Virus record (IMG/VR): IMGVR_UViG_3300028031_000002
Coordinates: 1-61,485 of that record
Source of the DNA: a virus
Direction: 5' to 3' (one strand)
DNA length: 61,485 nt
Part shown: piece after piece, positions 1 to 61,485 of the stretch
Layout of the letters: the number at the start of each line of letters is the position of its first letter
Numbering within the stretch: position 1 is the stretch's first letter
Notes under the pieces: model-generated
Told to the model about the DNA's origin: nothing
Seen by the model: only the letters and a program-made list of their open reading frames with translations
Databases searched by the model: none
Program-made: the position numbers and the translations under genes

Positions 1-127
1 GTTATTTCTAACCGCCCTTCTTTGATGCTATAGCCGGTTATAACACGCTCTAAAAGAGACATTAATGTAGTAGTTTGCATTTTAATAATCCTGTATATTA
101 AATTAAGGTTATTATTGACCTTTATTG
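1..127. repeat. terminal overlap, copy 1 (identical to 61359..61485)
   Basis: The first 127 nt are repeated exactly at the window end. Positions 1..80 (minus strand) duplicate the 5' end of CDS 61226..61438. Confidence 0.95.
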
Positions 128-189
128 GTCTTTTAAAACCTATTAAACGTTTTCAAACGTAACTAAACCGCTCATTAGGATTTCTCCTA

Positions 190-880
190 CTTGCAGTAAT
201 CTCATAACGATGGTTCAAAATGGTTCAAAATGAACTTTAAAATTGAACCAAACCCACCTTCAACACATTGAAAACACAATAGAAACAACTAGATTCGATG
301 TAAATCTTTTTGAAACTTTTATAATTTGTGTTGAACCGTTTTGAAACTTATAGAAACAATTGTGAACCACACTGAAACTTACTGAACCATATTGAAACCT
401 GCGGAACCATTGCATACGATTTGTAAAATAAAATTTAATAACTTACTCTATACGTCCGTAGACATTGTAGGGGGATCATAAATAGCTAATTTTTGCAACA
501 ATTATTTCGCTAAAATACAATTAAATTATTAAATATATTAGATACAAATATCAACACATTAGCCCTAAAATGTGCAATATAGTTGCACATAGTGCTTTTA
601 TGGTGCTAAAGTTCTTATATAGTCCATATGAAGCTATGAGTATATGTTATAGATGCACTTGGTTGGGCTTTGTTTCTCTATGGTTCAAATAAATATCAAA
701 AGTTTGGGTACAGCCATCAAAGGTTGATAATGGCAACAATAGCAGTGGAGTATGCTCCTAAATGAGTCTAAATAGTTTCTATTGTGACTCATTTAGTTTC
801 TATTCGGTGCTATGTAGTTTCATTACCGTTTTAATGTTGGTACAAAGTGTGTCTATATTGTTTCTTTTAAAAGCCTTTTT
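190..880. promoter_or_regulatory. origin/centromere-like iteron region A
   Basis: No ORF of 60 aa or more. Eight nGAAMC iterons start at 332, 342, 352, 363, 373, 383, 393 and 403. A 36-nt block at 473..508 and an 18-nt block at 659..676 are identical to region B and are separated by the same 150-nt AT-rich spacer. Three inverted GTTTC iterons lie at 775, 796 and 817, with a 21-nt period. Confidence 0.6.
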
Positions 881-976
881 AGAAGCATTTAAAAGAAAAA
901 ATAAAGGTTAAATTTTACTTTAACAACTTTTTATTAGCAATTAACGCGCTTTAATGCCATTAATTGCCAATATTGT

Positions 977-1294
977 TTAGTATGCAGGATAAGTATACTC
1001 ACAAAGATTGAAATTATTGTCGTAATCATCATAATCATTAGCCTCAAAAGGTAAATAATCAGAGTTACATAACTCTAAAAACTGTCGTTTATCATTTGCA
1101 GCTTTAAATGCGTCATTAGTAGCCACTAAATCACATATTAAAGCGATTTCATACTCAATTGCCTTTGTTTGTTCTTTGTTTAAAGTTAAATCATTCTGGT
1201 ACTCCTGTATGAACATATGTAATTCCTCTAAAGTCATATAAGGTGCTTGATAACGTAATCCATCTAATAAGTCTTTGTAGTCATTTGTGTGCAT
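977..1294 (-). CDS. hypothetical protein, strongly acidic (21 D/E vs 7 K/R in 105 aa)
   Basis: 105-aa ORF with an AAGGA RBS, co-oriented with neighbours. Confidence 0.6.
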   Translation of the reverse strand: MHTNDYKDLLDGLRYQAPYMTLEELHMFIQEYQNDLTLNKEQTKAIEYEIALICDLVATNDAFKAANDKRQFLELCNSDYLPFEANDYDDYDNNFNLCEYTYPAY

Positions 1295-1327
1295 TATTAG
1301 TTCCTTTTAAAGTACTTACTTTGTACT

Positions 1328-1669
1328 TTATTTGATTGGTGTTAATAAAATATATGCGTTTTGTGCCATATCTGAATGCGCTCTAATAACTGCAACAGTG
1401 TATCTATAATACGTTAAGGAAAACCAATTATGTTTCATACCACGGTATAACTGATGCGCAACTGATTTAGCCAGTACTTCACGATTAAAGGCTATTTCAG
1501 CTTTATTAGTAGCATTATTGCAACTATAAGTGCTAAATTTAACATAACTATTACCTAAATTTACCGCATCTTTTCTGAACTTCTTTGTGATACATTGATC
1601 AGCACTAGCTAATGGTGAAAATATTAACGATGCTGCTAATACGCATCCAATTGTTTTTAAATGCTTCAT
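1328..1669 (-). CDS. hypothetical secreted protein
   Basis: N-terminal MKHLKTIGCVLAASLIFSPLASA looks like a Sec signal peptide. AAGGA RBS, with promoter 1705..1733 upstream. Confidence 0.65.
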   Translation of the reverse strand: MKHLKTIGCVLAASLIFSPLASADQCITKKFRKDAVNLGNSYVKFSTYSCNNATNKAEIAFNREVLAKSVAHQLYRGMKHNWFSLTYYRYTVAVIRAHSDMAQNAYILLTPIK

Positions 1670-1704
1670 TATTATATTCCTTAGTGTTCCGTTTCTATGT
1701 GATC

Positions 1705-1733
1705 ATTATACACATATTCGGTACTTCTGTCAA
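1705..1733 (-). promoter_or_regulatory. sigma70-type promoter (TTGACA-17-TATAAT)
   Basis: On the minus strand: TTGACAgaagtaccgaatatgtgTATAAT, 36 nt upstream of the ATG at 1669. Confidence 0.7.
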
Positions 1734-1752
1734 CACTTTTTTTTAAATATTT

Positions 1753-1795
1753 GTAAAACCAAAACTTCAAAAAGGCATTTTTGTCTTTTAGAAAG
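1753..1795 (+). repeat. fragment (3' part) of the 176-bp element
   Basis: gtaaaaccaaaacttcaaaaaggcatttttgtcttttag matches the conserved 3' third of the element. Confidence 0.6.
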
Positions 1796-1906
1796 AACTT
1801 TGAAAACACGCTAAAGTTTCAAAACTTCGAGTTACTCAAAAAGCCTTATAAATCAGTCTATTGAAAGTTTCCATTTTAAAAATTAGAACTAAAAAAAGCA
1901 TATATA

Positions 1907-2083
1907 TGTAACTCATTGAGTCTAAAGGACAAAAAGGCACTTTTGAAGTTTTGGTTTTATCAAAGCTTTAGCGACAGCAGAATGGTACTATCAAAGGGTT
2001 TATGAAACGCACTTTTATGGGTAAGCCCATTCTACTGACAAAGACTATAATATATAAGCATCTGTCAAAGAATTACCATCTAG
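1907..2083 (-). repeat. 176-bp intergenic element, copy R1
   Basis: Reverse complement of the CTAGATGG...GTTACA consensus. Lies upstream of the minus-strand unit ending at 1669. Confidence 0.9.
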
Positions 2084-2182
2084 CCAAAGACCCTAGCTTT
2101 GATTGTTATTAATTTTACTTTAAGTGTTGCATTAGTATATAGAACTGCAACAGAACAATCACAGCACTTTTCTGGTTTTTAC

Positions 2183-2358
2183 CTAGATGGTAATTCTTTG
2201 ACGAGTGCTTATATATTATAGTCTTTGTCAGTAGAATAGGCTTCCGCGCAAATTGAGTTTCATAAGCCCTTTGATAGTACCATTCTGCTGTCGCTAAAGC
2301 TTTGATAAAACCAAAACTTCAAAAGTGCCTTTTTATCCTTTAGACTCAGTAAGTTACA
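2183..2358 (+). repeat. 176-bp intergenic element, copy F1
   Basis: Full copy, inverted relative to R1 and about 100 nt from it. Confidence 0.9.
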
Positions 2359-2408
2359 TTATTTGTATTTATTTTTAATTATTTTTAAGATTGGAGACTT
2401 TCAAAGTA

Positions 2409-2436
2409 TTGAATTAAAAGGCAATTTAGGTATTAT
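2409..2436 (+). promoter_or_regulatory. promoter-like TTGAAT-16-TATTAT overlapping the GGAGACTTTCAAAGT box
   Basis: Part of the module downstream of copy F1. The palindrome ACTTTCAAAGT abuts the -35-like hexamer. Confidence 0.35.
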
Positions 2437-2621
2437 GAAGTTTTGAAACAAAATTGTGTCTAAATAATGCTTGACAGATACAACAGAATGGTACTATCAA
2501 AGTGCTTTATGAGTGCTGTGGAGGTAATATATGTTGCATTAATTGATCGGTTGTGTTATACGCGCGTTATATAGTACTGGTGAATAAACCATCAAAGAGC
2601 TTGAGCGTGCCTATATATTAG

Positions 2622-2797
2622 CTAGATGGTGATTCTTTGACGGGTGCTTATATATTATAGTCTTTGTCAGTAGAATAGGCTTCCGCGCCAAACCAGCTTT
2701 TAAAACCCTTTGATAGTACCATTCTGCTGTCGCTAAAGCTTTGATAAAACCAAAACTTCAAAAGTGCCTTTTTGTCCTTTAGACTCAATGAGTTACA
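2622..2797 (+). repeat. 176-bp intergenic element, copy F2
   Basis: Full copy in tandem with F1. Followed by the GGAAAC box and promoter 2909..2937. Confidence 0.9.
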
Positions 2798-2831
2798 ATA
2801 ATTGCAAGTATTTTAACTTATTTTTTAGATT

Positions 2832-2875
2832 GGAAACTTTTAAAGTGTTGAATTAAAAGACAATTTAGGTACAAT
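2832..2875 (+). promoter_or_regulatory. GGAAACTTTTAAAGT box plus TTGAAT-16-TACAAT promoter-like element
   Basis: Module downstream of copy F2. The same architecture recurs downstream of most element copies. Confidence 0.4.
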
Positions 2876-2908
2876 GAAGTTTTCAAACTCAAAAATTGCA
2901 AATAATGC

Positions 2909-2937
2909 TTGACAGCATATTGCTATTTTGGTATAAT
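2909..2937 (+). promoter_or_regulatory. sigma70-type promoter (TTGACA-17-TATAAT, TGn extended -10)
   Basis: TTGACAgcatattgctattttggTATAAT, upstream of the first early gene at 3009. Confidence 0.8.
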
Positions 2938-3008
2938 GTGTACCAAGGAATAGGAACAAACAAAGAACATCGGAAGTTACAACTAAACTTTAATTCGAGA
3001 ACATTAAT

Positions 3009-3953
3009 ATGAGTCTTTCAGCAGAACAATTAAAAGCATTTGCAGCATCTAGCACAAACACTACACAAGAACTTTCAACAGAATTTGAAAGTAATGAGAA
3101 AGAAACCATTACAACATTACGATATTCAAACAAAAGTGGCACTTTCACATTGCACAATGCAAAAGCAGCTGACGGTACAGAACTTCCAGAAGAACTTACA
3201 TTTGCATATTGTAATGCCCAAATCATTACAGTTTCACCAATGCTTGCACATGTTGGCTTTAAGAATGAATCAACAAACGAATACAAAAGTCATTCTATGG
3301 ACCTTTACAAGCACTTCTTTAAAGGTGGTTCAAATTATGTGCGTAAATTGACTGAAGACTATAAAGCACGTGGCTTTACACCAGAAAAACATAAAAAAGC
3401 ACAACGGTTTATGCTAAGTATTACTGCATTCAATTGTACAGATGTAAATGATCCTGAAATCACATTTCCAGAAGTAATTGTACCAGTAGTGTACTTTTTC
3501 CCTAAAGGTACTGATAAGACCTTTAAAGATGTCTTTCAAGCTGCTTTTGAGGATGCTAAAAAGCAATGTAAAACATCCCATAAAGAGATTTTAGATGCAA
3601 CTGGTGCAGTTATGCCTTTTTATTCTTTCACATTTCAGTTTAAAAAAGCCAAAACTAAAGCAATATTTGACGTTATTGTTGAAGGGAAACCAACCACCGT
3701 AACATTGTTTCCTTTAGGTGTTAAGTTCTTAGAAGGTGTTTTACCTAAACAAGAGATAATGAGCTTTTTAGAAGAAACACACGAGGATACAAAAGAGCTT
3801 AATGTAGAACTATTACGCAAAACACAATCAGAATATGTTAATAAGTCTATGCTTACACCTACTAGTATCAACAGTATGCTACAACTTACATCAAATTCAG
3901 CCAATACACCAAATAATGAAAAACTAATTGCTGAACTAGATAATACATTCTAA
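3009..3953 (+). CDS. hypothetical early protein (C-terminus ...AELDNTF)
   Basis: 314-aa ORF, the first gene after promoter 2909..2937. No catalytic motif recognised. Confidence 0.7.
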   Translation: MSLSAEQLKAFAASSTNTTQELSTEFESNEKETITTLRYSNKSGTFTLHNAKAADGTELPEELTFAYCNAQIITVSPMLAHVGFKNESTNEYKSHSMDLYKHFFKGGSNYVRKLTEDYKARGFTPEKHKKAQRFMLSITAFNCTDVNDPEITFPEVIVPVVYFFPKGTDKTFKDVFQAAFEDAKKQCKTSHKEILDATGAVMPFYSFTFQFKKAKTKAIFDVIVEGKPTTVTLFPLGVKFLEGVLPKQEIMSFLEETHEDTKELNVELLRKTQSEYVNKSMLTPTSINSMLQLTSNSANTPNNEKLIAELDNTF

Positions 3954-4060
3954 AGTAGCGACATAATTGCACACTAAAAGCACCATATAGGCTTCTAGTG
4001 TGCAACAATGTACCCACTTTTAAAGTGCCATATCGCGCTTTTGTAGTACAATAAAGGTAA
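3954..4060 (+). repeat. early intergenic hairpin-plus-leader element, copy A
   Basis: Hairpin ttgcacacta (3967..3976) / tagtgtgcaa (3996..4005) with a 19-nt loop, then gtacccacttttaaagtgcc and GCCATATCGCGC. Confidence 0.8.
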
Positions 4061-4066
4061 TGAATT

Positions 4067-4756
4067 ATGAGTAACGACAAAATGATGGTACGTGATTTCG
4101 CCGGCATTAAGTTTCAGCAACAACGTGACACTGGTATGATTAATATCACGCCACTTTTTGAAAACCAAGTGCAACTGATTGAAATGTTTAACGAAAAAGC
4201 TACTACTGGAATTCCAGTAATAACTAATATTAACACAATCAAGCGGTTAGGCAATTTTATGAAAGAACCACAAACAATTAAGTTACTCAATAGACTAGCA
4301 GAAGTTGACAATTTAAAACCAAAAGAAGTAAAACGCACCTCACGTGCTAAAGGAGCCGTTGGAACATTTGTTCATCCCGTCGTGTTTGTAAGTGCAATGC
4401 GCTACCTTAGTGTTGACTTTGAAATCTGGGCAAACAAGCTTGTCATGGACGAACTAATAAAGTATCGTAATATGACAGCTCAAAGCAACAAAGAGATAGC
4501 TAAAGCGTTTGATAATGCAGGTTTCATAAGTAATCCATCATATCAGTATGGAACACTAAACATTGCAATAGGAGACGCTTGTGATTGTGCATATGAGCAG
4601 CGCAATAATAGCAAAACGTTTCTTTGGGAAAACGCAACAAAAGAGCAGCTACAGCACAGGGAAAAGATACAAAATTCTGTTTCAGATATGATTATGATAG
4701 GATTAATAACCAATTTTGGCGCGGGTATAGCAGCCATAAAAGCACTTAGAAAGTAG
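4067..4756 (+). CDS. KilA-N domain protein
   Basis: The N-terminal segment ...GMINITPLFE...GTFVHPVVFVSAMRYLSVDFEIWANKLV matches the KilA-N signature (GTWVHP...WLSPEF). Confidence 0.7.
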   Translation: MSNDKMMVRDFAGIKFQQQRDTGMINITPLFENQVQLIEMFNEKATTGIPVITNINTIKRLGNFMKEPQTIKLLNRLAEVDNLKPKEVKRTSRAKGAVGTFVHPVVFVSAMRYLSVDFEIWANKLVMDELIKYRNMTAQSNKEIAKAFDNAGFISNPSYQYGTLNIAIGDACDCAYEQRNNSKTFLWENATKEQLQHREKIQNSVSDMIMIGLITNFGAGIAAIKALRK

Positions 4757-4866
4757 CGACATAATTGCACACTAAAAGCACCATATAGGCTTCTAGTGTG
4801 CAACAATGTACCCACTTTTAAAGTGCAATTAAAGTGCAATACTGCGCTATTGTAGCACTTCGGGAT
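4752..4866 (+). repeat. early intergenic hairpin-plus-leader element, copy B
   Basis: Same hairpin (4765..4774 / 4794..4803) and same flanks as copy A. The aaagtgcaat box is duplicated. Confidence 0.8.
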
Positions 4867-4871
4867 AACTG

Positions 4872-5156
4872 ATGAGCAACATCAAAAAAGACACCTTGAG
4901 TGTAATTAAAATATGTACCGAGTATGACGGTGACGAGGACAATTTCAGCTCACATAAATACACCTTAATGAATATGGAAGCTTTTGTTGATTTTATTGTG
5001 AATGGTCATGTGAAGCTAGTATCACCTGCATTGACACGAACTCAAGCTTTTTATGATTGTGAAGACGAGCTATATAATTATTTTTTAAATGCCAAAAAAT
5101 GGTCTGAAAAAGAGTTATTAAGCTTTGCAAAAATGTTATTTTCACGTGCCATATAA
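4872..5156 (+). CDS. hypothetical protein
   Basis: 94-aa ORF in the early plus-strand block. Confidence 0.55.
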   Translation: MSNIKKDTLSVIKICTEYDGDEDNFSSHKYTLMNMEAFVDFIVNGHVKLVSPALTRTQAFYDCEDELYNYFLNAKKWSEKELLSFAKMLFSRAI

Positions 5157-5164
5157 AACTAATT

Positions 5165-5422
5165 ATGCAATTTCATACACCAGCATTAAATGGGTTTGAT
5201 ATACAATATAGAAAGTTTCGTAAAAAGCTAACTAAGAAATATAGTAATGGTTGTGTACCGCTATATAATGGTAGCAATGCTAATAAGTTGCCAAATACAG
5301 TTCGCTTTAGCACTTTAAAGGAAGTAGAAGTGTTTAAAAACTCATTTAATAACCCTTTATATGAGTTAAAAACGTTCGTATTAGACGGTAGCTATATCGC
5401 ATTTATGGTTAAATTGGGTTGA
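5165..5422 (+). CDS. hypothetical protein
   Basis: 85-aa ORF, tightly spaced after 4872..5156. Confidence 0.5.
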   Translation: MQFHTPALNGFDIQYRKFRKKLTKKYSNGCVPLYNGSNANKLPNTVRFSTLKEVEVFKNSFNNPLYELKTFVLDGSYIAFMVKLG

Positions 5423-5540
5423 AGTAGCAACATAATTGCACATTAAAAGCACCATATAGGCTTTAAGTGTGCAACAATGTTTCCACTTTAAAAGACAATC
5501 AAATGTCGCAATATTGCGCTTTGATGGTAGACTTTAGGAT
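5422..5540 (+). repeat. early intergenic hairpin-plus-leader element, copy C
   Basis: Hairpin 5435..5444 / 5465..5474 has a C to T change in the 5' arm that would give a G-U pair. The palindrome CGCAATATTGCG follows at 5507..5518. Confidence 0.75.
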
Positions 5541-5547
5541 AATTAGC

Positions 5548-5979
5548 ATGAATATTGAAACACAATTGGCGTTATGCACTAGTATTGAAGAAGCGCATAA
5601 AGTACTATCAAATACAAAAATGTTAAAGAAAGATTGGTTAGAAGTTGCCAAAAGAAATCAGTTATTTACATTAAAAAAGACAATAAAAGCTATTAAAGAG
5701 CAATTAGTACTTACATTAGTAGGTGCTAGATTAAATAGTACTGCAATTAGAGATACTTCTGTAGTAATAACGGATAACGTGCATAATATAGTCACAAAAG
5801 CGGCTATTACTGCCACTATAGGCGATATAGTACGATGTAAATATGCGGAAAACACCTTTTTAGCCTTTAGCATATCTACTGGAAAATGTTTAACTGCGGG
5901 TAATTATGGCAATCTTTCATTAGAGCCTAAATTGGCACTACAAAAAGTATCTAATTTTCTGTTTACTATCAAAGACTAA
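5548..5979 (+). CDS. hypothetical protein
   Basis: The track ORF 5467..5979 starts inside the intergenic hairpin element. The ATG at 5548 has a TAGGAT RBS. Confidence 0.55.
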   Translation: MNIETQLALCTSIEEAHKVLSNTKMLKKDWLEVAKRNQLFTLKKTIKAIKEQLVLTLVGARLNSTAIRDTSVVITDNVHNIVTKAAITATIGDIVRCKYAENTFLAFSISTGKCLTAGNYGNLSLEPKLALQKVSNFLFTIKD

Positions 5980-5999
5980 AACAACTTTAGGAGTACTTT

Positions 6000-6170
6000 A
6001 TGGAACTTATACAAAAACAAACTATACTTGTAACAGAGTTTTGTCAAATTGACAAGTTAAAACTTACCGTAACAGAACGCGCTATATTAAGATGTAATTT
6101 AATATTGCACACATGTGAAAAACCAGTTGGTTTAATGGCATGTCCATGTATACAGAATAAGGGTATGTAA
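6000..6170 (+). CDS. small Cys-rich hypothetical protein (56 aa, below the track cutoff)
   Basis: TAGGAG RBS 7 nt upstream. The TAATG overlap with the next gene suggests coupling. Contains 5 Cys. Confidence 0.5.
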   Translation: MELIQKQTILVTEFCQIDKLKLTVTERAILRCNLILHTCEKPVGLMACPCIQNKGM

Positions 6171-6394
6171 TGCAAACATTAGATAATACACTTTATTATG
6201 CTCTTTTGGAGTCAGATTTAATCATCACGAATAGAGGTATAGAACGTGTAAGACAAGCCATATTAAGCGCATCAAGAAACTCTTTAGATATGGGCTTCAG
6301 TAATATCGTAGTAACGGTAATAGTAGAGGCACTACGAAATGGAGATATAGACCATGTAGACAACATTTATGACATAATAGAGGAATATATATAA
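6170..6394 (+). CDS. hypothetical protein
   Basis: 74-aa ORF whose start overlaps the previous stop. Confidence 0.55.
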   Translation: MQTLDNTLYYALLESDLIITNRGIERVRQAILSASRNSLDMGFSNIVVTVIVEALRNGDIDHVDNIYDIIEEYI

Positions 6395-6515
6395 CATAAA
6401 AGGCACCGTATAGGCTGCTAATGTGCAATTATGTACCCAATTTAAAACTCCATTGAAGCGCAATAAAAGTACACTATCGTTCTTTACGCTTTGATGGCGC
6501 ATTTACGGTAAATAC
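6395..6515 (+). repeat. early intergenic hairpin-plus-leader element, copy D (5' arm missing)
   Basis: aaaggcaccgtataggctgctaatgtgcaattatgtaccca keeps the loop and the 3' arm only. Confidence 0.55.
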
Positions 6516-6519
6516 CCTT

Positions 6520-7116
6520 ATGAAAATAGATGTGTATAACTATAAGTATACTCCATTAGAGAAAAAAATTATAAATTCGTCGTTAGACAGGCAGTTCACA
6601 ATTGGGCTGATATTAAGTAGTCGTTTAAATCTATATAGCGATATAAATATGCTACTTCAGCATTATAGTGTTGATATTTCTGCCGGAGTAGCACAATTGA
6701 TACTGCTACTTAACAAATCAAACTTGGATTCTGAAAGATTAAAACTCTTGTTTATTTTCATCAATAATTATTCCTTAACTTCTTTATTGGAATATATGTT
6801 AAATACAAGTAGCAACAATAAAGCTAATCGTATAGTATATGAAAAAACAATTAAAAAGCTCTCTGGTGCGTTAAGTACGGCTGGGGGCATTATAGGCGAA
6901 GTTGAGGTGTCCGATATACACTTGCACATTTTAGCACAAATAGGTCATAAAGGATGTGATCACACCTTAACTACACTATTTGTAAATCATATAATTAACT
7001 TAGGTGTATATTATACCAGCAAAGAAAAGTTAATTGAGGTACATACAAAACGTTCTAGTGAACGCCTTATAAGCTTGATGTTAGGTATTATGGTTAAAAA
7101 TCAGCATTTTATGTGA
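6520..7116 (+). CDS. hypothetical protein
   Basis: 198-aa ORF. Confidence 0.6.
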   Translation: MKIDVYNYKYTPLEKKIINSSLDRQFTIGLILSSRLNLYSDINMLLQHYSVDISAGVAQLILLLNKSNLDSERLKLLFIFINNYSLTSLLEYMLNTSSNNKANRIVYEKTIKKLSGALSTAGGIIGEVEVSDIHLHILAQIGHKGCDHTLTTLFVNHIINLGVYYTSKEKLIEVHTKRSSERLISLMLGIMVKNQHFM

Positions 7117-7182
7117 CACATATGATGGTTTGTACAGATGCGGTATATAGTATAAACAGTCACAAAATAAAACGAGAAAAAT

Positions 7183-7674
7183 ATGAAATTAGTACATGCT
7201 TTAGTTGGAATTACACTTGCTAGCACTGTTGCAGTAGCAACCCCTGCGGCTGCAATTACAACCGGTCAAGTAGACGCATATTTATCAAGTATGCACTATC
7301 AGCCACGATCAGGTAACCAAAATTCTCAAGCATATTTTAATGCTAATTTGAGAAATTACTTTTTAGCAGATTCTGCATTACAAGGTAAAATCTATAAACT
7401 CTTTGGACCTATGAAGCGTATAACAGTTAGAACTCCATTTGGTACACGATATGTATATGGTTACCGCGGTAATACAAAACGCATTGTTAGATATGCTAAT
7501 CAAAAATTAGTACAAAAATGGTGGGGCGGCGTACATAATTCTAAGTTAAAAAGCCTTGTTAGTAATACAACAAATGCTAAACATTGTGTACGACCATCAC
7601 GTAACGGTACATTTCAGTTGATGATACAAGGATTATATCAAACTTGTGCTAAACACAAAAGTTATTTCAAATAA
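7183..7674 (+). CDS. hypothetical secreted protein
   Basis: MKLVHALVGITLASTVAVATPAAA looks like a signal peptide. Followed by an intrinsic terminator. Confidence 0.65.
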   Translation: MKLVHALVGITLASTVAVATPAAAITTGQVDAYLSSMHYQPRSGNQNSQAYFNANLRNYFLADSALQGKIYKLFGPMKRITVRTPFGTRYVYGYRGNTKRIVRYANQKLVQKWWGGVHNSKLKSLVSNTTNAKHCVRPSRNGTFQLMIQGLYQTCAKHKSYFK

Positions 7675-7683
7675 GTCTTAACT

Positions 7684-7709
7684 AAACCTCCTTAATTGGG
7701 GGTTTTTTT
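7684..7709 (+). terminator. intrinsic terminator
   Basis: aaacctcc-ttaatt-gggggttt followed by a T run, directly after CDS 7183..7674. Confidence 0.75.
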
Positions 7710-7751
7710 ACGTCTAAATTTTAGTAACTACTTTGATTTTTAATAAACCTC

Positions 7752-7779
7752 TTGACAACCGTGCTGAATAGTGTATAAT
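7752..7779 (+). promoter_or_regulatory. sigma70-type promoter (TTGACA-16-TATAAT)
   Basis: Follows terminator 7684..7709 and precedes CDS 7854. Confidence 0.75.
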
Positions 7780-7853
7780 AGTAACCTATAGCAAATACAG
7801 CAACAATTTAAAGCGCGATATTGCGCTGATAACGGCAGTTTTTAAAAACTATT

Positions 7854-8105
7854 ATGAGTAATTTAGACTTAGAAAGTACATTATATGTTATAATAAGCGA
7901 GTGCAACATTAATATAACAAGTCCACACACTAAAAAACCCTTAAAGACTTTAAGGGACTCTATAGAGGAGCAATGTGGGGACGGTGATGACGCATTAGAG
8001 ATTTACGGGTATTTGATGTCATCAATGCGAGATGAAATTGCAAATGGTAATGTAGTAACACTTGGTGATATGATCCATCAAGTAGCCAAGTTTGGCAGAA
8101 ACTGA
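7854..8105 (+). CDS. hypothetical protein
   Basis: 83-aa ORF downstream of promoter 7752..7779. Confidence 0.55.
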   Translation: MSNLDLESTLYVIISECNINITSPHTKKPLKTLRDSIEEQCGDGDDALEIYGYLMSSMRDEIANGNVVTLGDMIHQVAKFGRN

Positions 8106-8116
8106 AATAAGTCACC

Positions 8117-8158
8117 ATAAAGTGCAATAATCTGAGTTGAGTTTTTATTGCACTTTAT
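8117..8158 (+). other. perfect 14-bp stem hairpin without a U tract
   Basis: ataaagtgcaataa / ttattgcactttat, after CDS 7854..8105. Confidence 0.7.
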
Positions 8159-8182
8159 TAATTTGCGGAAAATGGAATTAAT

Positions 8183-8335
8183 ATGGAATATAATATATAT
8201 TGTACTGTTTTTGACGTTTATGTGCTATTAGAGACTTTCAAGGGTACTGAATTAGTTTCCTCGGAGGAAATTTGTATTGCGGAATTTGATCCTGTCAGAG
8301 ACATTGATGAACCTATGGATTATTTAAATAAATGA
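8183..8335 (+). CDS. small hypothetical protein (50 aa, below the track cutoff)
   Basis: ATGA overlap with the following ORF. Weak RBS. Confidence 0.35.
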   Translation: MEYNIYCTVFDVYVLLETFKGTELVSSEEICIAEFDPVRDIDEPMDYLNK

Positions 8336-8517
8336 GAATAATAATTAGATTCTCTAAAAGAGAGTTGGAATGCAAGGCAAAAGTAATATTTAACAGGAGA
8401 TTCCATCTTGATTACGAAACTTCCGTGTACTTTTGGAATAAGAAGGGCATTTATACTAACATTAGAATATACAATTTAGCGGTACTGAAAATCATGACTA
8501 TTGAAGAACAGAAATAA
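8332..8517 (+). CDS. hypothetical protein
   Basis: 61-aa ORF. Confidence 0.45.
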   Translation: MRIIIRFSKRELECKAKVIFNRRFHLDYETSVYFWNKKGIYTNIRIYNLAVLKIMTIEEQK

Positions 8518-8523
8518 CGTATT

Positions 8524-8730
8524 ATGGACGATCAAATGCTGTATATACAGACACAACGAATGGCGCAAATAATTGCTGCAAAGAGTGGTTATAATGCGTC
8601 ATTAAGGTCTTTTCAGGCAACTGAAGTACGAGTACATAACCGAGGTAATTACTATTTTAATATCGCGGCTGAAGTACAAACACACTTATTTGAGCATGAG
8701 ATGAGTGATGTAATTAATTCCACCATATAG
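8524..8730 (+). CDS. hypothetical protein
   Basis: 68-aa ORF. Confidence 0.5.
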   Translation: MDDQMLYIQTQRMAQIIAAKSGYNASLRSFQATEVRVHNRGNYYFNIAAEVQTHLFEHEMSDVINSTI

Positions 8731-8740
8731 GGTATATATT

Positions 8741-8953
8741 ATGAATACAATACAAATTATAAATATTGAAAACAACGAATTGTTGATCGAAGAAGCAAGT
8801 GATCAAATTAGTCTAATAACACCTTTGATGGGTATAGCCCGCGGCGGTGAATTTATGATTGATGGCACAAATTATGCACCTAAAAAGTACGATTTAGACA
8901 CTAAAAAACACCTTTTAATTATGTACGTTAAAGAAACGAGTGATTATATATGA
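8741..8953 (+). CDS. hypothetical protein
   Basis: 70-aa ORF with an ATGA overlap to the next gene. Confidence 0.5.
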   Translation: MNTIQIINIENNELLIEEASDQISLITPLMGIARGGEFMIDGTNYAPKKYDLDTKKHLLIMYVKETSDYI

Positions 8954-9282
8954 GAAATAACGCGCGTAATATGTTATTTATATTGCTATTATTTACATCC
9001 TTTAATGTCATTTCAAAGCCATTAAAGACCTACAACGACGGTTGTTTAGACCGTGGTAGTAAACACATTTTAGTCGAAATGATCTCACAAGGACATACGG
9101 TGCGTGTGATAAGATGTAAAGGCAATCTATGGTCCATAAGAGGCATTAGAAAACAACGTCGGACGGTACTTTCTCGTATATATCGTTTTAATAATAGAAA
9201 TGCCTACATTAGGCAGTATAAAGCTTACTTACGTAATTTAGGGTTATATATAAGTTATACAACACGTCCATACTGGAAGTAA
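8950..9282 (+). CDS. hypothetical basic protein with an N-terminal hydrophobic signal/anchor
   Basis: MRNNARNMLFILLLFTSFNVIS... leader, then an R/K-rich remainder. Confidence 0.55.
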   Translation: MRNNARNMLFILLLFTSFNVISKPLKTYNDGCLDRGSKHILVEMISQGHTVRVIRCKGNLWSIRGIRKQRRTVLSRIYRFNNRNAYIRQYKAYLRNLGLYISYTTRPYWK

Positions 9283-9356
9283 GTACATAACTTGCTCTTA
9301 AAGCAGTTTTTAAAGTGCTTTAGGGGCAATCAATGTACTAATTTACTACTATAATT

Positions 9357-9611
9357 GTGAGTATGTATATGAAACATGTTTTTCACTTACGTGGCACCAA
9401 AGTGTTTATAAAACGATTTGTGGCAATTTCTGAAGGCTATAGAATATATACTAAAGCAACATCTTATGCAGTGACTTCCAACAAAATGTGCAACTTTTTG
9501 AGTACAGCAGAGGCGCAAAACAAAAAGACGTTGTTTGTTTCTGTTGTAAAAAGATTTTGTGGTGAAGCATTGCATTTTACACTTGAGGATACTTATGATG
9601 AACCAAAATGA
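9357..9611 (+). CDS. hypothetical protein (start uncertain; GTG 9357, or ATG 9363 or 9369)
   Basis: 84-aa ORF overlapping the next gene by 17 nt. Confidence 0.4.
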   Translation: MSMYMKHVFHLRGTKVFIKRFVAISEGYRIYTKATSYAVTSNKMCNFLSTAEAQNKKTLFVSVVKRFCGEALHFTLEDTYDEPK

Positions 9612-9816
9612 CGCTTTATTAGGAATAATTGTAGAAAAGGGTTTAGTAATGACACCAGAGAGATTAGAAACTCTCAAGCAAAGAATGCGCAGTATTGCAC
9701 AACCTGATTATGATTTTATTGAGTATTTACGCTATGTCGACAGTAAAGAGTTTATAAAAACTTTTGAAGACATTTTAGTAGCATTTGATGAATACATTGG
9801 TACTTACAAAGATTAG
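9595..9816 (+). CDS. hypothetical protein
   Basis: The ATG at 9595 follows a GAGGA RBS. The track start at 9559 has none. Confidence 0.5.
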   Translation: MMNQNDALLGIIVEKGLVMTPERLETLKQRMRSIAQPDYDFIEYLRYVDSKEFIKTFEDILVAFDEYIGTYKD

Positions 9817-9871
9817 TACATTAATACATTAAGTGTAGCATTTTTTAATGTTACTTTAAAAGGATATTTAA

Positions 9872-10216
9872 ATGAACCATTTATATGTTGGTAAAGCAGT
9901 TGAATATAATGTTGGATCGTACCGGGTGCAACAAGGTGACTATAAAGGCACTATCAAAGGATTAGAAAAAGGTCTAATAACGGTATTAGGAATAGATGGA
10001 ACGGTGCATCATTTCAGCGAAGAAAATCACCTTGGATGCAACAATGAGTACAATGACAAGCTGTACGAGTACACAATAGAGGAAACCAAGAGACAATTGG
10101 CGTTGTGTCTGAGAGCGTTAGACCACGTAAAAGTATCAACAATACGTGCATATCAAGATGCTGCAATTGAGCTGGAACGCGCATTATTACGCAAGTTCAC
10201 TGACAATCAAAGCTAG
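9872..10216 (+). CDS. hypothetical protein
   Basis: 114-aa ORF with an AAGGA RBS. Its stop is embedded in repeat copy F3. Confidence 0.6.
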   Translation: MNHLYVGKAVEYNVGSYRVQQGDYKGTIKGLEKGLITVLGIDGTVHHFSEENHLGCNNEYNDKLYEYTIEETKRQLALCLRALDHVKVSTIRAYQDAAIELERALLRKFTDNQS

Positions 10217-10388
10217 ATGGTAATTCTTTGACGGGTGCTTATATATTATAGTATCTGTCAATAGAATGGGCTTCCCCATCAACTGCCCTTTTTAAGCCCT
10301 TTGATAGTACCACTTTGCTGTTGCTAAAGCTTTGATAAAACCAAAACTTCAAAAGTGCCTTTTTATCCTTTAGACTCAACTAGTTACA
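10213..10388 (+). repeat. 176-bp intergenic element, copy F3
   Basis: The TAG stop of CDS 9872..10216 is the TAG inside the element's leading CTAGATGG. Confidence 0.9.
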
Positions 10389-10496
10389 GTTTTATGGATT
10401 TAAAACTTTATTTTTTTAAAATGGAAACTTTTAAAGTATTGAATTAACTACCTTTTTCACTACTTTGAAAGTTTCAAAACTATTGCGAGAATTAAT

Positions 10497-11045
10497 ATGA
10501 AAACTTATTTAGTAAATATAAACCGATCAACACGTGAAATACATCACATAGGTCGTGGGGTATTTGAAGCGGTGGGAGACACATCAAGTGTATTTTACCT
10601 TGAGGGTCTATTTGACATTTCAGCACAAAAAGGCACCTCAGAAGACTTAATATTGTCTGGGCAGGCAAGTATTGAGTGCTGTGGTTCACAATATGATGAG
10701 GAAACCTATGGAACCGCATACATAGACGAACTGATTTTAATACGGCCCGAAATGGCGGTTTTTGAACAGATTTTTTCACAAAAAAAGGCTTTGAAAAGCT
10801 ATGTCAGCTTTTCTTGTAGATATAATGTATCGTTTCATAGTAGACCCGAAAGTGGCTTTATGATGATTAACCAAAAAAACAATCTAAGTACTATAATTGA
10901 TTTACGTAACGGTAATTCAATTGCTACATTTGTTTTTCCATTTGACAATGAAGCACTACAAGAGTTCATTAGGCACGAGACTACCACACTTCTAAAGATT
11001 AATCAATTAATACAAGTATTAAATAGCTTTGAAGGTACTTTATGA
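10497..11045 (+). CDS. hypothetical protein
   Basis: 182-aa ORF downstream of the F3 module. Confidence 0.65.
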   Translation: MKTYLVNINRSTREIHHIGRGVFEAVGDTSSVFYLEGLFDISAQKGTSEDLILSGQASIECCGSQYDEETYGTAYIDELILIRPEMAVFEQIFSQKKALKSYVSFSCRYNVSFHSRPESGFMMINQKNNLSTIIDLRNGNSIATFVFPFDNEALQEFIRHETTTLLKINQLIQVLNSFEGTL

Positions 11046-11377
11046 CAGTTGTGTTTTATGTAAAAGACGATGGTAAGCGGTATTATACCGGGTGTATAAA
11101 GAATATGCCAAAAAATAAACGCGGATGGCTATCATTGGCTGCACCACCTATATTCCAATTAAGCTTCACAATAGTCAAAATAGAGACTATCAAAGGTGTT
11201 GTAATGCTCAGAGTTCGTGATGTGCTACAAAAGCATAATTATTGGTTGTCTGTAGGGTCTATCGAGGATCTTTTGAGGAAACTTCAGTGCAAATATATTG
11301 AACCTAATAAGGGTAAATATGCGGTTCGCGCAACCATTATAAAAACTGGCACCATATATACACTAAAACTTTTATGA
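11042..11377 (+). CDS. hypothetical protein
   Basis: 111-aa ORF with an ATGA overlap to the previous gene. Confidence 0.6.
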   Translation: MTVVFYVKDDGKRYYTGCIKNMPKNKRGWLSLAAPPIFQLSFTIVKIETIKGVVMLRVRDVLQKHNYWLSVGSIEDLLRKLQCKYIEPNKGKYAVRATIIKTGTIYTLKLL

Positions 11378-11384
11378 AAAAAGG

Positions 11385-11560
11385 CTAGATGGTAATTCTT
11401 TGACAGGTGCTTATATATTATAGTATCTGTCAATAGAATGGGCTTCCGCGCCAATTGAGTTTTTTAAGCCCTTTGATAGTACCACTTTGCTGTTGCTAAA
11501 GCTTTGATAAAACCAAAACTTCAAAAGTGCCTTTTTATCCTTTAGATTCAATATGTTGCA
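11385..11560 (+). repeat. 176-bp intergenic element, copy F4
   Basis: Starts 8 nt after the TGA of 11042..11377. Followed by the GGAAAC box and promoter 11673..11700. Confidence 0.9.
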
Positions 11561-11672
11561 GTAATTACGTTTTTTTTAAGTTTATTTTTACGATGGAAAC
11601 TTTCAACTCATTGAATTAAAAGACAATTAGAGTACTTTGAAAGTTTCAGAAATTACTTTTAGTAATTAAGTG

Positions 11673-11700
11673 TTGCAAAAGTTTGTGGTTGTGGTATAAT
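11673..11700 (+). promoter_or_regulatory. sigma70-type promoter (TTGCAA-16-TATAAT, TGn extended -10)
   Basis: TTGCAAaagtttgtggttgtggTATAAT. The ORF-track ATG at 11699 lies inside the -10 hexamer. Confidence 0.7.
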
Positions 11701-11728
11701 GTCGTTATTAACTAAAAAGGATCTACAA

Positions 11729-12127
11729 ATGCACACTAAAGAATGTGAATATGTAAATATTACCGATGGTAAAGTAGGTACTGTTATTGGTTCCACTAGC
11801 CGTACCATACGGGTATTTATTGAGAAAGACAATGTTGTTGTTTCTTTTTGGAAAAAGAGCGGTAGATGCACATCAAGGAAATCGTATCAAAACCTTAGTA
11901 TTGTATTCGATGCGGACAATATTGGTGCTAAAAAAGTTGTAATTGATTTTGTCATTGAACTTAATGGCGGACTTCACGGCTTAGTGGTGGCGCACACTAC
12001 AAAAACAGTCAAAGTTTTCATTGCTGAAACTGGGATAGTCAGATCTTTTTGGAAAAACAGCGGTAACAATACTAATAGAGATGAACGAGATACACTAGAA
12101 ATCATTAATGTACTACGCTGCTCTTAA
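11729..12127 (+). CDS. hypothetical protein with two tandem ~55-aa repeats
   Basis: GTVIGSTSRTIRVFIEKDNVVVSFWKKSG and GLVVAHTTKTVKVFIAETGIVRSFWKNSG. Start moved to the ATG at 11729 (AAGGAT RBS) because 11699 lies in the -10 hexamer. Confidence 0.6.
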   Translation: MHTKECEYVNITDGKVGTVIGSTSRTIRVFIEKDNVVVSFWKKSGRCTSRKSYQNLSIVFDADNIGAKKVVIDFVIELNGGLHGLVVAHTTKTVKVFIAETGIVRSFWKNSGNNTNRDERDTLEIINVLRCS

Positions 12128-12295
12128 AGGCTCTATAATGACACTTTTAATCGAAGCCTTTTTTATTGTCTGTAGTGTATCACTGATGTTATATCTCTTG
12201 ATTGAGCTTATTGACCACACAACAAAATAAATAACTTTAACAAGACCATTAAAATGCAATAGCGCAACCTTTGATGGCACTTTAGGAGTACTAAT

Positions 12296-12661
12296 ATGTC
12301 TAACAAAAACTATATTACACGACTATTTGCTGGAATTGAGTTTCCTCAAGAACGAAAAACAGGTTTGATTAAGATAACACCATTGTTTGAAAATCAAACA
12401 CAACTATTTGAAGTTTTTACTAAAAAAGCTAATACCGACGCAAACAAGCGTCTATGCGATTATATGGAAGACCCAAAAACAATAAAGTTACTTGATGCAA
12501 TAGAAGTATTGAGTGGTTTGAGTGCAACAAATGCAAAAGGTGATTTTGTGCATCCAGTGGTGTTTGTGGACGCTATGGGCTGGATAAGTGTTGAATTTAA
12601 GATATGGGCAACTAAGTTAGTTATGTACGACATATACGATCAAAGTATAGCGACATGTTAA
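12296..12661 (+). CDS. KilA-N domain protein, shorter paralog of 4067..4756
   Basis: ITPLFENQTQLFE...GDFVHPVVFVDAMGWISVEFKIWATKLV aligns with 4067..4756. TAGGAG RBS. Confidence 0.65.
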   Translation: MSNKNYITRLFAGIEFPQERKTGLIKITPLFENQTQLFEVFTKKANTDANKRLCDYMEDPKTIKLLDAIEVLSGLSATNAKGDFVHPVVFVDAMGWISVEFKIWATKLVMYDIYDQSIATC

Positions 12662-12726
12662 GTACCCACAATGAGGTGAGGCAATATCGTTTTTACCAAC
12701 AATGACATTATTATAGGACAATAAAA

Positions 12727-12933
12727 ATGAGCAACGACAGTGAAATACTAGAAGTAGCGGCTATATTCGCGCTATTAAATCGTTATACGACCGAAACCAC
12801 ATATTTAACCACAACAGAGTACACAATAGAAGTATATGAGCTATCTGAGATAGATTCTCAGGAAGAAATAGCATTTTTAGCTGGACTAGGTTTTTTAGGG
12901 TCAAATAACACCTCATTCACATATTATCATTAA
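12727..12933 (+). CDS. hypothetical protein
   Basis: 68-aa ORF with an AGGA RBS. Confidence 0.5.
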   Translation: MSNDSEILEVAAIFALLNRYTTETTYLTTTEYTIEVYELSEIDSQEEIAFLAGLGFLGSNNTSFTYYH

Positions 12934-12937
12934 AACA

Positions 12938-13186
12938 ATGAGAACACTACAACTGGCTTCAAGTTACGAGTTAGCGACAAAGCTACATAAAGACCATGCT
13001 GAAATCTTAAAAGACATTGACAACGCAATGAGTTTGATTAAAGACAGTTCAAATATGTTCATAAAGTGCAATAAGTTTAATATGTTCACACCAAGCGGTA
13101 TCAAAGAACTGCGGATGTACCACTTGGACCGTCGCGCAATATTACAAATAATTGAAAATAACCCAGACTGGGAACCATTATTATGA
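12938..13186 (+). CDS. hypothetical protein
   Basis: 82-aa ORF. Confidence 0.55.
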   Translation: MRTLQLASSYELATKLHKDHAEILKDIDNAMSLIKDSSNMFIKCNKFNMFTPSGIKELRMYHLDRRAILQIIENNPDWEPLL

Positions 13187-13359
13187 TATACTATTATCTA
13201 GGAAGTAACAATAAGGGCTTTAAGAGTCCGCAAGGTGCAAAAACAGCGCGGACAAAATATCTTAGAAAACACGTTAGGGGTATTCACCCCGGTGAATATA
13301 AGATAGTAAAGATTGAGAGCGGCTATTATGGAATAGAGTTGCCAAAAAGCACTGAATAA
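13183..13359 (+). CDS. small basic hypothetical protein (58 aa, below the track cutoff)
   Basis: ATGA overlap with 12938..13186. Preferred over the antisense track ORF 13198..13404. Confidence 0.45.
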   Translation: MIYYYLGSNNKGFKSPQGAKTARTKYLRKHVRGIHPGEYKIVKIESGYYGIELPKSTE

Positions 13360-13763
13360 GCAACAAAAGTGGAATAACAATAACACATCACATACTATTG
13401 TCAACTTCTAAGTTAAAGCCCCTTAATTGCAATGTAAAGAATACAGCGGGTGACTATTACTTGTCAACAACAGAAACTTCAGTTAAAGTAAGGTGTTGTG
13501 TGTTAATGTCATGAACAGACTTAAAGTCAACTTGTAAGTGATTCCCATCTAAATTTAATTTAAATACAGCTTAAAAGCGTGTATTAATACAAGTTTAGTA
13601 AAGATAATGTAGCACATTTATATAAGCTTTAATGTGCTATATTTCAGTTACTTACTTAGTAAAACTATAGCGCAATGTAGACATAGAATAGAAAATATGA
13701 GTTTACAACTAATAACGCAAAAGTTAAAAATAAGTGTAATATCGCACTACAAAATGCTTTTTA

Positions 13764-13976
13764 ATGGCGGAAAATGAAATGCTAAACGGTTACTACAACA
13801 GATCAGTTATTAGACCAGTAATATTTAAAGAAGTGCAAGAGTATGATAAAGAGTTATATAATAACTTAAAATGGCAATATGGGGACTATGAGATAGTTCT
13901 GGTTGAGTTTAATGATATTGGAACAATAACAAATATAGAAGTACAATATGGCACTTCATTAGAGATTACATTATGA
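13764..13976 (+). CDS. hypothetical protein
   Basis: 70-aa ORF, first of three ATGA-coupled ORFs. Confidence 0.5.
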   Translation: MAENEMLNGYYNRSVIRPVIFKEVQEYDKELYNNLKWQYGDYEIVLVEFNDIGTITNIEVQYGTSLEITL

Positions 13977-14191
13977 ACAAAATAGAAACTAGAATAGAAT
14001 CAAAGCAGCTAATAGCAGCATTATATTTAACATCATTATATTTAAATGGCACAAAACGCGCTGAAGTGCTGCAACATAGGAACACAAAAGACTATAATGA
14101 GTCTTTTAAGACTTCTAAAGAAGCTCAAATAGCCTTTGACGTGTTTATAGAAACTAATGTGGCTAAAGGTGACTGGATGGTCTTATCATGA
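13973..14191 (+). CDS. hypothetical protein
   Basis: 72-aa ORF, ATGA-coupled. Confidence 0.5.
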   Translation: MNKIETRIESKQLIAALYLTSLYLNGTKRAEVLQHRNTKDYNESFKTSKEAQIAFDVFIETNVAKGDWMVLS

Positions 14192-14382
14192 GCAGCATAA
14201 TTAAAAGCGTACCAACAGTGACATTGGGATGTGAATTTAAACCGCCTGTAGATGCCAAGATTGCCATAATTACCACATATGTAAGAGGTAAGCCCGTATC
14301 ACAAATACGAAAACCATTCAGCCTGTTTGATGCTAAAATTGACATTACACAAAGACTACAAAAGCTACAAGAATGTTATTAA
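14188..14382 (+). CDS. hypothetical protein
   Basis: 64-aa ORF, ATGA-coupled. Confidence 0.5.
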   Translation: MSSIIKSVPTVTLGCEFKPPVDAKIAIITTYVRGKPVSQIRKPFSLFDAKIDITQRLQKLQECY

Positions 14383-14412
14383 CATAAAGTAATCACATAT
14401 TAATGGTTCTAA

Positions 14413-14443
14413 AGAAGCAATTATATTAGCTATAATTGCTTCT
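14413..14443 (+). other. perfect 13-bp stem hairpin without a U tract
   Basis: agaagcaattata-ttagc-tataattgcttct, after CDS 14188..14382. Confidence 0.7.
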
Positions 14444-14533
14444 AAAATAGTGCTAACGCGGCAATAACGCATTAAACACGACATAGTGCTATTACATGTG
14501 GTAATTTTACCCTAAAACCGACATGAAAAGTAT

Positions 14534-15013
14534 ATGAAATATTTAACCAAAGATAAATACACCACAGCAACTACCACATTCAGTGCTACCAACACCTACA
14601 GTATGCGGGACTTCGCGGCGTTTTGGGTGGAGCATTCAAAAGAAGCTGATTTATTTGTGCATATAATAAGCTTTAAGTCGGTAGAAACTAAATATGGAGA
14701 AACCGTTATAGCCAATTGTATTGCTCTCAAGGGGACACGTAAACGTGAAATTTCCATTTGGACTAATAAGAAGTTAGCCACGATAACAGAGCAGTTAAGT
14801 CCTGGTATTGCTTACGTGATAACATCAGTGTTTGATTCCGGTAAAACGTATAAAGGAAATACTGTATGGACTTTTGATGGTACCTTTTACAATGTGGAGG
14901 AAGGTAGGGTGGTTAATGGCGGAACTTCTGAAGAACGTATGGAGTACGATATTGACATACTTGAGCATCAAGCGGATGAATATGAGCCACTATCGTACAT
15001 AATTGGGGAGTAA
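14534..15013 (+). CDS. hypothetical protein with an acidic C-terminus
   Basis: 159-aa ORF. An OB-fold or SSB-like role is only a guess from its beta-rich pattern and acidic tail. Confidence 0.6.
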   Translation: MKYLTKDKYTTATTTFSATNTYSMRDFAAFWVEHSKEADLFVHIISFKSVETKYGETVIANCIALKGTRKREISIWTNKKLATITEQLSPGIAYVITSVFDSGKTYKGNTVWTFDGTFYNVEEGRVVNGGTSEERMEYDIDILEHQADEYEPLSYIIGE

Positions 15014-15017
15014 TAAT

Positions 15018-15212
15018 ATGATTTCATTAAACTCAACATACAAAAACGGTTTATACAAAACTATAGAAGGTGCAAAAGGCGCGATTAAGAAATGGACCAG
15101 AGACAAGCTATTATTAGACAATGATTGGAAACAATTTGACTATTATTTAGTACATAAAAATGAAGGTATTCAAGTATTTATAGGGAAAAACTTTAGAAAC
15201 AAAACAAATTAA
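15018..15212 (+). CDS. hypothetical protein
   Basis: The ATG at 15018 follows a GGGGAG RBS. The track TTG at 15003 is rejected. Confidence 0.5.
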   Translation: MISLNSTYKNGLYKTIEGAKGAIKKWTRDKLLLDNDWKQFDYYLVHKNEGIQVFIGKNFRNKTN

Positions 15213-15221
15213 ATGCACTTT

Positions 15222-15261
15222 AAAAGTCATTAGCTAGCTAATAGTTAATGGCTTTTTTTTT
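15222..15261 (+). terminator. intrinsic terminator
   Basis: Arms aaaagtcatta / taatggctttt (11 bp including one G-U) running into a T9 tract, after CDS 15018..15212. Confidence 0.6.
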
Positions 15262-15343
15262 CGGCAACTTTTGCACTTCTTTTGTTAAATCAAGTACTTA
15301 CAAAGTTCCATTTTAAATTTGAATTTAATTAAAACAATAAATC

Positions 15344-15530
15344 CATAACTCGTTGAGACTAAAGGATAAAAAGGCACTTTTGAAGTTTTGGTTTTATCAA
15401 AGTTTTAGCAACAGCAAAGTGGTACTATCAAAGGGCTGGACAATGGTGCGCTCGATGTACTTGGGGCAAAAGCACGTTTTACTGACAAAGACTATAATAT
15501 ATAAGCATCCGTCAAAGAATTACCATGTAG
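15344..15530 (-). repeat. 176-bp intergenic element, copy R2 (antisense to flanking genes)
   Basis: Full copy on the minus strand inside the plus-strand early block. No minus-strand ORF lies downstream. Confidence 0.9.
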
Positions 15531-15590
15531 CTAACGCACAATAATTGTTATATAAAATCCCTTTGATTGAGATTCTTATATTGCCAAAAA

Positions 15591-15753
15591 TTGGCACAAT
15601 ATATCTTTGCGATAACACCGATTATTGGCACAATATTGCTCTCATATTAATTTCATTTCCAGCCATTTTTGGCACAATATATCTTTGCGATAACACCAAT
15701 TATTGGCACAATATTGCTCTCATATTAATTTCATTTTCAGCCATTTTTGGCAC
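15591..15753 (+). repeat. tandem repeat, 2 x 78 bp plus a partial third unit, with five TTGGCAC sites
   Basis: Units 15591..15668 and 15669..15746 differ at 2 positions. TTGGCAC occurs at 15591, 15635, 15669, 15713 and 15747. Confidence 0.9.
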
Positions 15754-15818
15754 TTTAATTGCAATTATTATATTAACTGAATACAATAAAAAACTTTTCA
15801 AAAAAGTGAAGAAAAGTG

Positions 15819-15847
15819 TTGACAAGATGAATTCGATTCAGTATAAT
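15819..15847 (+). promoter_or_regulatory. sigma70-type promoter (TTGACA-17-TATAAT), first of a duplicated pair
   Basis: cttttcaaaaaagtgaagaaaagtgTTGACAagatgaattcgattcagTATAAT. The block recurs 92 nt downstream. Confidence 0.75.
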
Positions 15848-15910
15848 GTGTACAGAAGTTAAGGAAAACCAAACTTTTCAAAAAACTTTTCAAAAAAGTG
15901 AAGAAAAGTG

Positions 15911-15939
15911 TTGACAAGATGGATTAGATACAGTATAAT
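15911..15939 (+). promoter_or_regulatory. sigma70-type promoter (TTGACA-17-TATAAT), second of the pair
   Basis: Near-identical copy of the 15790..15847 block, 49 nt upstream of the ATG at 15988. Confidence 0.75.
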
Positions 15940-15987
15940 ATATTTAAAGATTAAGAAACAACAACATAAACTTTAATAGGAATTAAA

Positions 15988-16644
15988 ATGAAACATTCAA
16001 ACGTTAATATTATTAGTACTGAAATGAGAGAAGCATATAAAACAGTAGGTAGCGACATTGTTACTAGAAATGCCATTTTTCAACCTTCAGGACGGTTTTT
16101 AACCCCAGTAGATTCAATTGAACATTTTGAATTTAAAGATTTCGGATTATTAGAAGCAGATTTACAAGAATTACAAAGTTTAAAAGATGCCAACATTGAC
16201 AATTTACCGAATAATACATCACCATTCGTTATTCAAATTGGTTTTGATGACATGGAACCTATTTATCAAGCAATAGACCAAAGATCCTCACAATTGATTG
16301 AAGCCGCTGAAAAATTAAATATTGAGTTATTATCAATAATCATTTTAAGCCCACGTGATGAGGACTATACACCAGTCAAAACAACAGAAGTTGAAAAAGT
16401 GAAAGAAGCTGCAAAAACTACCGAAGTTACCAAAACTATAGAAGTTGCAGAAATTGAAGAAATAAAAACAGAAGAAACCGTAAAAATGGCACAAAATGGC
16501 GTTAAGATTACAAAGAAAAACGGAGACACAAAATGGGCTAAAAGTTGGGTCAAACGAGCAATTGCAAAAGACCAAATTGAAAATCCTAATGCGGATTATG
16601 AAGTAGTAGAAATTGAAAATAAATTTGAAATTTACCGTAAATAA
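15988..16644 (+). CDS. early protein: ParB-N-like N-terminal region, E/K/T/V low-complexity linker, C-terminal WAKSWVKRAI module
   Basis: 218-aa ORF behind two consensus promoters, with an AGGA RBS. Paralogous in architecture to 16717..17508. Confidence 0.7.
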   Translation: MKHSNVNIISTEMREAYKTVGSDIVTRNAIFQPSGRFLTPVDSIEHFEFKDFGLLEADLQELQSLKDANIDNLPNNTSPFVIQIGFDDMEPIYQAIDQRSSQLIEAAEKLNIELLSIIILSPRDEDYTPVKTTEVEKVKEAAKTTEVTKTIEVAEIEEIKTEETVKMAQNGVKITKKNGDTKWAKSWVKRAIAKDQIENPNADYEVVEIENKFEIYRK

Positions 16645-16647
16645 GTC

Positions 16648-16676
16648 TTGACAAGACGGAACCAGTGCAGTATAAT
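16648..16676 (+). promoter_or_regulatory. sigma70-type promoter (TTGACA-17-TATAAT)
   Basis: TTGACAagacggaaccagtgcagTATAAT. The ORF-track TTG start at 16648 is the -35 hexamer itself. Confidence 0.75.
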
Positions 16677-16716
16677 GTTTTCAAAGAGTAAGAAAAACAA
16701 TTTAAAGGTATTTGAA

Positions 16717-17508
16717 ATGAGTAACAATAACGAAATGGTTTCAGTAGAAACAAAACCATATAAAATTAGTTTGGCATTGTTGGTGACACCCGCCCACATT
16801 GAGGTAAATAACGAACTTGTTGAGTCTCTAAAAAAGACCGGTATAAATGCAACTGTGCCATTATGTACTCCAACAGGAGTTGATACATACCAATTATTAA
16901 CTAATCAAGAGTTATATTTTGCTGCAAAAGCAGCTGGCATAAGATCTTTATGGGTACTTTTGATCGTAGGATCAAATGAAGAAAAGAACGAAATGAAAAA
17001 ACAACGGAATATCCAAAAAGAAGTGCAAAAAGAAGTGCAAAAAGAAGTACAAAAAGAAGTACAAAAAGAAGTTTTTTTAGAAAAGAATATTGAATTGCTT
17101 TATAAAAAAGACAATACGAGTGATTGGGCTAAAAGTTGGGTAAAACGAGCTATTGAGGCACATAAGATTGGTAACAAAGGTTGTACATATACAACCGAAG
17201 AAACTATTAAAGGGAAGTTTAAAATATACATTAAACGGGAACAAGAAAAGGAACAAGAAAAGGTTCTAAATAGAACCGACGTGGCATGTATTAGCGACAA
17301 GTATTATGATTTACATGATCAGCATTACCATGTATATTTAGCAGCAATGAAGTTGGAAGGTAAAGCAATTGCATTAATATTACGAGACCCGTTAGATGAG
17401 TTAAATCGTGAGTACTTTTATGATGCAATGGAATTATTGAGAAGTTACGATGCCATAGAGGCAATTAAATATTTAAACATCAAAAGTAACATAAAATATG
17501 TCATTTGA
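16717..17508 (+). CDS. early protein: ParB-N-like N-terminal region, (QKEV)5 repeat, WAKSWVKRAI module, extra C-terminal domain
   Basis: The ATG at 16717 is used because the track start at 16648 is the -35 hexamer. DTYQLLTNQELYFAAKAAGIRSLWVLLI resembles the ParB/Srx N-domain core, which is a weak call. Confidence 0.7.
   Translation: MSNNNEMVSVETKPYKISLALLVTPAHIEVNNELVESLKKTGINATVPLCTPTGVDTYQLLTNQELYFAAKAAGIRSLWVLLIVGSNEEKNEMKKQRNIQKEVQKEVQKEVQKEVQKEVFLEKNIELLYKKDNTSDWAKSWVKRAIEAHKIGNKGCTYTTEETIKGKFKIYIKREQEKEQEKVLNRTDVACISDKYYDLHDQHYHVYLAAMKLEGKAIALILRDPLDELNREYFYDAMELLRSYDAIEAIKYLNIKSNIKYVI
17014..17073 (+). repeat. 12-bp tandem repeat x5 (caaaaagaagtr), in frame, encoding (QKEV)5
   Basis: Read directly in the sequence. 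Lies inside CDS 16717..17508. Confidence 0.9.
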
Positions 17509-17656
17509 ATTAGCAGCAGCAGGGTTATTGGTGGCTGGTAGTGTAGCATTAATTACATTAACAGCCAAACAGAAGGCAGATAAAGCATTAGCAGAAAGTA
17601 AAGATTTACGAGAACTTTTATTAGCTAAAGAACAACCACAACAAAAGCGTATTTAG
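17498..17656 (+). CDS. small single-pass membrane protein (52 aa, below the track cutoff)
   Basis: MSFELAAAGLLVAGSVALITLTA... Overlaps the previous gene by 11 nt. Confidence 0.4.
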   Translation: MSFELAAAGLLVAGSVALITLTAKQKADKALAESKDLRELLLAKEQPQQKRI

Positions 17657-17675
17657 TCAATTACAGGAATATAAA

Positions 17676-18161
17676 ATGTTATTAACATCACAACAAGAGA
17701 ACAACGTAAGATACACATTTAATACTTTATTAGCGAATCCTACACATGTATCATTGATAAAAGACTTACATCAGCAATTAATGCTGGATTGTACTGCAAT
17801 CGCCTTAACAAGCACCTTCAAGCAGTTTATAAATGCGCTAAAAGTTTTGATAAATAATGAAGTAGCAATAATAGATCGAAAAATGTTAGATATTTTAATT
17901 GAAAGTGTCAACCATATGTTAAAGTTATCTTATAGTTTACCAAAGAAAGTACGTAATAAGAACCGTATTGGTTCTAAATTAAATCCTGTAATACCCATTA
18001 AAAAAAAGGTAACTGAAAAGGGCTATAAAACATTGGCATTTGCTAAAAGAGGTCTTAAATCGCGCCTAAAGAAGTTAAGGTTGAGCATAGAAGACCTAAA
18101 AGTTGAGTACTTGAAGTTTGAAGACGATTCATATTATGTAATATTTGACTTAAATAAGTAA
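17676..18161 (+). CDS. hypothetical protein
   Basis: 161-aa ORF with an AGGA RBS. Confidence 0.6.
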   Translation: MLLTSQQENNVRYTFNTLLANPTHVSLIKDLHQQLMLDCTAIALTSTFKQFINALKVLINNEVAIIDRKMLDILIESVNHMLKLSYSLPKKVRNKNRIGSKLNPVIPIKKKVTEKGYKTLAFAKRGLKSRLKKLRLSIEDLKVEYLKFEDDSYYVIFDLNK

Positions 18162-18597
18162 ATTTAAAACCACGTTAGTATTAAAGTATAGCACATAAAT
18201 TTTAACTGCAAATACAATGACTTAGAGGTTCGGACATTTCTAGCTATTGTAAAGACTGTATAAGTACTGCTAAAGTACTTATATGGCTCTCTATGTGCTT
18301 AATAAGCTTGACAAAAAGTTAAATTTGGTAACTACTTTTAAAATCTCTACACTGGTTCTATATTGTACCAAACTAGTTATATAGTCCTCACTATAAATAA
18401 GGACTAAAAACAGTGAAAAGTGGCTCTTTGGTAGTGCATTTAAGAGATTTTTATAAAACTGAAGTTCCATCAAAAAATCAAATTTAGTAGTGCTTAAAAC
18501 GGCTTAAAAGGGGTTAGGTGGATTCTATAAAAGGGCTTGAAGTTAGGGTAAATATTCAATCAAAAAGTAAGTGTGCAATAGTGGTATAAAGTCGCAT

Positions 18598-18790
18598 ATG
18601 TCCGTCAAAGGCTATTATAGTAATAGGCTTTGTCAGACTAATGGGCTTCTACGGCATTTTGACATATTTATGACAGGTACCAACACCCCTCAAATATATA
18701 TAATATACATGGACCACAAGAAAAGGCTTTGATGTCACAACTGAAGTTGCTTTGATGTTACTTCTAAGTAGGCACAAAAGAGCTTTTTTT
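18598..18790 (+). repeat. degenerate copy of the 176-bp element
   Basis: cgtcaaaggctattatagtaataggctttgtcagactaatgggcttc...ggctttgatg...gctttgatg...ggcacaaaag keeps the order of the conserved blocks but is heavily diverged. Confidence 0.45.
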
Positions 18791-19244
18791 CAATAAAACC
18801 AGTTAATAAACAAGAAGTAAAACGATTTAAATTCCGCTAAACTATTCCAATAAAGTACTAATTAAGGCTGTTTTAGTGCTTTATTGATCATTTCCGATGT
18901 GTAAAAACTCCCTTATAGTCTATATTTCGCTTATTTGTTAAAGGTAACAACGAGGCAAAACACGGTGAAATTTAAAAACTTAACCGGAAGCTATTTAAAA
19001 ATACTAGTACAGTGTTTTAAAAAGATTGTGGCACTAACATATATTAAACTCATTTTTCTTTTAAACAAACTAGATGCTAGCTTCGGTAATGATGACGATA
19101 TAACACATATTAATAACCTTATTGAAAAACGTAAAAAGTCACTTAAACGGTGAAATAACCCCCAAAAAGGGGCTAGTAAGGCTATTATAGACTTACCCAG
19201 TCTTAACTGTCTTAGACTATTATTATAACCGGAAATATAGAACT

Positions 19245-19724
19245 ATGAAAAATTATTTAATGGTAACTTTAAGTGTGCCGGCAGTTGCTAAGATGTACTA
19301 CGACACAAATCAAGATGAAATTGCCTCCGTATCTAAAGCTATAATTGAATTAAAAGAACCCACAGAGTTGGTAACACTTTTAAATGAAGCTTCATTAGAT
19401 CATTTATTAGATATGGGAATAGTATTTGAGAATGCTTATAAAGACACTATAGGCTACAGTACTATTGATGATGTGGTAACTGTTATGTCAATTAATGTTG
19501 CCGCCGCGGTGCCTGTTGAGGTAGGCGTAGTAAAAACATTGGCAGTAACCGCAATACTTGAGTACTGTTTAGAACTTGAGGCTATTAGTGACACTGCATT
19601 TGATAATATTAACGCGGCTTTAAATGTGTATAGAAATTTAATAGGCGATTTCACTTTAAATCAAATTGAAGAAGCTAACAACTTCTTCAGTTATTCTGTA
19701 CTTGATCAAACTGAGAACCAATAA
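19245..19724 (+). CDS. hypothetical acidic protein
   Basis: 159-aa ORF. Confidence 0.6.
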   Translation: MKNYLMVTLSVPAVAKMYYDTNQDEIASVSKAIIELKEPTELVTLLNEASLDHLLDMGIVFENAYKDTIGYSTIDDVVTVMSINVAAAVPVEVGVVKTLAVTAILEYCLELEAISDTAFDNINAALNVYRNLIGDFTLNQIEEANNFFSYSVLDQTENQ

Positions 19725-20002
19725 TGATAAAAGTAACAAAACTAGATATAACCGAAAAGTGCTTTGAAATTGAGACAATTAAACTCTTCAATGCACTTAC
19801 ATTAGGACTTAAATTGAGCTTAATGTATACTGAATGCAAAGACATTTCTACAGCTTTAAAGGCTCATGTTGAGCGAAAACGTACTATTTATGCAATGAGA
19901 GTTAAACGTTCATTTGATTATGGGGGACGACGTTCCGCAATACGAACCATAAATCGCCTAAAATGGCGCGGTAAAATGGCGCGAGTTCGCTTTGTTAATT
20001 AA
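19724..20002 (+). CDS. hypothetical protein with a basic C-terminus
   Basis: 92-aa ORF with a TAATG overlap to the previous gene. Confidence 0.55.
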   Translation: MIKVTKLDITEKCFEIETIKLFNALTLGLKLSLMYTECKDISTALKAHVERKRTIYAMRVKRSFDYGGRRSAIRTINRLKWRGKMARVRFVN

Positions 20003-20014
20003 AACATGTAACCA

Positions 20015-20048
20015 CAATAAAGAATATGATAACTACTATTCTTTATTG
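20015..20048 (+). other. perfect 12-bp stem hairpin without a U tract
   Basis: caataaagaata-tgataactac-tattctttattg, after CDS 19724..20002. Confidence 0.7.
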
Positions 20049-20081
20049 CATAGCTGTTCAATTCTATTGAGATATTACTAA

Positions 20082-20777
20082 ATGCGTCAATATATAACTT
20101 TAAAAATGCTTAAACGGCTACTATTTGATGGCAATACAATAACTTTTGGTGACAGAAGTCTTAAAGGCACTGTAATTGACAATAGAACCATCAAGAAGCC
20201 AGACAATTTAGCACTTTATTTGAACAAAGTAAATGGGGTCTATTTGGAATGGTATCATAAAGAAGAACTAATCAAAGTAATTTATGTCGGCAAGACATTA
20301 AAAGAGTATTATCTTGCACTTATATTGACTGAGGATATTTTATTATTTGGGCAATATAAACCGCCATTTTCTATGGAGTGTTTAAGTTTATCATATAGTT
20401 CATATTCAGAACTACTTTTATATCTAAGTAATAAATTTAATTTACAGTTGAATATAGTCTGTAATGGCACTTTTACGCTTAAATTAAACGATATAAGCAT
20501 TTATGAGTCTGAACAACGGCAAGAAATCTTATTATACCTATACATAGGCTTACAAAGTTTAGTTAAAATTGCAGAAATTGAGCCTACCGAGTGGCAAAAA
20601 TCTTTAATAGAACCTGGTACTGTACCTTTAAAGAGGAAATCCATTGTTACATATTGTAAAGTACCCCCGAACATAATGGGTAATCTTTTAAAGCATCCTA
20701 AAGTGCGTAATTTAGATGTGTTTTTAGCAAATAAAATTATTTTAAAATTCAAAACCTTAACGGTGGCAATAGAATGA
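20082..20777 (+). CDS. hypothetical protein
   Basis: 231-aa ORF with an ATGA overlap to dut. Confidence 0.6.
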   Translation: MRQYITLKMLKRLLFDGNTITFGDRSLKGTVIDNRTIKKPDNLALYLNKVNGVYLEWYHKEELIKVIYVGKTLKEYYLALILTEDILLFGQYKPPFSMECLSLSYSSYSELLLYLSNKFNLQLNIVCNGTFTLKLNDISIYESEQRQEILLYLYIGLQSLVKIAEIEPTEWQKSLIEPGTVPLKRKSIVTYCKVPPNIMGNLLKHPKVRNLDVFLANKIILKFKTLTVAIE

Positions 20778-21229
20778 AATTCAAGAAAATATCAAAAATA
20801 GCAACTTTCGAGAGGGCAACAAATGGCTCGGCAGGATACGATTTAACTGCTTGTACCCAAAGTTTCGATGGAAGCACTTTAACAGTCTTTTTAGGGGTCG
20901 TAGTAGAAATACCGGATGGCTATGTAGGATTACTAATCCCGCGTTCTTCAACATACAAGAAATATGGTTTAACATTATCAAATAGCGTTGGTGTGATTGA
21001 CTCTGATTATAGGGGTGAATTAATGGCAACTTTTACAACTAGCATCGCCACATTGCAATCACAAGTACAACTTGGTGCAAAAATAATGCAATTGTTGTTG
21101 ATTAAGTGTAATACACCTGAACCAGAAGAAACAGACAAATTAAGTCTACCAAAAACAGGTAGTTTACCAAAAAGAGCTAGAAAAGTACCTATTAAGACGA
21201 AAAAAAACAACACTTTAGCCGCACTTTAG
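20774..21229 (+). CDS. dut: dUTPase (trimeric family) with a non-canonical C-terminus
   Basis: Motifs GSAGYDL, IPRSS, GVIDSDYRGEL and KIMQLLL are present. The usual C-terminal RGxxGFGS motif is absent and replaced by a K/R-rich tail. Confidence 0.85.
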   Translation: MKFKKISKIATFERATNGSAGYDLTACTQSFDGSTLTVFLGVVVEIPDGYVGLLIPRSSTYKKYGLTLSNSVGVIDSDYRGELMATFTTSIATLQSQVQLGAKIMQLLLIKCNTPEPEETDKLSLPKTGSLPKRARKVPIKTKKNNTLAAL

Positions 21230-21259
21230 TTGCCTTTTATTGCACTTTAGAGGTTCTTT

Positions 21260-21619
21260 ATGAATGATTTAGATATATTACGCTCTAAATATATGGAACT
21301 TGTGGAACTTTCAAAGTCAAATAAGGTGCCATGTTATGTTGCTAGTGTCGTAATTGGTCTGACACCTGTCACATATTTGACTGCATTGTCTCTTTTAGGT
21401 GAAGAAGAAGGAGACGACAAGATATTAATGACTTTACGGCAAAGTGATTTTGCACAGTATGTTTCATTAATAAATGCACCTGAAGAAAATGAGGTACAAT
21501 TAAAGTTGTTTGAGCCACTGTTTCTTTTTCCAGAAAATGCAAATTCTGAAGTTACCACATTTAAAGTAATTTTTACCGAAAGTGCGGAAAAAGAAACACC
21601 AAAGAGTATAAATATATGA
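21260..21619 (+). CDS. hypothetical protein
   Basis: 119-aa ORF with an AGAGG RBS. Confidence 0.55.
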   Translation: MNDLDILRSKYMELVELSKSNKVPCYVASVVIGLTPVTYLTALSLLGEEEGDDKILMTLRQSDFAQYVSLINAPEENEVQLKLFEPLFLFPENANSEVTTFKVIFTESAEKETPKSINI

Positions 21620-22125
21620 AGAAACTAGTATTATTTTCAGGTGTACAACGGAGTGGAAAGACTTACGGTGCAAATACTTTAGCTAAAATCTTTGAGGGGC
21701 AATTAGTAAAAACAGAAATCAAAGGTTTCATAATTAAAACCCATTCAAAGTTACATTACTGCAAGTTAATTGGCGGCGAACTGGGTTATAAAGAGAATTA
21801 TACTGTTCATAAGGCTATTTTAGAGCATTTGATGAGTCTCATCATGAGTTCTTTACGCTCAGATAAGAATTTAATCGTACTAGATAGAGGCTTAATAGAC
21901 GTTCTAATGTATTTTAAGAGTGGTAAACACCATAAAGACGATTTAAAATCTTTAATAATTTCCGTAAAGACTAAACTGTTTTATATACAAACGCTATTTG
22001 ATTTACATACTATCTTTCATCCATTACCGTTATCAAAATACATCACAGAACAATTAAAGCCTTCATACGAGCTATTAAGAGCAAATTATGTGCATTGTGA
22101 GAAGGCTTTAAATGAGCATTATTGA
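21616..22125 (+). CDS. P-loop NTPase, possibly a (deoxy)nucleotide kinase
   Basis: GVQRSGKT Walker A and LIVLDRG, with the size and context of nucleotide-metabolism genes. Substrate unknown. Confidence 0.5.
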   Translation: MKKLVLFSGVQRSGKTYGANTLAKIFEGQLVKTEIKGFIIKTHSKLHYCKLIGGELGYKENYTVHKAILEHLMSLIMSSLRSDKNLIVLDRGLIDVLMYFKSGKHHKDDLKSLIISVKTKLFYIQTLFDLHTIFHPLPLSKYITEQLKPSYELLRANYVHCEKALNEHY

Positions 22126-23611
22126 AACTATAAATAACTTTAACATTACGCCGTCAGGTAAAATGCTCATAAATAGTAAAAAATCACGTATTTTCATTAG
22201 CGGTGCGGTAGGTAGTGGAAAAAGTACCGCGGCAATGATTGCGCTAGTAAAGCGCGGGATGGAACAACCCTTATATGGTGGTGTTAGGCGTTCTAGGCTG
22301 TTACTTTCAAGGTCAACTCGCCCTGAAATCCTAATGACTCTTCTAAAGACTTTTTTAATGCTATTTCCAACGACTAAAATGAAGTATGGGCATCCGATAA
22401 CTGGTACATTATCACTGTTGAACGATAAGAATGAACTTTGTGTATTAGAATTGGTCTTTCTAGCTGTTGGAAACAAAAAGGACGTGGACAAAATAAAGTC
22501 GTTTGAAATTACATGGGGTTATTTAAATGAGGTTACTGGTATACCATATGAAGTTTATGTGGCATACTTAAATCGCATTGGTAGATACCCATCAAAGATG
22601 AATGGAGGTGTAAACTCCTATGGCATAATATGTGACACTAACGCTTTTCCTACCACTCATTGGTTAAAAGAAAAGTTCTATAAAGACTTTCCTGTAATAT
22701 GTCCTGAAACAGGTGATTTTTTAGAGACTGATGATATGTTACTTATTAGGCAACCACCGGCTTTAAAAATGTTTCAAACTAAGGTTAAGGCGAATAAGTA
22801 TGCCAATAGTATTGGTTTCACGGTACATAAAAGTTTAAATAACCAATATTTCGTACAAAATCCACATTGTGACAACTTGACAAACTTACCTGATAAGTAT
22901 TATACTGCTTCAATTGAAGCTAAAACCACCCCAGACATTCGTGTAAACTATATGGGGCATTTTATGAGTGATGATGTGGGTAGTGCGGTATGTTACCCAA
23001 TGTTTAAGGAATATTTGCACATAACAGAAGAAACACAAAACCCTAAAAGTGCGTCTTTGGTAGCCTTGGGATGGGACTTTGGATTAACTCCGGCGTGTGT
23101 AATAACATATACAACAATAGTAAAGGATGAGGACTGTAATGCCATTTATAAAGTGCATGTTGCTGGTGAAGTATTAGGCATAAATGTTGGTTTAGAACAA
23201 TTTGTACCAGAGGTTACGTTAAAGCTAAATGAATTGGGAATCCAAATTAGTGACACACTCTCTTTTATAGATGTGGCAGGACAACAGCGTGCGCAAAGTG
23301 ATGAAAGTACATGTTTATCGGTACTGAACAAGTATGAATTTCAAACGGGTGGCACCGTAACTCAAAATGTAATGAGTAGACTAGAAGCGGTACGTAATTT
23401 GTTCTATACTGAGGGACAATTTACTGTTCACAGTGGTTGCACGTCCTTAATCCAAGGCTTTATCTCAGATTATAAATTCAGTGATTTAATGTTGATCAAA
23501 GGAATATTGAAACCTGACAAAGACAACAGCCATATACAGGACGCATTACAATATGTAGCGTTGGGAATAGACACATTATATGACATTGATGAGTCAATCA
23601 CAGGTTTTTAG
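22112..23611 (+). CDS. terL: terminase large subunit
   Basis: Walker A GAVGSGKS, Walker B-like ITWGYLNE, the nuclease-domain segment GWDFGLTPACVI and the C-terminal HIQDALQYVA. Confidence 0.85.
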   Translation: MSIIETINNFNITPSGKMLINSKKSRIFISGAVGSGKSTAAMIALVKRGMEQPLYGGVRRSRLLLSRSTRPEILMTLLKTFLMLFPTTKMKYGHPITGTLSLLNDKNELCVLELVFLAVGNKKDVDKIKSFEITWGYLNEVTGIPYEVYVAYLNRIGRYPSKMNGGVNSYGIICDTNAFPTTHWLKEKFYKDFPVICPETGDFLETDDMLLIRQPPALKMFQTKVKANKYANSIGFTVHKSLNNQYFVQNPHCDNLTNLPDKYYTASIEAKTTPDIRVNYMGHFMSDDVGSAVCYPMFKEYLHITEETQNPKSASLVALGWDFGLTPACVITYTTIVKDEDCNAIYKVHVAGEVLGINVGLEQFVPEVTLKLNELGIQISDTLSFIDVAGQQRAQSDESTCLSVLNKYEFQTGGTVTQNVMSRLEAVRNLFYTEGQFTVHSGCTSLIQGFISDYKFSDLMLIKGILKPDKDNSHIQDALQYVALGIDTLYDIDESITGF

Positions 23612-23787
23612 CTAGATGGTAATTCTCTGACAGGTGCTTATATATTATAGCATCTGTCAATAGAATGGGCTTCCTCGCAAACTGCGCTTTTAAAGCCCTT
23701 TGATAGTACCATTCTGCTATTGCTAAAGCTTTGATAAAACCAAAACTTCAAAAGTGACTTTTTATCCTTTAGACTCAACTAGTTACA
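23612..23787 (+). repeat. 176-bp intergenic element, copy F5
   Basis: Begins immediately after the terminase TAG (23609..23611). Confidence 0.9.
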
Positions 23788-23869
23788 TATTATTGGGTTT
23801 TTTAGCAGTGCTTTTTTATTTGGAAAGTTATAACACATTGAAATTTAACACGAAAAGGGTTCTATTATT

Positions 23870-24679
23870 TTGAAAAACTTTACTGGCATTGATAGTGCCT
23901 ATTTAAGATTGCTTTGGAAGGTGTTAAACAGCGGCGAACTGATACAATCAAGAAATTCTGAAGTAGTTGCATTAACCAACACGCACATAAAGGCAGACTG
24001 TAGTAATCATAAAATGCCTATAGTGTCTTTGAAAAAGACTAATTATAAGAGTGCAATCACCGAACTTATATGGTTTTTGAAGGGTGACACTAACATAAAA
24101 TACTTAAACGATCGTGGTATACATATTTGGGATCAATGGGCTGACAAAGAAGGTAATTTAGGTAAAATTTATGGTTATCAATGGGCGTTTCAAATTGAAA
24201 ACGTTCTTTTTGAACTAAAGGAAAATCCCTTTTCACGGCGTTTGATGGTTAATAGTTGGAACTATTCTGAACTAGATGATATGAACTTACCACCATGTCA
24301 TTATAATTGGCAACTATTGTGCTATGAAAATGACAACGGTACAATAGACCTAGATATGGTAGTCTCAATGAGATCAAGTGATCTTTTTGTTGGTTTACCG
24401 TTTAATTTAGTCAATTATGGTACATTACTACACCTCATAAGTCATCATGTGGGCTATAATGCACGAAACTTACATATAAATATGGCATCTGCTCATATTT
24501 ACTGTTCTCATATAGAGACTGTAAAAACTTTACTTGATCGTAGTATCACACCGTACAAACAAAGTACAATAACGTTATTGCACGACGCATCATTAAGTTT
24601 ACCTGAATTGGTACCAGAGACCATCGTAATTAATGGTTATGAGTCAGGAAAGTTTTTAAAAGTCAATGTTTATAAATAA
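23870..24679 (+). CDS. thyA: thymidylate synthase (ThyA family)
   Basis: SRRLMVNSWN, LPPCH, MRSSDLFVGLPFNLVNY and AHIY align with E. coli ThyA motifs. Apparent TTG start. Confidence 0.85.
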   Translation: MKNFTGIDSAYLRLLWKVLNSGELIQSRNSEVVALTNTHIKADCSNHKMPIVSLKKTNYKSAITELIWFLKGDTNIKYLNDRGIHIWDQWADKEGNLGKIYGYQWAFQIENVLFELKENPFSRRLMVNSWNYSELDDMNLPPCHYNWQLLCYENDNGTIDLDMVVSMRSSDLFVGLPFNLVNYGTLLHLISHHVGYNARNLHINMASAHIYCSHIETVKTLLDRSITPYKQSTITLLHDASLSLPELVPETIVINGYESGKFLKVNVYK

Positions 24680-24708
24680 TAAAATCAACTAATTAGGAAT
24701 CAACTTAA

Positions 24709-26985
24709 ATGTCAGTTAAAATAATGGATTTAGATGCAACGGTAGTTAGTTTTTTCAATACTTTAGATACCACCAGCTACGAGGCGGCAATATTAACCAC
24801 CACAGGTAATCTAAGTAAACATCAAGATTATTCTTATTTAGCAGCCCGCTTGTTGGCAGAACAATTAGTAATTAAGCTTCGAGATAGTGGTAATTACAAG
24901 GATAAAAATACATATTTTAAACACTATATTGAGTCAGCCATCAAAAGCGGTAAATTAAACCCTAAATTAGCTACTAGTTTTGATCTAAAACGCCTTAACG
25001 ACGCATTTAATTTTACACATGTGGATAACTTTCATTATATTGGTTTGAAAACATTGGTAGATAGATACTTAATTAGAGACAATAACAACATAATTATAGA
25101 GCTACCACAGGCGTTTTTTATGCGAATTGCCATGGGTGTATCCTATAATGATGGCACCAAAGAAGAATGCACAAATAATGCAATTAAATATTATCGTGTT
25201 ATGTCTTCATTTGAATACATGCCATCAACCCCAACACTGTTTAACAGTGGAACTGCGCACCCGCAATTATCAAGTTGTTTTGTTTCTTCTGTAGAAGACT
25301 CTATTGATGGCATATTCGGTGAATTAAAAGATGTTGCACATATCAGCAAACATAGTGGTGGAATTGGGCTTGATTGGACAGATATTAGATCATCAGATAG
25401 TAAAGTATTAGGGATTGATGGTAAATCACAAGGTATTGTACCATTTATGAAAATCTTTAATGACACTTTATTGGCAGTTAATCAGGGCGGCAAGCGTAGA
25501 GGTGCAGGTGTTGCCTATATTGAGACTTGGCATAAAGACATTTATCAGTTTTTAGAGTTAAGGAAGAACACCGGTGACGACCGATTAAGATGCCATGACA
25601 TGAATACGGCGCATTGGATACCAGATTTATTTATGGAAAGAGTGAAGAACCACCAAAAGTGGACTTTATTTGATCCTAATGAAGTTAAGCTTGCGGGTTA
25701 TGAACTACATATGGCTGTAGGAGACGATTTTAAGGCTCTTTATGAAAAAGCTGAGAGTGATAAACGCTTGCGAAGTGCTACACAAGTTCTAGCAGTAGAT
25801 TTATGGCAAAAAATGTTAATCTCATTATTTGAAACCGGGCATCCGTGGATTACATTTAAAGACACCTTTAATCTTAGAAACCCAAGTAAATCACAGGGGG
25901 TAATTAAGTCTAGTAATCTATGTACCGAAATTGGATTAAATACATCAAATCATGAGCTTGCTGTATGCAATTTAGGTTCTATAAATGTTACTAAAATGGT
26001 CATTAACCAAGAAATTAACTCTATAAAGTTACAATATGTAGTATCTGTAGCTGTCCGTATGTTAAATGCTGTAATTGACTATAACGCGCTTCCAGTAGGA
26101 CGTGGTAAGCTCTCAAATAAAAAATATCGCCCTATTGGACTAGGTTTAATGGGTTTTCACACGATGTTGCAACAAAATAAGCTCAGTTATGAAGACCCTT
26201 CAGCACTAAAGTTGTCATCAAAACTGTCTGAATTAATACAATACTATGCCACCTCAGAGTCCATTGAGCTAGCCAAAGAGAATGGACCATATCCAGCCTT
26301 TAAAGGCTCATCATGGGATGACGGCAAATTAACTCATGAAACTATTGAGGAAGTTAGAGGAAACAAAGATGGCTCATTTAAATATTATACAAATGAAATA
26401 CCGTTAAAGTTCTATGAAGGTATCAAAGCGGACATAAAAGAATTTGGTATATATAATTCTACTTTAACCGCAATAGCACCTACTGCCACAATTGCAAATA
26501 TTTGTGGCGTTTCACAGTCTATTGAACCACATTACTCTAACTTATATACTAAAGTCAATTTAAGCGGGGAATTTGTACATATTAACGCTGAGTTAGTCTC
26601 AGAATTGACCGAGTTAGGTAAATGGGATGCGGAAAGTTTTGATATTTTATTAGAAAATCATGGTGATGCACAATATTTAAGTACTAAAGATGTGCCACAA
26701 TATGTAATTAATAGATTCAAGAATGCGTTTCAAATTGACCAAATCAAGTTATTGAAATGTACAGCAGCGCGACAACGATTCACTGATCAATCCATATCAA
26801 TGAATCTATATATGAATGGCTCAGATGGTAAACAGTTATCACACTTATACACCAGTGCATACAATATGATGCTAAAAAGCACCTATTATTTACGTACTAA
26901 AGCCGCAACAACAATAAATACTCATAGTTCTATAAGGGCTATAAAATGTTCTATAGATGACAGCAGTTGTGAAGCTTGTCAATAA
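24709..26985 (+). CDS. nrdA: ribonucleotide reductase class I, large subunit
   Basis: 758 aa, with the SNLCTEI active-site loop, GLGLMGF and a C-terminal Cys pair (CEAC). Confidence 0.95.
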   Translation: MSVKIMDLDATVVSFFNTLDTTSYEAAILTTTGNLSKHQDYSYLAARLLAEQLVIKLRDSGNYKDKNTYFKHYIESAIKSGKLNPKLATSFDLKRLNDAFNFTHVDNFHYIGLKTLVDRYLIRDNNNIIIELPQAFFMRIAMGVSYNDGTKEECTNNAIKYYRVMSSFEYMPSTPTLFNSGTAHPQLSSCFVSSVEDSIDGIFGELKDVAHISKHSGGIGLDWTDIRSSDSKVLGIDGKSQGIVPFMKIFNDTLLAVNQGGKRRGAGVAYIETWHKDIYQFLELRKNTGDDRLRCHDMNTAHWIPDLFMERVKNHQKWTLFDPNEVKLAGYELHMAVGDDFKALYEKAESDKRLRSATQVLAVDLWQKMLISLFETGHPWITFKDTFNLRNPSKSQGVIKSSNLCTEIGLNTSNHELAVCNLGSINVTKMVINQEINSIKLQYVVSVAVRMLNAVIDYNALPVGRGKLSNKKYRPIGLGLMGFHTMLQQNKLSYEDPSALKLSSKLSELIQYYATSESIELAKENGPYPAFKGSSWDDGKLTHETIEEVRGNKDGSFKYYTNEIPLKFYEGIKADIKEFGIYNSTLTAIAPTATIANICGVSQSIEPHYSNLYTKVNLSGEFVHINAELVSELTELGKWDAESFDILLENHGDAQYLSTKDVPQYVINRFKNAFQIDQIKLLKCTAARQRFTDQSISMNLYMNGSDGKQLSHLYTSAYNMMLKSTYYLRTKAATTINTHSSIRAIKCSIDDSSCEACQ

Positions 26986-26992
26986 CTTTTAA

Positions 26993-27022
26993 TAGCACAT
27001 TTAAAATACCTTAAATGTGCTA
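26993..27022 (+). other. perfect 12-bp stem hairpin between nrdA and nrdB
   Basis: tagcacatttaa-aatacc-ttaaatgtgcta. The same tagcacatt/aatgtgcta arms occur at 13610..13639. Confidence 0.7.
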
Positions 27023-27042
27023 AACTCATGAGATAACTACAA

Positions 27043-28101
27043 ATGATTAATGTAACAGATAAACTAATAAATGTCGGTACCCGTGTTATAGGTGATAATA
27101 AAATAATTTTAGGAAATAGTGAGCCTAGGCAACCGTTGCCCGTAATGTTCCCTAATATCAGAGAAAGATTTTTAAATAGTAGGTTTAATTTTTGGACACC
27201 GAACGAAATTGCAATGGCTGAAGACAAACTACAGTACTCTAATGGTACTATTTCTGAGCAAGAAAAAGCCATTATAGCCGCTAATATCAGCTATTTGACA
27301 ATAGGTGACACCTTAGTGCCAGACAATATTGTAAATCATATATTACCAAGAATAAAAACGCCTGAACTGCGCCAATACCTAAGATGGCAAATTGCAGAAG
27401 AAGCCAACCATATTGAATCTTATCTGTACATTTTAGAATCTTTGGGTATTGATACTGAAGGACAAGGTAAAATATTTAACATTTATCAAACTAATGAAGC
27501 TATTGCGGAAAAAGTGAACTGGAACTTAATGAACTCTCAACAACTAAATGACGATGTTCCGAGTGAAGACCTATTATATCAAGAATCGTTAATAATTAAT
27601 TTAGTTGCGTACTTAATGTTTGAACTAGTGTTTTTTCCTGCTGGTTTTTCACAGATATTTGCTTTTGCACGCAACGGAAAAATGCGTAATATGGCGCAAC
27701 AATATACCTTCATTTGGCGCGATGAGGCACTTCATGCCGATAACGCGGCGTTTATGTTACGACAGTTAATGTATTTCGAGAATGACAGGTCTATTTTAAA
27801 TAGAAGCCTTCTAAAGCGCATTTATAACGTTTTATATGAAGGCTTTGAACTTGAAATGGCACATATTCGCAGTGTATTTAGCGGTTTTGATATTGTGGGA
27901 TACTCTATATCCGATTATGAAAAATACGTTAAATTTCTAATAAACCAATTGTGTAAACAGCTTGACATTGATATAGTTTTCACGGATGTTCTACATAACC
28001 CAATACCATGGGTATTAGCGTACCAACTAGGCACCGAAGCTAACTTTTTTGAAAGTAGAGTTAAGGAATATAAAGTAGGCGTATCATTGGATTTTAATTA
28101 A
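27043..28101 (+). CDS. nrdB: ribonucleotide reductase class I, small subunit
   Basis: Di-iron ligand motifs EEANHIESY and RDEALH. 352 aa, directly downstream of nrdA. Confidence 0.95.
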   Translation: MINVTDKLINVGTRVIGDNKIILGNSEPRQPLPVMFPNIRERFLNSRFNFWTPNEIAMAEDKLQYSNGTISEQEKAIIAANISYLTIGDTLVPDNIVNHILPRIKTPELRQYLRWQIAEEANHIESYLYILESLGIDTEGQGKIFNIYQTNEAIAEKVNWNLMNSQQLNDDVPSEDLLYQESLIINLVAYLMFELVFFPAGFSQIFAFARNGKMRNMAQQYTFIWRDEALHADNAAFMLRQLMYFENDRSILNRSLLKRIYNVLYEGFELEMAHIRSVFSGFDIVGYSISDYEKYVKFLINQLCKQLDIDIVFTDVLHNPIPWVLAYQLGTEANFFESRVKEYKVGVSLDFN

Positions 28102-28139
28102 CTGTTGAAATTCAGTTTATGTAATGTTTCTTTTTTGTT

Positions 28140-28770
28140 TCAAAAACGTCTTTTAAATTGAACCAAACCATTGCACAACACTATGAAAACATTGTAGAAG
28201 TGCTTAACTTGGTAATGGAAACGCGCTGAAACAGTGTCTAAAATTGCTGAAACATGTTGAAACAAGTTAGAACCATATTGAACCGTGCAGAACCAATTTG
28301 AAACTTGTAGAACCATTGTTACCAGATTGTAAAATAAATTATAATAACTTACGTGGTATTCCCCTACATACTGTATATGGATCATAAATAGCTAATTTTT
28401 GCAACAATTATTTCATTAAAATTGAATTTAATTTTTAAATAAATTATCGTTTAATATAAGCAGCTTACCCATTTTTACCCTAAAAAAGTTGCTAAACGTG
28501 TTATTATAGTGCTATACTGCTAATATAAGCTAAGTAAACTTATGCGTACACGTTATTAACGCATTTGGTTGGGCTTTGTTTCATATATGTTCAATTAAAT
28601 CTGAAACGGGTCCGCAGAAGGCTATATGGTTGCATGAATACACAAAGAGTGTCCAAAAGTACCCATTCACGTCTCAAATGGTTTTTAGTTCCGCTCAAGA
28701 CCGTCACAATATGTTTTTATATGTTTCCATACAGTTTCATTAGAGTACTCTCTACACATAAGTATAACAT
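28140..28770. promoter_or_regulatory. origin/centromere-like iteron region B (paralog of region A)
   Basis: Nine nGAAMC iterons start at 28217, 28227, 28247, 28257, 28269, 28279, 28289, 28299 and 28309. Identical blocks lie at 28379..28414 and 28565..28582 with a 150-nt AT-rich spacer. GTTTC repeats lie at 28723 and 28734. The region fills the convergent gap between nrdB and the minus block. Confidence 0.6.
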
Positions 28771-28775
28771 AACTT

Positions 28776-29546
28776 TTATTCAACATCAACGATGTTTAAA
28801 TCAATAAAAATACGCATTATTGGGTCTAACGCATTGGTTATAACTTTAGATTGTACCATATGACCTTTGTTTGGCTTATCTAAAAAAGAAAGTCCAGCAG
28901 GAATTTTCATAGTTACTAAATTAGATCTTTTTAAAGCACTTTTACGTGCTTTGATAAATCTATACAAGAGAATTACAAGCGGTAACGATAAAGCACCATA
29001 TTGTGCTTTAATTGTCTTTTCTGAAGCTACTTTTATAAGGTCTTTAGGTGTAAACTTGTTATTTAACGTGCCGCCAATGTCCATTGATTCGGTGCATTTA
29101 GCGGCTAAAAGGGTGTTTTTTATTATTATGAAACATGACCATTTACCGTACTTGGCTGTATCTAATAATCCTAAATCTATTACTGAGATACCTTCAAAAG
29201 AATCTGATTTCAGTGACCTATATACTTCACTAAATGCGCTTGTTGTAATAAACAAGTAACCAGCGTCTACAAAAGGCTTTAAAAGTTCTGGATTAAGCTT
29301 TTTAACATAACTTAAAAACGGTACTGGTGCTATATACTCTTTCCCTTCATTATCTTTAAATAGATCACCATAGCGTTTACCGGCGGCATATAGTGAATTC
29401 TGTATACTTAAATCTACTAATGAGGCTAGTTTATTGCAATTATTAGCAAAACTAGGTGTTTTTTTAGCAATTTCAAGCGATTTTGCAACTGAAAACAATT
29501 TTGTAGCTAATATCTCATTTGTGAATGAAAACTTTTGATATGACAT
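28776..29546 (-). CDS. hypothetical protein adjacent to iteron region B
   Basis: 256-aa ORF with an AGGAAG RBS and its own promoter at 29600..29628. No motif recognised. Confidence 0.65.
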   Translation of the reverse strand: MSYQKFSFTNEILATKLFSVAKSLEIAKKTPSFANNCNKLASLVDLSIQNSLYAAGKRYGDLFKDNEGKEYIAPVPFLSYVKKLNPELLKPFVDAGYLFITTSAFSEVYRSLKSDSFEGISVIDLGLLDTAKYGKWSCFIIIKNTLLAAKCTESMDIGGTLNNKFTPKDLIKVASEKTIKAQYGALSLPLVILLYRFIKARKSALKRSNLVTMKIPAGLSFLDKPNKGHMVQSKVITNALDPIMRIFIDLNIVDVE

Positions 29547-29599
29547 TATAAAACTTCCTATTAAAATTAATACAACTTTGTTTGATGTCTATGGGTACC

Positions 29600-29628
29600 A
29601 TTATACAGTAAAGTACCCTTAGTTGCAA
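29600..29628 (-). promoter_or_regulatory. sigma70-type promoter (TTGCAA-17-TATAAT)
   Basis: On the minus strand: TTGCAActaagggtactttactgTATAAT, between the primase-helicase stop and CDS 28776..29546. Confidence 0.7.
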
Positions 29629-29636
29629 CCTTTTTT

Positions 29637-32600
29637 TTAAAAAATTTCGTCGCCAATTAGTTGTATGTCTTCAATGTCTTCAAAAGCTTCTAGTTTATTC
29701 TCAAATGTGTTTTCTGCAACATCTATATCTGCCAAGTCTTCTGGGGCTATATTAGCCATTAATTTATTATAGCAATAAGTCACTAATTTTGCTCTTTCTG
29801 AGTTCGCAGTTATTACGTCGTCAATAATAGCGTATCCAATACGTTTTGCGTACATTTTAAGTAATTTTACAGCTATCTCATCGGAGTGTTCACCTAATAA
29901 TACCTCTCTTGAGTACGGCATTTGTAGGCTCAATGCGGATAATACTGAACTAATTAGTACTTCATGAGAGTATTTATTAATTAACTTAGAGAATCTTTCA
30001 GTTGCCTCAGCTAATGAGCTTGTATTATAACAATTTAGAAACATATGAACGCCTTCAAAATCAGTGCGCAACAGACTACCCAAATAGGTACTCTCAAATT
30101 CAAGTTTATTTGCCACATTTGGTAAATCAACTTCTAATGCAATTAAATTTCCTATTGAAAGAAATTTATTTTCTAATAGTTGCAGACCATCCACAGTTTC
30201 AATTTGTGCTTCATTTAACACTATCGCGATGTTTTCTTTGTCTGTAGCAATAACTTTACCCGATTTAATCGCTTTTAACTGTATTTCGTCCATATCATGG
30301 ATTATTGCGGCACATTCTGTAATATATTTTTGATTATATTTGGTCAATTCTTCAGATAAATAGTGATTTAATTCCTTTATAAGTCGGCGATATTCACCAC
30401 TTTTAGAGAAACTGTCTGGCATTTTCTGCACTTTATAACCTGCATTTTTTAGCATCAAATGTATTTCTTGTTCACTATCCGCAATATTAAAGGCGGTTAC
30501 TGCCAATAATAATTGTCTTTCACCAACACTTAAACGCTCGAAATTCACTAATTTATGTGAGCTACTCTCGGTAGCTTTAACTTTATTTTGAAAACTTGCC
30601 GCACTTGAGCCATCAAATAAATGTATTGTGTTTGTACGATTTCTTGCTCGGTTTAATAATTGTAACATTTCAGCGCGTGTAATGTTACCGTAAAAGTTGC
30701 CATAAACTGCGCGTTGTTTTCCTATAAAAGATATTCCGGTACTAACGGATGGTGTTACTATAATATCTTGGTAATTGGCATCTAATGCGTTTATATCTTT
30801 TAATTCATCGTCTTTTGTCATTGAGTTAATTACTTTCGCAGTTCTTCCTAGGCTCAATGATAGGGCGTACATTTTCTTTGATTCTTGTAACGAATCAGTC
30901 ACAAATAAAGTTGCTTCTGCGCTCATAGTAGAAATTGCACTTGCATATATTAAATGCAGCTCTCCTGCCGTAGCAGTTAAGTTTACATCTATAACTGCAT
31001 TATTATTACTTTTACGGTCATAACCGGCTAAAAAGATTGACGGTGTTTCGTTAAACATTTCTTTGAAAAATACGTATACCGCATCATTATTGTCTGCACT
31101 TAATGCAATTAGTTTTTTACCCTTGTTTAAAGACTCTTGCATACCATTAATGATTTCTAACTTATGTTTTCTAATTCTTTGGCGTTCTAATAATAACTTA
31201 ATTATTAAATGAGATTCATCCATTATAATATGGGTGTTAGCCAAGTATTTGTACGAGCTGTCTATTGTAGTTATGACTATTTTAGAATCATTTGCGTTTT
31301 TATCTTGATAAGTGCTACATTTGATACCGTGAGATGTTAATGTCGCATGTGTTTGCTTGACTAAGGCTATATTAGGTAAAACTATTGTAACAGCACCCTC
31401 AAGGGTTTTTAAATGCTTTATAATGATGTTTGCTGTCTTACCTGATCCCATTGGGGCGGTTATTAGCTCAATATTATTCCTATTGGACTTGAACCATTCA
31501 GTAGTGTCTAACTTTGGGTATCCTTCAGACATATCAATTGTAGATAGCATTACTGGACATGATTCTGAAATTTTAACGAACTTTTGGGGTATTATTGATA
31601 GTAGCTCAAGCATTGAAGCAATTACATTTTCAACAGTCTTAAATGCAGGTCTTTTTGCTAAGGTTATTATAGCTTTGTTGCAATGTAATGAAGTTAGTTC
31701 ATTACTAGATTCTGTAATAAGTTGTTCTAGTGCTTTAACGTCTTTTAGCGGTAAGCTGTCAATCATTTGCACAGCATTATGCGCCAATGACAATGCAATT
31801 GAGTTGGAATAAAACGTCATTGGTTTATCTATGGATAAGTTAAACGCTTCTTTGGAAGCAACATTATACCAATCATATAAATCAAAGTCATCAGTATCCT
31901 TAAATGCACCACTGGCTACAGCCATAGTTATATACTGATTTAGGATAGCCACGTTATGCCCTTTATTAGCCAATAAATTTGCAGCTTGTAACGTGCCTTC
32001 TCGTCCTGCTTTGTCGTTATCTGGAACTAAAATAAATTGTTTTAATCCTATTATAGCCGCCTTTTTAACTTGTTTAGCGTGTTTAATTAGATTTGATATA
32101 CCATTAGTAGCCGCAACGGTAATTGGACCGTTAGTATGTGCTAATCTGCCGGCACAAATTGCATTAACTAAGCCTTCAGCTAATACAATAACGGTGCTAC
32201 CGGGTGCTTGATGCCCACAAAAGCCAACAACACCGTTTTCTTGCATATGCTTAATTTTACCTGAAATGCGTAAGGAAGACACTATTGTAGTGTCTTCAGC
32301 TAAGCCATTGGCTATAATTGTATTTAAATTGGTAATCGGTGTATAAAGGTCTTTATCATGTGCTTTTGCACCAAAGTCTTGTAAAAGACTTAACTCTGCT
32401 GCTCTTAAAGAGCTTTTTTTATTACTTATATAGTCAGTGTTTTTAACAGCTTCTTTTGAAGCAGCTAACTTTGAAAACAAACTTGTGGCTATTTTTCTAC
32501 TTTGATTTGATACGCAAATTTTAGCTGTAGGCACTCTATCAGAGTCTTCGATAGTTATTGCATTGTTTCTGGTGGATGCTGCAATAGAAAAACTTTTGCC

Positions 32601-32894
32601 AATAAAGCGTTCTTGTACTGAAGGTGAAAATGCGTTAAAGGTTGCGGATATATTCGCACCTTTTCCATTTATATAAACAGAACATCTAAGGTTGCCGCGG
32701 TCAGCCAAAACAAATTTATTTTCACCGTCGTCCAGTTTTTCTATTAAAGATTCTGCACCGTCTTCTAAAGATAAACCTAAATAATCTTTGTTTGGGTAGT
32801 CGTTAATGTCTAAATTAGTAGAAATTTCGTCACATACGGCTTTAATTTTTACAATTAATTTCTCTGCTTCTGTTGCAGTTATTTTGTAGCTCAT
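29637..32894 (-). CDS. putative primase-helicase (unknown N-domain, Toprim, SF2 DExH helicase)
   Basis: Toprim VLAEG...ILVPDNDKAGREG. Helicase motifs APMGSGKT, IIMDESH, LSADN, TPSVSTGISF and QLLNRARNR. Confidence 0.8.
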   Translation of the reverse strand: MSYKITATEAEKLIVKIKAVCDEISTNLDINDYPNKDYLGLSLEDGAESLIEKLDDGENKFVLADRGNLRCSVYINGKGANISATFNAFSPSVQERFIGKSFSIAASTRNNAITIEDSDRVPTAKICVSNQSRKIATSLFSKLAASKEAVKNTDYISNKKSSLRAAELSLLQDFGAKAHDKDLYTPITNLNTIIANGLAEDTTIVSSLRISGKIKHMQENGVVGFCGHQAPGSTVIVLAEGLVNAICAGRLAHTNGPITVAATNGISNLIKHAKQVKKAAIIGLKQFILVPDNDKAGREGTLQAANLLANKGHNVAILNQYITMAVASGAFKDTDDFDLYDWYNVASKEAFNLSIDKPMTFYSNSIALSLAHNAVQMIDSLPLKDVKALEQLITESSNELTSLHCNKAIITLAKRPAFKTVENVIASMLELLSIIPQKFVKISESCPVMLSTIDMSEGYPKLDTTEWFKSNRNNIELITAPMGSGKTANIIIKHLKTLEGAVTIVLPNIALVKQTHATLTSHGIKCSTYQDKNANDSKIVITTIDSSYKYLANTHIIMDESHLIIKLLLERQRIRKHKLEIINGMQESLNKGKKLIALSADNNDAVYVFFKEMFNETPSIFLAGYDRKSNNNAVIDVNLTATAGELHLIYASAISTMSAEATLFVTDSLQESKKMYALSLSLGRTAKVINSMTKDDELKDINALDANYQDIIVTPSVSTGISFIGKQRAVYGNFYGNITRAEMLQLLNRARNRTNTIHLFDGSSAASFQNKVKATESSSHKLVNFERLSVGERQLLLAVTAFNIADSEQEIHLMLKNAGYKVQKMPDSFSKSGEYRRLIKELNHYLSEELTKYNQKYITECAAIIHDMDEIQLKAIKSGKVIATDKENIAIVLNEAQIETVDGLQLLENKFLSIGNLIALEVDLPNVANKLEFESTYLGSLLRTDFEGVHMFLNCYNTSSLAEATERFSKLINKYSHEVLISSVLSALSLQMPYSREVLLGEHSDEIAVKLLKMYAKRIGYAIIDDVITANSERAKLVTYCYNKLMANIAPEDLADIDVAENTFENKLEAFEDIEDIQLIGDEIF

Positions 32895-32929
32895 AATATT
32901 TAGCCTATTATTTAATAAGATTTACAATC

Positions 32930-32958
32930 ATTATACAGTATTCAAGAAAATTTTGCAA
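32930..32958 (-). promoter_or_regulatory. sigma70-type promoter (TTGCAA-17-TATAAT)
   Basis: On the minus strand: TTGCAAaattttcttgaatactgTATAAT, 36 nt upstream of the primase-helicase ATG. Confidence 0.7.
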
Positions 32959-33057
32959 CATATTTTAATGTTTTTTTTATTTTTGCGTATTCTCTAATAT
33001 ATTCAATAGCTTGAAGTATTCCATAGTACAATTCAAAACTATAAAAATCAATAAAAC

Positions 33058-33233
33058 TATAACTCGTTGAAATTAAATGCAAATAAGGCACTTTTGAAGT
33101 TTTGGTTTTATCAAAGCCTTTGTCACAACAGAACGGTACCATCAAAGGGGTTTGAAAGTGCAGTTTGTGGGGAAGCCCATTCTATTGACAAAGACTATAA
33201 TATATAAGCACCTGTCAAAGAATCACCATCTAG
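33058..33233 (-). repeat. 176-bp intergenic element, copy R3
   Basis: Starts 7 nt after the stop of 33241..33801. Lies upstream of promoter 32930..32958 and the primase-helicase gene. Confidence 0.9.
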
Positions 33234-33240
33234 CTACATA

Positions 33241-33801
33241 TTATGGGTTGGGTGTTGTTGGCGGTACCACGTTTCCGCTATCGTCCATATAATTGGCACC
33301 AATTGATTTTAAATAGTCCATTACAAAATCTATTTTATGCTCAATTACGTCCAATCGCATGGAAAGACTTCCGGAAGTGTGTACGCCAAGTGTTCTTGAT
33401 CTAAATCCGGATACTTTTTCCGTATAAGTGTACGTATAAGAATCAACTAAAAAGTTTTCTACCAATAATAACCAATCTTTTGCGGGTACACCAAATGCGC
33501 TTTTTGCGTCAATATCATCTTGCCAAGTATTGTTTGTCACTATACTTGCCGTATTTGTTGCTATTGCATTAGTATTGGTAGTCACTGAAGTATTTAGGGA
33601 TGCAATATCCAGTCTATTTGTTGTTGTACGTGATGTGTTTGTATCTATAGATGTATTTAGCGTGTTTATATCTGTATCATTTGTACCTATATTGGTCTCT
33701 ATTACGGTTAAGATGTTTTCTATGTCATCTAACATTGAGTAATATTGCGCAAACCAGGGTACCGTACCCGCAGGTATTTTATGTTGTGATAAAGTTGCCA
33801 T
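33241..33801 (-). CDS. fibre-like structural protein
   Basis: The central T/N-rich periodic segment (TNIGTNDTDINTLNTSIDTNTS...) resembles the fibre protein 44535..45353. Confidence 0.6.
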   Translation of the reverse strand: MATLSQHKIPAGTVPWFAQYYSMLDDIENILTVIETNIGTNDTDINTLNTSIDTNTSRTTTNRLDIASLNTSVTTNTNAIATNTASIVTNNTWQDDIDAKSAFGVPAKDWLLLVENFLVDSYTYTYTEKVSGFRSRTLGVHTSGSLSMRLDVIEHKIDFVMDYLKSIGANYMDDSGNVVPPTTPNP

Positions 33802-34130
33802 TATGTGTATTTACCTTTAAATTCATTGTAAGTTAATCCGAATACTCCAAATGGAGCTTGTTTTGATAGTCCTGCTTCTAACTTGTCATAGTAGGTACAA
33901 TCGGTACCGTATTCAAGCTTATCTTGTTCTAATTTAGCTCTAACCGTTGCTAACCGTACTCTTCTATAGTTCACCCTATTTCTATTGAACGCCCTTCTAG
34001 TGACCGATAAAGATGCTCTTGCTGCACCCGTTTTGATTGGTGTCCTCATTAAGATTTGATCAAATAAACCCTTTAAGTCTTTACTAGACTCGTTAAGAGC
34101 GTCATTATATACTTGTTCTATAACGTCCAT
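33801..34130 (-). CDS. HK97 gp10-like head-tail/tail completion protein
   Basis: RTPIKTGAARASL matches the aPvdTGxLrxS signature of that family. AAGGAG RBS. Confidence 0.6.
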   Translation of the reverse strand: MDVIEQVYNDALNESSKDLKGLFDQILMRTPIKTGAARASLSVTRRAFNRNRVNYRRVRLATVRAKLEQDKLEYGTDCTYYDKLEAGLSKQAPFGVFGLTYNEFKGKYT

Positions 34131-34313
34131 TTTTGCACTCCTTATACTTATATAAGTATGTCAGAAAATTCAATTGATAAAAAATAAAAGTTTAAAAAAG
34201 TGCTTTATTCGCTATTTTTAAACTTAATTTTTTAGTAAAAATGGCTTTTTTTTACTAATTTAGCTTTTTTTAAGCGGTTTTTTTAAAGTAAACAACACTA
34301 AAAATATTTTATT

Positions 34314-34541
34314 ATGTTTAATTTATCTGATTTCTTTGAAAGATTTCCAAAAACTCGTGACATTGACAATACATTATTCAAACTATTGGCAGTAAAGTTT
34401 GCATTTAAGGGTGAAAAAGATACAATAACTTTAAAAACCTCACAACTTGATACACTATGTAATCATGCGTTTAATTTAATACATGAACATAGACAAACAC
34501 ATTTATTCGCGGACTATTTATCTCACGAGGCGCACATATGA
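34314..34541 (+). CDS. hypothetical protein
   Basis: 75-aa ORF, ATGA-coupled to the next gene. Confidence 0.5.
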   Translation: MFNLSDFFERFPKTRDIDNTLFKLLAVKFAFKGEKDTITLKTSQLDTLCNHAFNLIHEHRQTHLFADYLSHEAHI

Positions 34542-35746
34542 TCTATAACGACACACAAAATACCTTTTATAAATTTAGCCCTATTTGGGCTATTATAGAC
34601 TATTTATTGACCAGTGATATTACGCCTATCAAAGCTAATATGATTGAGCATTTAAATATTAGTGCGGAACCAGACGCGGTCATAGATGCGCGATTACAAC
34701 ATTTATGGACACCTTACCAATACAGTAGTGCTGTAGTTAAGTTGATAAGTAACATATTTAGCACCGACGCATTAAAAATCACATCAGGTACGAAAATTGT
34801 TTCTATTGACACTTTATTGAACATTGATGGGCTACATAATAGCGCGTTAAGTAGTTTTAAGCGTGGAGCATATAGTTTCATTAATTATGGCGGCGTGGCA
34901 TCGGTTATAGTACCGAGAAATAATCAATTTATGCTTTATCAGCTAGATGGTAAGAACATTATAGACATATGTAAAAATAATATCGGTGTTATTGAGTTCA
35001 TTAAATGGAAATCAATTGAGAATCATTTTGATCCAAATGAAAAAACGCTGCATAGTAATGAGGTTATTTATGAGTACTATATTAAAGACAATAAGGTAAT
35101 TTTAGAAATTACCAATAATGGACAAGATGGCGTACAAACTATTACTGGAATAGGCGATAAAATACCCGTTGTAGGAGCTAATTTAATTTTTAACGACGAC
35201 ATTGTGTTTAGAGGTACTCCATATTTGTACACTTTGGCACTATCTTGTATAAAACTGTCAACTAATAGTGCCAATATTGATTATTTATTGGAAGAAGTTC
35301 TTCGACCACGATTAGTATACCAAGGCGCATCACCAATTAAAGCTATGAGTATGGGCGAAAACGCACGCCTACGCGGTATTAAAATTGGTACTATGGACAA
35401 GTTAAGTTTTCTTGAACATAGTGGTGGCTCCATTAATGCCGCAAGGGATCAATTAGAACGCTATTTAGTGGACATCCAAGGTATGACTGGTGTCAATAGT
35501 ACAAACTACAGCGGTCAAAATAAAAGTGCCTTTGAAGTAGCTCAAATCAAAGAAAACGAGGATACATTAAAAACCTTTGTTACCGATAGGCTATTAACGT
35601 ACTATATAGACGTACTTAAATTGGCTATGGAATTTCGTATTATTCCACCAATTGAAAATCTAATGATCACTTTTGAGCCAACTGGCTTTGAGTTATTTGA
35701 TCAAAATATGAACACTACAGTACCAAAAGGCAAAATTAAAAAATGA
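34538..35746 (+). CDS. putative portal protein
   Basis: The call rests on position (first large gene of the head operon, followed by a coiled-coil protein and the capsid gene) and on size (402 aa). No diagnostic motif. Confidence 0.5.
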   Translation: MIYNDTQNTFYKFSPIWAIIDYLLTSDITPIKANMIEHLNISAEPDAVIDARLQHLWTPYQYSSAVVKLISNIFSTDALKITSGTKIVSIDTLLNIDGLHNSALSSFKRGAYSFINYGGVASVIVPRNNQFMLYQLDGKNIIDICKNNIGVIEFIKWKSIENHFDPNEKTLHSNEVIYEYYIKDNKVILEITNNGQDGVQTITGIGDKIPVVGANLIFNDDIVFRGTPYLYTLALSCIKLSTNSANIDYLLEEVLRPRLVYQGASPIKAMSMGENARLRGIKIGTMDKLSFLEHSGGSINAARDQLERYLVDIQGMTGVNSTNYSGQNKSAFEVAQIKENEDTLKTFVTDRLLTYYIDVLKLAMEFRIIPPIENLMITFEPTGFELFDQNMNTTVPKGKIKK

Positions 35747-36369
35747 AAATAGCACTAGTTATAGCCAACACTTTATACGAAACTTTGGATGAGGCTACTA
35801 AAGCCTATTATGTATCTGTAAATGGTCGATACGAGCTTAATATCGCGCAGTCTTCTATTGTTGAACATCAAAGCATTAAAGAGATTATGCACCCGCTTGT
35901 TGAAGAACAATTACAATTAAAACAAGAACTTAATGAATCTACAAAAGAGCTAAAAAGTTCTAAAGAACTTACAGAAAATGCAATAAATGAGCTATCTGCT
36001 CTACAAATTCAGCAAAAAGAGCATTTAATAAGCGCAAAAATAGATGCCGTTTTAGCCGATTTAACGCTATCCGATGCGAAAAAAGAGGTTATGCAAGCCA
36101 TAATTAGCTCCGATGTTGACGCAATAAAGAGTAATAAAGATGTAAATATTGATCTTGAAATGTCTAATTTAAAGACAAAAATCGCCAATTTGGTTAAATT
36201 AAATCCGGATTTAGTTGATAAAACACCCTCGCTTAATGTCACAATTAGTAAAAAAGAACCTACAAAGGACATAAAAGAAGTGCAAAAAACAGATTTTAAT
36301 GTGCCTTTTAATGATTTAAATGAGATTAATTTTGATGATTACATGTCCGAGTTCTTTAATAAAGACTAA
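35743..36369 (+). CDS. putative scaffolding protein
   Basis: 208 aa, E/K/L-rich with coiled-coil character, between the portal candidate and the capsid gene. No prohead protease seen. Confidence 0.45.
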   Translation: MKIALVIANTLYETLDEATKAYYVSVNGRYELNIAQSSIVEHQSIKEIMHPLVEEQLQLKQELNESTKELKSSKELTENAINELSALQIQQKEHLISAKIDAVLADLTLSDAKKEVMQAIISSDVDAIKSNKDVNIDLEMSNLKTKIANLVKLNPDLVDKTPSLNVTISKKEPTKDIKEVQKTDFNVPFNDLNEINFDDYMSEFFNKD

Positions 36370-36479
36370 ATTAAACAAGGTTTATTTTTACAGGATGCTT
36401 TTTTTGCATATTATTTAAATATGAAGGGATACAAAAGTTTTCAAGGGATTGATTTTAATTTAACTTTAAGGAGTATGAA

Positions 36480-37130
36480 ATGGCTGAAGTAAACAATTAT
36501 GTTAATGATATAAGTGAGGCAGGTTATAACCCAAATCCTGAAGTATTCATTAATGAATCATTAGAAGCACTAGCGGTTGCCACTTTAGCAGCAATAACTC
36601 GCGGTGATGCAACAATTAGCGAACAATTTGGGAATATTACTACTCAATTACAAAATCAAATTGATTCCTTAGTTAATGACTCAGCTAGTGCAGAAAAGCT
36701 TAAAAGCTTAATTGAGTTAGTCAATTCATTAGATTTAAATACCGATGGTAGCATCGTCAATGACTTGTTAGCTATTAAATCCATTGCAGATAACGCATTA
36801 GAAATTGGTTCAGTTGCTGAGGCAAAAAGTGATGACGCATTAGAAAGAACTTTAGTGCTACGAGAAGACTTAATACAATATAAGTCCAATAATATAGCTA
36901 TTTTCGACTCTTTTAGAAGCTCTATTGCAACTTTAGAAAGTACTTTAAATGATATTTATTTAAAGATATTAGAAAAAACCTCTAAGCAAGATGTGTGGGA
37001 CTTAATCGGTACTAATAACAAACGTATTGAGGCCGGTTTTCGTGCTGGTGTAGCTGCATTTTCCGCAATTATGGCGGCTCCTATTTCATTAGACCCAAGT
37101 GAAACTGTAGTAGTCGGTGATGTGGTCTGA
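36480..37130 (+). CDS. hypothetical head-module protein (possibly extended by TGA read-through to 37286)
   Basis: 216-aa ORF with a TAAGGAG RBS, followed by 52 in-frame sense codons. Confidence 0.6.
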   Translation: MAEVNNYVNDISEAGYNPNPEVFINESLEALAVATLAAITRGDATISEQFGNITTQLQNQIDSLVNDSASAEKLKSLIELVNSLDLNTDGSIVNDLLAIKSIADNALEIGSVAEAKSDDALERTLVLREDLIQYKSNNIAIFDSFRSSIATLESTLNDIYLKILEKTSKQDVWDLIGTNNKRIEAGFRAGVAAFSAIMAAPISLDPSETVVVGDVV

Positions 37131-37289
37131 ACAGAGGATTACGCGGGAAACATTATTCTGTCTTCAACAGAAGACAGTGAAAGTGCAAATATAGTGCCAT
37201 TGGTTGACTTCAATGAAGTCCTATTTGCAAGTTCAGAAGAACTTAAAGTGTCTTTAGATAGTGTTGAGAGCGTTAAAGTTCTAATTTAA
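37131..37289 (+). other. in-frame open extension (52 sense codons) after the TGA of CDS 36480..37130
   Basis: Codon-by-codon reading shows no stop from 37131 until the TAA at 37287..37289. That TAA overlaps the next ATG (TAATG). Confidence 0.5.
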
Positions 37290-37666
37290 TGGCTATTTCA
37301 TTACTACCAAAACAAACCGTAGCAGTAACTTTTGATTGTACAATTTTCTTTGATAGACAGAAATTAAGTTCATCAAGAGTCACCGATGTGGTTTTTATAA
37401 TTAAGAAAAAGCAAATTGACACCGATAGAAATGCAGTCCTCACTAAAAGTTTACTTAATGGCTCTATATCCATCATTAGCCAAACTATGGTTTCTGTTCT
37501 ATTTGAACCAAATGACTTTAAAGTTTTAGAATGTGGTGAATCATATGTTTACGGATTAGGTTTCAAAGTACCTGAATTTGATCATTATGTTGAACCTATG
37601 ATTTTAGACCGTGAGGGCAAAAACGCCAATTTCATACACGTTGGTTATAATTTTATTAACAATTAA
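37289..37666 (+). CDS. hypothetical head-module protein
   Basis: 125-aa ORF immediately upstream of the capsid gene. Confidence 0.55.
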   Translation: MAISLLPKQTVAVTFDCTIFFDRQKLSSSRVTDVVFIIKKKQIDTDRNAVLTKSLLNGSISIISQTMVSVLFEPNDFKVLECGESYVYGLGFKVPEFDHYVEPMILDREGKNANFIHVGYNFINN

Positions 37667-37678
37667 AGGACAATTTAA

Positions 37679-38884
37679 ATGGCTACTTTCCATGGAAATT
37701 ACGCTAGTGTCATCCCACATCTATTGAAGGGATTTAGCAAAGCGTATCAACAACGAGTGAACTTACTGGCTACAGTAAACAATGATGCTGGCAGTATGCG
37801 AGCCGCAAAAGGCGAATTAATTAAAGTCAATTATGCTGAACCATTAAGTGTCACACCGGTTACACCATCACTTTCAACACCACCGGGTGAAACACCTTTA
37901 TTTTACGATAAGGCAATTCAATTACAGCATTGGGATCACGTAAGATTTCAGCTAGATGATCGTGTGGTTGCTGGTAAAGGCGGTATAGTTGACCAAATTC
38001 CGTCCGCAATTAGTCAAGCTGCTGATGCTTTGAGTGATACACTAAATGATCGTATTGTTGCAGAACTTAAAAATACCGGTAATGTTTTACTTACTACGAA
38101 CGCACCATTAAGCACATATCAAGATATTGTTGATGCTAACAAAGCATTGAGCTTTAAAGCACCGTCTACAGGACGGCTGGCGGTCTTTGGTCGTGAAACG
38201 GAAGCAATTATATTGACACAACCGCAATTTTTAACCCGTGATTTCCAAGCAGAATCAAAGACCATTAAAAAGGGTGTTATAGGACAACGTTTGGGATATG
38301 ACTTTATGCCCATAAATGTGTCTCGTGGCGTGGATCATTCTGTTAGGGTAGACGGTGTAGTAACTTCTGCGGTACCTGCTATTAAAGAAGGTAGAGATTA
38401 TGCCATCACAGTATCAGCAGCTCCTACAGGCGGCAAAGAGTTTCATGTTGGTGATATTTTATTGGTAGAAAAGTTTAATGGTGCTGCTACAGCGGGTAAT
38501 GATAATACATTAACTCTCGTGGTCTCTCAAGGTGCTACATTATCAGGCGGTACCGCACAAATAGAGGTTCGTGGCGGCGGTGCGTTTCAATATTTAGGCG
38601 TTAGTGGTACTTTTGAAGCTCGCGTATTAAAGATTCAAGACGAGGCTTTTATTTATAACCAGACCGCATTAACGTTTGTATCACGACCAGCAGCTCCATT
38701 AGGCTTTACTAGTACTAGCGGCACTGTATTTGATTCTGGTGCAAACATTTCGTACACCATGGAAGTCGAAAGAGCGCATAAAATAACTCTCTATGATATT
38801 TCCATACTGTACGGTCTTAGAACTATGATACCCGAATTTAGTGTACGCTCGGTGAAAATAGATTTGGCAGATAAGTTCATTTAA
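37679..38884 (+). CDS. major capsid protein (P22-coat-like)
   Basis: 401 aa. The N-terminal pattern (LLKGFSKAYQQRVNLLATVNND...AAKGELIKVNYAEP) resembles the P22 coat family. AAAGGA RBS and a strong terminator downstream. Confidence 0.75.
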   Translation: MATFHGNYASVIPHLLKGFSKAYQQRVNLLATVNNDAGSMRAAKGELIKVNYAEPLSVTPVTPSLSTPPGETPLFYDKAIQLQHWDHVRFQLDDRVVAGKGGIVDQIPSAISQAADALSDTLNDRIVAELKNTGNVLLTTNAPLSTYQDIVDANKALSFKAPSTGRLAVFGRETEAIILTQPQFLTRDFQAESKTIKKGVIGQRLGYDFMPINVSRGVDHSVRVDGVVTSAVPAIKEGRDYAITVSAAPTGGKEFHVGDILLVEKFNGAATAGNDNTLTLVVSQGATLSGGTAQIEVRGGGAFQYLGVSGTFEARVLKIQDEAFIYNQTALTFVSRPAAPLGFTSTSGTVFDSGANISYTMEVERAHKITLYDISILYGLRTMIPEFSVRSVKIDLADKFI

Positions 38885-38914
38885 AGAATTTCATTTATTG
38901 CCATTTTTGGTAAC

Positions 38915-38948
38915 AAAAGAAGGACTATAAATCCTTCTTTTGTTTCTT
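38915..38948 (+). terminator. intrinsic terminator after the major capsid gene
   Basis: aaaagaagga-ctataaa-tccttctttt followed by gtttctt. Confidence 0.75.
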
Positions 38949-38972
38949 ATTAGCACAACATTGGAACAAAGG

Positions 38973-39434
38973 ATGTTAGGCTTTATGTTAGTACAAAAAC
39001 AGCGTGTTTTAGTAGAACTTGATTTATATGGAATTAGAGATATAACTACAGTAGGACCCGTTATAGGTCTTGATGGATTAATCAAAGATGCCGCCCTTTT
39101 TATAACCTTTAATTTTGACTTTTTAGGTACTAAAACGGTGTCAACTAATCTTTATGCTTTTCCAAGGACGGGAATAAAAGATGTTTTAGATACCGAGATA
39201 CCAGAAGCCATACACGAGGCGCAATTGTTGTATATTCTTGCTGCTATGCGTGAATGCTCTATTAATGGTAAAGCTTTGCACTCATTTGGTTCTGGCGAAA
39301 ATGTGACAAGATTAGGCGAAACCTCGGAACACCGAAAAAATAGTAGCAACGTTTTGTTTTTAAATATGAACCAGATATTAGAGCAATATCTAACTACAAA
39401 AAACCCGTTTGAATTTATTTTAGAAGACACTTAA
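38973..39434 (+). CDS. putative head-tail connector protein
   Basis: Position after the capsid gene. The track start at 38940 lies in the terminator T tract. Start uncertain (38973 or 38985). Confidence 0.45.
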   Translation: MLGFMLVQKQRVLVELDLYGIRDITTVGPVIGLDGLIKDAALFITFNFDFLGTKTVSTNLYAFPRTGIKDVLDTEIPEAIHEAQLLYILAAMRECSINGKALHSFGSGENVTRLGETSEHRKNSSNVLFLNMNQILEQYLTTKNPFEFILEDT

Positions 39435-39438
39435 AATT

Positions 39439-39801
39439 ATGAAAATTGAACTTGTTAGTACCTTTGAAAGTAAAGTTAAATTATCTAAAGAAGCACGTGA
39501 GTTTGTCAACTTACCCTCTAATGTAAGTATATTATGTACGTATAAAGTCATTACGCCGGCTTTGATTGAGGAAATTGACAATATAAACACCGACACCGAA
39601 ATATCAACAGCACAACGATTATTACGATTAGTTGACTGTTTTGTTGTTGACATCAAAACCACTAAAAATGGTGTTACTGAAGAACTTGAAGCAGTGGATG
39701 GTATAAAAACATATGCAGGCGTAGAGTTTTTACATGTTGCGCCAATTCATTTTATAAATAGTGTTACAAATACTTTTTTTTTAAAGATGAGTGCATCATA
39801 A
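39439..39801 (+). CDS. hypothetical structural protein carrying the T_TTT_TTA site near its 3' end
   Basis: 120-aa ORF. Confidence 0.55.
   Translation: MKIELVSTFESKVKLSKEAREFVNLPSNVSILCTYKVITPALIEEIDNINTDTEISTAQRLLRLVDCFVVDIKTTKNGVTEELEAVDGIKTYAGVEFLHVAPIHFINSVTNTFFLKMSAS
39777..39783 (+). other. candidate -1 frameshift slippery heptamer T_TTT_TTA
   Basis: Lies in the zero frame of CDS 39439..39801, 16 nt before its stop. The -1 frame is open from 39762 to 40160. Confidence 0.4.
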
Positions 39802-40160
39802 TTGAACAATGCGTATTAGAAGCTTTAAAGTGCATAGATAAGTCATCACATAAAAGCGGTGCAGAAAAGGACCATCTATTGTCGGGTTTTATGCAACTTG
39901 GATTCTCCATGGAAGAAGCTGAGAAGAGAATAAAAGCACAAATTGGTGATAATAGTGATGACATAATCCAAATTTTATCAATTATTAATGCGGAATTTAA
40001 GTTTTTAATGCTACATGGACTTGATTTGTTGAAAGAGGGTACTATTGAATGGTCTTCTCTAAAAGTTAAGCTTGAGCTATTGCGCCCCGAAGTTGATTAT
40101 AGATTGTTATGCTATGTTTTTGAGGCTTACGCTCTTTATGCAAGGAACAAAAGTGATTAG
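39780..40160 (+). CDS. -1 frame ORF, expressed either by frameshift fusion to 39439.. or from the TTG at 39879
   Basis: The frame is open from 39762. No ATG before 39891. An AAGGA lies 7 nt before the TTG at 39879. Confidence 0.4.
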   Translation, partial: FKDECIIIEQCVLEALKCIDKSSHKSGAEKDHLLSGFMQLGFSMEEAEKRIKAQIGDNSDDIIQILSIINAEFKFLMLHGLDLLKEGTIEWSSLKVKLELLRPEVDYRLLCYVFEAYALYARNKSD

Positions 40161-40380
40161 TAAAATTAGTCTGTCTAACGGTTTATTTGAGCATCAAAAT
40201 GTGCGTTTTATTAAGTCCATTAACGATATTACAATATTACAATTATGCACCGACAGTATTAAATACGATTTATTATTGGGCGCAATTGTTGAGTATCAAT
40301 ATCAGCAATATAAAATTATCAAAGTACAGATAGGCACCGCATACACTAAACTAACTACATTAAACACTAGCTGTTTTTAG
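40138..40380 (+). CDS. hypothetical protein (start uncertain)
   Basis: 80-aa ORF overlapping the previous ORF by 23 nt. Its stop abuts repeat copy F6. Confidence 0.4.
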   Translation: MQGTKVISKISLSNGLFEHQNVRFIKSINDITILQLCTDSIKYDLLLGAIVEYQYQQYKIIKVQIGTAYTKLTTLNTSCF

Positions 40381-40556
40381 CTAGATGGTGATTCTTCGAC
40401 AGATGCTTATATATTATAGTCTTTGTCAGTAGAATGGGCTTTTACACCAACCGAGCTTTTAAAGCCCTTTGATAGTAACACTCTTGCATTACTATTGCTT
40501 TGATAAAACCAAAACTTCAAAAGTGCCTTTTTAGCCTTTAGACTCAATGAGTTACA
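40381..40556 (+). repeat. 176-bp intergenic element, copy F6
   Basis: Begins right after the TAG at 40378..40380. Its downstream extension to about 40615 is nearly identical to the extension of R6. Confidence 0.9.
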
Positions 40557-40649
40557 ACTTTAGCACTTTATTTGTTCTCATTTTTTAAATGGAACTTTGT
40601 AAAGTGTTGTTTTTATTGCATTAATACAGTTTTAAAAGGAAAATTTTTT

Positions 40650-41846
40650 ATGACTACTAGATTGACTAGCAACGCACTGGTTTTAGTTGGAACAGAAACA
40701 GTTCGTGGCGACGGTGCATCCACCTATGACGTACTTATCGCGGAACAGTCCACCTCATTACAGATTTCAAGTGAAACCACCGAAGCCACATATATAAACC
40801 CAAATTTTGGCGGTAAATATTTAATTCCAACTAAAAAAACAATAACCTGTAATCCAATGCTTTTGCCTTCAGGCATTAACAGTAACGGAGAGTCGGATAT
40901 TGCGCCGTTTTTAGAGGCTTCTAGCCTTCCTAAAATAGTTGGACATACTTTACTTTATGTTCCGGTAATACCTGAAAATAGCACCTCGACAGGCGCAGGA
41001 AGTGTTTTAGGAATTACAAAGGGTACTTTTTGTGATACATCTACACCTGTATCAGCGTCCAGTGAGTATGTTGTAGTCGCAGTCAATGATACATATTTAA
41101 TTTTAAAATCAAAGACAGCTATAATACCTAATATTGGTGATACATTGTTCTTTAGTGGTACACCTTCTACTAAAAAAACTAATGCACTTTCAGTTATCTT
41201 TGATAATGTCTTTGGTTTATCAAGCGATATTAGCACTATTAAAACCCTTAGCCTACAGTTTTTTTATGGTGACCTTATGTACCAAACTAATGGTGTGCAA
41301 GGCGGGTTAAATTGGGCTTTTGAAGAATTGCCAAAACTTACTTTTGAGGGCGAAGGGACATATGTTACCCCAGTAGATAATCAAACGCCGCCTGCAATCA
41401 CCAGCACAGTTTGTTCTTTACCGGTGCAATTAAAAAACCTTAAAGTCAACATCAATGGGCTAATTTTGAGCGATGTGGCATGTTTTGAAGCTTTGGAATT
41501 TAAGACTAATACCACTCAAGTTAAACCTACACTTCCAACCGAAAAATGCAATGGTTCTATCTTGACTGGTATTGAACCTTCTTTAATGCTCAAATTTTCG
41601 CAAGTTGATTTCGCTAAATTACCTATTTTCAGCGATTGGGAAAATGCCAATAAGTTCACTATTTGTATAACTTACGGCGACGATGTGATCGGCAAACGCT
41701 TCCTTATATCTGCTACAGATTGTAGCTTATCAGCTGCACCTGAGCAAGAAGACGTAAACGGTGTCCTTCACACTAATATGAATTTTAATGTTACTAAACC
41801 ATGTGGTACACCTCAGTTTAGTAGTGTAATTGTTGCCAACTTCTAA
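40650..41846 (+). CDS. putative major tail (tube) protein
   Basis: 398 aa from the ATG at 40650 (AAAGGA RBS). The role is guessed from its position as the first gene of the tail block. Confidence 0.5.
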   Translation: MTTRLTSNALVLVGTETVRGDGASTYDVLIAEQSTSLQISSETTEATYINPNFGGKYLIPTKKTITCNPMLLPSGINSNGESDIAPFLEASSLPKIVGHTLLYVPVIPENSTSTGAGSVLGITKGTFCDTSTPVSASSEYVVVAVNDTYLILKSKTAIIPNIGDTLFFSGTPSTKKTNALSVIFDNVFGLSSDISTIKTLSLQFFYGDLMYQTNGVQGGLNWAFEELPKLTFEGEGTYVTPVDNQTPPAITSTVCSLPVQLKNLKVNINGLILSDVACFEALEFKTNTTQVKPTLPTEKCNGSILTGIEPSLMLKFSQVDFAKLPIFSDWENANKFTICITYGDDVIGKRFLISATDCSLSAAPEQEDVNGVLHTNMNFNVTKPCGTPQFSSVIVANF

Positions 41847-41919
41847 TTTTATAACCAATTAAAGTTGCATATTCTGTGGCTTTGATTGGCGGATTTTGAA
41901 CTTTTCAAATAGGTATTTT

Positions 41920-42321
41920 ATGGTGAACTCATTTTCCGCAAAAATTAATGCGGAATATTTACAGTTTCTGCAACTTTTTGCTAATAACATTGTTATCAAT
42001 GCGATAAGAGTCATTTTTGGATATTATGACAGCACTGTTGATGCAACTAACGGTGACCGCATTATAGTTTCCACATCGTTTCCATCTATTGATAATAGTA
42101 ACATACATTGTAAACGCTTTGTGGGGCATATTAGTACTAGCTTTGCGCTTAGAATGTGCATTAAAACTAATCCAAATGGTGAACTATTACATGAACTACT
42201 TTCACTACTAAAAACTAAAACAGAATACTCTAATATGTTCACTGGTGAAGCTTATACAGACCATAAGTATTCCTATACGATAATTCATGCGACAAAAATA
42301 ATTTCTTTAGAGGTGTTATAA
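41920..42321 (+). CDS. hypothetical tail-module protein
   Basis: The ATG at 41920 with an AGGT RBS is preferred to the track TTG at 41896. Confidence 0.5.
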   Translation: MVNSFSAKINAEYLQFLQLFANNIVINAIRVIFGYYDSTVDATNGDRIIVSTSFPSIDNSNIHCKRFVGHISTSFALRMCIKTNPNGELLHELLSLLKTKTEYSNMFTGEAYTDHKYSYTIIHATKIISLEVL

Positions 42322-43658
42322 TGCCAATCCCTTTTGCACTTTTAGAAGACAATGGCGCGTTAATAATACAAATTGAGTCTATAACAGAACCTATTCTACA
42401 CTATTCTACTCGACCATTGAATATAAAAGATAATTCAGGTAGTTTCATCACGGTTTTTCCCTTTATTAGTGATTATGTAACTATTGGTTATGCTGCACAA
42501 TTGCCTTTGGAGGTTGGTACTTTACCACAACAAAAAGAAAATAGTGGTTTCACTCTAATATATGATACAAGTATATTATATGAAGTAGCTAAATATTATG
42601 GCTCTAAAGTACGTTTTTATGTTGGTAGTATATCAAATACAGAACTTAATCAATTCACATTATTTTATACAGGTTATATTTCTAATGTCAAATTAGGTAC
42701 TAAAGGCGTTAATGTGACACTTTCTAGTAAAAATTTATCGTTTAATAGGCAATTATTAAGAACTTTTAGAGGCTATGATGTGCCTGTTGTAGTAGGATCA
42801 GGAGATAATTTTGGGGGTGTTCCAATTGAGTACGCTGGTAGTACCTACTATGTCGTAAGTGGCGTACCTGTGAACATAACACAAGTTAAAGACAATAAAG
42901 GCAATGGAAAAACATTCAACACTAGTGTTATAGAAGGTGCAACAATATTGGAAGTTACTGAGACAATTGATAGCAGCCCTATTATTACGTGTAGTAATGC
43001 AACCGGTACTATTGCAGATTTACTACAGTTTTTATTACATCATTACGGTTTCTCCGTAAACACCTCAGACATCGCTAATATTAACGCCATATATAATGAA
43101 CAAATAGGAATTCAATTATTTACTCAAATGACTTTGGAAAAGCTATTAAATCTACTCTTACATAGTCTTAATTTAGTGTGGTATATTGACTTTTTAACTG
43201 AGGAAGTCCGTATCAAAGAATTTAAAGCCACCACATCAAATATAACCCTTGATGACACCTCAATTTTATCCACAAACCTTAACTTTATTTATCTATCTCG
43301 TCCATATACATATTTTAAGGTAAATTATGACTTTAATTGGGCAATAGGTGATAATGAAACGTTAGAGCGGGTTAATCCAGTTAATTACCCTGAGCATTTA
43401 AAATCCCGTTATAAAACTATTAATGTACCAATGTCATTAAATGCTGCAACAATTGCGCTTGATAAGGTATATAATAGCTATAAGGGTGGTCTAGGAGTGG
43501 CAACTATTGAAATTAGTGTTACTGCGGGCTATTTCAGCGTGGGTGACACCATTAGAATTGAAAGTAATTTATTTGGCATTAATAGTGACTTTTTTGTGCA
43601 GTCTATGGCATATTCTTTTAAAACACATAGTACAATAGCCACTATAATTACCATTTAA
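42321..43658 (+). CDS. hypothetical tail-module protein (distal tail or hub candidate)
   Basis: 445-aa ORF with a TAATG overlap to the previous gene. Confidence 0.6.
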   Translation: MPIPFALLEDNGALIIQIESITEPILHYSTRPLNIKDNSGSFITVFPFISDYVTIGYAAQLPLEVGTLPQQKENSGFTLIYDTSILYEVAKYYGSKVRFYVGSISNTELNQFTLFYTGYISNVKLGTKGVNVTLSSKNLSFNRQLLRTFRGYDVPVVVGSGDNFGGVPIEYAGSTYYVVSGVPVNITQVKDNKGNGKTFNTSVIEGATILEVTETIDSSPIITCSNATGTIADLLQFLLHHYGFSVNTSDIANINAIYNEQIGIQLFTQMTLEKLLNLLLHSLNLVWYIDFLTEEVRIKEFKATTSNITLDDTSILSTNLNFIYLSRPYTYFKVNYDFNWAIGDNETLERVNPVNYPEHLKSRYKTINVPMSLNAATIALDKVYNSYKGGLGVATIEISVTAGYFSVGDTIRIESNLFGINSDFFVQSMAYSFKTHSTIATIITI

Positions 43659-43680
43659 GATAAACTAAAGGAGGATTAAA

Positions 43681-44532
43681 ATGTTTTCTTTAACTTGGAA
43701 ATTCCATTGCAATGAAACAAATCAAATCGCGGGTATAGGTACTGCGGCTGGTTCAAGTTTAGCATATCTACACAATGATCTAATATGGCAAAAATGGAAC
43801 TCATCACCGGTTGTCGGTCAAAAACAGTTTATTTATGATCTTTCTTTTGATAAAGAAATTGATAACCTAATTATATATAACCATAATTTCGGCATTAGGG
43901 CATCTGTTAAGCTCCGATTAATGGACTCCAATAGTAATATTGTCTTTGATGAAACATGGATCTCAGGACAACTTGGAATTGGTTTTGGTTTAGCTTCATT
44001 TGGCTTAAATGGTTTTGGCGGTCTTTCCTCAACTAATTTAGAAATAAATCCATACAATGTATTTTATAAATTCTTTGATAAAAAAGTAGCTCGTTTTGTG
44101 GAAATTACAGTTGATAATACAGTAGACTCTTTATCTATAGGTTTTATGTCGGTTGGTCAAGCATTTAGTCCAAAAATATGTAGCATAGATGCGTTGGTGG
44201 TGCAATATGAGACATCAAGCACACAAAATATTTCTGTTGAAGGTTCTATTAGTGGTAAACCTTCTATTAGTAGACGTAATTTTAATCTAAAAGCAACATT
44301 ATTTGACTATATTGACACTATGGAATACGTACAATTAATTATTAATCGAAATACTTCTAAAATGGTCTTTTTCACAGCCGTTCACAGTACTACAAATGCG
44401 TCATCAAACGCGCTTATTTTGTCGCAAGTGTCCACCGCTATGTGTTATATAAATAAAAATAACTATCCATCCTATGAAATAGGTCATGGCAACACTTCTA
44501 CAATTAACTTGTCTCTTTTGGAGTCAATTTAA
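43681..44532 (+). CDS. hypothetical tail-module protein
   Basis: 283-aa ORF with an AAAGGAGG RBS. Confidence 0.65.
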   Translation: MFSLTWKFHCNETNQIAGIGTAAGSSLAYLHNDLIWQKWNSSPVVGQKQFIYDLSFDKEIDNLIIYNHNFGIRASVKLRLMDSNSNIVFDETWISGQLGIGFGLASFGLNGFGGLSSTNLEINPYNVFYKFFDKKVARFVEITVDNTVDSLSIGFMSVGQAFSPKICSIDALVVQYETSSTQNISVEGSISGKPSISRRNFNLKATLFDYIDTMEYVQLIINRNTSKMVFFTAVHSTTNASSNALILSQVSTAMCYINKNNYPSYEIGHGNTSTINLSLLESI

Positions 44533-44534
44533 AA

Positions 44535-45353
44535 ATGGAATTCGCAGAGAAAAATAAACCTAAAGTTACTAATGATGTTCTCAAAGAGCTTGAGGCGGCA
44601 CGTGGTTCGTTTGATTACCTTAGACCTAGATTAGATACTGTTGACGCAACTTTAAACGCCCTTAGTGCTAAGTTTAATAATTATGTTACTATTACCAGTC
44701 TTGCAGCAACTTTGACCAATTATGTTACTAATTCCTCATTAACTAACAAATTAATTAATTATGTTACCAATACAGCATTAAATAATACTTTAAATGGTTA
44801 CATTACTAGTAATGGCTTTAATAACACCTTAAATAATTATAGTACTACAGCTTCAATTGCGTCCACATATTTGACTCAAACAGCAGCACAAGCGGCTTTA
44901 GCCAATTATAGTACTACTAATGATATTGCAGCCACTTATAGTACTACCTTAGATATTGCAGCCAATTACAGTACCACAGCGGAAATTACAACCGCTTTTT
45001 CCTTTTTTATGACATCAAGCAATATTGCTGCTACATATCTGACTAAAGCTGACGCTCAAGCAGCTTTAAGCAACTACAGTACTACTGCAATAATCGCATC
45101 CACATATGCAACAAAAGCCTCGTTAGCCACTTATAGTACTACAGCGTCAATTGCGTCCGTATACTTGACTCAAACAGCAGCGCAAGCGGCTTTAGCCAAT
45201 TATAGTACCTCATCACATATTGTAGCCACATATGCAACTAAAGCGCAGTTAAATAATTATGTTACCAACACTACATTTAATAACACTTTGGCTACATATA
45301 CAACATTAGCAACCTTGGATGCCGTATTGGCTAAATATGGTTTGTCAAGATAA
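44535..45353 (+). CDS. tail fibre protein with short periodic repeats
   Basis: Repeated NYVTN / NYSTT...IA.TY units and a 75-nt internal direct repeat (44841..44915 and 45135..45209). Confidence 0.65.
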   Translation: MEFAEKNKPKVTNDVLKELEAARGSFDYLRPRLDTVDATLNALSAKFNNYVTITSLAATLTNYVTNSSLTNKLINYVTNTALNNTLNGYITSNGFNNTLNNYSTTASIASTYLTQTAAQAALANYSTTNDIAATYSTTLDIAANYSTTAEITTAFSFFMTSSNIAATYLTKADAQAALSNYSTTAIIASTYATKASLATYSTTASIASVYLTQTAAQAALANYSTSSHIVATYATKAQLNNYVTNTTFNNTLATYTTLATLDAVLAKYGLSR

Positions 45354-45375
45354 TGAACAATCAAAGGGCTTTTCG

Positions 45376-45562
45376 CTAGATGGTAATTCTTTGACATGTG
45401 CTTATATATTATAGTCTTTGTCAATAGAATGGGCTTCCACACAAGTTGCCTCAACCGCGCTATTGCCTAGCCCTTTGATAGTATCATTCTACCGTTGCTA
45501 TAATTTTGATTAAAATAAAACTCCAAAAGTGCCTTATTATCCTTTAGACTCAATGAGTTACA
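45376..45562 (+). repeat. 176-bp intergenic element, copy F7 (long-loop subfamily)
   Basis: Carries the longer variable insert ...ttgcctcaaccgcgctattgcctagccc, which is shared only with R6. Confidence 0.9.
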
Positions 45563-45646
45563 TTATTTGAGTTTTATTTAAGCTGTTTTTTATAATGGAA
45601 GCTTTTATGTTATTGAATTTATTACATTTTAAGGGAAAATAAAATT

Positions 45647-48600
45647 ATGCCTAGATATACTATTAAAGTAGAATCTGATTTTAGAGCGTTCAAAACCGAT
45701 ACAACAAACGCAAAAAAAAGCATTGAGAATCTACAAAAGAAAATTAAAGAACATATCAGCACACCAGTTGATGCAAATACTGATCAGGCAACGAGGAAAT
45801 TCAGTAAATTTAGAGCATTGTTAAAAAAAGCTCATAAAATTCATGTTGATGTACATGCAAATTATGATGGAAAATTAAAAGATCTTGTTGATGACCGCCT
45901 TAAAAATCGTAATATTGGACTTGTTATTGGCTCTAAACCGGATATAATAGCGAAAAAAATAATGTCTGGCGTATTTAGTTCACAAGTATGGAAAATTACG
46001 GCTAAAGTAGCAGGAGCGGCTGTCATAGAAGGTGCTGAAATGGCTTTTAAAGCCGCCAAACGCGCCGCCATTGGTATGGGAAATAGTGTAAGGCGTGCTA
46101 AAGATTTTATTACGGGCTTTAATGTGCAATTACGTATCACAGAACGCGGCATTAATTTTATTGCACGGGGTTCTGGCGCAATGGGTACCGCAATTTCTTA
46201 TATCGGTGTTGATAGCGCAAATACTTTTATTGGTCTTAATCATCAAATTAATCGTACTATTGCACGCACTGGCGAAGCTGTTGAACAATATGAAGCACTT
46301 AAAAACTCCATTATAAAGTTGGCAGGTGAGACATCAATGTCTGCAAAACAGTTGGCTGATGGTGCGGATTTATTTGCTCTTGCTGGGTTCAAAACAAAAG
46401 AACTTATTGAGATAATGCCTACTCTTACAAGCTTAGTTATTAACTCCGGTGAAAGTATGACAGAAGTTGCAAGCCGTACTAGTGACTCTATCAAAGCGTG
46501 GAATTTGGACATGAAGCTAGTAGTTGCTACTGGTGATCGGATGACATCTGGTATGTCCAATGCGAAAACTTCTGTAGCATTGTTAGGTCATGGTATGTCC
46601 TCCACTAATTCTATATTCAAGAGTGCCGGACAAGGTATGAGCGCGTTAATAGCGCAATTACAGGTCATGAGTGATAGGGGAATTAGAACTACGGTAGCAG
46701 GTAATGCACTAAAAACTATTATAGCACGCTTAGTAGCACCTTCAAAAGAAGCCGGTATATGGCTATCTAGGCTTGGTGTTGACGTTGCTGAAGTAGGTGA
46801 AACTAGTAAAACCTTTGCCGTGCAGCTACAAGCCGTTAAAGATTCTATGATTGCACAAAAACAAGCTGTTGAAGACCTTTATCAAGGATATAAAAACGGT
46901 CAATCTCTTGATGCCTTTGAAGCGCAATTAAATAAACTTGGTATTACCATACGTAAATCCGATGGATCGTTAATATCGTACAAAAAAGCCATTTATAGGC
47001 TCCAAGTTGCCCATGGCAAAGCACTTTCTACTGAACAAGAGGCTACAGGTTCTATTGAGAAGTTTGGTAAAGCATCTATAAAAAGCTATGCAATGTTGAA
47101 AAAGCTTGGGTTTGAAGTCAAGGCGGCTAGCGGTAAATTACGCCCTTTAAATGATGTGGTATTGCAATTATCAAAGTCTTTTGAAGGTCTTGACGAGTCT
47201 GAACGTATTGCAGCAGCCGCTGCTATTGCAGGTAAATTGCACGCCTCAAAGTTCTTGGCTTGGCTTGATGGTGCTAAAATATCCTCACAACAATTTAAGT
47301 TTCTCGGAGAAGCAATTAAATTTACCACTTCAGAACTTGAAGCCCAAACATACCGACAAGATATTGCCACCACCCATGGACAAGAATTTGTTTTATATCT
47401 TAAAAGCTTGGGAAATTCTTATAAGAACACTATGGTACCGGTCAATAGATATACTGTTGCAATCGATCAAAACAGTAAGCAAATTATAGCTGCTACCGGA
47501 AGCACTAAAAACTTCTTAGGACTAGTTAAACGCTTTAAAACACCTGTTAATAGTTGGGAACAAGCAATTAATAGTGCCACAAAAGCCGTTAAAAATATGG
47601 GTTCTGGAAGCGATAAACTTAGTTTAACTCTCACTAAACTCGGCACCAAAGTTAAATTTGATAATATCAATGACCAATTAAATGAGCTTAAAAGACACTT
47701 AATATTGGCTACGGATGACCAACCAGTCAAAGACATTATCAGCATTATGGGTAATGAGATGGGACAAGCTTTTATTGCAGCAGCACATAAATCAAGCACG
47801 TTTAGTGATAAAGTATCCAAAAGCTTTAATGGTACGGTGGGTGCGGCTAAATCCATGCAGGGCAAGATTGAAGGCACTACTAATCATATGTTGGATGTAA
47901 TGATTAGTTCATGGAACTCCGCAATGTTCAAAGTTGGTGAATCCATGAAACCTATTTTGGATAAATTATTTCAATTAGGCACAGCAGCCGCACAAGCTTT
48001 AGGTGAAGTGTTGCCACCAATGATTGCTAAATTGTCAACTTATTTTGATGGCTTTAATGTTTCTGTTGAAGGTATGAAACACAAAATTACCAGCTTTTTT
48101 AGAATAATTGGTGGTATTTTTGAAATGGTATTTAATCTGTTTGGTGCGTTTATTGATAAATTAGGCGAAATGGGATTGACTGCGGAACTCGTTTTCAGCA
48201 AAATAGCATCTTTTTTGGGTGGTATGATTGATTCTTTCGGTTATGTAATCAAAACATTAGATTTCTTTGGTATAATGTCTGATGAAACCGCCGAAAAGAC
48301 TTTAGCAGCTTTTGAGTCTCTCAAAGATGGTATTAAAAGTTCTACTTCAGCCATTGCTAAATCTATTGATGACTCTAATACTCTAATAGCTAAATCAGAG
48401 ACCGAAATGGCATCAGATAGCGCGTTGGCGGTACTTGGTATGACCGATGAGATTTCACAATCTTTTGAGAATATGCGGGTAGCAACACAAAAGTCTTCTG
48501 TAGATATGTCGAAGTTCGTATTTGATGAGCATTCTTCAATGACTAAAGAAGCTCAAGAGCTGCAATTTGCATTTGCGGAAGCCATAACACAAACATATTC

Positions 48601-50062
48601 AAGTATGACTACAGGGGTATCTAAGGAAACCGAAAAGATGGCTACAAATGTTACTACGGATCTAAAACAAATGGTAACTAACGTCAGTGACAGCACCTCT
48701 AATATGAATACTAATGTAACACACGACGTTGTCGAAATGGGGCAACAAGTTGTTGCAACAACTGGTGAAATGCGCACCAATGTAGTTACTAATATTGCGG
48801 AAATGTCTGAAGGTTCCATAAATAATAGTGCATGGATGGCTACCGATGTTACATCAAACGCATTTCAAATGAACCATAACGTGGTATCAGAGTCCTCTCA
48901 AATGGCAACTAATGTGACTTCCAATGTTTCTACTATGGAAGAACGAGTTAGACAATCTACAGCAAGTATGGCTCAAACAGTTACTAAAGAAGCAATTGAC
49001 ATGCAATTTGGGGTCGTTCAAGCAACTGGAAAAATGGCCAGTAAAGTTGCTGTTGATGTAAACCAAATGCGGACTATTGCAGAAAATGAGATTAAAACTT
49101 TATCCACAAATGCAATTGCGTATACGGTACAAATGGGAAATGGTGTTATGAATACCATTATACAAATGTCAGATGGCTCAATGCGTGCCATAACAGACTT
49201 TGGGGATGCTATAGAAGTTGATATGGGTAATACCGCGGTAAATGTTGAAGTCATAACTAGACAATTAAAAGATGGTGTAGTTGCAAACTTCATTAAGTTA
49301 AAAGATGGCACATTAGTTGCCATTGGGGGTATGAGTGAATCATTTACCGCGCAGATGACAAATATGCAAATAAATGGTTACAATAAAAGTGTAGAAATGG
49401 AGCGCGGCGTTAGTTCTGCAATAGGTACGATGAGAACTAACGCGGTTTCTCAAGTGCAAAATATGGGTGCAGCAATGACGAGTTCATTTAATCAAACTAA
49501 AACTCAAATGATTCAAACAGCCGCAGAAATAGCACAAGTTAGAGCTACAGCAACAATAGAGCCATCGAAGCGTACTGAACAAAGTATTTCTATTGGACAA
49601 TCTCTTGGCGGTGGTATTATGAACGAAAGTTCAAACTCAATTGGAGACTTTATGGAGTCTAAAACTGAGGTGGAAAAAATGATGCAAAATAATTCAAGTA
49701 ATTCAGGTGGATTTCTAGCTTCAGTTAATAGTGGTACTTGGTACACACCACCGGAAATAGCCGAGTATGTACAAGATAAAAATGATCGTGAATCTGGTAT
49801 TTCTAGTAGTGGCACATTAGGTGCAAGAAGTAGCGGTCTCACTAATGTATATTCAGGTGATTCACTATCACGCGATTATACTTCATATTGGATTGCCTTA
49901 CAAAAATCTCATCCGGAACGTTATAAAGAGTATACAGATGGTACGGGTCATACTGCTAATGCAGCGGAGGCAAAGGCTTGGCAGGAACAACTATTGTTAC
50001 AATCAAAGGAGCAGACAAGCGCAATTAAAAGTAAAAACGATCTGGCTGCACCCATATATTAG
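45647..50062 (+). CDS. tail tape measure protein
   Basis: 1471 aa. The N-terminal third has the tape-measure core pattern (AGETSMSAKQLADGADLFALAGFKTKELIEIMPTLTSL...). The central part has degenerate M.TNVT repeats. Confidence 0.85.
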   Translation: MPRYTIKVESDFRAFKTDTTNAKKSIENLQKKIKEHISTPVDANTDQATRKFSKFRALLKKAHKIHVDVHANYDGKLKDLVDDRLKNRNIGLVIGSKPDIIAKKIMSGVFSSQVWKITAKVAGAAVIEGAEMAFKAAKRAAIGMGNSVRRAKDFITGFNVQLRITERGINFIARGSGAMGTAISYIGVDSANTFIGLNHQINRTIARTGEAVEQYEALKNSIIKLAGETSMSAKQLADGADLFALAGFKTKELIEIMPTLTSLVINSGESMTEVASRTSDSIKAWNLDMKLVVATGDRMTSGMSNAKTSVALLGHGMSSTNSIFKSAGQGMSALIAQLQVMSDRGIRTTVAGNALKTIIARLVAPSKEAGIWLSRLGVDVAEVGETSKTFAVQLQAVKDSMIAQKQAVEDLYQGYKNGQSLDAFEAQLNKLGITIRKSDGSLISYKKAIYRLQVAHGKALSTEQEATGSIEKFGKASIKSYAMLKKLGFEVKAASGKLRPLNDVVLQLSKSFEGLDESERIAAAAAIAGKLHASKFLAWLDGAKISSQQFKFLGEAIKFTTSELEAQTYRQDIATTHGQEFVLYLKSLGNSYKNTMVPVNRYTVAIDQNSKQIIAATGSTKNFLGLVKRFKTPVNSWEQAINSATKAVKNMGSGSDKLSLTLTKLGTKVKFDNINDQLNELKRHLILATDDQPVKDIISIMGNEMGQAFIAAAHKSSTFSDKVSKSFNGTVGAAKSMQGKIEGTTNHMLDVMISSWNSAMFKVGESMKPILDKLFQLGTAAAQALGEVLPPMIAKLSTYFDGFNVSVEGMKHKITSFFRIIGGIFEMVFNLFGAFIDKLGEMGLTAELVFSKIASFLGGMIDSFGYVIKTLDFFGIMSDETAEKTLAAFESLKDGIKSSTSAIAKSIDDSNTLIAKSETEMASDSALAVLGMTDEISQSFENMRVATQKSSVDMSKFVFDEHSSMTKEAQELQFAFAEAITQTYSSMTTGVSKETEKMATNVTTDLKQMVTNVSDSTSNMNTNVTHDVVEMGQQVVATTGEMRTNVVTNIAEMSEGSINNSAWMATDVTSNAFQMNHNVVSESSQMATNVTSNVSTMEERVRQSTASMAQTVTKEAIDMQFGVVQATGKMASKVAVDVNQMRTIAENEIKTLSTNAIAYTVQMGNGVMNTIIQMSDGSMRAITDFGDAIEVDMGNTAVNVEVITRQLKDGVVANFIKLKDGTLVAIGGMSESFTAQMTNMQINGYNKSVEMERGVSSAIGTMRTNAVSQVQNMGAAMTSSFNQTKTQMIQTAAEIAQVRATATIEPSKRTEQSISIGQSLGGGIMNESSNSIGDFMESKTEVEKMMQNNSSNSGGFLASVNSGTWYTPPEIAEYVQDKNDRESGISSSGTLGARSSGLTNVYSGDSLSRDYTSYWIALQKSHPERYKEYTDGTGHTANAAEAKAWQEQLLLQSKEQTSAIKSKNDLAAPIY

Positions 50063-50239
50063 CTAGATGGTAATTCTTTGACAGGTGCTTATATATTATA
50101 GTATCTGTCAATAGAATGGGCTTCCGCGCCAATTGAGTTTTTTTAAGCCCTTTGATAGTACCGTTCTGCTGTTGCTAAAGCTTTGATAAAACCAAAACTT
50201 CAAAAGTGCCTTTTTGTCCTTTAGATTCAACTAGTTACA
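50063..50239 (+). repeat. 176-bp intergenic element, copy F8
   Basis: Begins right after the tape-measure TAG (50060..50062). No downstream ORF before hairpin 50332..50368. Confidence 0.9.
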
Positions 50240-50331
50240 ATATTTATGATTTTTAAATTTAGTTTTTTATAATGGAAACTTACAAGTGCTTGATTAAATT
50301 ACTAAAATAGGTTATTTTTTTTAAAAAAAAA

Positions 50332-50368
50332 GCTGTATCAGTAGTGCAAAATGTTCTACTGATACAGC
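50332..50368. terminator. bidirectional terminator at the convergent junction
   Basis: Perfect 13-bp stem gctgtatcagtag / ctactgatacagc. A T8A9 run lies on one side, giving a T run on the minus strand, and ccctttatt lies on the other. Confidence 0.8.
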
Positions 50369-50377
50369 CCTTTATTC

Positions 50378-50590
50378 TCAGCTCAATAATTTTCTAAGCT
50401 CTATCATTAAGTCCTCGTTCTGTTTTTTGTCAATATTGGCAAGTCTTCGCGCCCGCTCTATTTCTTCTTTATTATCTATATATGATCTAATTTGTGCCAA
50501 TGATGCACCAACTAACTCTTGTCTATAATTTGCAATATAGCTTGGTGTAAAACCCTTTAGCAACATTTCTTCTAAAATCTCAATATTCAT
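50378..50590 (-). CDS. hypothetical protein
   Basis: 70-aa ORF, last gene before the bidirectional terminator. Confidence 0.55.
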   Translation of the reverse strand: MNIEILEEMLLKGFTPSYIANYRQELVGASLAQIRSYIDNKEEIERARRLANIDKKQNEDLMIELRKLLS

Positions 50591-50602
50591 AATTAAAGTT
50601 AC

Positions 50603-51190
50603 CTAGTAAGTTAGTTTAAATTGTATTATACTGCTTTTTAATAGTTCTTTTTTGGCTTCTTCAAACGTTACTTTAAAAACTTCAGTGCTGTAACTAGTAC
50701 GAATTCTGTTTTTCATGAAAACTTTATGTAAATGCCGTTCAAGCTCTTGTGTACCCTCTATGTAATAGATAGCACCTAAATTAGCTTTAAAGCTCTTTAT
50801 GCGCTGTTGTGGATGTTCTGAAATGCCTATTTTTACCGCACAAAGATCTAAATCCTCAAATATATATACATATTTAGTACCTAAATTTAATTCGCATTTC
50901 AATATATCAGCTAAAATACTCATACTGTATTTAGTATTTGCCCGTATTACCACGCGCTTCAGTTGTGCCTCTGCCGTAATTAATTTGGTGTTTTTATGTA
51001 AACGTTGTTTATGTGGCTTTAACGTCTTCCGCAGTTCCCCATATGTTTTTGCTTCCGGTACTATAATGCCAAGAGCATTTGAGGCTTTTGTGTATCCCAA
51101 TTGTTTTGAAATATCATTCATCACAAAATAAATCTCATTTGATTTACTAGTCATGTATCTGGGACTATCAAAGTATTTTAATAAAGTCAT
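50603..51190 (-). CDS. Bro-N-like plus T5orf172 (GIY-YIG-related) domain protein
   Basis: N-terminal SNEIYFVMNDISKQLGY. C-terminal YVYIFED...VKIGISEHPQQRIKSF...LERHLHKVF...EVFKV fits the T5orf172 pattern. Confidence 0.6.
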   Translation of the reverse strand: MTLLKYFDSPRYMTSKSNEIYFVMNDISKQLGYTKASNALGIIVPEAKTYGELRKTLKPHKQRLHKNTKLITAEAQLKRVVIRANTKYSMSILADILKCELNLGTKYVYIFEDLDLCAVKIGISEHPQQRIKSFKANLGAIYYIEGTQELERHLHKVFMKNRIRTSYSTEVFKVTFEEAKKELLKSSIIQFKLTY

Positions 51191-51312
51191 TATAATTTAT
51201 GGTCCTTTACTATTGCACTTTAACGTGCAATAAAAGAATTGTCACCAAGGAAATGTGTAAATAGCGGTTAAAAATAACATTATCGCAATTATCGCAACTA
51301 AAAACATCATAA

Positions 51313-51660
51313 TTATAGCCCTACAATAGTACTTAATTTGGCTTTTATCTCTTCTAGGCTTATTGTGGCTACATTAGAAACCGCACCATAGTCTACTAAA
51401 TACGCTATAACTAACTCGTTAAAGCTCTTTTTTAGCTCTAAATCTGACTCATTAACGTCTATTACACTCATTAATTCTCTTCTAATTTGTGCTTTGTCGT
51501 AGACATTATCTATATTAAATAAACTACCTAACAGTTCATTCAGACAATCGTGCTGAAGTTCAAAAAGCTTTGGTGTTGCAGCTAGTTTCATTCTACTATC
51601 TTGACCACCAATTATTGCCATATAGCTGTCATTATTAAAATGCACTTTATTGTTTTTCAT
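51313..51660 (-). CDS. hypothetical protein
   Basis: 115-aa ORF. Confidence 0.55.
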   Translation of the reverse strand: MKNNKVHFNNDSYMAIIGGQDSRMKLAATPKLFELQHDCLNELLGSLFNIDNVYDKAQIRRELMSVIDVNESDLELKKSFNELVIAYLVDYGAVSNVATISLEEIKAKLSTIVGL

Positions 51661-52121
51661 TATGTTGTTCCTAAGTTAAATTTATAAAAAGTCAGTAAAT
51701 TCAAAATTACCCATGTTTCATTTTCAGCATTGGTAACCACATATTGTTTTTCCGTAAGAAATCGTTTTAATACAGTTATTCTAGCTCCTTTAGAGCAACT
51801 GCTAAAGTTATTTAATAACTCGGTAAAGTTTTTAGTATTAAAAGCTTTTGAAGCCATTTCAAATGCTTTTTTAGTGCTTAAATTAGGTAACATAAGTACT
51901 AAATATTTTATACTACTTCTCTCAGCACAATGAAGTGCAAATCGGTTACTTAATAATACCTTTTTGACCTGTTTTTGAGAAAGTAACTTATTGTGTGTCA
52001 TTTTACGCCATTCTTGTTCGCGCTTGAAGTAACTTGTTATATTGAAATAACCATTGTCAGTATTTAAATCAATATAGGTATTGCCATAAGTTAGTTGTAA
52101 TATGCTCATTATAGTCTCCAA
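51660..52121 (-). CDS. hypothetical protein (weak KilA-N-like features)
   Basis: 153-aa ORF with a GGAGA RBS. YFNITSYFK and ETWVILNLLTFYKFNL are only loosely KilA-N-like. Confidence 0.55.
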   Translation of the reverse strand: METIMSILQLTYGNTYIDLNTDNGYFNITSYFKREQEWRKMTHNKLLSQKQVKKVLLSNRFALHCAERSSIKYLVLMLPNLSTKKAFEMASKAFNTKNFTELLNNFSSCSKGARITVLKRFLTEKQYVVTNAENETWVILNLLTFYKFNLGTT

Positions 52122-52146
52122 AAAGCCACTTTATTATGGCTTTTTC

Positions 52147-52737
52147 TTATTTTGTTGGGTAAACTTGTGCTTTATTGCCTAGTATTACTGGCAAAGTTAG
52201 TTCGTCGTAGTTCTTTTTTATTATTATTATTGAACCTGTTATTGATACGCCCATTCCCTCACTAAACTTGTCAACTAAAGTCAACACCTCGCACATTTTA
52301 GCCTTTATTTCACCTAAATCGTAATCAGACACTAAAGACGCTTCTGTGCTGATAAAAATTAATTTAACGTGTTTAGGTGCAACACCATCATTCAATATAG
52401 TACCGATAATGTACTTTATTAGTTGATCCGGTTCTGTACTATTGAAATATCCATAATTTGACTTTAGCTCAATCAAAAACTGATCATTGTTACTATTAAT
52501 TAGTTGAATATCCGCGCGTCCTCTTGAACCACATTTGCATCGAATACCATTCCGCATAAATACGGTATCTCTAATATGTTCAATTCCATATACAGCCAAT
52601 GTATCCATCATTTTAGTCGTTATTTTGAATCTATACATTGATTCAAGTGCCACATTATATTTTCCGGATTCGCTTAGAATGTCATCAAATAGACCTTGAT
52701 AGAATCCTTCAGGCTTTGGATTAGTTGATATTTGCAT
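52147..52737 (-). CDS. PD-(D/E)XK-type nuclease
   Basis: GRADIQLI...(12 aa)...FLIELKS fits the D...E-x-K core. Confidence 0.5.
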   Translation of the reverse strand: MQISTNPKPEGFYQGLFDDILSESGKYNVALESMYRFKITTKMMDTLAVYGIEHIRDTVFMRNGIRCKCGSRGRADIQLINSNNDQFLIELKSNYGYFNSTEPDQLIKYIIGTILNDGVAPKHVKLIFISTEASLVSDYDLGEIKAKMCEVLTLVDKFSEGMGVSITGSIIIIKKNYDELTLPVILGNKAQVYPTK

Positions 52738-53576
52738 TAGAAACCACCTGTTTCGTCTAATTCAGCCTTAGTTGAGACTACTAAAGAACCATAATGTACT
52801 TTAGCAGTGCTTTGATTGCTCTTTATTCGATCTAAATTTAGTTTAATGAACTTTTGCGGATCACCTATTTGCTTATGGTCCCCAAGTATGTACTCATTAT
52901 ACACCGCCTCAATTTGAGACATTAACAAGCTTGTGTCACTTTCATTTATTGCAAATTCTATTGACTCTTTAACTTCCCCAGCATCCAATAATTGCAATAT
53001 TTCAGCAGTAGAAAATGGCACACATTTTACCATAGCTTTTACGTAAGCCCCTTTAAAAACGTTGTTAAGCTCTATTTTGCTACTTAATTGATTATAAATG
53101 TCATGTAAATCTAATTTACAATAACTTTCACCTTCTTGTTGTGAGGTCATAATTTCTATTTGAAACTTTAGTTGTTCTATCAATTCAATATCCTCGTTGG
53201 CGGTGTTTTTTACATCTACTGTTTTTACATGGAAACCATCCCCACGTTCTTCTATTACATACTCAAAGTTCTTTGGATTTTTATTTGCCTTTTTCAGTCT
53301 TCTGGTTGCGGAAGACTTTGCAGCTGCACTAGTTTTATATGCCTTTACTACTTCACCTAAAGTATCAATAATGGTGTTTACTGATTCTATATTAATTCTG
53401 TTTGCGGTTAATTTAGTCTTTATTGTTCTTCTAAAACCTACCTCAAAACCCGTTTTTAAGCTCATTTTAACTGTTATGCCCTCCAAGTCTACGCTAATTT
53501 GTGCTTTAGTGTAACTAATTAAGGTGGCGTTTTTATTGCCCTTATTGTTCTCTATAACTATCATCGGATTGTTCAT
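52737..53576 (-). CDS. hypothetical replication/recombination-module protein (C-terminus ...ELDETGGF)
   Basis: Start moved to the ATG at 53576 because the ATG at 53615 lies inside the -10 of promoter 53614..53641. Confidence 0.6.
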   Translation of the reverse strand: MNNPMIVIENNKGNKNATLISYTKAQISVDLEGITVKMSLKTGFEVGFRRTIKTKLTANRINIESVNTIIDTLGEVVKAYKTSAAAKSSATRRLKKANKNPKNFEYVIEERGDGFHVKTVDVKNTANEDIELIEQLKFQIEIMTSQQEGESYCKLDLHDIYNQLSSKIELNNVFKGAYVKAMVKCVPFSTAEILQLLDAGEVKESIEFAINESDTSLLMSQIEAVYNEYILGDHKQIGDPQKFIKLNLDRIKSNQSTAKVHYGSLVVSTKAELDETGGF

Positions 53577-53613
53577 AATCTTTCTCTTTTGTTGTTCTAT
53601 TAACTTGGTACCC

Positions 53614-53641
53614 ATTATACACTATTGGCTTGGGTTGTCAA
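53614..53641 (-). promoter_or_regulatory. sigma70-type promoter (TTGACA-16-TATAAT)
   Basis: On the minus strand: TTGACAacccaagccaatagtgTATAAT. The ORF-track ATG at 53615 lies inside the -10 hexamer. Confidence 0.7.
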
Positions 53642-53753
53642 CACTTAATTAATAAAAGTAGTTTTTGAAACTTTTAAAGTACCGTAATTGTCTTGTAATT
53701 CAGTACGTTGGAGATTCCCAACACAAAAAACTAAATAAATAAAACCTAATTAA

Positions 53754-53929
53754 TATAACTCATTGAGTCTAAAGGATAATAAGGCACATTTGAAGTTTTG
53801 GTTTTAATCAAAATGTTATCACAGCAAAGTGGTACTATCAAAGGGCTTTAAAAGAGCAGTTGATGGGGAAGCCCATTCTATTGACAGATACTATAATATA
53901 TAAGCACCTGTCAAAGAATCACCATTTAG
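53754..53929 (-). repeat. 176-bp intergenic element, copy R4
   Basis: Starts 1 nt after the DNA polymerase stop codon. The first block is slightly diverged (ctaaatgg). Confidence 0.85.
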
Positions 53930-53930
53930 T

Positions 53931-56204
53931 TTAGATTGCAACTTCTTTAAAAAGTTCTTCAGAAACCTTTGATGCACTTCCTTTGAACTTTGTTGAAGGC
54001 CCTTTATGGTCCTTTAATGCGCATAATATAATCTTTAAGTGATCATCACTCATTTCTTTAGTCGCTCTATATTGAATACTTTGTTCACCAAAAGATTCTT
54101 TAAAGGTCTTTAAAGACCTATCACGTTGCGATTCTGTGGCTTTGATGTGATCCTCTAACATAGTTGTGTAAGACTCTTTTGACCATACCCTACCTTCTTC
54201 TACGCTCATTTTCATGTCCATGTCTGGTAAAAACCGATCTATTCCACGGCTCATTGAATGTTTCAATACTGAATTCACGTATTCCCTATGTTCTGATTTA
54301 TATACCAAACTTAATTCATCATGAATTGATGCCCCAGCAGTTACTTTATTGATCATACCGTCATCATATAACTTTGTTACACACTCATAAATTGCCAATT
54401 TCATTGCTTCTGAGCATAAGCCCTGCATAGGACTGTTGCTGATCTTTCTCGTAGCAGCGCGGTACTGTTGCCGTTTTATGTTTTCCTTGTCTAATGACAA
54501 ATAACGACGACGACCTGATTCTAGCAGTACATATCCGTTTTGTAATCCAATTACTAAGTTGTCATATTGCATCTCACCAATGTTTGGTAGGTTTTCAAAA
54601 AACTTTTTTTGTAAGTTATCCGCATGTGATACACTGCATTCTAAGCCTTCCGCAATGGCATATGTAGATTGACCATAGATAAGACCAAAACCAATAGCTT
54701 TGGCGGCTTGTCGCTGTTCTGGTGTGACTTCATTGTATGGTACTTCCATCATCAAAGAAGCTACAAATTTATGTGCATCCAACCCTTCATTCATTGCTCT
54801 AATCATTTCTTTTTCGCCAGATAACTGGAACATTAACCACATTTCAACCGCCGTATAGTCGCATGTAGAAATACCAAAGCCTTGAGGCACCTTAAATGCT
54901 TTTCTCCATTCTTTCTTTTGATTCTGTAGGTTTATCTTGGTTTTACTATCACCAGTAGAACTGAATCTGCCTGTAACCGCACCATTTATGCGATAATTAC
55001 TGGATAGCATCATTAAAGTTTCACCTTTTATGCCACATAACGCGCTTGCATTTTCGTACTGTTTCCTATTTTCTATGGGCGTATTATAGATGTCGAGTAA
55101 TTCAATTTTCGTATTTAGAGAATAATTGTTATCATCTAGTGGTGACGGTATAGCTTTTCCTAAGTTTGGCAAACTCTTATTACTTAAAGTAGCCTTAAAG
55201 TCTAGTAATAATTGTGCATCATCACTGGCTTTACCGCTGTTCTTCTTAGCTAAAAATGTTAGTGTTGCTTTATCAGAACTTTCCAATTTAATGTCGTAGG
55301 TGGTCTTAAAATGTTCTTTAATTTGCTTCGATGAATTAGCGTTAATGTCTCTTAGAGGACTCATTGCGTAATGTACCGCACATTTAACATGGTCATTAGC
55401 CTCAGTCTCTAAGATTCTATTGTACTCGCTTCTTGAAAAGGGTAATCCGCCCCGCTCTAAAAATGCTACTCCTACCGCTGCATAGTTGTCCATTTGCCAC
55501 GCATCCAAAGAGTCTATTGATGCCAATTTATTATATACTTGAAAATATATTGGTGCCATAACTTGCACATCAAGCGCGGCATATCCTAACTGGCTCTCTG
55601 TCAACTCCCCCTGCATTGCCTCAATTGTTCCAAATGATAGTTGTTCCTCTTTTTGTAGGACATATTCTATATATCTTGATGCACTTTTTGCCAATGATGG
55701 GTAGGTAGATTCTCCATTCTCTTGTGCCAATTTAGCCCCTAACATAAGGCAGTGTGTGTTCTTTGGCAATAACTCAAATGATAATAACATTCTAATATCA
55801 AATGATGCGTTATAAAAGACTTTTACAATATTCTCATCCTCAAATATTTCCTTTACCACTTCCAGCATCTTATCTAATGATTTAGCCTGCACTATCTTAG
55901 GTATGTTTAATATGAAAGTATAATGACCGTCAAAGAACTGAATTAACGTAATTGCAGAGTTAATTTTAGTTACTTCTCCAGTAGACTCTTTCGTAGTACT
56001 ATAAGTGGTGTAATGATCTAACCCTAATGTTTCGGTATCTACAGCCAACCAACACGGTTTATTATTTGGTTTTGACCAAAAACTCTTTAGCTTCGATAGC
56101 TCTTTATAAGTTGATATGATCACAGGCTTAGCTTGATCATCAGCTATAAACTTAGTGACTTTCATAGACTTTTGAAGTGCTTGGTTGTTTGTTATTCTCA
56201 TCAT
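53931..56204 (-). CDS. DNA polymerase, family A, with a 3'-5' exonuclease domain
   Basis: Exonuclease motifs VDTETLGL, NASFDIRML and YAALDV. Polymerase motifs DYTAVEMW (A), RQAAKAIGFGLIYG (B) and SIHDE (C). Confidence 0.95.
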   Translation of the reverse strand: MMRITNNQALQKSMKVTKFIADDQAKPVIISTYKELSKLKSFWSKPNNKPCWLAVDTETLGLDHYTTYSTTKESTGEVTKINSAITLIQFFDGHYTFILNIPKIVQAKSLDKMLEVVKEIFEDENIVKVFYNASFDIRMLLSFELLPKNTHCLMLGAKLAQENGESTYPSLAKSASRYIEYVLQKEEQLSFGTIEAMQGELTESQLGYAALDVQVMAPIYFQVYNKLASIDSLDAWQMDNYAAVGVAFLERGGLPFSRSEYNRILETEANDHVKCAVHYAMSPLRDINANSSKQIKEHFKTTYDIKLESSDKATLTFLAKKNSGKASDDAQLLLDFKATLSNKSLPNLGKAIPSPLDDNNYSLNTKIELLDIYNTPIENRKQYENASALCGIKGETLMMLSSNYRINGAVTGRFSSTGDSKTKINLQNQKKEWRKAFKVPQGFGISTCDYTAVEMWLMFQLSGEKEMIRAMNEGLDAHKFVASLMMEVPYNEVTPEQRQAAKAIGFGLIYGQSTYAIAEGLECSVSHADNLQKKFFENLPNIGEMQYDNLVIGLQNGYVLLESGRRRYLSLDKENIKRQQYRAATRKISNSPMQGLCSEAMKLAIYECVTKLYDDGMINKVTAGASIHDELSLVYKSEHREYVNSVLKHSMSRGIDRFLPDMDMKMSVEEGRVWSKESYTTMLEDHIKATESQRDRSLKTFKESFGEQSIQYRATKEMSDDHLKIILCALKDHKGPSTKFKGSASKVSEELFKEVAI

Positions 56205-56234
56205 TGTTCCAGTTATGTTTAATATTTAGCCCTC

Positions 56235-56263
56235 AGTATACACACCATGAGCATTATTGTCAA
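56235..56263 (-). promoter_or_regulatory. sigma70-type promoter (TTGACA-17-TATACT)
   Basis: On the minus strand: TTGACAataatgctcatggtgtgTATACT, 31 nt upstream of the polymerase ATG. Confidence 0.65.
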
Positions 56264-56362
56264 ACAATTTAAAAAGAAATTTAAAAGTTATCTTAATTGT
56301 CTTATATTTCAATACTTTGGAAGTTTCCAATGTAAAAAATAAACTTAAAAAAGTACAAATAA

Positions 56363-56538
56363 CGTAACTCATTGAGTCTAAAGGACAAAAAGGCACTTTT
56401 GAAGTTTTGGTTTTATCAAAGCTTTAGCGACAGCAGAATGGTACTATCAAAGGGCTTTAAAAGCTATGTTTGTGAGTATGCCCATTCTACTGACAAAGAC
56501 TATAATATATAAGCACCTGTCAAAGAATTACCATCTAG
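56363..56538 (-). repeat. 176-bp intergenic element, copy R5
   Basis: Lies between terminator 56540..56589 and promoter 56235..56263 of the polymerase gene. Confidence 0.9.
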
Positions 56539-56539
56539 C

Positions 56540-56589
56540 AAAAAAAAAGCCACTATCCGCGCATTGATAATGCTTAGATGGTGGCTTTG
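56540..56589 (-). terminator. intrinsic terminator
   Basis: On the minus strand: agccaccatc...gatagtggct followed by T9, 10 nt after the stop of 56600..57436. Confidence 0.75.
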
Positions 56590-56599
56590 ATTGTAACTT

Positions 56600-57436
56600 T
56601 TATAATATTGTTTCCATTATCATGTTCAATTTTTTATTTCCTAAAGCAATATTTAAGGGATACGCATATCCACACTGCTTTGCATAGTTTCCTACTAAAA
56701 ATATTGGTGTCTTTAATGGAGTATATCCACACACGCTCATTAAATTCAAATATTTCGCAACTTGAAAATCATAATTTAGCTTTGCTATTACCGCAGGTAC
56801 GCCTTGTTCTCTAAACACTTTGGCACTAGTTTTAATTTCTAGCAGTAAATGTTTTCCGTTCTGTAAACAAACTATAGCATCAGCTTCACCAGTCAGCAAA
56901 AAAGAGCCTTTTGAGGTTTCTTTTTCATGCTCCATTACTACATTATATTTAATGGTTTTACCACTTAATACACCACCCCAATCATAATGCCCCAATAAGT
57001 CGCTAAATGGTGCTTTAGTGCGTATGTTATGTATCTTATCTACGGTATCTTTTATTTTACCTAAAATGGTCTCAGATACTGGCATTGCATTTAGCCCTAT
57101 TTCTTCGCATCTCATGCGCAGTTCAGTTTGTGCAACTTTACCAAGCCTATTTTTGTACACCACCATGTTCTCAGGCTGCTCTTGGAAGGTCAAGATATTT
57201 TCAAACAACTTGCCGTGCAATAAAAACGGTCGTTTAACTAATGTGTTATATGGTGTGTCATCTACATAGGTAGTGTTTCCAGCACTTTTTAATGCCTCTC
57301 TAACTTCAACATCAGCGATTTCGCCTAAGCGGTCCGTAAGCCTTTGATTTATTGTACCAGTACCAAAATTTAAATTTAGTAAATCAGCTAATGTCTTTTT
57401 AACAATGCTTGTACTTATTCGTGTTGTTGCGCTCAT
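56600..57436 (-). CDS. PD-(D/E)XK exonuclease (YqaJ/RecB-like)
   Basis: LTGEADAIV...(10 aa)...LLEIKTS core. AAGGA RBS and a terminator downstream. Confidence 0.6.
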   Translation of the reverse strand: MSATTRISTSIVKKTLADLLNLNFGTGTINQRLTDRLGEIADVEVREALKSAGNTTYVDDTPYNTLVKRPFLLHGKLFENILTFQEQPENMVVYKNRLGKVAQTELRMRCEEIGLNAMPVSETILGKIKDTVDKIHNIRTKAPFSDLLGHYDWGGVLSGKTIKYNVVMEHEKETSKGSFLLTGEADAIVCLQNGKHLLLEIKTSAKVFREQGVPAVIAKLNYDFQVAKYLNLMSVCGYTPLKTPIFLVGNYAKQCGYAYPLNIALGNKKLNMIMETIL

Positions 57437-57705
57437 TATAGTTTCCTTAATTGTATTTTGTAAATTGGTTTTATTAATTGACCATTTTCTGCCAATCGTC
57501 TTTTAAAATTTGCATTTAATGTTACCACCCAAAGATACCCAATATTGTTTTTAAATAAAAGTGCATTTTGAGACTCTATTAAAGACATTATCAAAGGCTC
57601 TATTGTAAGCACTGAAATAGTTTGATTTGTGGCTTTATTTGCCCTTTGGGTGGCATATACTAACTTCTTTATTATTGTGGTTTGATCCACTAATATATAT
57701 TTCAT
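57436..57705 (-). CDS. hypothetical protein
   Basis: 89-aa ORF whose stop overlaps the next start. Confidence 0.5.
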   Translation of the reverse strand: MKYILVDQTTIIKKLVYATQRANKATNQTISVLTIEPLIMSLIESQNALLFKNNIGYLWVVTLNANFKRRLAENGQLIKPIYKIQLRKL

Positions 57706-57786
57706 AAAAAGGTCATTATAGACTTATAAATGTTATATATTCCGTATACAAGTACTAATATAGTCAATGTAATTGTGCTTAATGTT

Positions 57787-58158
57787 TCAAGATGTTGCAT
57801 AACAGTCTCTCATATAATCAGAGATACAAAAATACCCTGTTTTAGTGTAAAACATATCAATTTCGGCTTCATTTCGATCATCTACGGTAACACTATTAAA
57901 GCACAAATAATCCACTACTTGCTCAGAAGTGATTAATTTATCTTTATTCTTTAACTCTTTTGCGGTGAAACACCCTGCTATAGACTCATATAGCGCAGTA
58001 CGAGTATTGCCAAAATCCGCTATAATATGCTCATCTAGTTCTAAACCATAACTAGATAATAGTTTGCCATTATGTTTTCTTTTGTATCTAACAATATTAA
58101 AACCTAATATGTTACTTAAAGTAGCAATATTTAGCTTTTTAAGTTCTGTTAAAGTCAT
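57787..58158 (-). CDS. hypothetical protein
   Basis: 123-aa ORF with an AAGGG RBS. Confidence 0.55.
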   Translation of the reverse strand: MTLTELKKLNIATLSNILGFNIVRYKRKHNGKLLSSYGLELDEHIIADFGNTRTALYESIAGCFTAKELKNKDKLITSEQVVDYLCFNSVTVDDRNEAEIDMFYTKTGYFCISDYMRDCYATS

Positions 58159-58242
58159 TATATGCCCTTTTTTAGAAACTCTTGAGTGAGTTTCTTTATG
58201 TACACATTATACCATAGTTTTTATTAAATTGCTATCTTTTAT

Positions 58243-58935
58243 TTAGTTTTCGTTCACATACATAACAAATAAAAGCAACTTCTTAATGTAAGCCAAAGTG
58301 TACTTTTTACGTACTAAAAACAATTGTGAGGCAACCATACCAATTCTAAAATGCCTTGTTACAATGCGCCATAAATCAAGTTGCCGTACTATATCAAGAG
58401 TTTTTGCTTTATTTATAACCATTGAATGGAACGCATCAATAGTTATTGGTATAGTGAATACATTATCAAGATCAGCTGCTGGTTGTGTAAGTACATTTAA
58501 GTCTATTATTTTATTTATTTTTTGATCATATATGTCACTTTCTTTGCTCTTATATATTGATGCGTACAAAGTGTTGTAATTACCTCTATTAAAACTTTTA
58601 TATGCACTTAACGCGCTCAATATTGCCGCTACTAGCTCCAATTCATCGCAACAACTATATAAATGAACTCTTAGAAGTGCCGCGAATTGGTCACTATCGC
58701 CTGCTTTTGCACACATTGTACCTATATTATATGCTTTATCGTCAGTTGCCAGCGTCGGTATAGTAGATAATGTCGTTATTATTAGCCCTAAACTAAATAG
58801 TCTTTGTCCACCCCGCGCCGCTAATATATTGCTCTCACGATTTGATGTAAACACTTTTGGAATAAAAACAACTTTCCCGTCTTCTGAAACCAAATTTAGT
58901 GCTATTTTTGCTTCTGTATCATTTTTATATAACAT
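58243..58935 (-). CDS. hypothetical protein
   Basis: 230-aa ORF downstream of the R6 module. Confidence 0.6.
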   Translation of the reverse strand: MLYKNDTEAKIALNLVSEDGKVVFIPKVFTSNRESNILAARGGQRLFSLGLIITTLSTIPTLATDDKAYNIGTMCAKAGDSDQFAALLRVHLYSCCDELELVAAILSALSAYKSFNRGNYNTLYASIYKSKESDIYDQKINKIIDLNVLTQPAADLDNVFTIPITIDAFHSMVINKAKTLDIVRQLDLWRIVTRHFRIGMVASQLFLVRKKYTLAYIKKLLLFVMYVNEN

Positions 58936-59017
58936 TTTTAAATTTCCAATTTAGTTAATTAAATCAACACTTTACAAAGTTCCATTTAAAAAATGAGAAC
59001 AAATAAAGTGCTAAAGT

Positions 59018-59204
59018 TGTAACTCATTGAGTCTAAAGGCTAAAAAGGCACTTTTGAAGTTTTGGTTTTATCAAAAGTTTATTGACAGCAGAATGGTACT
59101 ATCAAAGGGCTAGGCAATAGCGCGGTTGAGGCAATTTGTGTGAATGCCCATTCTACTGACAAAGACTATAATATATAAGCATCCGTCAAAGAATCACCAT
59201 CTAT
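59018..59204 (-). repeat. 176-bp intergenic element, copy R6 (long-loop subfamily)
   Basis: Its core resembles F7. The downstream extension at 58960..59017 resembles that of F6. Confidence 0.9.
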
Positions 59205-59244
59205 TAAAGACCACTGAAGTGCAGCACAATGGTCAATATCCTCT

Positions 59245-59382
59245 TTATTTGCTTTTTGTAGGCTTAATTTTCTTTGATTGTGATTCTCTAAATGAAGCGT
59301 TGGCACTCTCAAGCAATACTATTGGTGCCAATATGGTTATGGCAATAGTAGATAATATAAGTATTTTTAGTGTGTTTTTCAT
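59245..59382 (-). CDS. small signal-peptide/membrane peptide (45 aa, below the track cutoff)
   Basis: MKNTLKILILSTIAITILAPIVLLESANA then a K-rich tail. Lies 12 nt after the 4-TM protein gene. Confidence 0.35.
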   Translation of the reverse strand: MKNTLKILILSTIAITILAPIVLLESANASFRESQSKKIKPTKSK

Positions 59383-59394
59383 GTGAAATTCCGG

Positions 59395-59811
59395 TTATTT
59401 ATAAATGTAATTTAAGGAAATGTAAGAACCCAATAAAGACACCATAGCTTGCAACGCTATTGCCGTTGTTATAGCCAATATTAGTTGATTTATACCAATT
59501 AATGCGCTCAATAAGATGCCTAAACATAAGGCAGTAAGCACGCTTATAAACAGAAATGGCATTATTGAGTGTTGAGCTAATTTATTTAAGGCAATAATGG
59601 AGACCATAAACATCAAAAGCGCACCAACTAAATACAATGCAAGTGCTGAATCCGCTCCAATTGTCTCAAAACTAATTAAACCCATAGTTTCTAATGTAAA
59701 AAATGCACTATTATAAAGTGTCAAATTGATTACCGTATATATTGTAATATAACAAAGGGCTTTTAAGTTGTGCATAATAATCTCATAAAAGTACCAAAAT
59801 TGGTACACCAT
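59395..59811 (-). CDS. integral membrane protein (about 4 TM segments)
   Basis: Four long hydrophobic stretches. The first ATG lies inside hairpin 59806..59843. An alternative ATG is at 59775. Confidence 0.55.
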   Translation of the reverse strand: MVYQFWYFYEIIMHNLKALCYITIYTVINLTLYNSAFFTLETMGLISFETIGADSALALYLVGALLMFMVSIIALNKLAQHSIMPFLFISVLTALCLGILLSALIGINQLILAITTAIALQAMVSLLGSYISLNYIYK

Positions 59812-59843
59812 TGCACTATAAAAGAGTCTTTAGTGCAATAGTG
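59806..59843 (-). other. 13-bp stem hairpin that includes the ATG at 59809..59811
   Basis: On the minus strand: cactattgcacta-aagactctttta-tagtgcaatggtg (one G-U). The 3' arm contains the first ATG of CDS 59395..59811. Confidence 0.6.
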
Positions 59844-59855
59844 TACTAACTTCCG

Positions 59856-61229
59856 CTAGTTTTTAGCTAACTTCAACAACGAACTTTTAAAGCTGGCGGT
59901 AATGCCCCAACCTCTGTTGCGTTTTGATGTTACATTAAATTTTGCCATTATTGCTTTTAAGTATTTCGCATTAATGGCAAATTCAAGTGAAGTAATTAGA
60001 TTATTTTCCTTAATATGTACTTTAATAAGTTTTTTAATTGCACGATCATTTAAAAGGCACTTTAAAAGTATTTGATTAAGTACACCTGTATTTAGTACCT
60101 CATACCGTTTTGCTCTAATGATGGCTCGTGCCACTATCTTAGCCTCAGCACTTAAATTGACTATATTGTTTTCATTAGTGCCAATAGAGTTACTAAAAGC
60201 ACCAAAAGTGCCTTTATTGTCTTTATTGTCTTCAAATCTTTCGTTTTTCATCAAATAAGATTTAATTGCAACTGCAACAAACTTTCTAAGATCATTTTTA
60301 GCAATTCGTGTAACTCTAATATCATTCTTTGACTTTGGTATAAATAAAATAAAGATAATACCTAAAAACTCAATCAAAAAGCCAAATACAATTACAACAA
60401 CAAATGGTAAAAGAACTACAATTGCGCTTTTAGGACTCTTTGGAGGTTGCGCTAAAAGCGCGTTTAAGGTCTTAACTTGGGCATCAGGTGACTCATATGA
60501 ACGTAAGTGATCTAATTTAGTCTTACTGGACTCTTTATTGTCTCTTGCTGTTACATAAGATGGACAATAACGGCGTGTGAACTTACCATTTATTTTAGCA
60601 CAAATTGGTGAACCAAGCATTGATCCAATTATAATCCTCTTACCGTTTTTCCAAGTGGTTCTATTGACTATTTTATCCATTTTATTTTGATAATAAAGTA
60701 CATTCGCTTCTGCCGCTAAAACCTCATCTTTTGATGGCTTCATGCCACGTGAGTCACTAATAGAGGCTGTTAAAGTCTTTATTTGTAGCTCGTATGCTTG
60801 TAATTCTCTTTCGTATTGAGTACCATCAACTGCGGCTTTATTTGCATTACCTTGATTCACAATAGTGAACGCATAAATTGCCATACCAGTAAATATCACC
60901 ATGGCAGAAAGTGCCATTAAATCTATTTTTTCCTTATTTTGTACTTGAATAGCCACTATCATTGCTGCATATGTCTTTGCAACATCCATTAGCATGAAAA
61001 TAACACTAATTTGCCATCCAAACCCTAATATTTGTGCATAGTTATAATTGACACTTACCGAATACACCAAGAGAAATACTGAAACTATTGCAGGCATATA
61101 ACGAATTATATCTGCCTTGGCTTCCATCGTTAGCTTCTCGTACTCGGTAAGCTTTTGGCTACTCATACCATTCAAAATCCTTTTTTGTAATTTATAACCT
61201 GTATAAGCCTGTAAATCTTTAGTTTTCAT
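59856..61229 (-). CDS. large membrane protein with a central coiled-coil/soluble region
   Basis: 457 aa, with 3-4 N-terminal TM segments, one TM near residue 280 and a basic C-terminal domain. Confidence 0.65.
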   Translation of the reverse strand: MKTKDLQAYTGYKLQKRILNGMSSQKLTEYEKLTMEAKADIIRYMPAIVSVFLLVYSVSVNYNYAQILGFGWQISVIFMLMDVAKTYAAMIVAIQVQNKEKIDLMALSAMVIFTGMAIYAFTIVNQGNANKAAVDGTQYERELQAYELQIKTLTASISDSRGMKPSKDEVLAAEANVLYYQNKMDKIVNRTTWKNGKRIIIGSMLGSPICAKINGKFTRRYCPSYVTARDNKESSKTKLDHLRSYESPDAQVKTLNALLAQPPKSPKSAIVVLLPFVVVIVFGFLIEFLGIIFILFIPKSKNDIRVTRIAKNDLRKFVAVAIKSYLMKNERFEDNKDNKGTFGAFSNSIGTNENNIVNLSAEAKIVARAIIRAKRYEVLNTGVLNQILLKCLLNDRAIKKLIKVHIKENNLITSLEFAINAKYLKAIMAKFNVTSKRNRGWGITASFKSSLLKLAKN

Positions 61230-61438
61230 ATAAAAGACACCGTTAAGATTTTTGAAGTCATGGTATTGGACTTTATAGCATTTATTAAATCCTCTGAAAA
61301 TCTCTCGCAGGTTAGAAACTTATCTGAGCTAAAAGATGCCATTTCTGCACTTTTAAAGGTTATTTCTAACCGCCCTTCTTTGATGCTATAGCCGGTTATA
61401 ACACGCTCTAAAAGAGACATTAATGTAGTAGTTTGCAT
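61226..61438 (-). CDS. hypothetical protein
   Basis: 70-aa ORF with an AGGA RBS and an ATGA overlap to the next gene. Its 5' end lies in the terminal overlap. Confidence 0.55.
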   Translation of the reverse strand: MQTTTLMSLLERVITGYSIKEGRLEITFKSAEMASFSSDKFLTCERFSEDLINAIKSNTMTSKILTVSFI

Positions 61439-61485
61439 TTTAATAATCCTGTATATTAAATTAAGGTTATTATTGACCTTTATTG
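61359..61485. repeat. terminal overlap, copy 2 (identical to 1..127)
   Basis: Exact 127-nt repeat of the window start. This is compatible with a circular-assembly overlap or a short direct terminal repeat. Confidence 0.95.

What the first reader, a model, noticed from the sequence alone, without database searches (positions are those of the whole stretch)
190..880. ORF-free region with eight nGAAMC iterons phased at 10-11 bp, an AT-rich core and inverted iterons
Positions 81..976 contain no ORF of 60 aa or more.

TGAACC, TGAAAC, AGAAAC or GGAACC start at 332, 342, 352, 363, 373, 383, 393 and 403. That is one per helical turn, so all sit on one face of the helix. More dispersed copies lie at 207-316.

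The iterons are followed in order by:
- a 36-nt block containing GATC (473..508)
- a 150-nt very AT-rich stretch
- an 18-nt block (659..676)
- three TAGTTTCwATT repeats in the opposite orientation at 21-nt spacing (775, 796, 817), one of them inside a 10-bp inverted repeat (759..768 / 786..795)

Inference: iterons, then an AT-rich unwinding region, then inverted iterons is the classical layout of a replication origin. Two iteron clusters at helical phasing also resemble ParR-type centromeres.
Basis: partly seen in the sequence, partly recalled or inferred. Interest (0 to 1): 0.7.

Follow-up and report, generated by a model that had tools for sequence, protein, structure and literature searches.

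The report
Duplicated iteron and unwinding module
An uncultivated tailed phage carries two diverged copies of a 500-600 bp non-coding module, each with a row of short repeats one DNA turn apart and the most easily melted DNA in the genome; this is most likely a pair of replication-origin-type protein assembly sites, a known kind of element not yet shown to work here.

Summary
The eight nGAAMC repeats lie at the stated positions. The motif pair occurs 11 times against 0.1 expected.

The whole module (A, about 205-830) has a second, same-orientation copy 27.9 kb away (B, about 28120-28760) in a 61,358-bp circular genome.

- The copies are 65% identical overall.
- They share perfect blocks of 36, 18, 15, 12 and 11 nt.
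- Repeat cores are conserved (36/40 positions) and spacers are not (23/43).
- The only net indels between blocks are 9 and 11 bp.
- Both copies have exactly 268 bp between the last direct repeat and the first inverted one.
- The two least stable 40-bp duplex windows of the whole genome are 511-550 (A) and 28407-28446 (B).

I found no ORF, structured RNA, DnaA box, ParB domain or partition NTPase, and no related sequence in any public collection.

Copy B lies about 1 kb from a 1085-aa Toprim-helicase whose helicase part resembles CyRepA plasmid replication proteins.

Best reading (about 0.5): origin-type initiator-binding arrays, each next to an unwinding element. The two-copy arrangement is analogous to SPP1 oriL/oriR or P4 ori/crr.

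The ParR-centromere idea is not supported. Function remains untested.

The parts
205..254 (.). Module A, left end. Two inverted repeat copies (GGTTC at 212 and 222; TGGTTCAAAATGGTTCAA) are followed 23 bp later by a direct copy inside the perfectly conserved block AAATTGAACCAAACC (240-254).
   Evidence: the same layout occurs in copy B at 28126, 28137 and 28160
282..409 (+). Module A repeat field. Dispersed direct copies lie at 282 and 312. The main array has eight nGAAMC units starting at 332, 342, 352, 363, 373, 383, 393 and 403, one per helical turn.
   Evidence: core positions 36/40 identical to copy B against 23/43 for spacers
421..446 (.). Conserved block TTGTAAAATAAA..TAATAACTTAC (12 + 11 nt perfect).
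473..508 (.). 36-nt block identical in both copies. It contains GATC (474), the palindrome TAGCTA and an 18-bp near-palindrome TAATTTTTGCAACAATTA (487-504). A -35-like TTGCAA lies at 493-498.
   Evidence: a run of 36 matches was never reached in 20,000 column shuffles
501..560 (.). Candidate DNA-unwinding element of copy A, 85% AT. Window 511-550 is the least stable 40-bp duplex window of the whole genome. It contains 9-nt ATTAAATAT repeats.
659..689 (-). 18-nt block TTGGTTGGGCTTTGTTTC identical in both copies. It carries an inverted repeat copy at 672, exactly 268 bp after the last direct copy, and a second inverted copy at 682.
758..825 (-). Right end of module A. It holds the 18-bp-arm inverted repeat 758-775/779-796 and three inverted TAGTTTC units 21 nt apart. 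Only AGTTTCATTA (816-825) is conserved in copy B.
28120..28169 (.). Module B, left end. Inverted copies lie at 28126 and 28137, then the block AAATTGAACCAAACC (28155-28169).
28217..28315 (+). Module B main array. Nine nGAAMC units start at 28217, 28227, 28248, 28258, 28269, 28279, 28289, 28299 and 28309.
28327..28414 (.). Module B conserved blocks: TTGTAAAATAAA / TAATAACTTAC (28327-28352) and the 36-nt block (28379-28414).
28407..28466 (.). Candidate DNA-unwinding element of copy B, 86.7% AT. Window 28407-28446 is the second least stable 40-bp region of the genome.
28565..28742 (-). Module B right part. The 18-nt block (28565-28582) carries an inverted copy at 28578, 268 bp after the last direct copy. 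Further inverted copies lie at 28723 and 28734 (AGTTTCATTA 28733-28742).
29637..32894 (-). Candidate initiator and replisome component: a 1085-aa Toprim + DEAD/ResIII helicase. Residues 473-793 match the CyRepA1 plasmid replication protein model.
   Evidence: the link to the module is inferred from proximity only

Best explanation
Each module is an origin-type nucleoprotein assembly site.

1. A phage-encoded sequence-specific protein binds head-to-tail to the 8-9 nGAAMC hexamers. These are one helical turn apart and therefore lie on one face of the DNA. The protein is not identified. The most attractive candidate is the CyRepA-like Toprim-helicase encoded 1 kb from copy B, by analogy with P4 alpha.
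2. The flanking inverted copies, about 120 bp to the left and exactly 268 bp to the right, let the complex wrap or loop the DNA.
3. The strain is released in the adjacent 50-60 bp segment of 85% AT, the weakest duplex in the genome. This segment starts inside a 36-bp invariant block whose 18-bp near-palindrome probably binds a second, dimeric factor or positions the helicase.
4. The helicase-primase and the family A DNA polymerase then start synthesis.

The two copies are either two origins, or one origin (A) plus an auxiliary site (B) that binds the same protein. Copy B could work as an enhancer like P4 crr, or as a bound roadblock like SPP1 oriR.

Shown here: the anatomy, the duplication, the selective conservation, the duplex-stability ranks and the gene context. 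Inferred: protein binding, melting, initiation, and the division of labour between the copies.
For: - The repeat array is far beyond chance and is confined to the two modules (11 observed against 0.1 expected).
- A second, diverged copy exists in the same orientation. It is 64.8% identical over 500 columns but has perfect runs of 36, 18, 15, 12 and 11 nt. A run of 36 occurred in 0 of 20,000 shuffles.
- Within the array, hexamer cores are conserved 36/40 and spacers 23/43. This is the signature of base-specific protein contacts repeated once per turn.
- The architecture is kept to the base pair. Both copies have a left inverted pair, a direct copy 23 bp later, the main array, and 268 bp to the first right-hand inverted copy. 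The offset between copies changes only by 9 and 11 bp, about one turn.
- The least stable 40-bp duplex windows of the genome are number 1 (511-550, copy A) and number 2 (28407-28446, copy B).
- There is no conserved reading frame across the blocks, no Rfam match even at E<=1, no excess RNA folding (z -0.97 and -0.49) and only a weak consensus fold. Constraint therefore acts on the DNA.
- Context: copy A heads the minus-strand operon that holds the family A polymerase. Copy B ends the operon with the Toprim-helicase, whose helicase region matches CyRepA1 (E 2e-23). CyRepA proteins (Toprim-like plus DEXDc domains) support autonomous plasmid replication (PMC10079941).
- Precedent for two similar repeat-plus-DUE sites bound by one initiator in one phage: SPP1 oriL/oriR (PMC6316719).
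Against: - There is no functional data of any kind.
- No initiator was identified. The neighbouring 256-aa protein has no family, PDB-sequence or fold match. The C-terminal region of the Toprim-helicase could not be modelled (pLDDT 38).
- The repeat unit (10-11 bp with a 5-6 bp core) is shorter than classical 17-22 bp origin iterons. It resembles centromere or response-regulator arrays as much as origin iterons.
- No DnaA boxes are present.
- Short contigs of four distant relatives carry the Toprim-helicase plus 256-aa gene pair but show no comparable array next to it.
- Third-codon GC skew places its minimum near 0-9 kb, which is compatible with copy A. The same contrast is equally explained by a gene-class effect, and copy B is not at an extremum.
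- No relatives exist to test covariation.
Confidence: 0.5

Rival explanations
1. The module is a transcriptional control region. The phased hexamers would be operator or activator sites for a phage regulator. The 36-bp block would be a promoter with an overlapping palindromic operator. It would drive a plus-strand RNA that is antisense to the minus-strand genes on its right (977-1669 in A; 28776-32894 in B), or that acts as a primer.
For: - Copy A has TTGCAA-17-TACAAT at 493-521 (9/12 consensus match).
- The -35-like hexamer sits in the centre of an 18-bp near-palindrome typical of dimeric regulators.
- The phage clearly uses sigma-70-type promoters elsewhere (perfect consensus at 1733..1705 and 2909..2937).
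- In both copies the right-hand neighbour is the 3' end of a minus-strand gene.
- Winged-helix regulators bind direct repeats at 10-11 bp phasing (general knowledge).
Against: - In copy B the -10 position reads TTGAAT, which lacks the essential A at position 2, and no promoter-like site is called there.
- Promoter-like hits in the region are no more frequent than in shuffles.
- There is no conserved ORF, RNA structure or terminator downstream.
- An array of 8-9 sites more than 120 bp upstream of the promoter, plus inverted copies 150-300 bp downstream, is more than promoter control needs.
- This reading is not exclusive of an origin: T7 and T4 origins use promoters.
Confidence: 0.2
2. The module is a centromere-like or DNA-organising site. 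A small adaptor protein of the ParR, TubR or omega type would coat the phased repeats to segregate, position or compact phage DNA.
For: - One repeat per helical turn in arrays of 8-10 is the hallmark of type II and type III centromeres such as R1 parC, pSK41 parC and tubC (general knowledge).
- Two dispersed copies are conceivable. Phage N15 has four dispersed centromere sites (my recollection, not checked).
- There is a weak MvaT/H-NS-like hit in 52737..53615 (E 0.0012, below cut-off).
Against: - No actin-like, ParA/Walker or tubulin-like NTPase and no ParB domain was found among about 70 proteins scanned.
- The modules are not upstream of any operon that could encode a partition pair.
- The gene set (family A polymerase, ribonucleotide reductase, thymidylate synthase, dUTPase; no integrase or repressor found) looks virulent rather than plasmid-like.
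- A centromere does not explain the conserved extreme-AT segment and the invariant 36-bp block.
Confidence: 0.1
3. The module is a packaging recognition (pac) site, bound by the small terminase subunit, which often recognises phased short repeats flanking a cleavage region.
For: The phased repeats flank a central conserved region. This resembles SPP1 pacL/pacR and the hexamer clusters of P1 pac (general knowledge).
Against: - The large terminase gene is at 22112..23611, 5 to 22 kb from the modules.
- Two equivalent same-orientation pac sites half a genome apart would cut headfuls out of register.
- The assembly is circular with no read-end information.
Confidence: 0.05
4. The module is a decaying segmental duplication with no function of its own, and the perfect blocks are left by patchy gene conversion.
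For: There are only two copies and no external homologues.
Against: - Conservation tracks the hexamer cores and not the spacers.
- Indels are restricted to about one helical turn, and a 268-bp spacing is kept exactly through a stretch that is 50-70% identical.
- Both copies hold the genome's weakest duplex.
- Gene conversion would leave long tracts, not a series of 10-36 nt blocks in fixed order.
Confidence: 0.05

Closest known systems
Bacillus phage SPP1 oriL / oriR bound by gp38 (PMC6316719)
   Same: - One phage genome carries two separated sites of similar organisation: direct repeats next to an AT-rich unwinding element.
- One site lies in a non-coding stretch.
- In SPP1 one site fires and the other is proposed to act as a protein-bound fork barrier that triggers the theta-to-sigma switch. 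This gives a ready model for unequal roles of copies A and B.
   Different: - There is no sequence similarity.
- SPP1 uses a dedicated origin-binding protein, a helicase loader and a DnaB-type helicase with the host polymerase. This phage has a Toprim-helicase fusion and its own family A polymerase, and no gp38-like protein was detected.
- The repeats here are shorter and strictly phased.
- Binding and firing are untested.
Satellite phage P4 ori / crr with the alpha primase-helicase
   Same: - Short iterons (an 8-bp core in P4) occur in two distant clusters.
- Both clusters are recognised by one multifunctional primase-helicase-origin-binding protein encoded nearby.
- The second cluster is a cis-acting auxiliary site.
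   Different: - P4 alpha has an SF3 helicase and a defined C-terminal winged-helix iteron-binding domain. The protein here has a DEAD/ResIII-type helicase region related to CyRepA, and no DNA-binding domain could be shown.
- P4 ori and crr differ in structure, whereas A and B here are full paralogues that each include an unwinding element.
Iteron plasmid origins (pSC101, R6K gamma/alpha/beta, P1 incC/incA) and lambda ori
   Same: - Direct repeats lie next to an AT-rich DUE.
- Extra inverted or distant repeat copies are used for autoregulation, looping or handcuffing.
   Different: - Classical iterons are 17-22 bp and are bound by winged-helix Rep or lambda O proteins, with DnaA, IHF or Fis sites.
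- Here the unit is 10-11 bp with a 5-6 bp core, there is no DnaA box, and no Rep/O homologue was found.
Type II centromeres: R1 parC and pSK41 parC bound by ParR
   Same: Arrays of about 8-10 repeats at one per helical turn, which let a small protein coat one face of the DNA.
   Different: - parC lies directly upstream of parM-parR and contains their promoter.
- Here there is no ParM or ParR, no such operon, and a conserved unwinding element that centromeres lack.
CyRepA plasmid replication proteins of cyanobacteria (NF042913; PMC10079941)
   Same: The neighbouring 1085-aa protein shares the Toprim-like N-terminal plus DEXDc helicase architecture. It matches the CyRepA1 model over residues 473-793 (E 2e-23).
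   Different: - The score of 83 bits is far below the family cut-off of 200, so the protein is a distant relative and not a member.
- The CyRepA origin sequences are not known to resemble this module.

Membership tests
Iteron-type replication origin (lambda ori, SPP1 oriL/oriR, P4 ori/crr, iteron plasmids) | Three or more copies of a short direct repeat clustered in non-coding DNA or in the rep gene | tested here: met
   There are 8 (copy A) and 9 (copy B) phased nGAAMC units; 11 motif pairs against 0.1 expected.
Iteron-type replication origin (lambda ori, SPP1 oriL/oriR, P4 ori/crr, iteron plasmids) | An easily melted AT-rich unwinding element next to the repeats | tested here: met
   The 40-bp windows at 511-550 and 28407-28446 are the two least stable of the genome. 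Segment 501-560 is 85% AT.
Iteron-type replication origin (lambda ori, SPP1 oriL/oriR, P4 ori/crr, iteron plasmids) | Selection on the repeat cores rather than on the spacers, with helical register preserved | tested here: met
   Cores are 36/40 identical between copies and spacers 23/43. Net indels are only 9 and 11 bp, and the 268-bp spacing is identical.
Iteron-type replication origin (lambda ori, SPP1 oriL/oriR, P4 ori/crr, iteron plasmids) | A cognate initiator protein that binds the repeats | not testable with these tools
   The only candidate comes from proximity and family resemblance: the Toprim-helicase 29637..32894. The 256-aa neighbour is uninformative.
Iteron-type replication origin (lambda ori, SPP1 oriL/oriR, P4 ori/crr, iteron plasmids) | DNA synthesis starts here (marker frequency, 2D gels, autonomous replication) | not testable with these tools
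   No reads or experiments are available. The proxy, third-codon GC skew, is inconclusive. Its minimum falls at 0-9 kb and maximum near 34 kb, but the contrast is confounded with gene class.
Iteron-type replication origin (lambda ori, SPP1 oriL/oriR, P4 ori/crr, iteron plasmids) | Host-factor sites such as DnaA boxes (present in many origins, not in all) | tested here: not met
   No TTATCCACA match with one mismatch or fewer occurs in either module.
Type II ParMRC centromere (parC) | Array of repeats phased at one helical turn | tested here: met
Type II ParMRC centromere (parC) | Site lies immediately upstream of, and regulates, an operon for an actin-like ATPase and a small adaptor | tested here: not met
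   The flanking genes are a 70-aa and a 457-aa membrane-like protein (copy A), and the 3' ends of nrdB and a 256-aa gene (copy B). No actin-like or ParM hit was found in any scan.
ParABS partition (ParB-parS) | Palindromic parS site and a ParB protein with a ParB/Srx N-terminal domain | tested here: not met
   The repeats are direct, not palindromic. Proteins 15988..16644 and 16648..17508 have no ParB hit in Pfam or NCBIfam at E<=0.01.
Transcription-primed origin (T7 primary origin, T4 oriF/oriG, ColE1) | A functional promoter firing into the AT-rich region | tested here: inconclusive
   Copy A has TTGCAA-17-TACAAT (9/12). Copy B has TTGAAT at the -10 position and no called site.
Structured non-coding RNA gene | Conserved, thermodynamically favoured secondary structure or a match to a known family | tested here: not met
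   Rfam gives no match at gathering score or at E<=1. Folding z-scores are -0.97 and -0.49. The consensus fold is -8.5 kcal/mol over 176 nt.
Terminase pac site | A single site in or beside the terminase genes where packaging cleavage starts | tested here: not met
   The large terminase is at 22112..23611 and there are two equivalent copies elsewhere. Cleavage itself is not testable.

The most novel reading that the evidence does not exclude
A new class of phage origin. A CyRepA-like Toprim-helicase, or a small unknown partner, would polymerise on 'mini-iterons' (5-6 bp cores, one per helical turn). Two full paralogous copies placed almost half a genome apart (27.9 kb of 61.4 kb) would be paired or used sequentially by the same protein. 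For example, A would fire and B would hold the fork or handcuff A to time the switch from theta to concatemer replication. This would combine centromere-like DNA coating with origin melting.
Probability: 0.15. Interest if true: 0.65.

Novelty: new member of a known kind. Interest (0 to 1): 0.42.

Why it matters
Origins of replication are unknown for almost all uncultivated phages. They are usually guessed from skew alone.

Here a within-genome duplication acts as a natural conservation experiment. It shows which bases matter (hexamer cores, a 36-bp block, an 18-bp block), which distances matter (268 bp; indels of one helical turn), and where the DNA would melt. That gives a fully specified design for footprinting, mutagenesis or plasmid-replication assays.

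If confirmed, three things would follow. It would add a second natural example of the SPP1-type two-site arrangement. It would link CyRepA-like Toprim-helicases, known as plasmid Rep proteins, to phage origin recognition. And it would yield a compact, portable origin cassette.

If the regulatory or centromere reading is right instead, the module is still a well-defined multi-site protein-DNA assembly. It would not be new in kind.

Tried and rejected
**Looking for relatives**
- DNA and protein searches of GenBank phages and PLSDB plasmids gave no match.
- Scans of IMG/VR, JGI metagenomes and GTDB genomes for the 21-, 20- and 18-nt conserved blocks gave only chance matches of 18-24 nt with no flanking similarity.
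- A scan of IMG/VR for four phased GAAMC units returned unrelated TTTTTGAAAC tandem arrays and other repeats.

**Protein homologue searches**
- The Toprim-helicase and the 457-aa protein found only themselves. A four-sequence profile of the Toprim-helicase added one remote hit.
- An exhaustive HMMER search with the 256-aa protein found four remote homologues. Their short contigs keep the Toprim-helicase plus 256-aa gene pair but show no repeat array.
- Profile-based locus searches in IMG/VR gave nothing useful.

**Identifying a binder**
- An AlphaFold model of the 256-aa protein (pLDDT 59) had no PDB fold match.
The single-sequence model was unusable (pLDDT 38).
- PDB sequence searches were empty.

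**RNA gene hypothesis: rejected**
- Rfam, RNAalifold and folding z-scores were all negative.

**Coding hypothesis: rejected**
- The small ORFs differ in frame across the conserved 18-nt block in the two copies.

**DnaA boxes and GATC clustering**
- There are no DnaA boxes. Each module has a single GATC, and the genome-wide GATC count is as expected from a Markov model.

**Replication skew: inconclusive**
- An additive model gives breakpoints near 5 kb and 34.5 kb (2dLL 27.7).
- The contrast is algebraically identical to a gene-block effect on the coding strand. A saturated model prefers a 25-46 kb regional effect.
Full report
**What the window is**

The last 127 bases repeat the first 127. The window is therefore a circular assembly of 61,358 bp, and the gene that starts at 80 on the minus strand is the same as 61226..61438.

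It is a tailed phage.
- It has a large terminase at 22112..23611, a P22-like coat protein at 37679..38884 and a neck/tail-completion protein.
- It has its own replication and nucleotide-metabolism genes. These are a family A DNA polymerase (53931..56204) and a 1085-aa Toprim + DEAD/ResIII helicase (29637..32894). It also has ribonucleotide reductase (24709..28101), thymidylate synthase and dUTPase.
- No integrase, repressor or partition protein turned up in about 70 proteins scanned.
- It has no relative in GenBank phages, PLSDB or IMG/VR. In a 5.8-billion-protein collection its helicase and a 457-aa protein match only themselves.
- The contig comes from ENA assembly ERZ27262698, and part of it is also in SRR8439430.

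**Checking the observation**

- TGAAMC-N5-GAAMC occurs 11 times against 0.10 expected, and only in two places: 212-687 and 28248-28314.
- No ORF of 60 aa or more lies in 81-976.
- The 21-nt-spaced inverted units and the 758-796 inverted repeat are present.
- The '150-nt very AT-rich stretch' is overstated. It is 72.7% AT against 66.2% for the genome, and 9% of windows are as rich. Its first 50-60 nt are exceptional.

**The key new fact: the module is duplicated**

Positions about 205-830 (copy A) align with about 28120-28760 (copy B), in the same orientation.
- Over 500 columns identity is 64.8%, yet there are perfect runs of 36, 18, 15, 12 and 11 nt in the same order. A run of 36 was never reached in 20,000 column shuffles.
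- Copy B has nine phased units (28217-28309).
- In the main array the five core positions are 36/40 identical between copies and the spacers 23/43.
- The architecture is kept precisely:
  - two inverted copies at the left end;
  - a direct copy 23 bp later, inside an invariant 15-mer;
  - the main array;
  - exactly 268 bp to an inverted copy inside the invariant 18-mer;
  - further inverted copies to the right.
- The A-B offset is 27,915, then 27,906, then 27,917. The only net indels between conserved blocks are 9 and 11 bp, about one helical turn.
- This pattern points to selection on a protein-DNA architecture. It does not look like a decaying duplication.

**Nature of the constraint**

- The 36-nt block holds a GATC, a TAGCTA palindrome and an 18-bp near-palindrome TAATTTTTGCAACAATTA. 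This looks like a site for a dimeric protein.
- From inside this block a 50-60 bp segment of 85-87% AT begins. With nearest-neighbour energies, the least stable 40-bp window of the genome is 511-550 (A) and the second least stable is 28407-28446 (B).
- No reading frame is shared across the blocks.
- Rfam finds nothing, even at E<=1.
- The plus-strand RNAs fold no better than shuffles (z -0.97 and -0.49), and the two minimum-energy folds differ.
- The consensus fold is weak.
- The constraint therefore acts on double-stranded DNA.

**Context**

- Copy A lies between the 3' end of two small minus-strand genes and the start of the minus-strand operon that includes the polymerase. Those two genes are driven by a perfect consensus promoter at 1733..1705.
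- Copy B lies between the 3' end of the nrdB-like gene (plus strand) and the 3' end of the 256-aa gene that follows the Toprim-helicase (minus strand).
- A 'leader of 61438<-' therefore cannot explain both copies.
- The other convergent junction of the genome has a classical bidirectional terminator hairpin (50333-50372). Copy B has none.

**Candidate binders**

- The Toprim-helicase matches the NCBIfam CyRepA1 'plasmid replication protein' model over residues 473-793 (E 2e-23, 83 bits, cut-off 200).
- CyRepA proteins have the same Toprim-like plus DEXDc layout and suffice for autonomous plasmid replication (PMC10079941).
- This makes the Toprim-helicase a plausible initiator-helicase-primase in the manner of P4 alpha (my own knowledge). 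No DNA-binding domain could be demonstrated.
It has no recognisable fold, and its relatives have no repeat array beside them.
- The 'ParB-N-like' proteins have no ParB hit.
- KilA-N (4067..4756, 12296..12661) and Bro-N/T5orf172 (50603..51190) proteins exist.

**Replication skew**

- At third codon positions, the plus-strand GC skew is positive from about 8 to 34 kb. It is negative from 34 kb through the junction to about 4 kb, largely irrespective of gene orientation.
- A two-breakpoint model puts the minimum at about 5 kb (support 0-9.5 kb, which includes copy A) and the maximum at about 34.5 kb.
- That fits a bidirectional origin near copy A and not at copy B.
- However, the contrast is mathematically the same as a difference in coding-strand skew between gene blocks. 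A saturated model prefers a regional effect over 25-46 kb.
- I count this test as inconclusive.

**Interpretation**

The best-supported reading (about 0.5) is an origin-type assembly site.
1. A protein coats the phased hexamers on one DNA face.
2. Flanking inverted copies allow wrapping or looping.
3. The neighbouring weakest duplex melts.
4. The phage helicase-primase and polymerase take over.

Two copies have a precedent in SPP1. [quoted passage not shown] P4 ori/crr is a second precedent.

Rival readings:
- a regulated promoter or operator region (0.2; copy A has a 9/12 promoter match, copy B lacks a usable -10);
- a centromere-like coating site (0.1; phasing only, no NTPase or adaptor found);
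- a pac site (0.05);
- a functionless duplication (0.05).

The promoter and origin readings are not mutually exclusive.

**Verdict**

In kind it is a new member of the iteron-plus-unwinding-element origins. Its unusual features are a 10-bp unit, two full paralogues and a CyRepA-like neighbour. It is interesting mainly as a ready-made experimental design, and nothing about its function has been tested.

Noticed in passing
window 1-127 and 61359-61485: The two ends of the window are identical, so the record is a circular assembly of 61,358 bp. The gene starting at 80(-) is the same as 61226..61438(-).
   Followed up: yes
window 1793-2092 (inverted), 2179-2449, 2618-2888, 50062-50290: A second repeat family of about 200-270 nt occurs in four copies. 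The 180-nt core is more than 90% identical. Arms 1907-2001 and 2703-2797 are 100% complementary. Three copies sit in the ORF-poor divergent early region, beside sigma-70-type promoters (perfect consensus at 1733..1705(-) and 2909..2937(+), plus a weaker TTGACA site near 2474). The fourth follows the 1471-aa gene. There is no Rfam match at E<=1 for 1-3100. It could be a regulatory element, a non-coding RNA or a small mobile element.
   Followed up: partly
window 29637-32894 (-): The 1085-aa Toprim + DEAD/ResIII helicase resembles CyRepA1 plasmid replication proteins (NF042913, E 2e-23, below cut-off). In the three distant relatives whose contigs include the full gene (L142-L144) a homologue of about 1100 aa is always followed by a homologue of the 256-aa protein. 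In L143 and L144 this pair lies directly upstream of the dUTPase-terminase block on the same strand, whereas here it is inverted and moved behind the ribonucleotide reductase genes.
   Followed up: partly
window 21211-21256: Three to four copies of (G)CACTTTAG are spaced 11 and 21 nt apart. They straddle the end of the dUTPase gene and lie just before the ATG at 21260. This may be another phased protein-binding array.
   Followed up: no
window 15591-15753: A 78-nt unit is repeated 2.1 times at 97% identity, with an internal 34-nt sub-repeat containing TTGGCACAATAT. It lies in a stretch called as small ORFs upstream of 15988..16644.
   Followed up: no
window 50333-50372: A perfect 13-bp-stem hairpin (GCTGTATCAGTAG...CTACTGATACAGC) is flanked by an A-run and a T-rich run. 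It looks like a textbook bidirectional intrinsic terminator at the convergent junction of the tail and replication blocks.
   Followed up: no
whole window, third codon positions: There is strong regional heterogeneity of GC skew at third codon positions. Coding-strand values are +0.04 (3-28 kb), -0.13 (28.7-34 kb), -0.05 (34-50 kb) and +0.15 (50-61 kb). This is significant against gene shuffles (0 of 300). It could reflect replication or gene class, and the two could not be separated.
   Followed up: yes
window 22112-23611: The large terminase gene sits in the long plus-strand block between a small AAA-like gene and thymidylate synthase. It is about 11 kb upstream of the block with the coat and tail genes (34.3-50 kb).
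   Followed up: no
L007 5345-5406, L063 7839-7900, L079 312-364, L095 1067-1135, L024 11221-11277: Unrelated IMG/VR contigs, one of them (L024) a giant-virus MAG, carry intergenic tandem arrays of TTTTTGAAAC or TTTTAGAAAC (5-7 units, period 10-11). They were found by the phased-GAAMC scan and have no other similarity to this module.
   Followed up: partly
window 52737-53615 (-): A 292-aa protein in the replication operon has a weak, sub-threshold match to the MvaT/H-NS-like nucleoid-structuring family (E 0.0012). It could be a binder of AT-rich DNA.
   Followed up: no

What the first reader, a model, noticed from the sequence alone, without database searches (positions are those of the whole stretch)
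10213..10388. A ~176-bp element present 14 times that punctuates nearly every transcription unit
Full copies on the plus strand: 2183..2358, 2622..2797, 10213..10388, 11385..11560, 23612..23787, 40381..40556, 45376..45562, 50063..50239. Full copies on the minus strand: 1907..2083, 15344..15530, 33058..33233, 53754..53929, 56363..56538, 59018..59204. Fragments lie at 1753..1795, 2483..2503 and 18598..18790.

What the sequence shows:
- All copies are intergenic.
- Eleven directly precede a co-oriented gene. F1 lies in tandem upstream of F2, and two copies are orphans.
- The 27-mer tgataaaaccaaaacttcaaaagtgcc is identical in 11 of 14 copies.
- The element begins with CTAGATGG placed at or next to the upstream stop codon. 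The TAG of 9872..10216 is inside it. A TAG immediately precedes it at 23609, 40378 and 50060. The polymerase stop is 1 nt away.
- Stem 1 is ATTCT-TTGACAG / CTGTCAA-T-AGAAT. The two sequence subfamilies differ by changes that keep A-U or G-U pairing.
- Stem 2 is GGGCTT / AAGCCC around a hypervariable loop of roughly 16-32 nt.
- The 3' end carries a conserved TTCAAA-17-TAGACT promoter-like pair.
- No reading frame is conserved across copies.

Inference: conservation over this length is far more than a promoter or terminator needs. I do not recognise the element as a described family. It could be a structured RNA or processing signal, a regulator-binding cassette, or a MITE-like selfish element that targets gene ends.
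Basis: partly seen in the sequence, partly recalled or inferred. Interest (0 to 1): 0.85.

Follow-up and report, generated by a model that had tools for sequence, protein, structure and literature searches.

The report
Repeated 260-nt intergenic boundary cassette
An orphan 61-kb phage carries 14 copies of a roughly 260-nt non-coding cassette that starts at the stop codons of upstream genes, folds as an RNA on the coding strand and carries promoter-like signals, so it is probably a reusable operon-boundary module of a kind not described before, but its function is untested.

Summary
There are exactly 14 full copies at the stated coordinates, plus 3-4 fragments. The unit is longer than reported: about 258 nt, plus an upstream ACAATCAAAG box.

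- **No homologue found.** Rfam, GenBank phages, plasmids, IMG/VR, JGI metagenomes, GTDB genomes and a peptide search all gave nothing. The phage itself is an orphan.
- **Old copies under selection.** Some segments are invariant (mean pairwise difference 0.01-0.04). Others are saturated (0.4-0.55). Nearest neighbours change block by block, which indicates recombination between copies.
- **Folding is strand-specific.** Stem 1 (P2) and a new hairpin (P4) pair 98% and 95% on the sense strand, against 81% and 58% on the antisense strand. All common polymorphisms are G-U/A-U/G-C switches. No double compensatory change exists.
- **Promoter-like pair kept.** TTCAAA-17-TAnnnT is present in 13-14 copies. 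Consensus sigma-70 promoters follow at fixed offsets in five copies, so the element is not simply "the" promoter.
- **Definitions not met.** It has no terminal inverted repeats, no target duplications and no terminator-type hairpin with a U-tract.

Best reading (about 0.4): a transcribed boundary cassette that combines an RNA structure ending the upstream message with re-initiation signals. It is analogous to the PeSL cassettes of T4-like phages but much larger.

The parts
10204..10212 (+). Upstream box CAATCAAAG of the focal copy. It is the reverse complement of the internal CTTTGAT boxes. Here it lies inside the end of ORF 9872-10216.
   Evidence: The motif occurs 10 times in the genome against about 1 expected. 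Seven occurrences lie 9-76 nt upstream of a copy in the sense orientation. The MFE fold pairs it with box 1 or box 2 in 7 of the 12 copies that have it.
10213..10220 (+). Sharp 5' edge CTAGATGG, which often supplies the stop codon of the upstream gene. It is also the candidate 5' strand of closing helix P1.
   Evidence: Four of the genome's 12 TAG stops are supplied by this edge.
10223..10267 (+). A 16-17 bp hairpin with one bulge and an invariant 16-nt apical loop, TGCTTATATATTATAG.
   Evidence: Energy is -10 to -19 kcal/mol in all copies, with z down to -5.7. Pairing is 97.8% on the sense strand and 80.8% on the antisense strand. Mean pairwise difference in the loop is 0.009.
10268..10299 (+). 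GGGCTT/AAGCCC around a hypervariable loop, with an 11-nt insertion in three copies.
   Evidence: Loop diversity is 0.42. The stem is broken in 8 of 14 copies with no compensation and no strand bias.
10297..10323 (+). Box 1 (CCCTTTGATAGTACC) and hairpin P4 (UGAUAGUA / UGCUGUYG, half G-U pairs). The 5' arm is invariant and the 3' arm is variable.
   Evidence: Pairing is 94.6% on the sense strand and 58.0% on the antisense strand. The hairpin is kept in 13 of 14 copies. Copies p40381 and p45376 use an alternative 3' strand.
10329..10359 (+). Box 2 (GCTTTGATAAAACC) and the near-invariant 27-mer, with an A-tract and the small palindrome ACTTCAAAAGT.
   Evidence: Diversity is 0.042.
10348..10376 (+). 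Weak sigma-70-like promoter pair, TTCAAA-17-TAGACT. The -10-like box overlaps the 3' strand of candidate helix P1 (CCTTTAG).
   Evidence: TTCAAA is present in 13 of 14 copies, TAnnnT in 14 of 14, and the 17-nt spacer in 14 of 14. It matches 8 of 12 consensus positions.
10377..10468 (+). 3' extension. It consists of a 10-nt saturated patch, two T-runs, and the (A/T)TGGAAAC...TTGAAT box, which can be read as an 8-codon mini-ORF.
   Evidence: Diversity is 0.32-0.54.
2180..2438 (+). Full copy, in tandem upstream of the next copy.
   Evidence: nhmmer E = 1e-75.
2618..2878 (+). Full copy. A perfect sigma-70 promoter follows at 2909-2937.
11383..11640 (+). Full copy. A promoter follows at 11673-11700 (offset 288).
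23608..23864 (+). Full copy between the terminase large subunit gene and thymidylate synthase.
40377..40623 (+). Full copy inside the structural operon.
45373..45641 (+). Full copy upstream of the tape-measure gene. Copy-specific changes create an internal promoter, TTGATA-18-TGCTATAAT, at 45475-45504.
50060..50314 (+). Orphan copy after the tape-measure stop. A 13-bp terminator hairpin follows at 50332-50368.
1827..2087 (-). Full copy. A perfect promoter follows at 1733-1705.
15266..15534 (-). Orphan copy, antisense to both neighbouring genes. The terminator hairpin at 15222-15256 follows it.
32979..33236 (-). Full copy, the most diverged, upstream of the primase-helicase gene. A promoter follows at 32958-32930.
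53674..53931 (-). Full copy 1 nt after the PolA stop. A perfect promoter follows at 53641-53614.
56286..56541 (-). Full copy upstream of PolA. A terminator-like hairpin with a T9 run precedes it, and a promoter follows at 56263-56235.
58938..59204 (-). Full copy upstream of ORF 58243-58935.
2413..2519 (-). Inverted partial copy (profile positions 75-168) lying between the two tandem copies.
   Evidence: nhmmer E = 7e-7.
1750..1792 (+). Fragment covering only the 27-mer and promoter-like part.
   Evidence: nhmmer E = 5e-6.
18613..18657 (+). Strongly diverged remnant inside a 770-nt intergenic region. It keeps a different hairpin, GGGCTTC, and two GCTTTGATGT boxes.
   Evidence: nhmmer E = 0.005. 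Sequence read.

Best explanation
The element is a reusable, orientation-specific operon-boundary cassette.

**Shown**
- It starts at or next to the upstream stop codon.
- It lies in the same orientation as the upstream gene in all copies that have one.
- Its sense strand can form a long hairpin (P2) with an invariant AU-rich loop. It can also form a small hairpin (P4) and a variable hairpin (P3).
- An upstream anti-box can pair with two internal CTTTGAT boxes.
- It carries a conserved weak sigma-70-like promoter: an A-tract, TTCAAA, a 17-nt spacer and TAnnnT.
- An AT-rich leader follows. In the probable ancestral form a consensus sigma-70 promoter follows at a fixed 275-288 nt.
- The copies are old, selectively constrained and mosaic.

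**Inferred**
- The core is transcribed as the 3' untranslated end of the upstream message.
- There it serves as a processing, stabilising or insulating structure. P2 would be a double-strand-specific (RNase III-type) or protein-recognition site, and the invariant loop would be the recognition determinant.
- Transcription of the next unit restarts from the cassette's own weak promoter and/or from the strong promoter behind it.
- The family spread and stays similar through recombination between copies, as proposed for the PeSL cassettes of T4-like phages.
For: - **Real, and specific to this genome.**
- **Heterogeneous constraint.** Mean pairwise difference is 0.009 in the P2 loop, 0.014 in the P4 5' arm and 0.042 in the 27-mer. 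It is 0.42-0.55 in the P3 loop, the variable patch and the flanks. Neutral sites are therefore saturated, and the rest is under selection.
- **Strand-specific pairing.** P2 pairs 97.8% on the sense strand and 80.8% on the antisense strand. P4 pairs 94.6% and 58.0%. P1 pairs 95.9% and 84.7%.
- **Polymorphisms preserve pairing.** All common polymorphisms in P2 and P4 are G-U to A-U or G-C switches.
- **Folding energy.** Mean z is -2.14 for the sense strand and -0.90 for the antisense strand. The sense strand is more stable in 10 of 14 copies.
- **P4 is maintained.** It is rebuilt with a different 3' strand in two copies.
- **Upstream box.** It is enriched tenfold and correctly placed and oriented. 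It is predicted to pair with box 1 or box 2.
- **Junction with stop codons.**
- **Promoter-like pair is kept.** This holds even in the most diverged copy. In p45376 the -35 box has decayed while a new TTGATA-18-TGCTATAAT arose 50 nt upstream, which looks like promoter turnover.
- **Fixed-offset consensus promoters downstream.**
- **Mosaic nearest neighbours.**
- **A second, smaller cassette family in the same genome.** It also abuts stop codons and combines a hairpin with a promoter-like part.
- **Orphan copy.** The copy at 50060-50314 has no gene to promote, yet it is intact and sits between a stop codon and a terminator.
- **Published analogues.** PeSLs start at upstream stop codons, carry stem-loops with G-T pairs, act as terminator plus promoter, and flank the DNA polymerase gene (PMC2839356, read). 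Correia elements create promoters and are bound or cleaved by RNase III (PMC2649163, abstract).
Against: - There is no double-sided compensatory change in any helix, and the shuffle control is uninformative.
- The helices were predicted on the sense strand. Part of the strand asymmetry may therefore reflect how they were ascertained.
- G-T wobble pairs are also tolerated in single-stranded DNA.
- P1, P3 and P5 are weakly supported, and different copies have different MFE folds.
- P2 has no U-tract. The terminator scan flags nothing inside the copies.
- Three copies sit at the head of the divergent early control region, with no upstream gene to terminate.
- One copy is preceded by its own terminator-like hairpin, so it may be rarely transcribed from upstream.
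- The internal promoter matches only 8 of 12 consensus positions.
- There are no expression data and no homologue in any other genome.
Confidence: 0.4

Rival explanations
1. The element is a DNA-level control region. It would be a roughly 200-bp platform bound by a phage or host DNA-binding protein. That protein could be, for example, the KilA-N or Bro-N domain proteins of this phage, or an IHF-like host factor. The binding sites would be three ATCAAAG/CTTTGAT boxes and the P2 palindrome. Binding would activate or repress the cassette's weak promoter and the strong promoter 275-288 nt downstream.
For: - The ATCAAAG/CTTTGAT 7-mer occurs three times per unit. The two internal copies are direct repeats 32 bp apart, about three helical turns.
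- Long stretches are invariant at the level of primary sequence, including the P2 loop and the 27-mer.
- Consensus promoters lie at fixed offsets.
- Three copies sit at the head of the divergent early region, where there is no upstream message.
- A similar palindrome, AACTTTTCAAAAAAGTG, lies upstream of the -35 box of two early promoters.
- KilA-N and Bro-N proteins are encoded.
Against: - The arms of P2 vary while its centre is invariant. That is the opposite of a typical dimer-binding palindrome.
- Arm changes preserve pairing on one strand only.
- The distance from the upstream box to the core varies from 9 to 76 nt without helical phasing.
- Copies that have lost the downstream promoter keep the core equally well.
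- The orphan copy after the tape-measure gene faces only a terminator.
Confidence: 0.2
2. The element is a selfish, non-autonomous mobile or recombination-driven repeat with no function for the phage. It would tolerate only intergenic sites just after genes. It would be mobilised either by a host enzyme acting on single-stranded DNA hairpins or simply copied by ectopic recombination.
For: - It has 14 copies plus fragments, about 6% of the genome.
- Its 5' edge is sharp, including where the upstream flank is non-coding.
- It supplies stop codons to four genes.
- Nested, inverted and truncated copies cluster at 1750-2880.
- Nearest neighbours are mosaic.
- Orientation follows the gene strand and hence possibly the lagging-strand template, as reported for hairpin-dependent single-strand transposons (from my own knowledge).
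- Pneumococcal BOX/RUP/SPRITE repeats were judged parasitic (PMC3049150).
Against: - There are no terminal inverted repeats and no target-site duplications.
- Conservation at the 3' boundary decays gradually.
- No copy was found in 185,579 species-representative genomes, in plasmids or in metagenome collections.
- No transposase, HUH protein or reverse transcriptase was recognised among the proteins scanned.
- Saturated segments lie next to invariant ones, which indicates long-term purifying selection and not a recent burst.
- Mobile elements are reported to be rare in phage genomes (PMC11602168).
Confidence: 0.15
3. The core is an autonomous functional RNA of a new class. It could be, for example, a self-cleaving ribozyme or a protein-recruiting RNA. 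It would cut or mark polycistronic transcripts exactly at cistron ends, and the upstream box would act as a translation-sensitive switch.
For: - The pattern fits a structured RNA: a multi-stem fold with near-invariant loops and junctions, a variable-length peripheral hairpin, and stems that vary only by wobble-compatible changes.
- The closing helix would explain why the core ends exactly at CTAGATGG and at CCTTTAG.
- The upstream box lies in or just after the upstream coding region and competes with P4 and P5.
- There is no Rfam match.
Against: - There is no compensatory covariation.
- P1, P3 and P5 are weak.
- MFE folds are inconsistent between copies.
- The most diverged copy breaks P1 but keeps TAnnnT.
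- Three copies have no obvious promoter upstream of them.
- The element is known from a single genome.
Confidence: 0.15

Closest known systems
PeSL (promoter-early stem-loop) cassettes of T4-like phages RB49/phi1 (PMC2839356; PMC4122927)
   Same: - Dispersed intergenic cassettes.
- They run from the upstream stop codon to the downstream Shine-Dalgarno site.
- They combine a stem-loop containing G-T pairs with promoter signals and an AT-rich tract.
- They flank the DNA polymerase gene.
- They recombine with each other.
   Different: - PeSLs are short and built around perfect sigma-70 early promoters. Their GC-rich stem-loops act as terminators, and they are confined mostly to hyperplastic early regions.
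- This element is about 260 nt with several hairpins and long invariant non-promoter segments.
- Its own promoter-like pair is weak (8 of 12 consensus positions).
- Its main hairpin has no U-tract.
- It also occurs in replication and structural operons.
Correia repeat enclosed elements (CREE) of Neisseria (PMC2649163)
   Same: - Roughly 100-150-nt dispersed intergenic repeats that are co-transcribed with neighbouring genes.
- They can supply promoters.
- Their RNA hairpin is bound or cleaved by RNase III.
- They include an IHF site. One strand of box 2 here fits WATCAANNNNTTR by eye (not tested).
   Different: - CREE have long terminal inverted repeats and a TA target duplication. They occur in hundreds of copies in a bacterial chromosome.
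- This element has neither inverted repeats nor target duplications.
- It is strictly oriented with the genes.
- It is confined to one phage genome.
BOX / RUP / SPRITE repeats of Streptococcus pneumoniae (PMC3049150)
   Same: - Modular, highly structured, transcribed intergenic repeats.
- They have a variable internal module.
- They are thought to influence co-transcribed genes through secondary structure.
   Different: - They are chromosomal, occur in either orientation, and were judged parasitic.
- There is no sequence similarity.
- This element has a fixed orientation and a promoter-like 3' part.
RNase III processing sites of phage T7, often paired with T7 promoters (from my own knowledge)
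   Same: About ten conserved intergenic hairpins that cut polycistronic phage transcripts between cistrons and leave a stabilising 3' hairpin. Several lie next to phage promoters.
   Different: - T7 sites are single hairpins of about 50-60 nt, with an internal loop and modest sequence conservation. The promoter precedes the hairpin.
- Here the structure precedes the promoter-like pair, and the unit is four to five times longer.
Canonical MITEs (definition in PMC11602168)
   Same: Small, non-coding, multi-copy and intergenic.
   Different: - Terminal inverted repeats of at least 10-15 bp and target-site duplications of 2-10 bp are both absent here.
- No host copies were found.

Membership tests
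Any Rfam 15 RNA family (ribozymes, riboswitches, T-box, phage RNA motifs) | Match to a covariance model | tested here: not met
   cmscan of the whole window at E <= 1 gave only three chance-level hits. None lies in a copy.
MITE | Terminal inverted repeats of at least 10-15 bp | tested here: not met
   The best inverted matches between the 5' 30 nt and any 3' position are 8-12 nt with mismatches. Their positions are inconsistent, and four copies have none.
MITE | Target-site duplication of 2-10 bp flanking each copy | tested here: not met
   For any 3' boundary between offsets 150 and 320 and k = 3-6, at most 3 of 14 copies match.
MITE | Related copies or a parent transposon in host genomes | tested here: not met
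   Two invariant-column patterns found nothing in GTDB representative genomes or in plasmids. The host is unknown, so absence is not proof.
PeSL promoter-terminator cassette | Located between the upstream stop codon and the downstream SD/start, with an AT-rich tract | tested here: met
PeSL promoter-terminator cassette | Sequence identical or near-identical to the sigma-70 consensus inside the repeat | tested here: not met
   The conserved pair TTCAAA-17-TAGACT matches 8 of 12 positions. Consensus promoters lie outside the conserved core, at offsets 275-350, in six copies only.
PeSL promoter-terminator cassette | Stable stem-loop acting as terminator or attenuator | tested here: inconclusive
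   P2 is stable (-10 to -19 kcal/mol). It has no U-tract and is not flagged by the terminator scan. Function cannot be tested here.
PeSL promoter-terminator cassette | Recombination between copies | tested here: met
   Block-wise nearest neighbours differ. Inverted and truncated copies exist.
Intrinsic (Rho-independent) terminator | GC-rich hairpin immediately followed by a U-run | tested here: not met
   No site inside any copy appears in the scans. The T-runs at profile positions about 203-223 are not preceded by a conserved hairpin.
RNase III processing site | Double-stranded RNA stem of roughly two helical turns, cleaved in vivo | not testable with these tools
   P2 offers 16-17 bp plus a bulge. 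Cleavage needs an experiment.
Hairpin-dependent single-strand transposon ends (IS200/IS605, REP/RAYT type) | A cognate HUH (Y1) transposase in the genome or host | tested here: inconclusive
   No such domain was found in the roughly 40 proteins scanned with Pfam. Small ORFs were not scanned, and the host is unknown.
Guide-carrying RNA (scaffold plus variable targeting loop) | Variable segment complementary to a target | tested here: not met
   The longest matches of the P3 loops and the variable patch to the masked genome equal those of shuffled controls.

The most novel reading that the evidence does not exclude
The core is a previously undescribed class of structured phage RNA. It would physically punctuate polycistronic transcripts at stop codons, either by self-cleavage or by recruiting a nuclease or RNA-binding protein through the invariant P2 loop. 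The upstream ACAATCAAAG box would act as a switch read out by the terminating ribosome, so that processing is coupled to translation of the upstream cistron.
Probability: 0.2. Interest if true: 0.85.

Novelty: new variant of a known kind. Interest (0 to 1): 0.6.

Why it matters
- **Genome investment.** About 6% of this phage genome goes into 14 copies of one non-coding unit. Its invariant segments have been held constant while neighbouring positions saturated.
- **If the boundary-cassette reading is right.** It would show that phages outside the T4 group organise long operons with portable, recombining boundary modules. These would be far more elaborate than the known promoter/stem-loop cassettes.
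- **Testable parts.** It would give a defined RNA hairpin with an invariant loop as a handle for finding the factor that reads it.
- **If the core is an autonomous RNA.** It would be a new RNA class.
- **Practical value.** The unit is a ready-made marker for recognising relatives of an otherwise orphan phage lineage.
- **Limits.** It is known from a single metagenomic genome, the host is unknown, and there are no expression data.

Tried and rejected
- **Homologues elsewhere.** I ran blastn/megablast against GenBank phages and plasmids. I ran exact and invariant-column pattern scans of IMG/VR, JGI metagenomes and GTDB genomes. I searched the 5.8-billion-protein set with peptides from the three open frames of the element. 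I looked for phage relatives through the coat protein and PolA. All were negative. The one distant relative contig (44% coat identity, 5.3 kb) has no room for an element at the equivalent position.
- **Known RNA family.** None. There are also no tRNAs.
- **Canonical MITE.** No terminal inverted repeats and no target-site duplications.
- **Intrinsic terminator.** No hairpin plus U-run lies inside any copy. The variable patch does not maintain a hairpin before the T-runs (by eye).
- **Variable loop as a guide or address.** No complementarity above shuffled controls.
- **Conserved coding frame.** The long open frames (one sense, two antisense) are explained by the absence of indels. An (A/T)TG-GAA mini-ORF of 8-30 codons is open in all 14 copies, but it has no Shine-Dalgarno site and I could not show significance. 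It is left as unexplained.
- **Phage sigma factor, RNA polymerase, transposase or reverse transcriptase acting on the element.** None was recognised.
- **Alternative-sigma readings of the TGGAAAC...TTGAAT box (sigma-54, sigma-H, ECF types).** I considered these by eye only. Spacing or key bases do not fit, and I did not pursue them.
- **Orphan-copy decay as a discriminator.** The antisense orphan is moderately degenerate (7 deviations), but three gene-associated copies are more so. The argument is weak.
Full report
**1. What the window is**

- The two ends of the window are identical (1-127 = 61359-61485). It is therefore a complete, circularly assembled genome of about 61.36 kb. The source record is ENA ERZ27262698, a contig of 61,499 bp.
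- It is a tailed phage. It encodes a tape-measure protein (45647-50062), a P22-like coat protein (37679-38884), a terminase large subunit (22112-23611) and PolA (53931-56204, minus strand).
- It also encodes a primase-helicase (29637-32894, minus strand), both ribonucleotide reductase subunits, thymidylate synthase and dUTPase.
- G+C content is about 33%. There are no tRNA genes.
- Genes use clear Shine-Dalgarno sites. The genome contains at least seven perfect TTGACA-16/17-TATAAT promoters. The host therefore has ordinary sigma-70 and SD signals.
- The phage is an orphan lineage.
  - The coat protein has a single relative among 5.8 billion proteins, at 44% identity on a 5.3-kb contig.
  - PolA has only cellular relatives at about 30% identity.
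  - GenBank phages and IMG/VR hold nothing close.

**2. The observation**

  - The 27-mer is exact in 11 copies and has one mismatch in a twelfth.
  - A 65-nt pattern using only the columns invariant in all copies matches 14 times, against 0 in shuffles.
  - A profile search finds exactly 14 full copies with E <= 1e-68.
- The profile search also finds fragments: an inverted partial copy (2413-2519), a short fragment (1750-1792), and two weak remnants (18613-18657 and 60182-60225).
- Each full copy matches about 258 profile positions, not 176.
- Upstream, an ACAATCAAAG box occurs 10 times in the genome, against about 1 expected. Seven occurrences lie 9-76 nt upstream of a copy in the same orientation, and five more copies carry one-mismatch variants.
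- This box is the reverse complement of two internal CTTTGAT boxes.

**3. No homologue anywhere**

- There is no Rfam 15 match at E <= 1.
- There is no blastn match in GenBank phages or plasmids.
- Exact and invariant-column patterns found nothing in IMG/VR, JGI metagenomes or one genome per GTDB species.
- DNA scans do not reach the Logan, ENA or NCBI assemblies. I therefore searched the 5.8-billion-protein set with the three peptides that stay open across most copies, in case gene callers had predicted ORFs across homologous elements. Nothing was found.
It also means no cross-genome covariation test is possible.

**4. Age and constraint**

- Variation is very unevenly distributed.

| Segment | Mean pairwise difference |
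|---|---|
| P2 apical loop (16 nt) | 0.009 |
| CCCTTTGATAGTA segment (box 1 / P4 5' arm) | 0.014 |
| 27-mer | 0.042 |
| P3 loop | 0.42 |
| Variable patch | 0.54 |
| Flanks | about 0.5 |

- Neutral positions are therefore near saturation while neighbouring segments are frozen. This argues for old copies under purifying selection and against a recent burst of a selfish element.
- At the same time, nearest neighbours change from block to block. For example, copy 2622 is closest to 2183, 11385, 2083 and 2183 again in four successive blocks. Inverted and truncated copies cluster at 1750-2880.
- The copies therefore exchange segments by recombination.

**5. Folding**

- The consensus fold of the sense strand is a closed multi-branch structure.

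| Helix | Sequence | Note |
|---|---|---|
| P1 | CTAGAxGG with CCTTTAG | Closes the structure |
| P4 | UGAUAGUA/UGCUGUYG | New hairpin |
| P5 | UUUGA/UCAAA | |

- No pair shows a change on both sides, so classical covariation is absent. The shuffle control is uninformative.
- The informative signal is strand asymmetry.

| Helix | Paired on sense strand | Paired on antisense strand |
|---|---|---|
| P2 | 97.8% | 80.8% |
| P4 | 94.6% | 58.0% |
| P1 | 95.9% | 84.7% |
| P3 | 86.9% | 91.7% |
| P5 | 94.3% | 97.1% |

- Every common polymorphism in P2 and P4 is a transition that switches between G-U and A-U or G-C. Pair-breaking changes are found in only one or two copies each.
- P2 is stable in all copies (-10 to -19 kcal/mol). 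P4 is weak but kept in 13 of 14 copies.
- In the two copies whose P4 3' strand is disrupted, a different downstream stretch pairs with the same invariant 5' arm.
- Folding z-scores average -2.14 for the sense strand and -0.90 for the antisense strand. The sense strand is the more stable in 10 of 14 copies.
- In transcripts that include 90 nt of upstream flank, the upstream box pairs with box 1 or box 2 in 7 of the 12 copies that have it.
- Caveats:
  - The helices were predicted on the sense strand, which favours that strand.
  - G-T wobble pairs are tolerated in single-stranded DNA too.
  - P3 has a broken pair in 8 of 14 copies.
  - MFE folds differ among copies.

**6. Relation to promoters, terminators and genes**

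- The core abuts the upstream gene. Its own TAGCTAG edge supplies the stop codon of four genes, out of only 12 TAG stops in the genome.
- The promoter-like pair is conserved. TTCAAA is present in 13 of 14 copies, TAnnnT in 14 of 14 and the 17-nt spacer in 14 of 14, preceded by an A-tract.
- That pair matches only 8 of 12 consensus positions, and its -10-like box overlaps the 3' strand of P1.
- The most diverged copy (33236) breaks P1 but keeps TAnnnT. This favours a promoter over a closing helix in that copy.
- In the copy before the tape-measure gene, TTCAAA has decayed to TCCAAA. Copy-specific changes there create TTGATA-18-TGCTATAAT 50 nt upstream. This looks like promoter turnover.
- Good consensus promoters lie downstream of six copies, five of them at fixed offsets from the element's 5' end.

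| Offset from the element's 5' end | Copies |
|---|---|
| 287-288 nt | 2622, 11385, 53929 |
| 275 nt | 33233, 56538 |
| 350 nt | 2083 |

- Copies 11385 and 53929 are homologous right through this promoter. The ancestral unit therefore probably comprised the structured core, an AT-rich leader and a sigma-70 promoter, about 316 nt in all. Copies in the structural operon have lost the promoter part but keep the core.
- No terminator-type hairpin with a U-run lies inside any copy.
- The two orphan copies are each followed, about 270 nt from their 5' end, by a strong terminator hairpin.
- Three copies sit at the head of the divergent early control region (1700-2940), where no upstream gene exists.
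- Other unit boundaries use a plain terminator-promoter pair (7684-7779). Four early junctions use a separate 80-nt hairpin cassette (3952-6454, -23.9 kcal/mol) that also starts at stop codons. The late-operon start has no copy.

**7. Interpretation**

- The best-supported reading is a composite boundary cassette.
  - The structured core would be transcribed at the 3' end of the upstream message. It would act as a processing, stabilising or insulating structure, with P2 and its invariant loop as the recognition determinant.
  - Transcription would then re-initiate from the weak internal promoter and, where present, from the strong promoter behind it.
  - The family would spread and be homogenised by recombination between copies.
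- Shown: the repeat family, its anatomy, the heterogeneous constraint, the strand-biased pairing, the promoter-like conservation, the fixed-offset promoters and the mosaicism.
- Inferred: that the core is transcribed, that the RNA is the active form, and what it does. I put this reading at about 0.4.
- Rivals:
  - a DNA-level multi-site binding platform (0.2);
  - a selfish non-canonical mobile repeat (0.15);
  - an autonomous new RNA class such as a ribozyme (0.15).
- The last rival overlaps the most novel reading that the evidence does not exclude.

**8. Comparison with known systems**

- **PeSL cassettes.** The closest functional analogue is the PeSL cassette of T4-like phages.
  - PeSLs run from upstream stop codons to the next SD.
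  - They contain stem-loops with G-T pairs.
  - They work as terminator plus promoter.
  - They flank the polymerase gene and recombine (PMC2839356, read; PMC4122927, listed but not read).
  - This element is not a member, because its conserved promoter-like pair is not consensus and its hairpin lacks terminator features.
- **Correia elements.** These can create promoters and are bound or cleaved by RNase III (PMC2649163, abstract).
- **Pneumococcal BOX repeats.** These are structured, co-transcribed repeats (PMC3049150).
- **Limits of the bacterial analogues.** Both are bacterial analogues only. Correia elements have an inverted-repeat structure, with a TA target duplication and hundreds of chromosomal copies as I recall. 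BOX repeats are chromosomal.
- **Canonical MITEs.** Membership fails on both defining features (definition from PMC11602168; test).
- **T7 RNase III sites.** These are a mechanistic analogue for cistron punctuation (from my own knowledge).

**9. Verdict**

- This is a real, unusually large and strongly constrained intergenic repeat family with no described relative.
- It is most likely a new, elaborate variant of the phage regulatory-cassette theme, with an RNA-level component.
- Its function is unproven, and it is known from one metagenomic genome with no known host. That limits immediate testability.
- Interest: 0.6.

Noticed in passing
window 3952-4031, 4750-4829, 5421-5500, 6375-6454 (+): A second repeat family of four 80-nt units in the early region. 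Each starts at the stop codon of the upstream gene. The first three fold into a 10-bp-core hairpin (TTGCACACTA...TAGTGTGCAA, about -23.5 kcal/mol for the unit), while the diverged fourth copy at 6375 folds only weakly (-11.5 kcal/mol). The hairpin is followed by ACTTTTAAAGTGCC, which resembles the main element's invariant ACTTCAAAAGTGCC, and by a promoter-like GTGCCA-16-TACAAT. It looks like a PeSL-type cassette.
   Followed up: partly
window 15788-15964 and 16617-16701 (+): Three copies of an 85-nt early-promoter repeat with perfect TTGACA-17-TATAAT. Two of them carry the palindrome AACTTTTCAAAAAAGTG upstream of the -35 box. Most strong promoters in this genome have GTG immediately before TTGACA.
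   Followed up: partly
window 15591-15746 (+): Two tandem 78-nt repeats (97% identical) containing several TGCCAA-N5-TTGGCA-like palindromes. They lie between the antisense orphan copy and the early promoters. This could be an operator or iteron array, or a replication origin.
   Followed up: no
window 221-700 and 28136-28606 (+): Two regions of about 470 nt, 27.9 kb apart, that are 70-74% identical. They cover small minus-strand ORFs (260-415 and 28140-28385) and their flanks. This is a diverged duplication of unknown meaning.
   Followed up: no
window 1-127 and 61359-61485: The terminal 127 nt are identical. This fits a circular-assembly overlap, or a terminal redundancy, of a complete genome of about 61.36 kb.
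   Followed up: partly
window 18162-18934: An unusually long (770-nt) intergenic region. It holds a strongly diverged remnant of the element with a different hairpin but the same GGGCTTC and two GCTTTGATGT boxes.
   Followed up: partly
window 11699 (+) and 53615 (-): The first ATG of two listed ORFs lies inside the -10 hexamer (TATAATG) of a strong promoter. The real start codons must therefore lie further downstream.
   Followed up: no
window 50603-51190 (-) and 4067-4756 (+): The first is a Bro-N plus T5orf172/MUG113 (GIY-YIG-like) protein, and the second is a KilA-N domain protein. These are the only recognisable DNA-binding or nuclease-type candidates that could act on the repeats.
   Followed up: no
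profile positions about 226-252 of every copy, e.g. window 10421-10447: An (A/T)TG-GAA... mini-ORF of 8-30 codons (e.g. METFKVLN*) is open in all 14 copies. Variation looks synonymous at several third positions (TTC/TTT, GTA/GTG, TTG/CTG). It has no Shine-Dalgarno site. Whether it is coding, a hairpin or promoter-like is unresolved.
   Followed up: partly
window 2084-2182: Between the two back-to-back copies lies a hairpin, GTTGCA-N14-TGCAAC, flanked by one upstream box on each strand: CAATCAAAG on the minus strand and the variant CAATCACAG on the plus strand. This is the centre of the divergent early control region.
   Followed up: no

What the first reader, a model, noticed from the sequence alone, without database searches (positions are those of the whole stretch)
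28140..28770. Second paralogous iteron region, nearly antipodal on the 61.4-kb circle and next to the replication operon
Region B has the same architecture as region A:
- nine phased iterons at 28217..28314
- the identical 36-nt block (28379..28414)
- an unrelated AT-rich spacer of exactly the same 150-nt length
- the identical 18-nt block (28565..28582)
- inverted GTTTC repeats

Both copies have the same orientation and lie about 28 kb apart on a 61,358-bp genome.

Region B fills the convergent gap between nrdB and the minus operon. That operon encodes an unknown 256-aa protein (28776..29546, with its own promoter) and the primase-helicase.

A short segment between the iterons and the 36-nt block is inverted between the copies (tgtagggg in A, cccctaca in B).

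Inference: blocks and spacing are conserved while the spacer sequence has diverged. That argues for selection on architecture, not a recent duplication. Two origins, or an origin plus a centromere or pac-like site, are both possible.
Basis: partly seen in the sequence, partly recalled or inferred. Interest (0 to 1): 0.7.

Follow-up and report, generated by a model that had tools for sequence, protein, structure and literature searches.

The report
Duplicated iteron-type phage replication origin
An otherwise unknown 61-kb phage carries two diverged copies of a roughly 600-base non-coding module that looks like a replication origin, and one copy lies just after the operon that encodes a plasmid-Rep-like primase-helicase; the module is real but is a familiar kind of element.

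Summary
Region B (28102-28775) and region A (about 205-826) are paralogous non-coding modules in the same orientation, 27,906 nt apart on a 61,358-bp circle.

Each module has:
- ten 10/11-nt slots, nine with a GAAMC core; no other 110-nt window in the genome has more than two
- an identical 36-nt block
- the genome's two least stable 40-mers, directly after that block
- an identical 18-nt block
- reverse-oriented GAAAC copies on both flanks

One claim is wrong. The 150-nt "spacer" is not unrelated: it is 63% identical without gaps (null 29%). The pair is therefore an old duplication, with selection visible on the iteron cores (86% against 47% identity) and on the 36-nt block (P about 5e-5).

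Best reading, confidence about 0.55: an iteron-type replication origin present in two copies. The neighbouring 1085-aa Toprim plus SF2-helicase protein resembles CyRepA plasmid initiators. It forms a conserved gene pair with the orphan 256-aa protein in four distant relatives.

Third-codon GC skew places the origin-like switch near A and the terminus-like switch near 34 kb. B may therefore be a secondary origin or an SPP1-oriR-like or P4-crr-like auxiliary site.

No close relatives exist, so conservation could not be tested.

The parts
28126..28141 (-). Region B, left flank: two reverse-oriented iteron cores (GTTTC at 28126 and 28137), 11 nt apart
28155..28169 (+). Region B: conserved left box AAATTGAACCAAACC, identical to 240-254 in A
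28218..28314 (+). Region B iteron array: ten 10/11-nt slots, nine with a GAAMC core (consensus about tTGAAMCaT). The slot at 28239 is degenerate (TAAAA).
28327..28352 (+). Region B: conserved AT-rich box TTGTAAAATAAATTATAATAACTTAC, 24 of 26 identical to 421-446 in A
28379..28414 (+). Region B: invariant 36-nt block GGATCATAAATAGCTAATTTTTGCAACAATTATTTC. It contains the only GATC of the region.
28398..28457 (.). Region B: candidate DNA-unwinding element. The 40-mer at 28407-28446 is the second least stable in the whole genome.
28489..28518 (+). Region B: promoter-like site (TTGCTA, 18-nt spacer, TG-TATACT) whose hexamer positions are kept in A (583-612). Weak evidence only.
28565..28582 (+). Region B: invariant 18-nt block TTGGTTGGGCTTTGTTTC. 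It ends in a reverse-oriented iteron core (GTTTC at 28578).
28723..28742 (-). Region B, right flank: two reverse-oriented cores (28723 and 28734). The 10-mer AGTTTCATTA at 28733-28742 is shared with A (816-825).
212..226 (-). Region A, left flank: two reverse-oriented cores (GGTTC at 212 and 222)
312..408 (+). Region A iteron array: ten slots, nine with a GAAMC core. The slot at 322 is degenerate.
473..508 (+). Region A: copy of the invariant 36-nt block
501..560 (.). Region A: candidate DNA-unwinding element. The 40-mer at 511-550 is the least stable in the genome.
659..676 (+). Region A: copy of the invariant 18-nt block
672..864 (-). Region A, right flank: six reverse-oriented cores (672, 682, 775, 796, 817, 860). 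Three of them are spaced 21 nt apart.
28776..29546 (-). 256-aa orphan protein. It is the conserved downstream partner of the primase-helicase in four distant relatives, and its function is unknown.
29637..32894 (-). 1085-aa Toprim plus SF2 (DEAD/ResIII) helicase protein related to CyRepA1-family plasmid replication initiators. It is the candidate initiator.
27043..28101 (+). nrdB, the gene that bounds region B on the left (convergent with the 256-aa gene)

Best explanation
Region B is one of two diverged copies of an iteron-type replication-origin module of a virulent-looking tailed phage.

Proposed mechanism (inferred):
1. A phage-encoded initiator binds cooperatively to the ten helically phased GAAMC sites, and to the oppositely oriented sites on the other side of the AT-rich centre. 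The best candidate is the adjacent 1085-aa Toprim plus SF2-helicase protein, which resembles CyRepA plasmid Rep proteins. It may act together with its conserved 256-aa partner.
2. The resulting nucleoprotein complex, with the invariant 36-nt block at its edge, opens the very unstable 40-60 nt that follow (28398-28457 in B; 501-560 in A).
3. The helicase/primase is loaded there.

The codon-third-position skew suggests that initiation shaping the genome occurs near copy A. Copy B lies about 46% of the circle away. It is therefore either a secondary origin or an auxiliary initiator-binding site. Such a site could arrest forks or trigger a theta-to-sigma switch, as proposed for SPP1 oriR, or act as a cis enhancer or handcuffing partner, as for P4 crr.

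Shown: the anatomy, its uniqueness in the genome, the selective conservation, the duplex instability, and the Rep-like neighbour.
Inferred: binding, melting, and which copy fires.
For: - Phased iterons occur only at A and B. The cores are far better conserved between the copies than the positions between them: 43/50 against 26/55, P = 3e-5. This is the pattern expected for protein-binding sites kept in helical register.
- The two least stable 40-mers of all 61,358 positions are 511-550 and 28407-28446. They are homologous positions, directly after the 36-nt block.
- The 36-nt block is invariant within a pair that is otherwise about 66% identical (P about 5e-5).
- Reverse-oriented cores lie on the far side of the AT-rich centre in both copies. 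Six in 210 nt (A) and three in 210 nt (B), against about 0.37 expected from the genome-wide density of 1.74 per kb.
- The module is non-coding. It has stops in all frames and no shared ORF. It keeps its form whether the flanks are convergent gene ends (B) or an operon start (A), so it does not simply serve the neighbouring genes.
- The flanking genes are not paralogous, so only the element was duplicated.
- B abuts the operon of a Toprim plus DEAD/ResIII protein. That protein matches the NCBIfam CyRepA1 plasmid replication protein at E 2.3e-23. Its only plasmid-database hits are CyRepA1-family rep genes. CyRepA1 and CyRepA2 are experimentally supported Rep proteins with the same two-domain layout (PMC9978351, PMC10079941).
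- Cumulative plus-strand GC3 skew is lowest between about 61.4 kb and about 5 kb, a zone that includes A, and highest at 34.1 kb (gene-order permutation P = 0.015).
- Precedents:
  - SaPI origins use 6-12 penta- or hexanucleotide iterons just downstream of rep, or of a fused pri-rep gene. They have an AT-rich centre and oppositely pointing iterons on either side (PMC9371898).
  - SPP1 has two distant origin copies, each made of direct repeats plus a DUE and both bound by gp38 (PMC6316719).
Against: - There is no experimental or coverage evidence of initiation or binding.
- No DnaA boxes occur in either copy, and no IHF site is conserved between the copies.
- The 10-nt unit with a 5-nt core is much shorter than classical 17-22-bp plasmid iterons.
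- In the four distant relatives, the primase-helicase/250-aa gene pair has no iteron array next to it and no match to an A/B profile. Those contigs are only 4-9 kb long.
- In the relatives the pair lies directly upstream of the dUTPase-to-TerL block on the same strand. B's adjacency to the operon in this phage may therefore follow a rearrangement.
- GC3 skew shows no switch at B.
- Comparable 10-nt phased GAAAC/GAACC arrays occur in unrelated viral contigs in other contexts, for example between TerL and portal in L021. The array alone is therefore not diagnostic.
- No DNA-binding domain could be identified in either candidate protein. The structure models were poor or had no fold match.
Confidence: 0.55

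Rival explanations
1. Transcriptional control element or non-coding RNA locus. The phased sites would bind a phage regulator that controls a conserved internal promoter, and the 36-nt to 18-nt interval would be transcribed into a small RNA or an antisense RNA against the 3' end of the downstream minus-strand gene.
For: - A promoter-like site with an extended -10 is kept at homologous positions: 28489-28518 and 583-612 in A.
- A second promoter-like site lies at the end of the array (28316-28345, 10 of 12 matches).
- The plus strand of 440-700 and its B equivalent has a consensus fold better than column shuffles (z = -2.9, P about 0.01), with several two-sided changes.
- CyRepA1 plasmid replication is itself thought to be transcript-primed (PMC9978351). 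A transcript here would therefore not exclude an origin.
Against: - Promoter-like matches are no more frequent than in shuffled sequence.
- The consensus fold energy is weak (-18.5 kcal/mol over 261 nt). With only two sequences and several windows tested, the P value is marginal.
- The iteron part folds worse than shuffles.
- There is no Rfam family, tRNA or terminator.
- B lies between two gene ends, where no flanking gene needs a promoter.
Confidence: 0.15
2. A non-replicative protein-DNA scaffold, such as a partition centromere (parC/tubC-like), a terminase recognition (pac) site, or a nucleoid or membrane attachment site.
For: - Arrays of 10-12-bp direct repeats in helical phase are typical of ParR/TubR centromeres and of some TerS sites (general knowledge).
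- A lies upstream of a small gene (70 aa) that is translationally coupled to a 457-aa gene. This superficially resembles tubC-tubR-tubZ.
- A similar array in the unrelated contig L021 lies between TerL and portal.
Against: - The 457-aa protein appears from its sequence to have several hydrophobic transmembrane-like segments. It lacks a tubulin-type GGGTGSG motif and has no family hits.
- About 50 larger ORFs were scanned. None matched a ParA/ParM/TubZ protein, an integrase or a repressor.
- The gene content (DNA polymerase A, RNR, ThyA, dUTPase) looks virulent, so a centromere has no obvious use.
- TerL (22112-23611) is 6 kb from B and 22 kb from A.
- These functions do not explain why the genome's two least stable segments are kept next to an invariant block.
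Confidence: 0.12
3. A decaying duplicate or selfish non-coding element with no current function at B. Only A would be functional, and the identical blocks would be patches of gene conversion.
For: - The whole 390 nt is homologous and has no gaps, as expected from a simple duplication.
- Gene conversion could create short identical tracts.
- The skew shows no replication signal at B.
- B sits at a rearrangement junction relative to the synteny of the relatives.
Against: - Divergence is strongly non-uniform, and in a functional pattern: cores are kept and inter-core positions are free (P = 3e-5).
- There are no indels across 390 nt, so phasing and the 150-nt distance are preserved despite about 35% substitution.
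- The extreme duplex instability is maintained in both copies even though the AT-rich sequence itself has changed.
Confidence: 0.08

Closest known systems
SaPI (Staphylococcus aureus pathogenicity island) replication origins with self-loading Rep or fused PriRep helicases
   Same: - Very short (penta- or hexanucleotide) iterons, 6-12 per origin.
- An AT-rich centre.
- Iterons on the two sides point in opposite directions.
- The origin lies downstream (3') of the primase/helicase initiator gene, and the primase and helicase can be fused in one polypeptide (PMC9371898).
- Region B shows all of these anatomical traits.
   Different: - The helicase here is SF2 DEAD/ResIII-like and CyRepA-related, not the SaPI Rep type. 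No C-terminal winged helix was detected.
- A 256-aa gene lies between the helicase gene and the element.
- The arrangement is asymmetric: ten sites on one side and three to six on the other.
- The module is larger (about 600 nt) and is present twice.
Bacillus phage SPP1 oriL / oriR
   Same: - Two distant copies of an origin-like sequence in one lytic siphovirus genome.
- Each copy is built of direct repeats plus an AT-rich DUE, and both are bound by the same initiator.
- One copy (oriL) fires. The other is proposed to stall forks and trigger the switch to concatemeric replication.
- oriR lies in a long intergenic region that interrupts a gene module (PMC6316719).
   Different: - SPP1 oriL lies inside the initiator gene 38, whereas both copies here are intergenic.
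- No homologue of gp38, gp39 or gp40 (DnaB-type) was detected. The replication proteins here are a Toprim-SF2 helicase protein plus a family A DNA polymerase.
- The copies are 46% of the circle apart, compared with about 13 of 44 kb in SPP1.
Satellite phage P4 ori / crr with the alpha protein
   Same: - A multifunctional primase-helicase that itself recognises short repeated sites (PMC2777425, for the domain layout).
- Those sites lie in two separated cis regions that are both needed for replication (ori and crr; from my own knowledge of Ziegelin et al. 1993, not checked here).
   Different: - P4 alpha has a DnaG-type primase, an SF3 helicase and a winged helix.
- From memory, crr is a pair of 120-bp repeats without the full origin anatomy. 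Here both copies keep the DUE and the invariant blocks.
CyRepA1 / CyRepA2 cyanobacterial plasmid replicons
   Same: - The candidate initiator shares the Toprim-like plus DEXDc layout.
- It matches the CyRepA1 model at E 2.3e-23.
- The origin lies next to the rep gene, and replication depends on Rep (PMC9978351, PMC10079941).
   Different: - The score (82.9 bits) is far below the curated cut-off (200), so the protein is a distant relative and not a member.
- No iterons are mentioned for the pSYSA origin, which is proposed to be transcript-primed.
- The host element is a plasmid, not a tailed phage.
Classical iteron plasmid origins (P1 oriR/incA, R6K, RK2, pSC101) and lambda ori
   Same: - Direct repeats in helical phase next to a DUE.
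- Extra iteron sets elsewhere that modulate initiation (general knowledge; review PMC4980987 was listed but not read).
   Different: - Classical iterons are 17-22 bp. Here the period is 10-11 nt with a 5-nt core.
- No DnaA boxes were found.
- No winged-helix Rep was identified.

Membership tests
Iteron-type replication origin | Several direct repeats of one motif, in phase with the DNA helix, clustered in non-coding DNA | tested here: met
   There are 9 GAAMC cores plus one degenerate slot at 10/11-nt spacing in each copy. The genome maximum elsewhere is 2 per 110 nt.
Iteron-type replication origin | Adjacent AT-rich DNA-unwinding element | tested here: met
   Nearest-neighbour stability ranks 511-550 first and 28407-28446 second among all 40-mers of the genome. 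This is computed instability, not observed melting.
Iteron-type replication origin | Cognate initiator encoded nearby | tested here: inconclusive
   B abuts the operon of a CyRepA-like Toprim-helicase. A has no such neighbour. The relatives show no array next to the gene pair.
Iteron-type replication origin | Initiator binds the iterons; replication starts there | not testable with these tools
   This needs EMSA or footprinting, marker-frequency analysis or 2D gels. The only indirect evidence is GC3 skew, whose minimum zone includes A.
Iteron-type replication origin | Host DnaA boxes (present in many but not all such origins) | tested here: not met
   Neither copy has TTATCCACA (up to 1 mismatch) or TTWTNCACA.
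SaPI-type origin | 6-12 penta- or hexanucleotide iterons, split by an AT-rich centre, with the two sides pointing in opposite directions | tested here: met
   The forward array is at 28218-28314, the AT-rich centre at 28320-28460, and reverse cores at 28578, 28723 and 28734. A has the same layout.
SaPI-type origin | Located immediately downstream of the rep ORF | tested here: not met
   B lies downstream of the operon, but the 256-aa gene lies between it and the helicase gene. A is not near that operon.
SaPI-type origin | Rep is a SaPI-type self-loading helicase with a C-terminal winged helix | tested here: not met
   The helicase domain matches ResIII/DEAD (SF2) and CyRepA1. No winged helix was found. 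The structure model is too poor to judge (pLDDT 42.6).
SPP1 oriL/oriR-type pair | Two distant copies of a repeats-plus-DUE module in one genome | tested here: met
   The copies have an ungapped homology of about 390 nt at an offset of 27,906, and both keep the array and the unstable segment.
SPP1 oriL/oriR-type pair | gp38-type origin-binding protein, with one copy inside its gene | tested here: not met
   Both copies are intergenic. No scanned ORF matched a family annotated as a replication initiator or origin-binding protein. No direct comparison with the gp38 sequence was made.
CyRepA plasmid Rep family (for the 1085-aa protein) | Score at or above the NCBIfam curated cut-off; Toprim-like N-terminal domain plus DEXDc domain | tested here: inconclusive
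   The E-value is 2.3e-23, but 82.9 bits is below the 200-bit cut-off and the match covers residues 473-793 only. Toprim_2 and DEAD/ResIII are present. The protein is a distant relative, not a member by the curated threshold.
Type II/III partition centromere (parC / tubC) | Repeat array upstream of a small DNA-binding adaptor gene and an actin- or tubulin-like NTPase gene | tested here: not met
   A lies upstream of a 70-aa and a 457-aa gene. The 457-aa protein shows hydrophobic transmembrane-like segments on inspection, has no family hits and no tubulin signature. B has no such genes.
pac / terminase recognition site | Lies in or next to the small/large terminase genes; packaged ends map there | tested here: not met
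   TerL is at 22112-23611, which is 6 kb from B and 22 kb from A. End mapping cannot be tested here.
Known structured RNA families | Match to an Rfam covariance model or a tRNA/tmRNA | tested here: not met
   There are no Rfam matches at gathering score and no tRNA or tmRNA in the window.

The most novel reading that the evidence does not exclude
A previously undescribed phage replication module. A CyRepA-like Toprim plus SF2-helicase initiator and its conserved 250-aa partner would recognise 10-nt-phased GAAMC pentanucleotide iterons. The phage would keep two complete origin modules almost opposite each other on the circle. Copy A would fire bidirectionally. Copy B, near the skew-defined terminus, would act as an initiator-bound fork trap that converts theta replication into concatemer-producing replication. 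This would be an independent reinvention of the SPP1 oriL/oriR logic with unrelated proteins.
Probability: 0.2. Interest if true: 0.6.

Novelty: new member of a known kind. Interest (0 to 1): 0.42.

Why it matters
If confirmed, this gives a ready cis/trans pair for studying a lineage of phages with no cultured or annotated relatives: the GAAMC arrays with their DUE, and a CyRepA-like primase-helicase with its partner protein. It would extend the CyRepA-type plasmid initiators to tailed phages. It would also add a second natural example, after SPP1, of a lytic phage that keeps two full origin-like modules, which bears on how phages switch from theta to concatemeric replication. In practice, a compact origin with its Rep could serve as a replicon for the still unknown AT-rich host. 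Nothing here overturns current understanding.

Tried and rejected
Searches for relatives:
- Region B by DNA and the 1085-aa protein by translated search found nothing in the INPHARED phage collection.
- A 24-mer of the 36-nt block has no match in IMG/VR.
- Word-indexed searches with the 256-aa protein and the primase-helicase each found only the query itself. The search with DNA polymerase A found itself plus cellular Pol I at about 30% identity.
- A full HMMER scan found four distant homologues of the 256-aa protein. Their contigs (L003, L005, L006, L007; 4-9 kb) gave synteny but no iteron array and no nhmmer match to an A/B profile.
- Profile-guided locus searches gave nothing usable. They used the 256-aa family, the helicase family and TerL against IMG/VR, JGI metagenomes and GTDB genomes.

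It was therefore uninformative about homology. Two examples were inspected.

256-aa protein: there was no Pfam, PHROG, NCBIfam or PDB sequence hit. The AlphaFold model (pLDDT 59, pTM 0.61) has no fold match in the PDB or BFVD.

1085-aa protein:
- The three-sequence model was too poor to use (pLDDT 42.6), so no fold search was run on it.
- Weak PDB hits to herpesvirus origin-binding protein UL9 (E 0.3, Walker A region only) were judged not significant.

Other checks:
- Partition hypothesis: the 457-aa neighbour of A was read directly. It looks like a membrane protein.
- Paralogy of flanking genes: none was found.
- DnaA and IHF sites: none is conserved.
- RNA hypothesis: no Rfam or tRNA match and only a marginal consensus fold.
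Full report
**1. What the window is**

The window is a circularly assembled 61,358-bp genome. Its first 127 nt are repeated at the end (D17). The same circle was assembled independently as a 61,499-bp k141 contig in ENA ERZ27262698.

It is a tailed phage with 33% G+C. It encodes:
- a tape-measure protein, a portal, a major head protein and TerL
- a family A DNA polymerase
- ribonucleotide reductase large and small subunits
- thymidylate synthase and dUTPase

None of the roughly 50 larger ORFs scanned matched an integrase, a repressor or a partition protein.

The phage is an orphan:
- Region B (DNA) and the 1085-aa protein (translated search) had no match in 50,697 phage records.
- In a 5.8-billion-protein index, the 256-aa protein and the primase-helicase found only themselves. 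The polymerase found itself plus cellular Pol I at about 30% identity.

**2. The observation**

Everything positional in the finding is correct.
- GAAMC occurs nine times at 10/11-nt spacing at 28218-28314 and again at 312-408. Each array also has one degenerate slot.
- No other 110-nt window of the genome holds more than two such cores on that strand.
- The 36-nt and 18-nt blocks are exact, unique to these two places, and never matched in shuffles.
- The two regions align without a single gap at an offset of 27,906 from about 312 to about 700. Recognisable homology with small indels extends to about 205-826 in A and 28120-28743 in B.
- Region B therefore fills essentially the whole 674-nt gap between the stop codons of nrdB and the 256-aa gene.
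- A Logan assembly of SRR8439430 reproduces the right half of B base for base and breaks inside the 36-nt repeat, as a short-k assembly should.

Three details need correction.
- The 150-nt spacer is homologous, not unrelated. 94 of 150 positions are identical, against 43 +/- 5.6 for all other genome windows.
- The 18-nt identity is only marginally surprising on its own (P about 0.05). The 36-nt identity is highly surprising (P about 5e-5).
- The 8-nt "inverted segment" is at non-equivalent positions and is close to chance.

**3. Signs of selection**

The pair is an old duplication with about 34% substitution, but the substitutions are not spread evenly.
- In the array, core positions are 86% identical and inter-core positions 47% (Fisher P = 3e-5).
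- No indel has been tolerated across 390 nt, so the helical phase and the distances between blocks are preserved.
- The flanking genes are not paralogous, so the element itself was the unit of duplication.

**4. Anatomy that bears on function**

- With nearest-neighbour energies, the least stable 40-mer of the entire genome is 511-550 and the second least stable is 28407-28446. With 60-nt windows they rank second and third.
- These are homologous positions directly after the invariant 36-nt block, even though the AT-rich sequence itself has diverged.
- Reverse-oriented cores lie on the far side of this AT-rich centre (three in B, six in A). A further pair lies to the left of each array.
- The module has stops in all frames and no ORF shared between the copies.
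- B sits between two gene ends and A sits upstream of an operon, yet the module is the same. Its function is therefore not tied to expression of the neighbouring genes.
- There are no DnaA boxes and no IHF site conserved between the copies.

**5. The neighbouring proteins**

The 1085-aa protein:
- It has a Toprim domain (residues 237-319) and an SF2 DEAD/ResIII helicase domain (471-600).
- It matches the NCBIfam CyRepA1 plasmid replication protein model at E 2.3e-23 over residues 473-793. This is well below the curated cut-off, so it is a distant relative and not a member.
- Its only hits among 72,556 plasmids are cyanobacterial CyRepA1-family rep genes.
- CyRepA1 and CyRepA2 have the same Toprim-like plus DEXDc layout. 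They are experimentally required for autonomous plasmid replication from an origin next to the gene (PMC9978351, PMC10079941).

The 256-aa protein:
- It has no family, PDB or fold match.
- An exhaustive HMMER scan found four homologues at 30-33% identity.
- In all four contigs the homologue directly follows a homologue of the primase-helicase, which is 26-29% identical with E values down to 1e-67.
- The two genes are thus a conserved pair.

In the relatives, the pair lies on the same strand just upstream of a block that runs from a 231-aa gene through dUTPase to TerL. In the window phage the pair is inverted and displaced, and region B sits at that junction. No array and no A/B-like sequence occurs in the relatives' contigs. 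They cover only 4-9 kb each, so conservation of the element in relatives remains untested.

**6. Which copy might fire**

I computed third-codon-position GC skew on the plus strand.
- It is positive over 3-34 kb and negative over 34-61 kb, whatever the direction of transcription.
- The coding-strand values are +0.04 (plus-strand genes, 3-28 kb), -0.14 (minus-strand genes, 28.8-34 kb), -0.05 (plus-strand genes, 34-50 kb) and +0.15 (minus-strand genes, 50-61 kb).
- The cumulative curve is lowest between about 61.4 kb and about 5 kb, a zone that contains A. It is highest at 34.1 kb (gene-order permutation P = 0.015).
- This fits bidirectional replication from near A with a terminus near 34 kb. 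It shows no switch at B.
- The signal is modest and could be confounded by gene-class composition, so I treat it as a lead only.

**7. Explanation**

The best-supported reading (about 0.55) is an iteron-type replication origin present in two copies.
- A phage initiator would bind the phased cores and the opposed cores across the AT-rich centre. The adjacent unstable segment would open, and the helicase/primase would be loaded there.
- The candidate initiator is the CyRepA-like protein, possibly acting with its 256-aa partner.
- B is either a secondary origin or an auxiliary initiator-binding site.

Rivals:
- A regulator-controlled promoter or small-RNA locus (0.15). A promoter-like site is kept and there is a marginal consensus fold (z = -2.9). 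However, promoter-like sites are no more frequent than in shuffles, and there is no Rfam match.
- A centromere, pac site or attachment site (0.12). No NTPase was found, the 457-aa neighbour looks like a membrane protein, and TerL is distant.
- A functionless decaying duplicate (0.08). The constraint pattern contradicts this.

**8. Comparison with known systems**

- **SaPI origins** are the closest anatomical match. They have 6-12 penta- or hexanucleotide iterons, an AT-rich centre and opposed orientation on the two sides. They lie downstream of rep or of a fused pri-rep gene (PMC9371898). The helicase type differs, however, and the element here is not immediately after the helicase gene.
- **SPP1 oriL/oriR** is the closest match in logic. 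It has two distant modules of repeats plus a DUE, both bound by one initiator. One copy fires and the other is proposed to stall forks and trigger concatemeric replication (PMC6316719).
- **P4 ori/crr with the alpha protein** is a further parallel, with a multifunctional primase-helicase and two cis sites. The domain layout is from PMC2777425. The ori/crr details are from memory.
- Differences from classical plasmid iterons are the 10-nt period with a 5-nt core and the absence of DnaA boxes.

**9. Verdict**

This is a real, statistically robust and selectively maintained duplicated cis element in an unsampled phage lineage. It is most likely a new member of the iteron-origin kind, with an unusual Rep-type neighbour. 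It is interesting as an entry point to this lineage and as a possible second example of the SPP1 two-origin arrangement, but it is not a conceptual surprise. Interest is 0.42.

Noticed in passing
window 1800-2100(-), 2170-2460(+), 2609-2899(+), 10200-10490(+), 11372-11662(+), 15240-15545(-), 23599-23889(+), 32950-33250(-), 40368-40658(+), 45363-45653(+), 50050-50340(+), 53640-53945(-), 56255-56555(-), 58910-59220(-): Fourteen dispersed copies of an intergenic element of about 200-230 nt, with 75% mean column identity and long invariant stretches. One invariant core is GATGGTRATTCTTTGACRGRTGCTTATATATTATAG...TGTCA.TAGAAT; another is TTTGATAAAACCAAAACTTCAAAAGTGCC. Most copies point toward the downstream gene block, for example upstream of the DNA polymerase, the primase-helicase and the tape-measure gene. 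The hexamer spacing is not canonical for sigma-70, and there is no Rfam match. It may be a phage-specific promoter/leader cassette or a mobile regulatory element.
   Followed up: partly
window 3000-34130 versus 34314-61438: Plus-strand GC skew at third codon positions changes sign near 34.1 kb and near 61.4-5 kb, independently of gene orientation (permutation P = 0.015). This looks like a replication-type skew, with an origin near region A and a terminus at the divergent gap 34130-34314.
   Followed up: partly
window 20082-23611 and 28776-32894; loci L003, L005: In distant relatives the primase-helicase and its 250-aa partner lie directly upstream of the 231-aa/dUTPase/119-aa/169-aa/TerL block, on the same strand. 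In this phage the pair is inverted and separated from that block by thyA and nrdAB. Region B marks the junction.
   Followed up: partly
window 59856-61438 (-): The operon just left of region A encodes a 70-aa protein translationally coupled (ATGA overlap) to a 457-aa protein. The 457-aa protein shows several hydrophobic segments on inspection and has a lysine/arginine-rich C-terminal part. Neither protein matches any family.
   Followed up: partly
L021 4200-4340; L024 5960-6080: Unrelated IMG/VR contigs carry very similar arrays of a 10-nt unit repeated about 12-14 times (GCTGAAACGT and GTTGTGAACC). One lies between TerL and portal. The other lies after a giant protein that contains a PolB domain. 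Such arrays recur in viral non-coding DNA in more than one context.
   Followed up: partly
window 15591-15753; 15788-15964 and 16617-16701; 3952-6454: Three further repeat features: a 78-nt tandem repeat (2.1 copies, 97% identical); three near-identical strong sigma-70-like promoters (TTGACA, 17-nt spacer, TATAAT); and four copies of an 80-nt repeat at 3952, 4750, 5421 and 6375 among the early genes.
   Followed up: no
window 4067-4756, 12296-12661, 50603-51190: Two paralogous proteins (49% identical), the first with a KilA-N domain match, and one Bro-N/T5orf172 protein. These are DNA-binding-type domains and are alternative candidates for binding the arrays.
   Followed up: no
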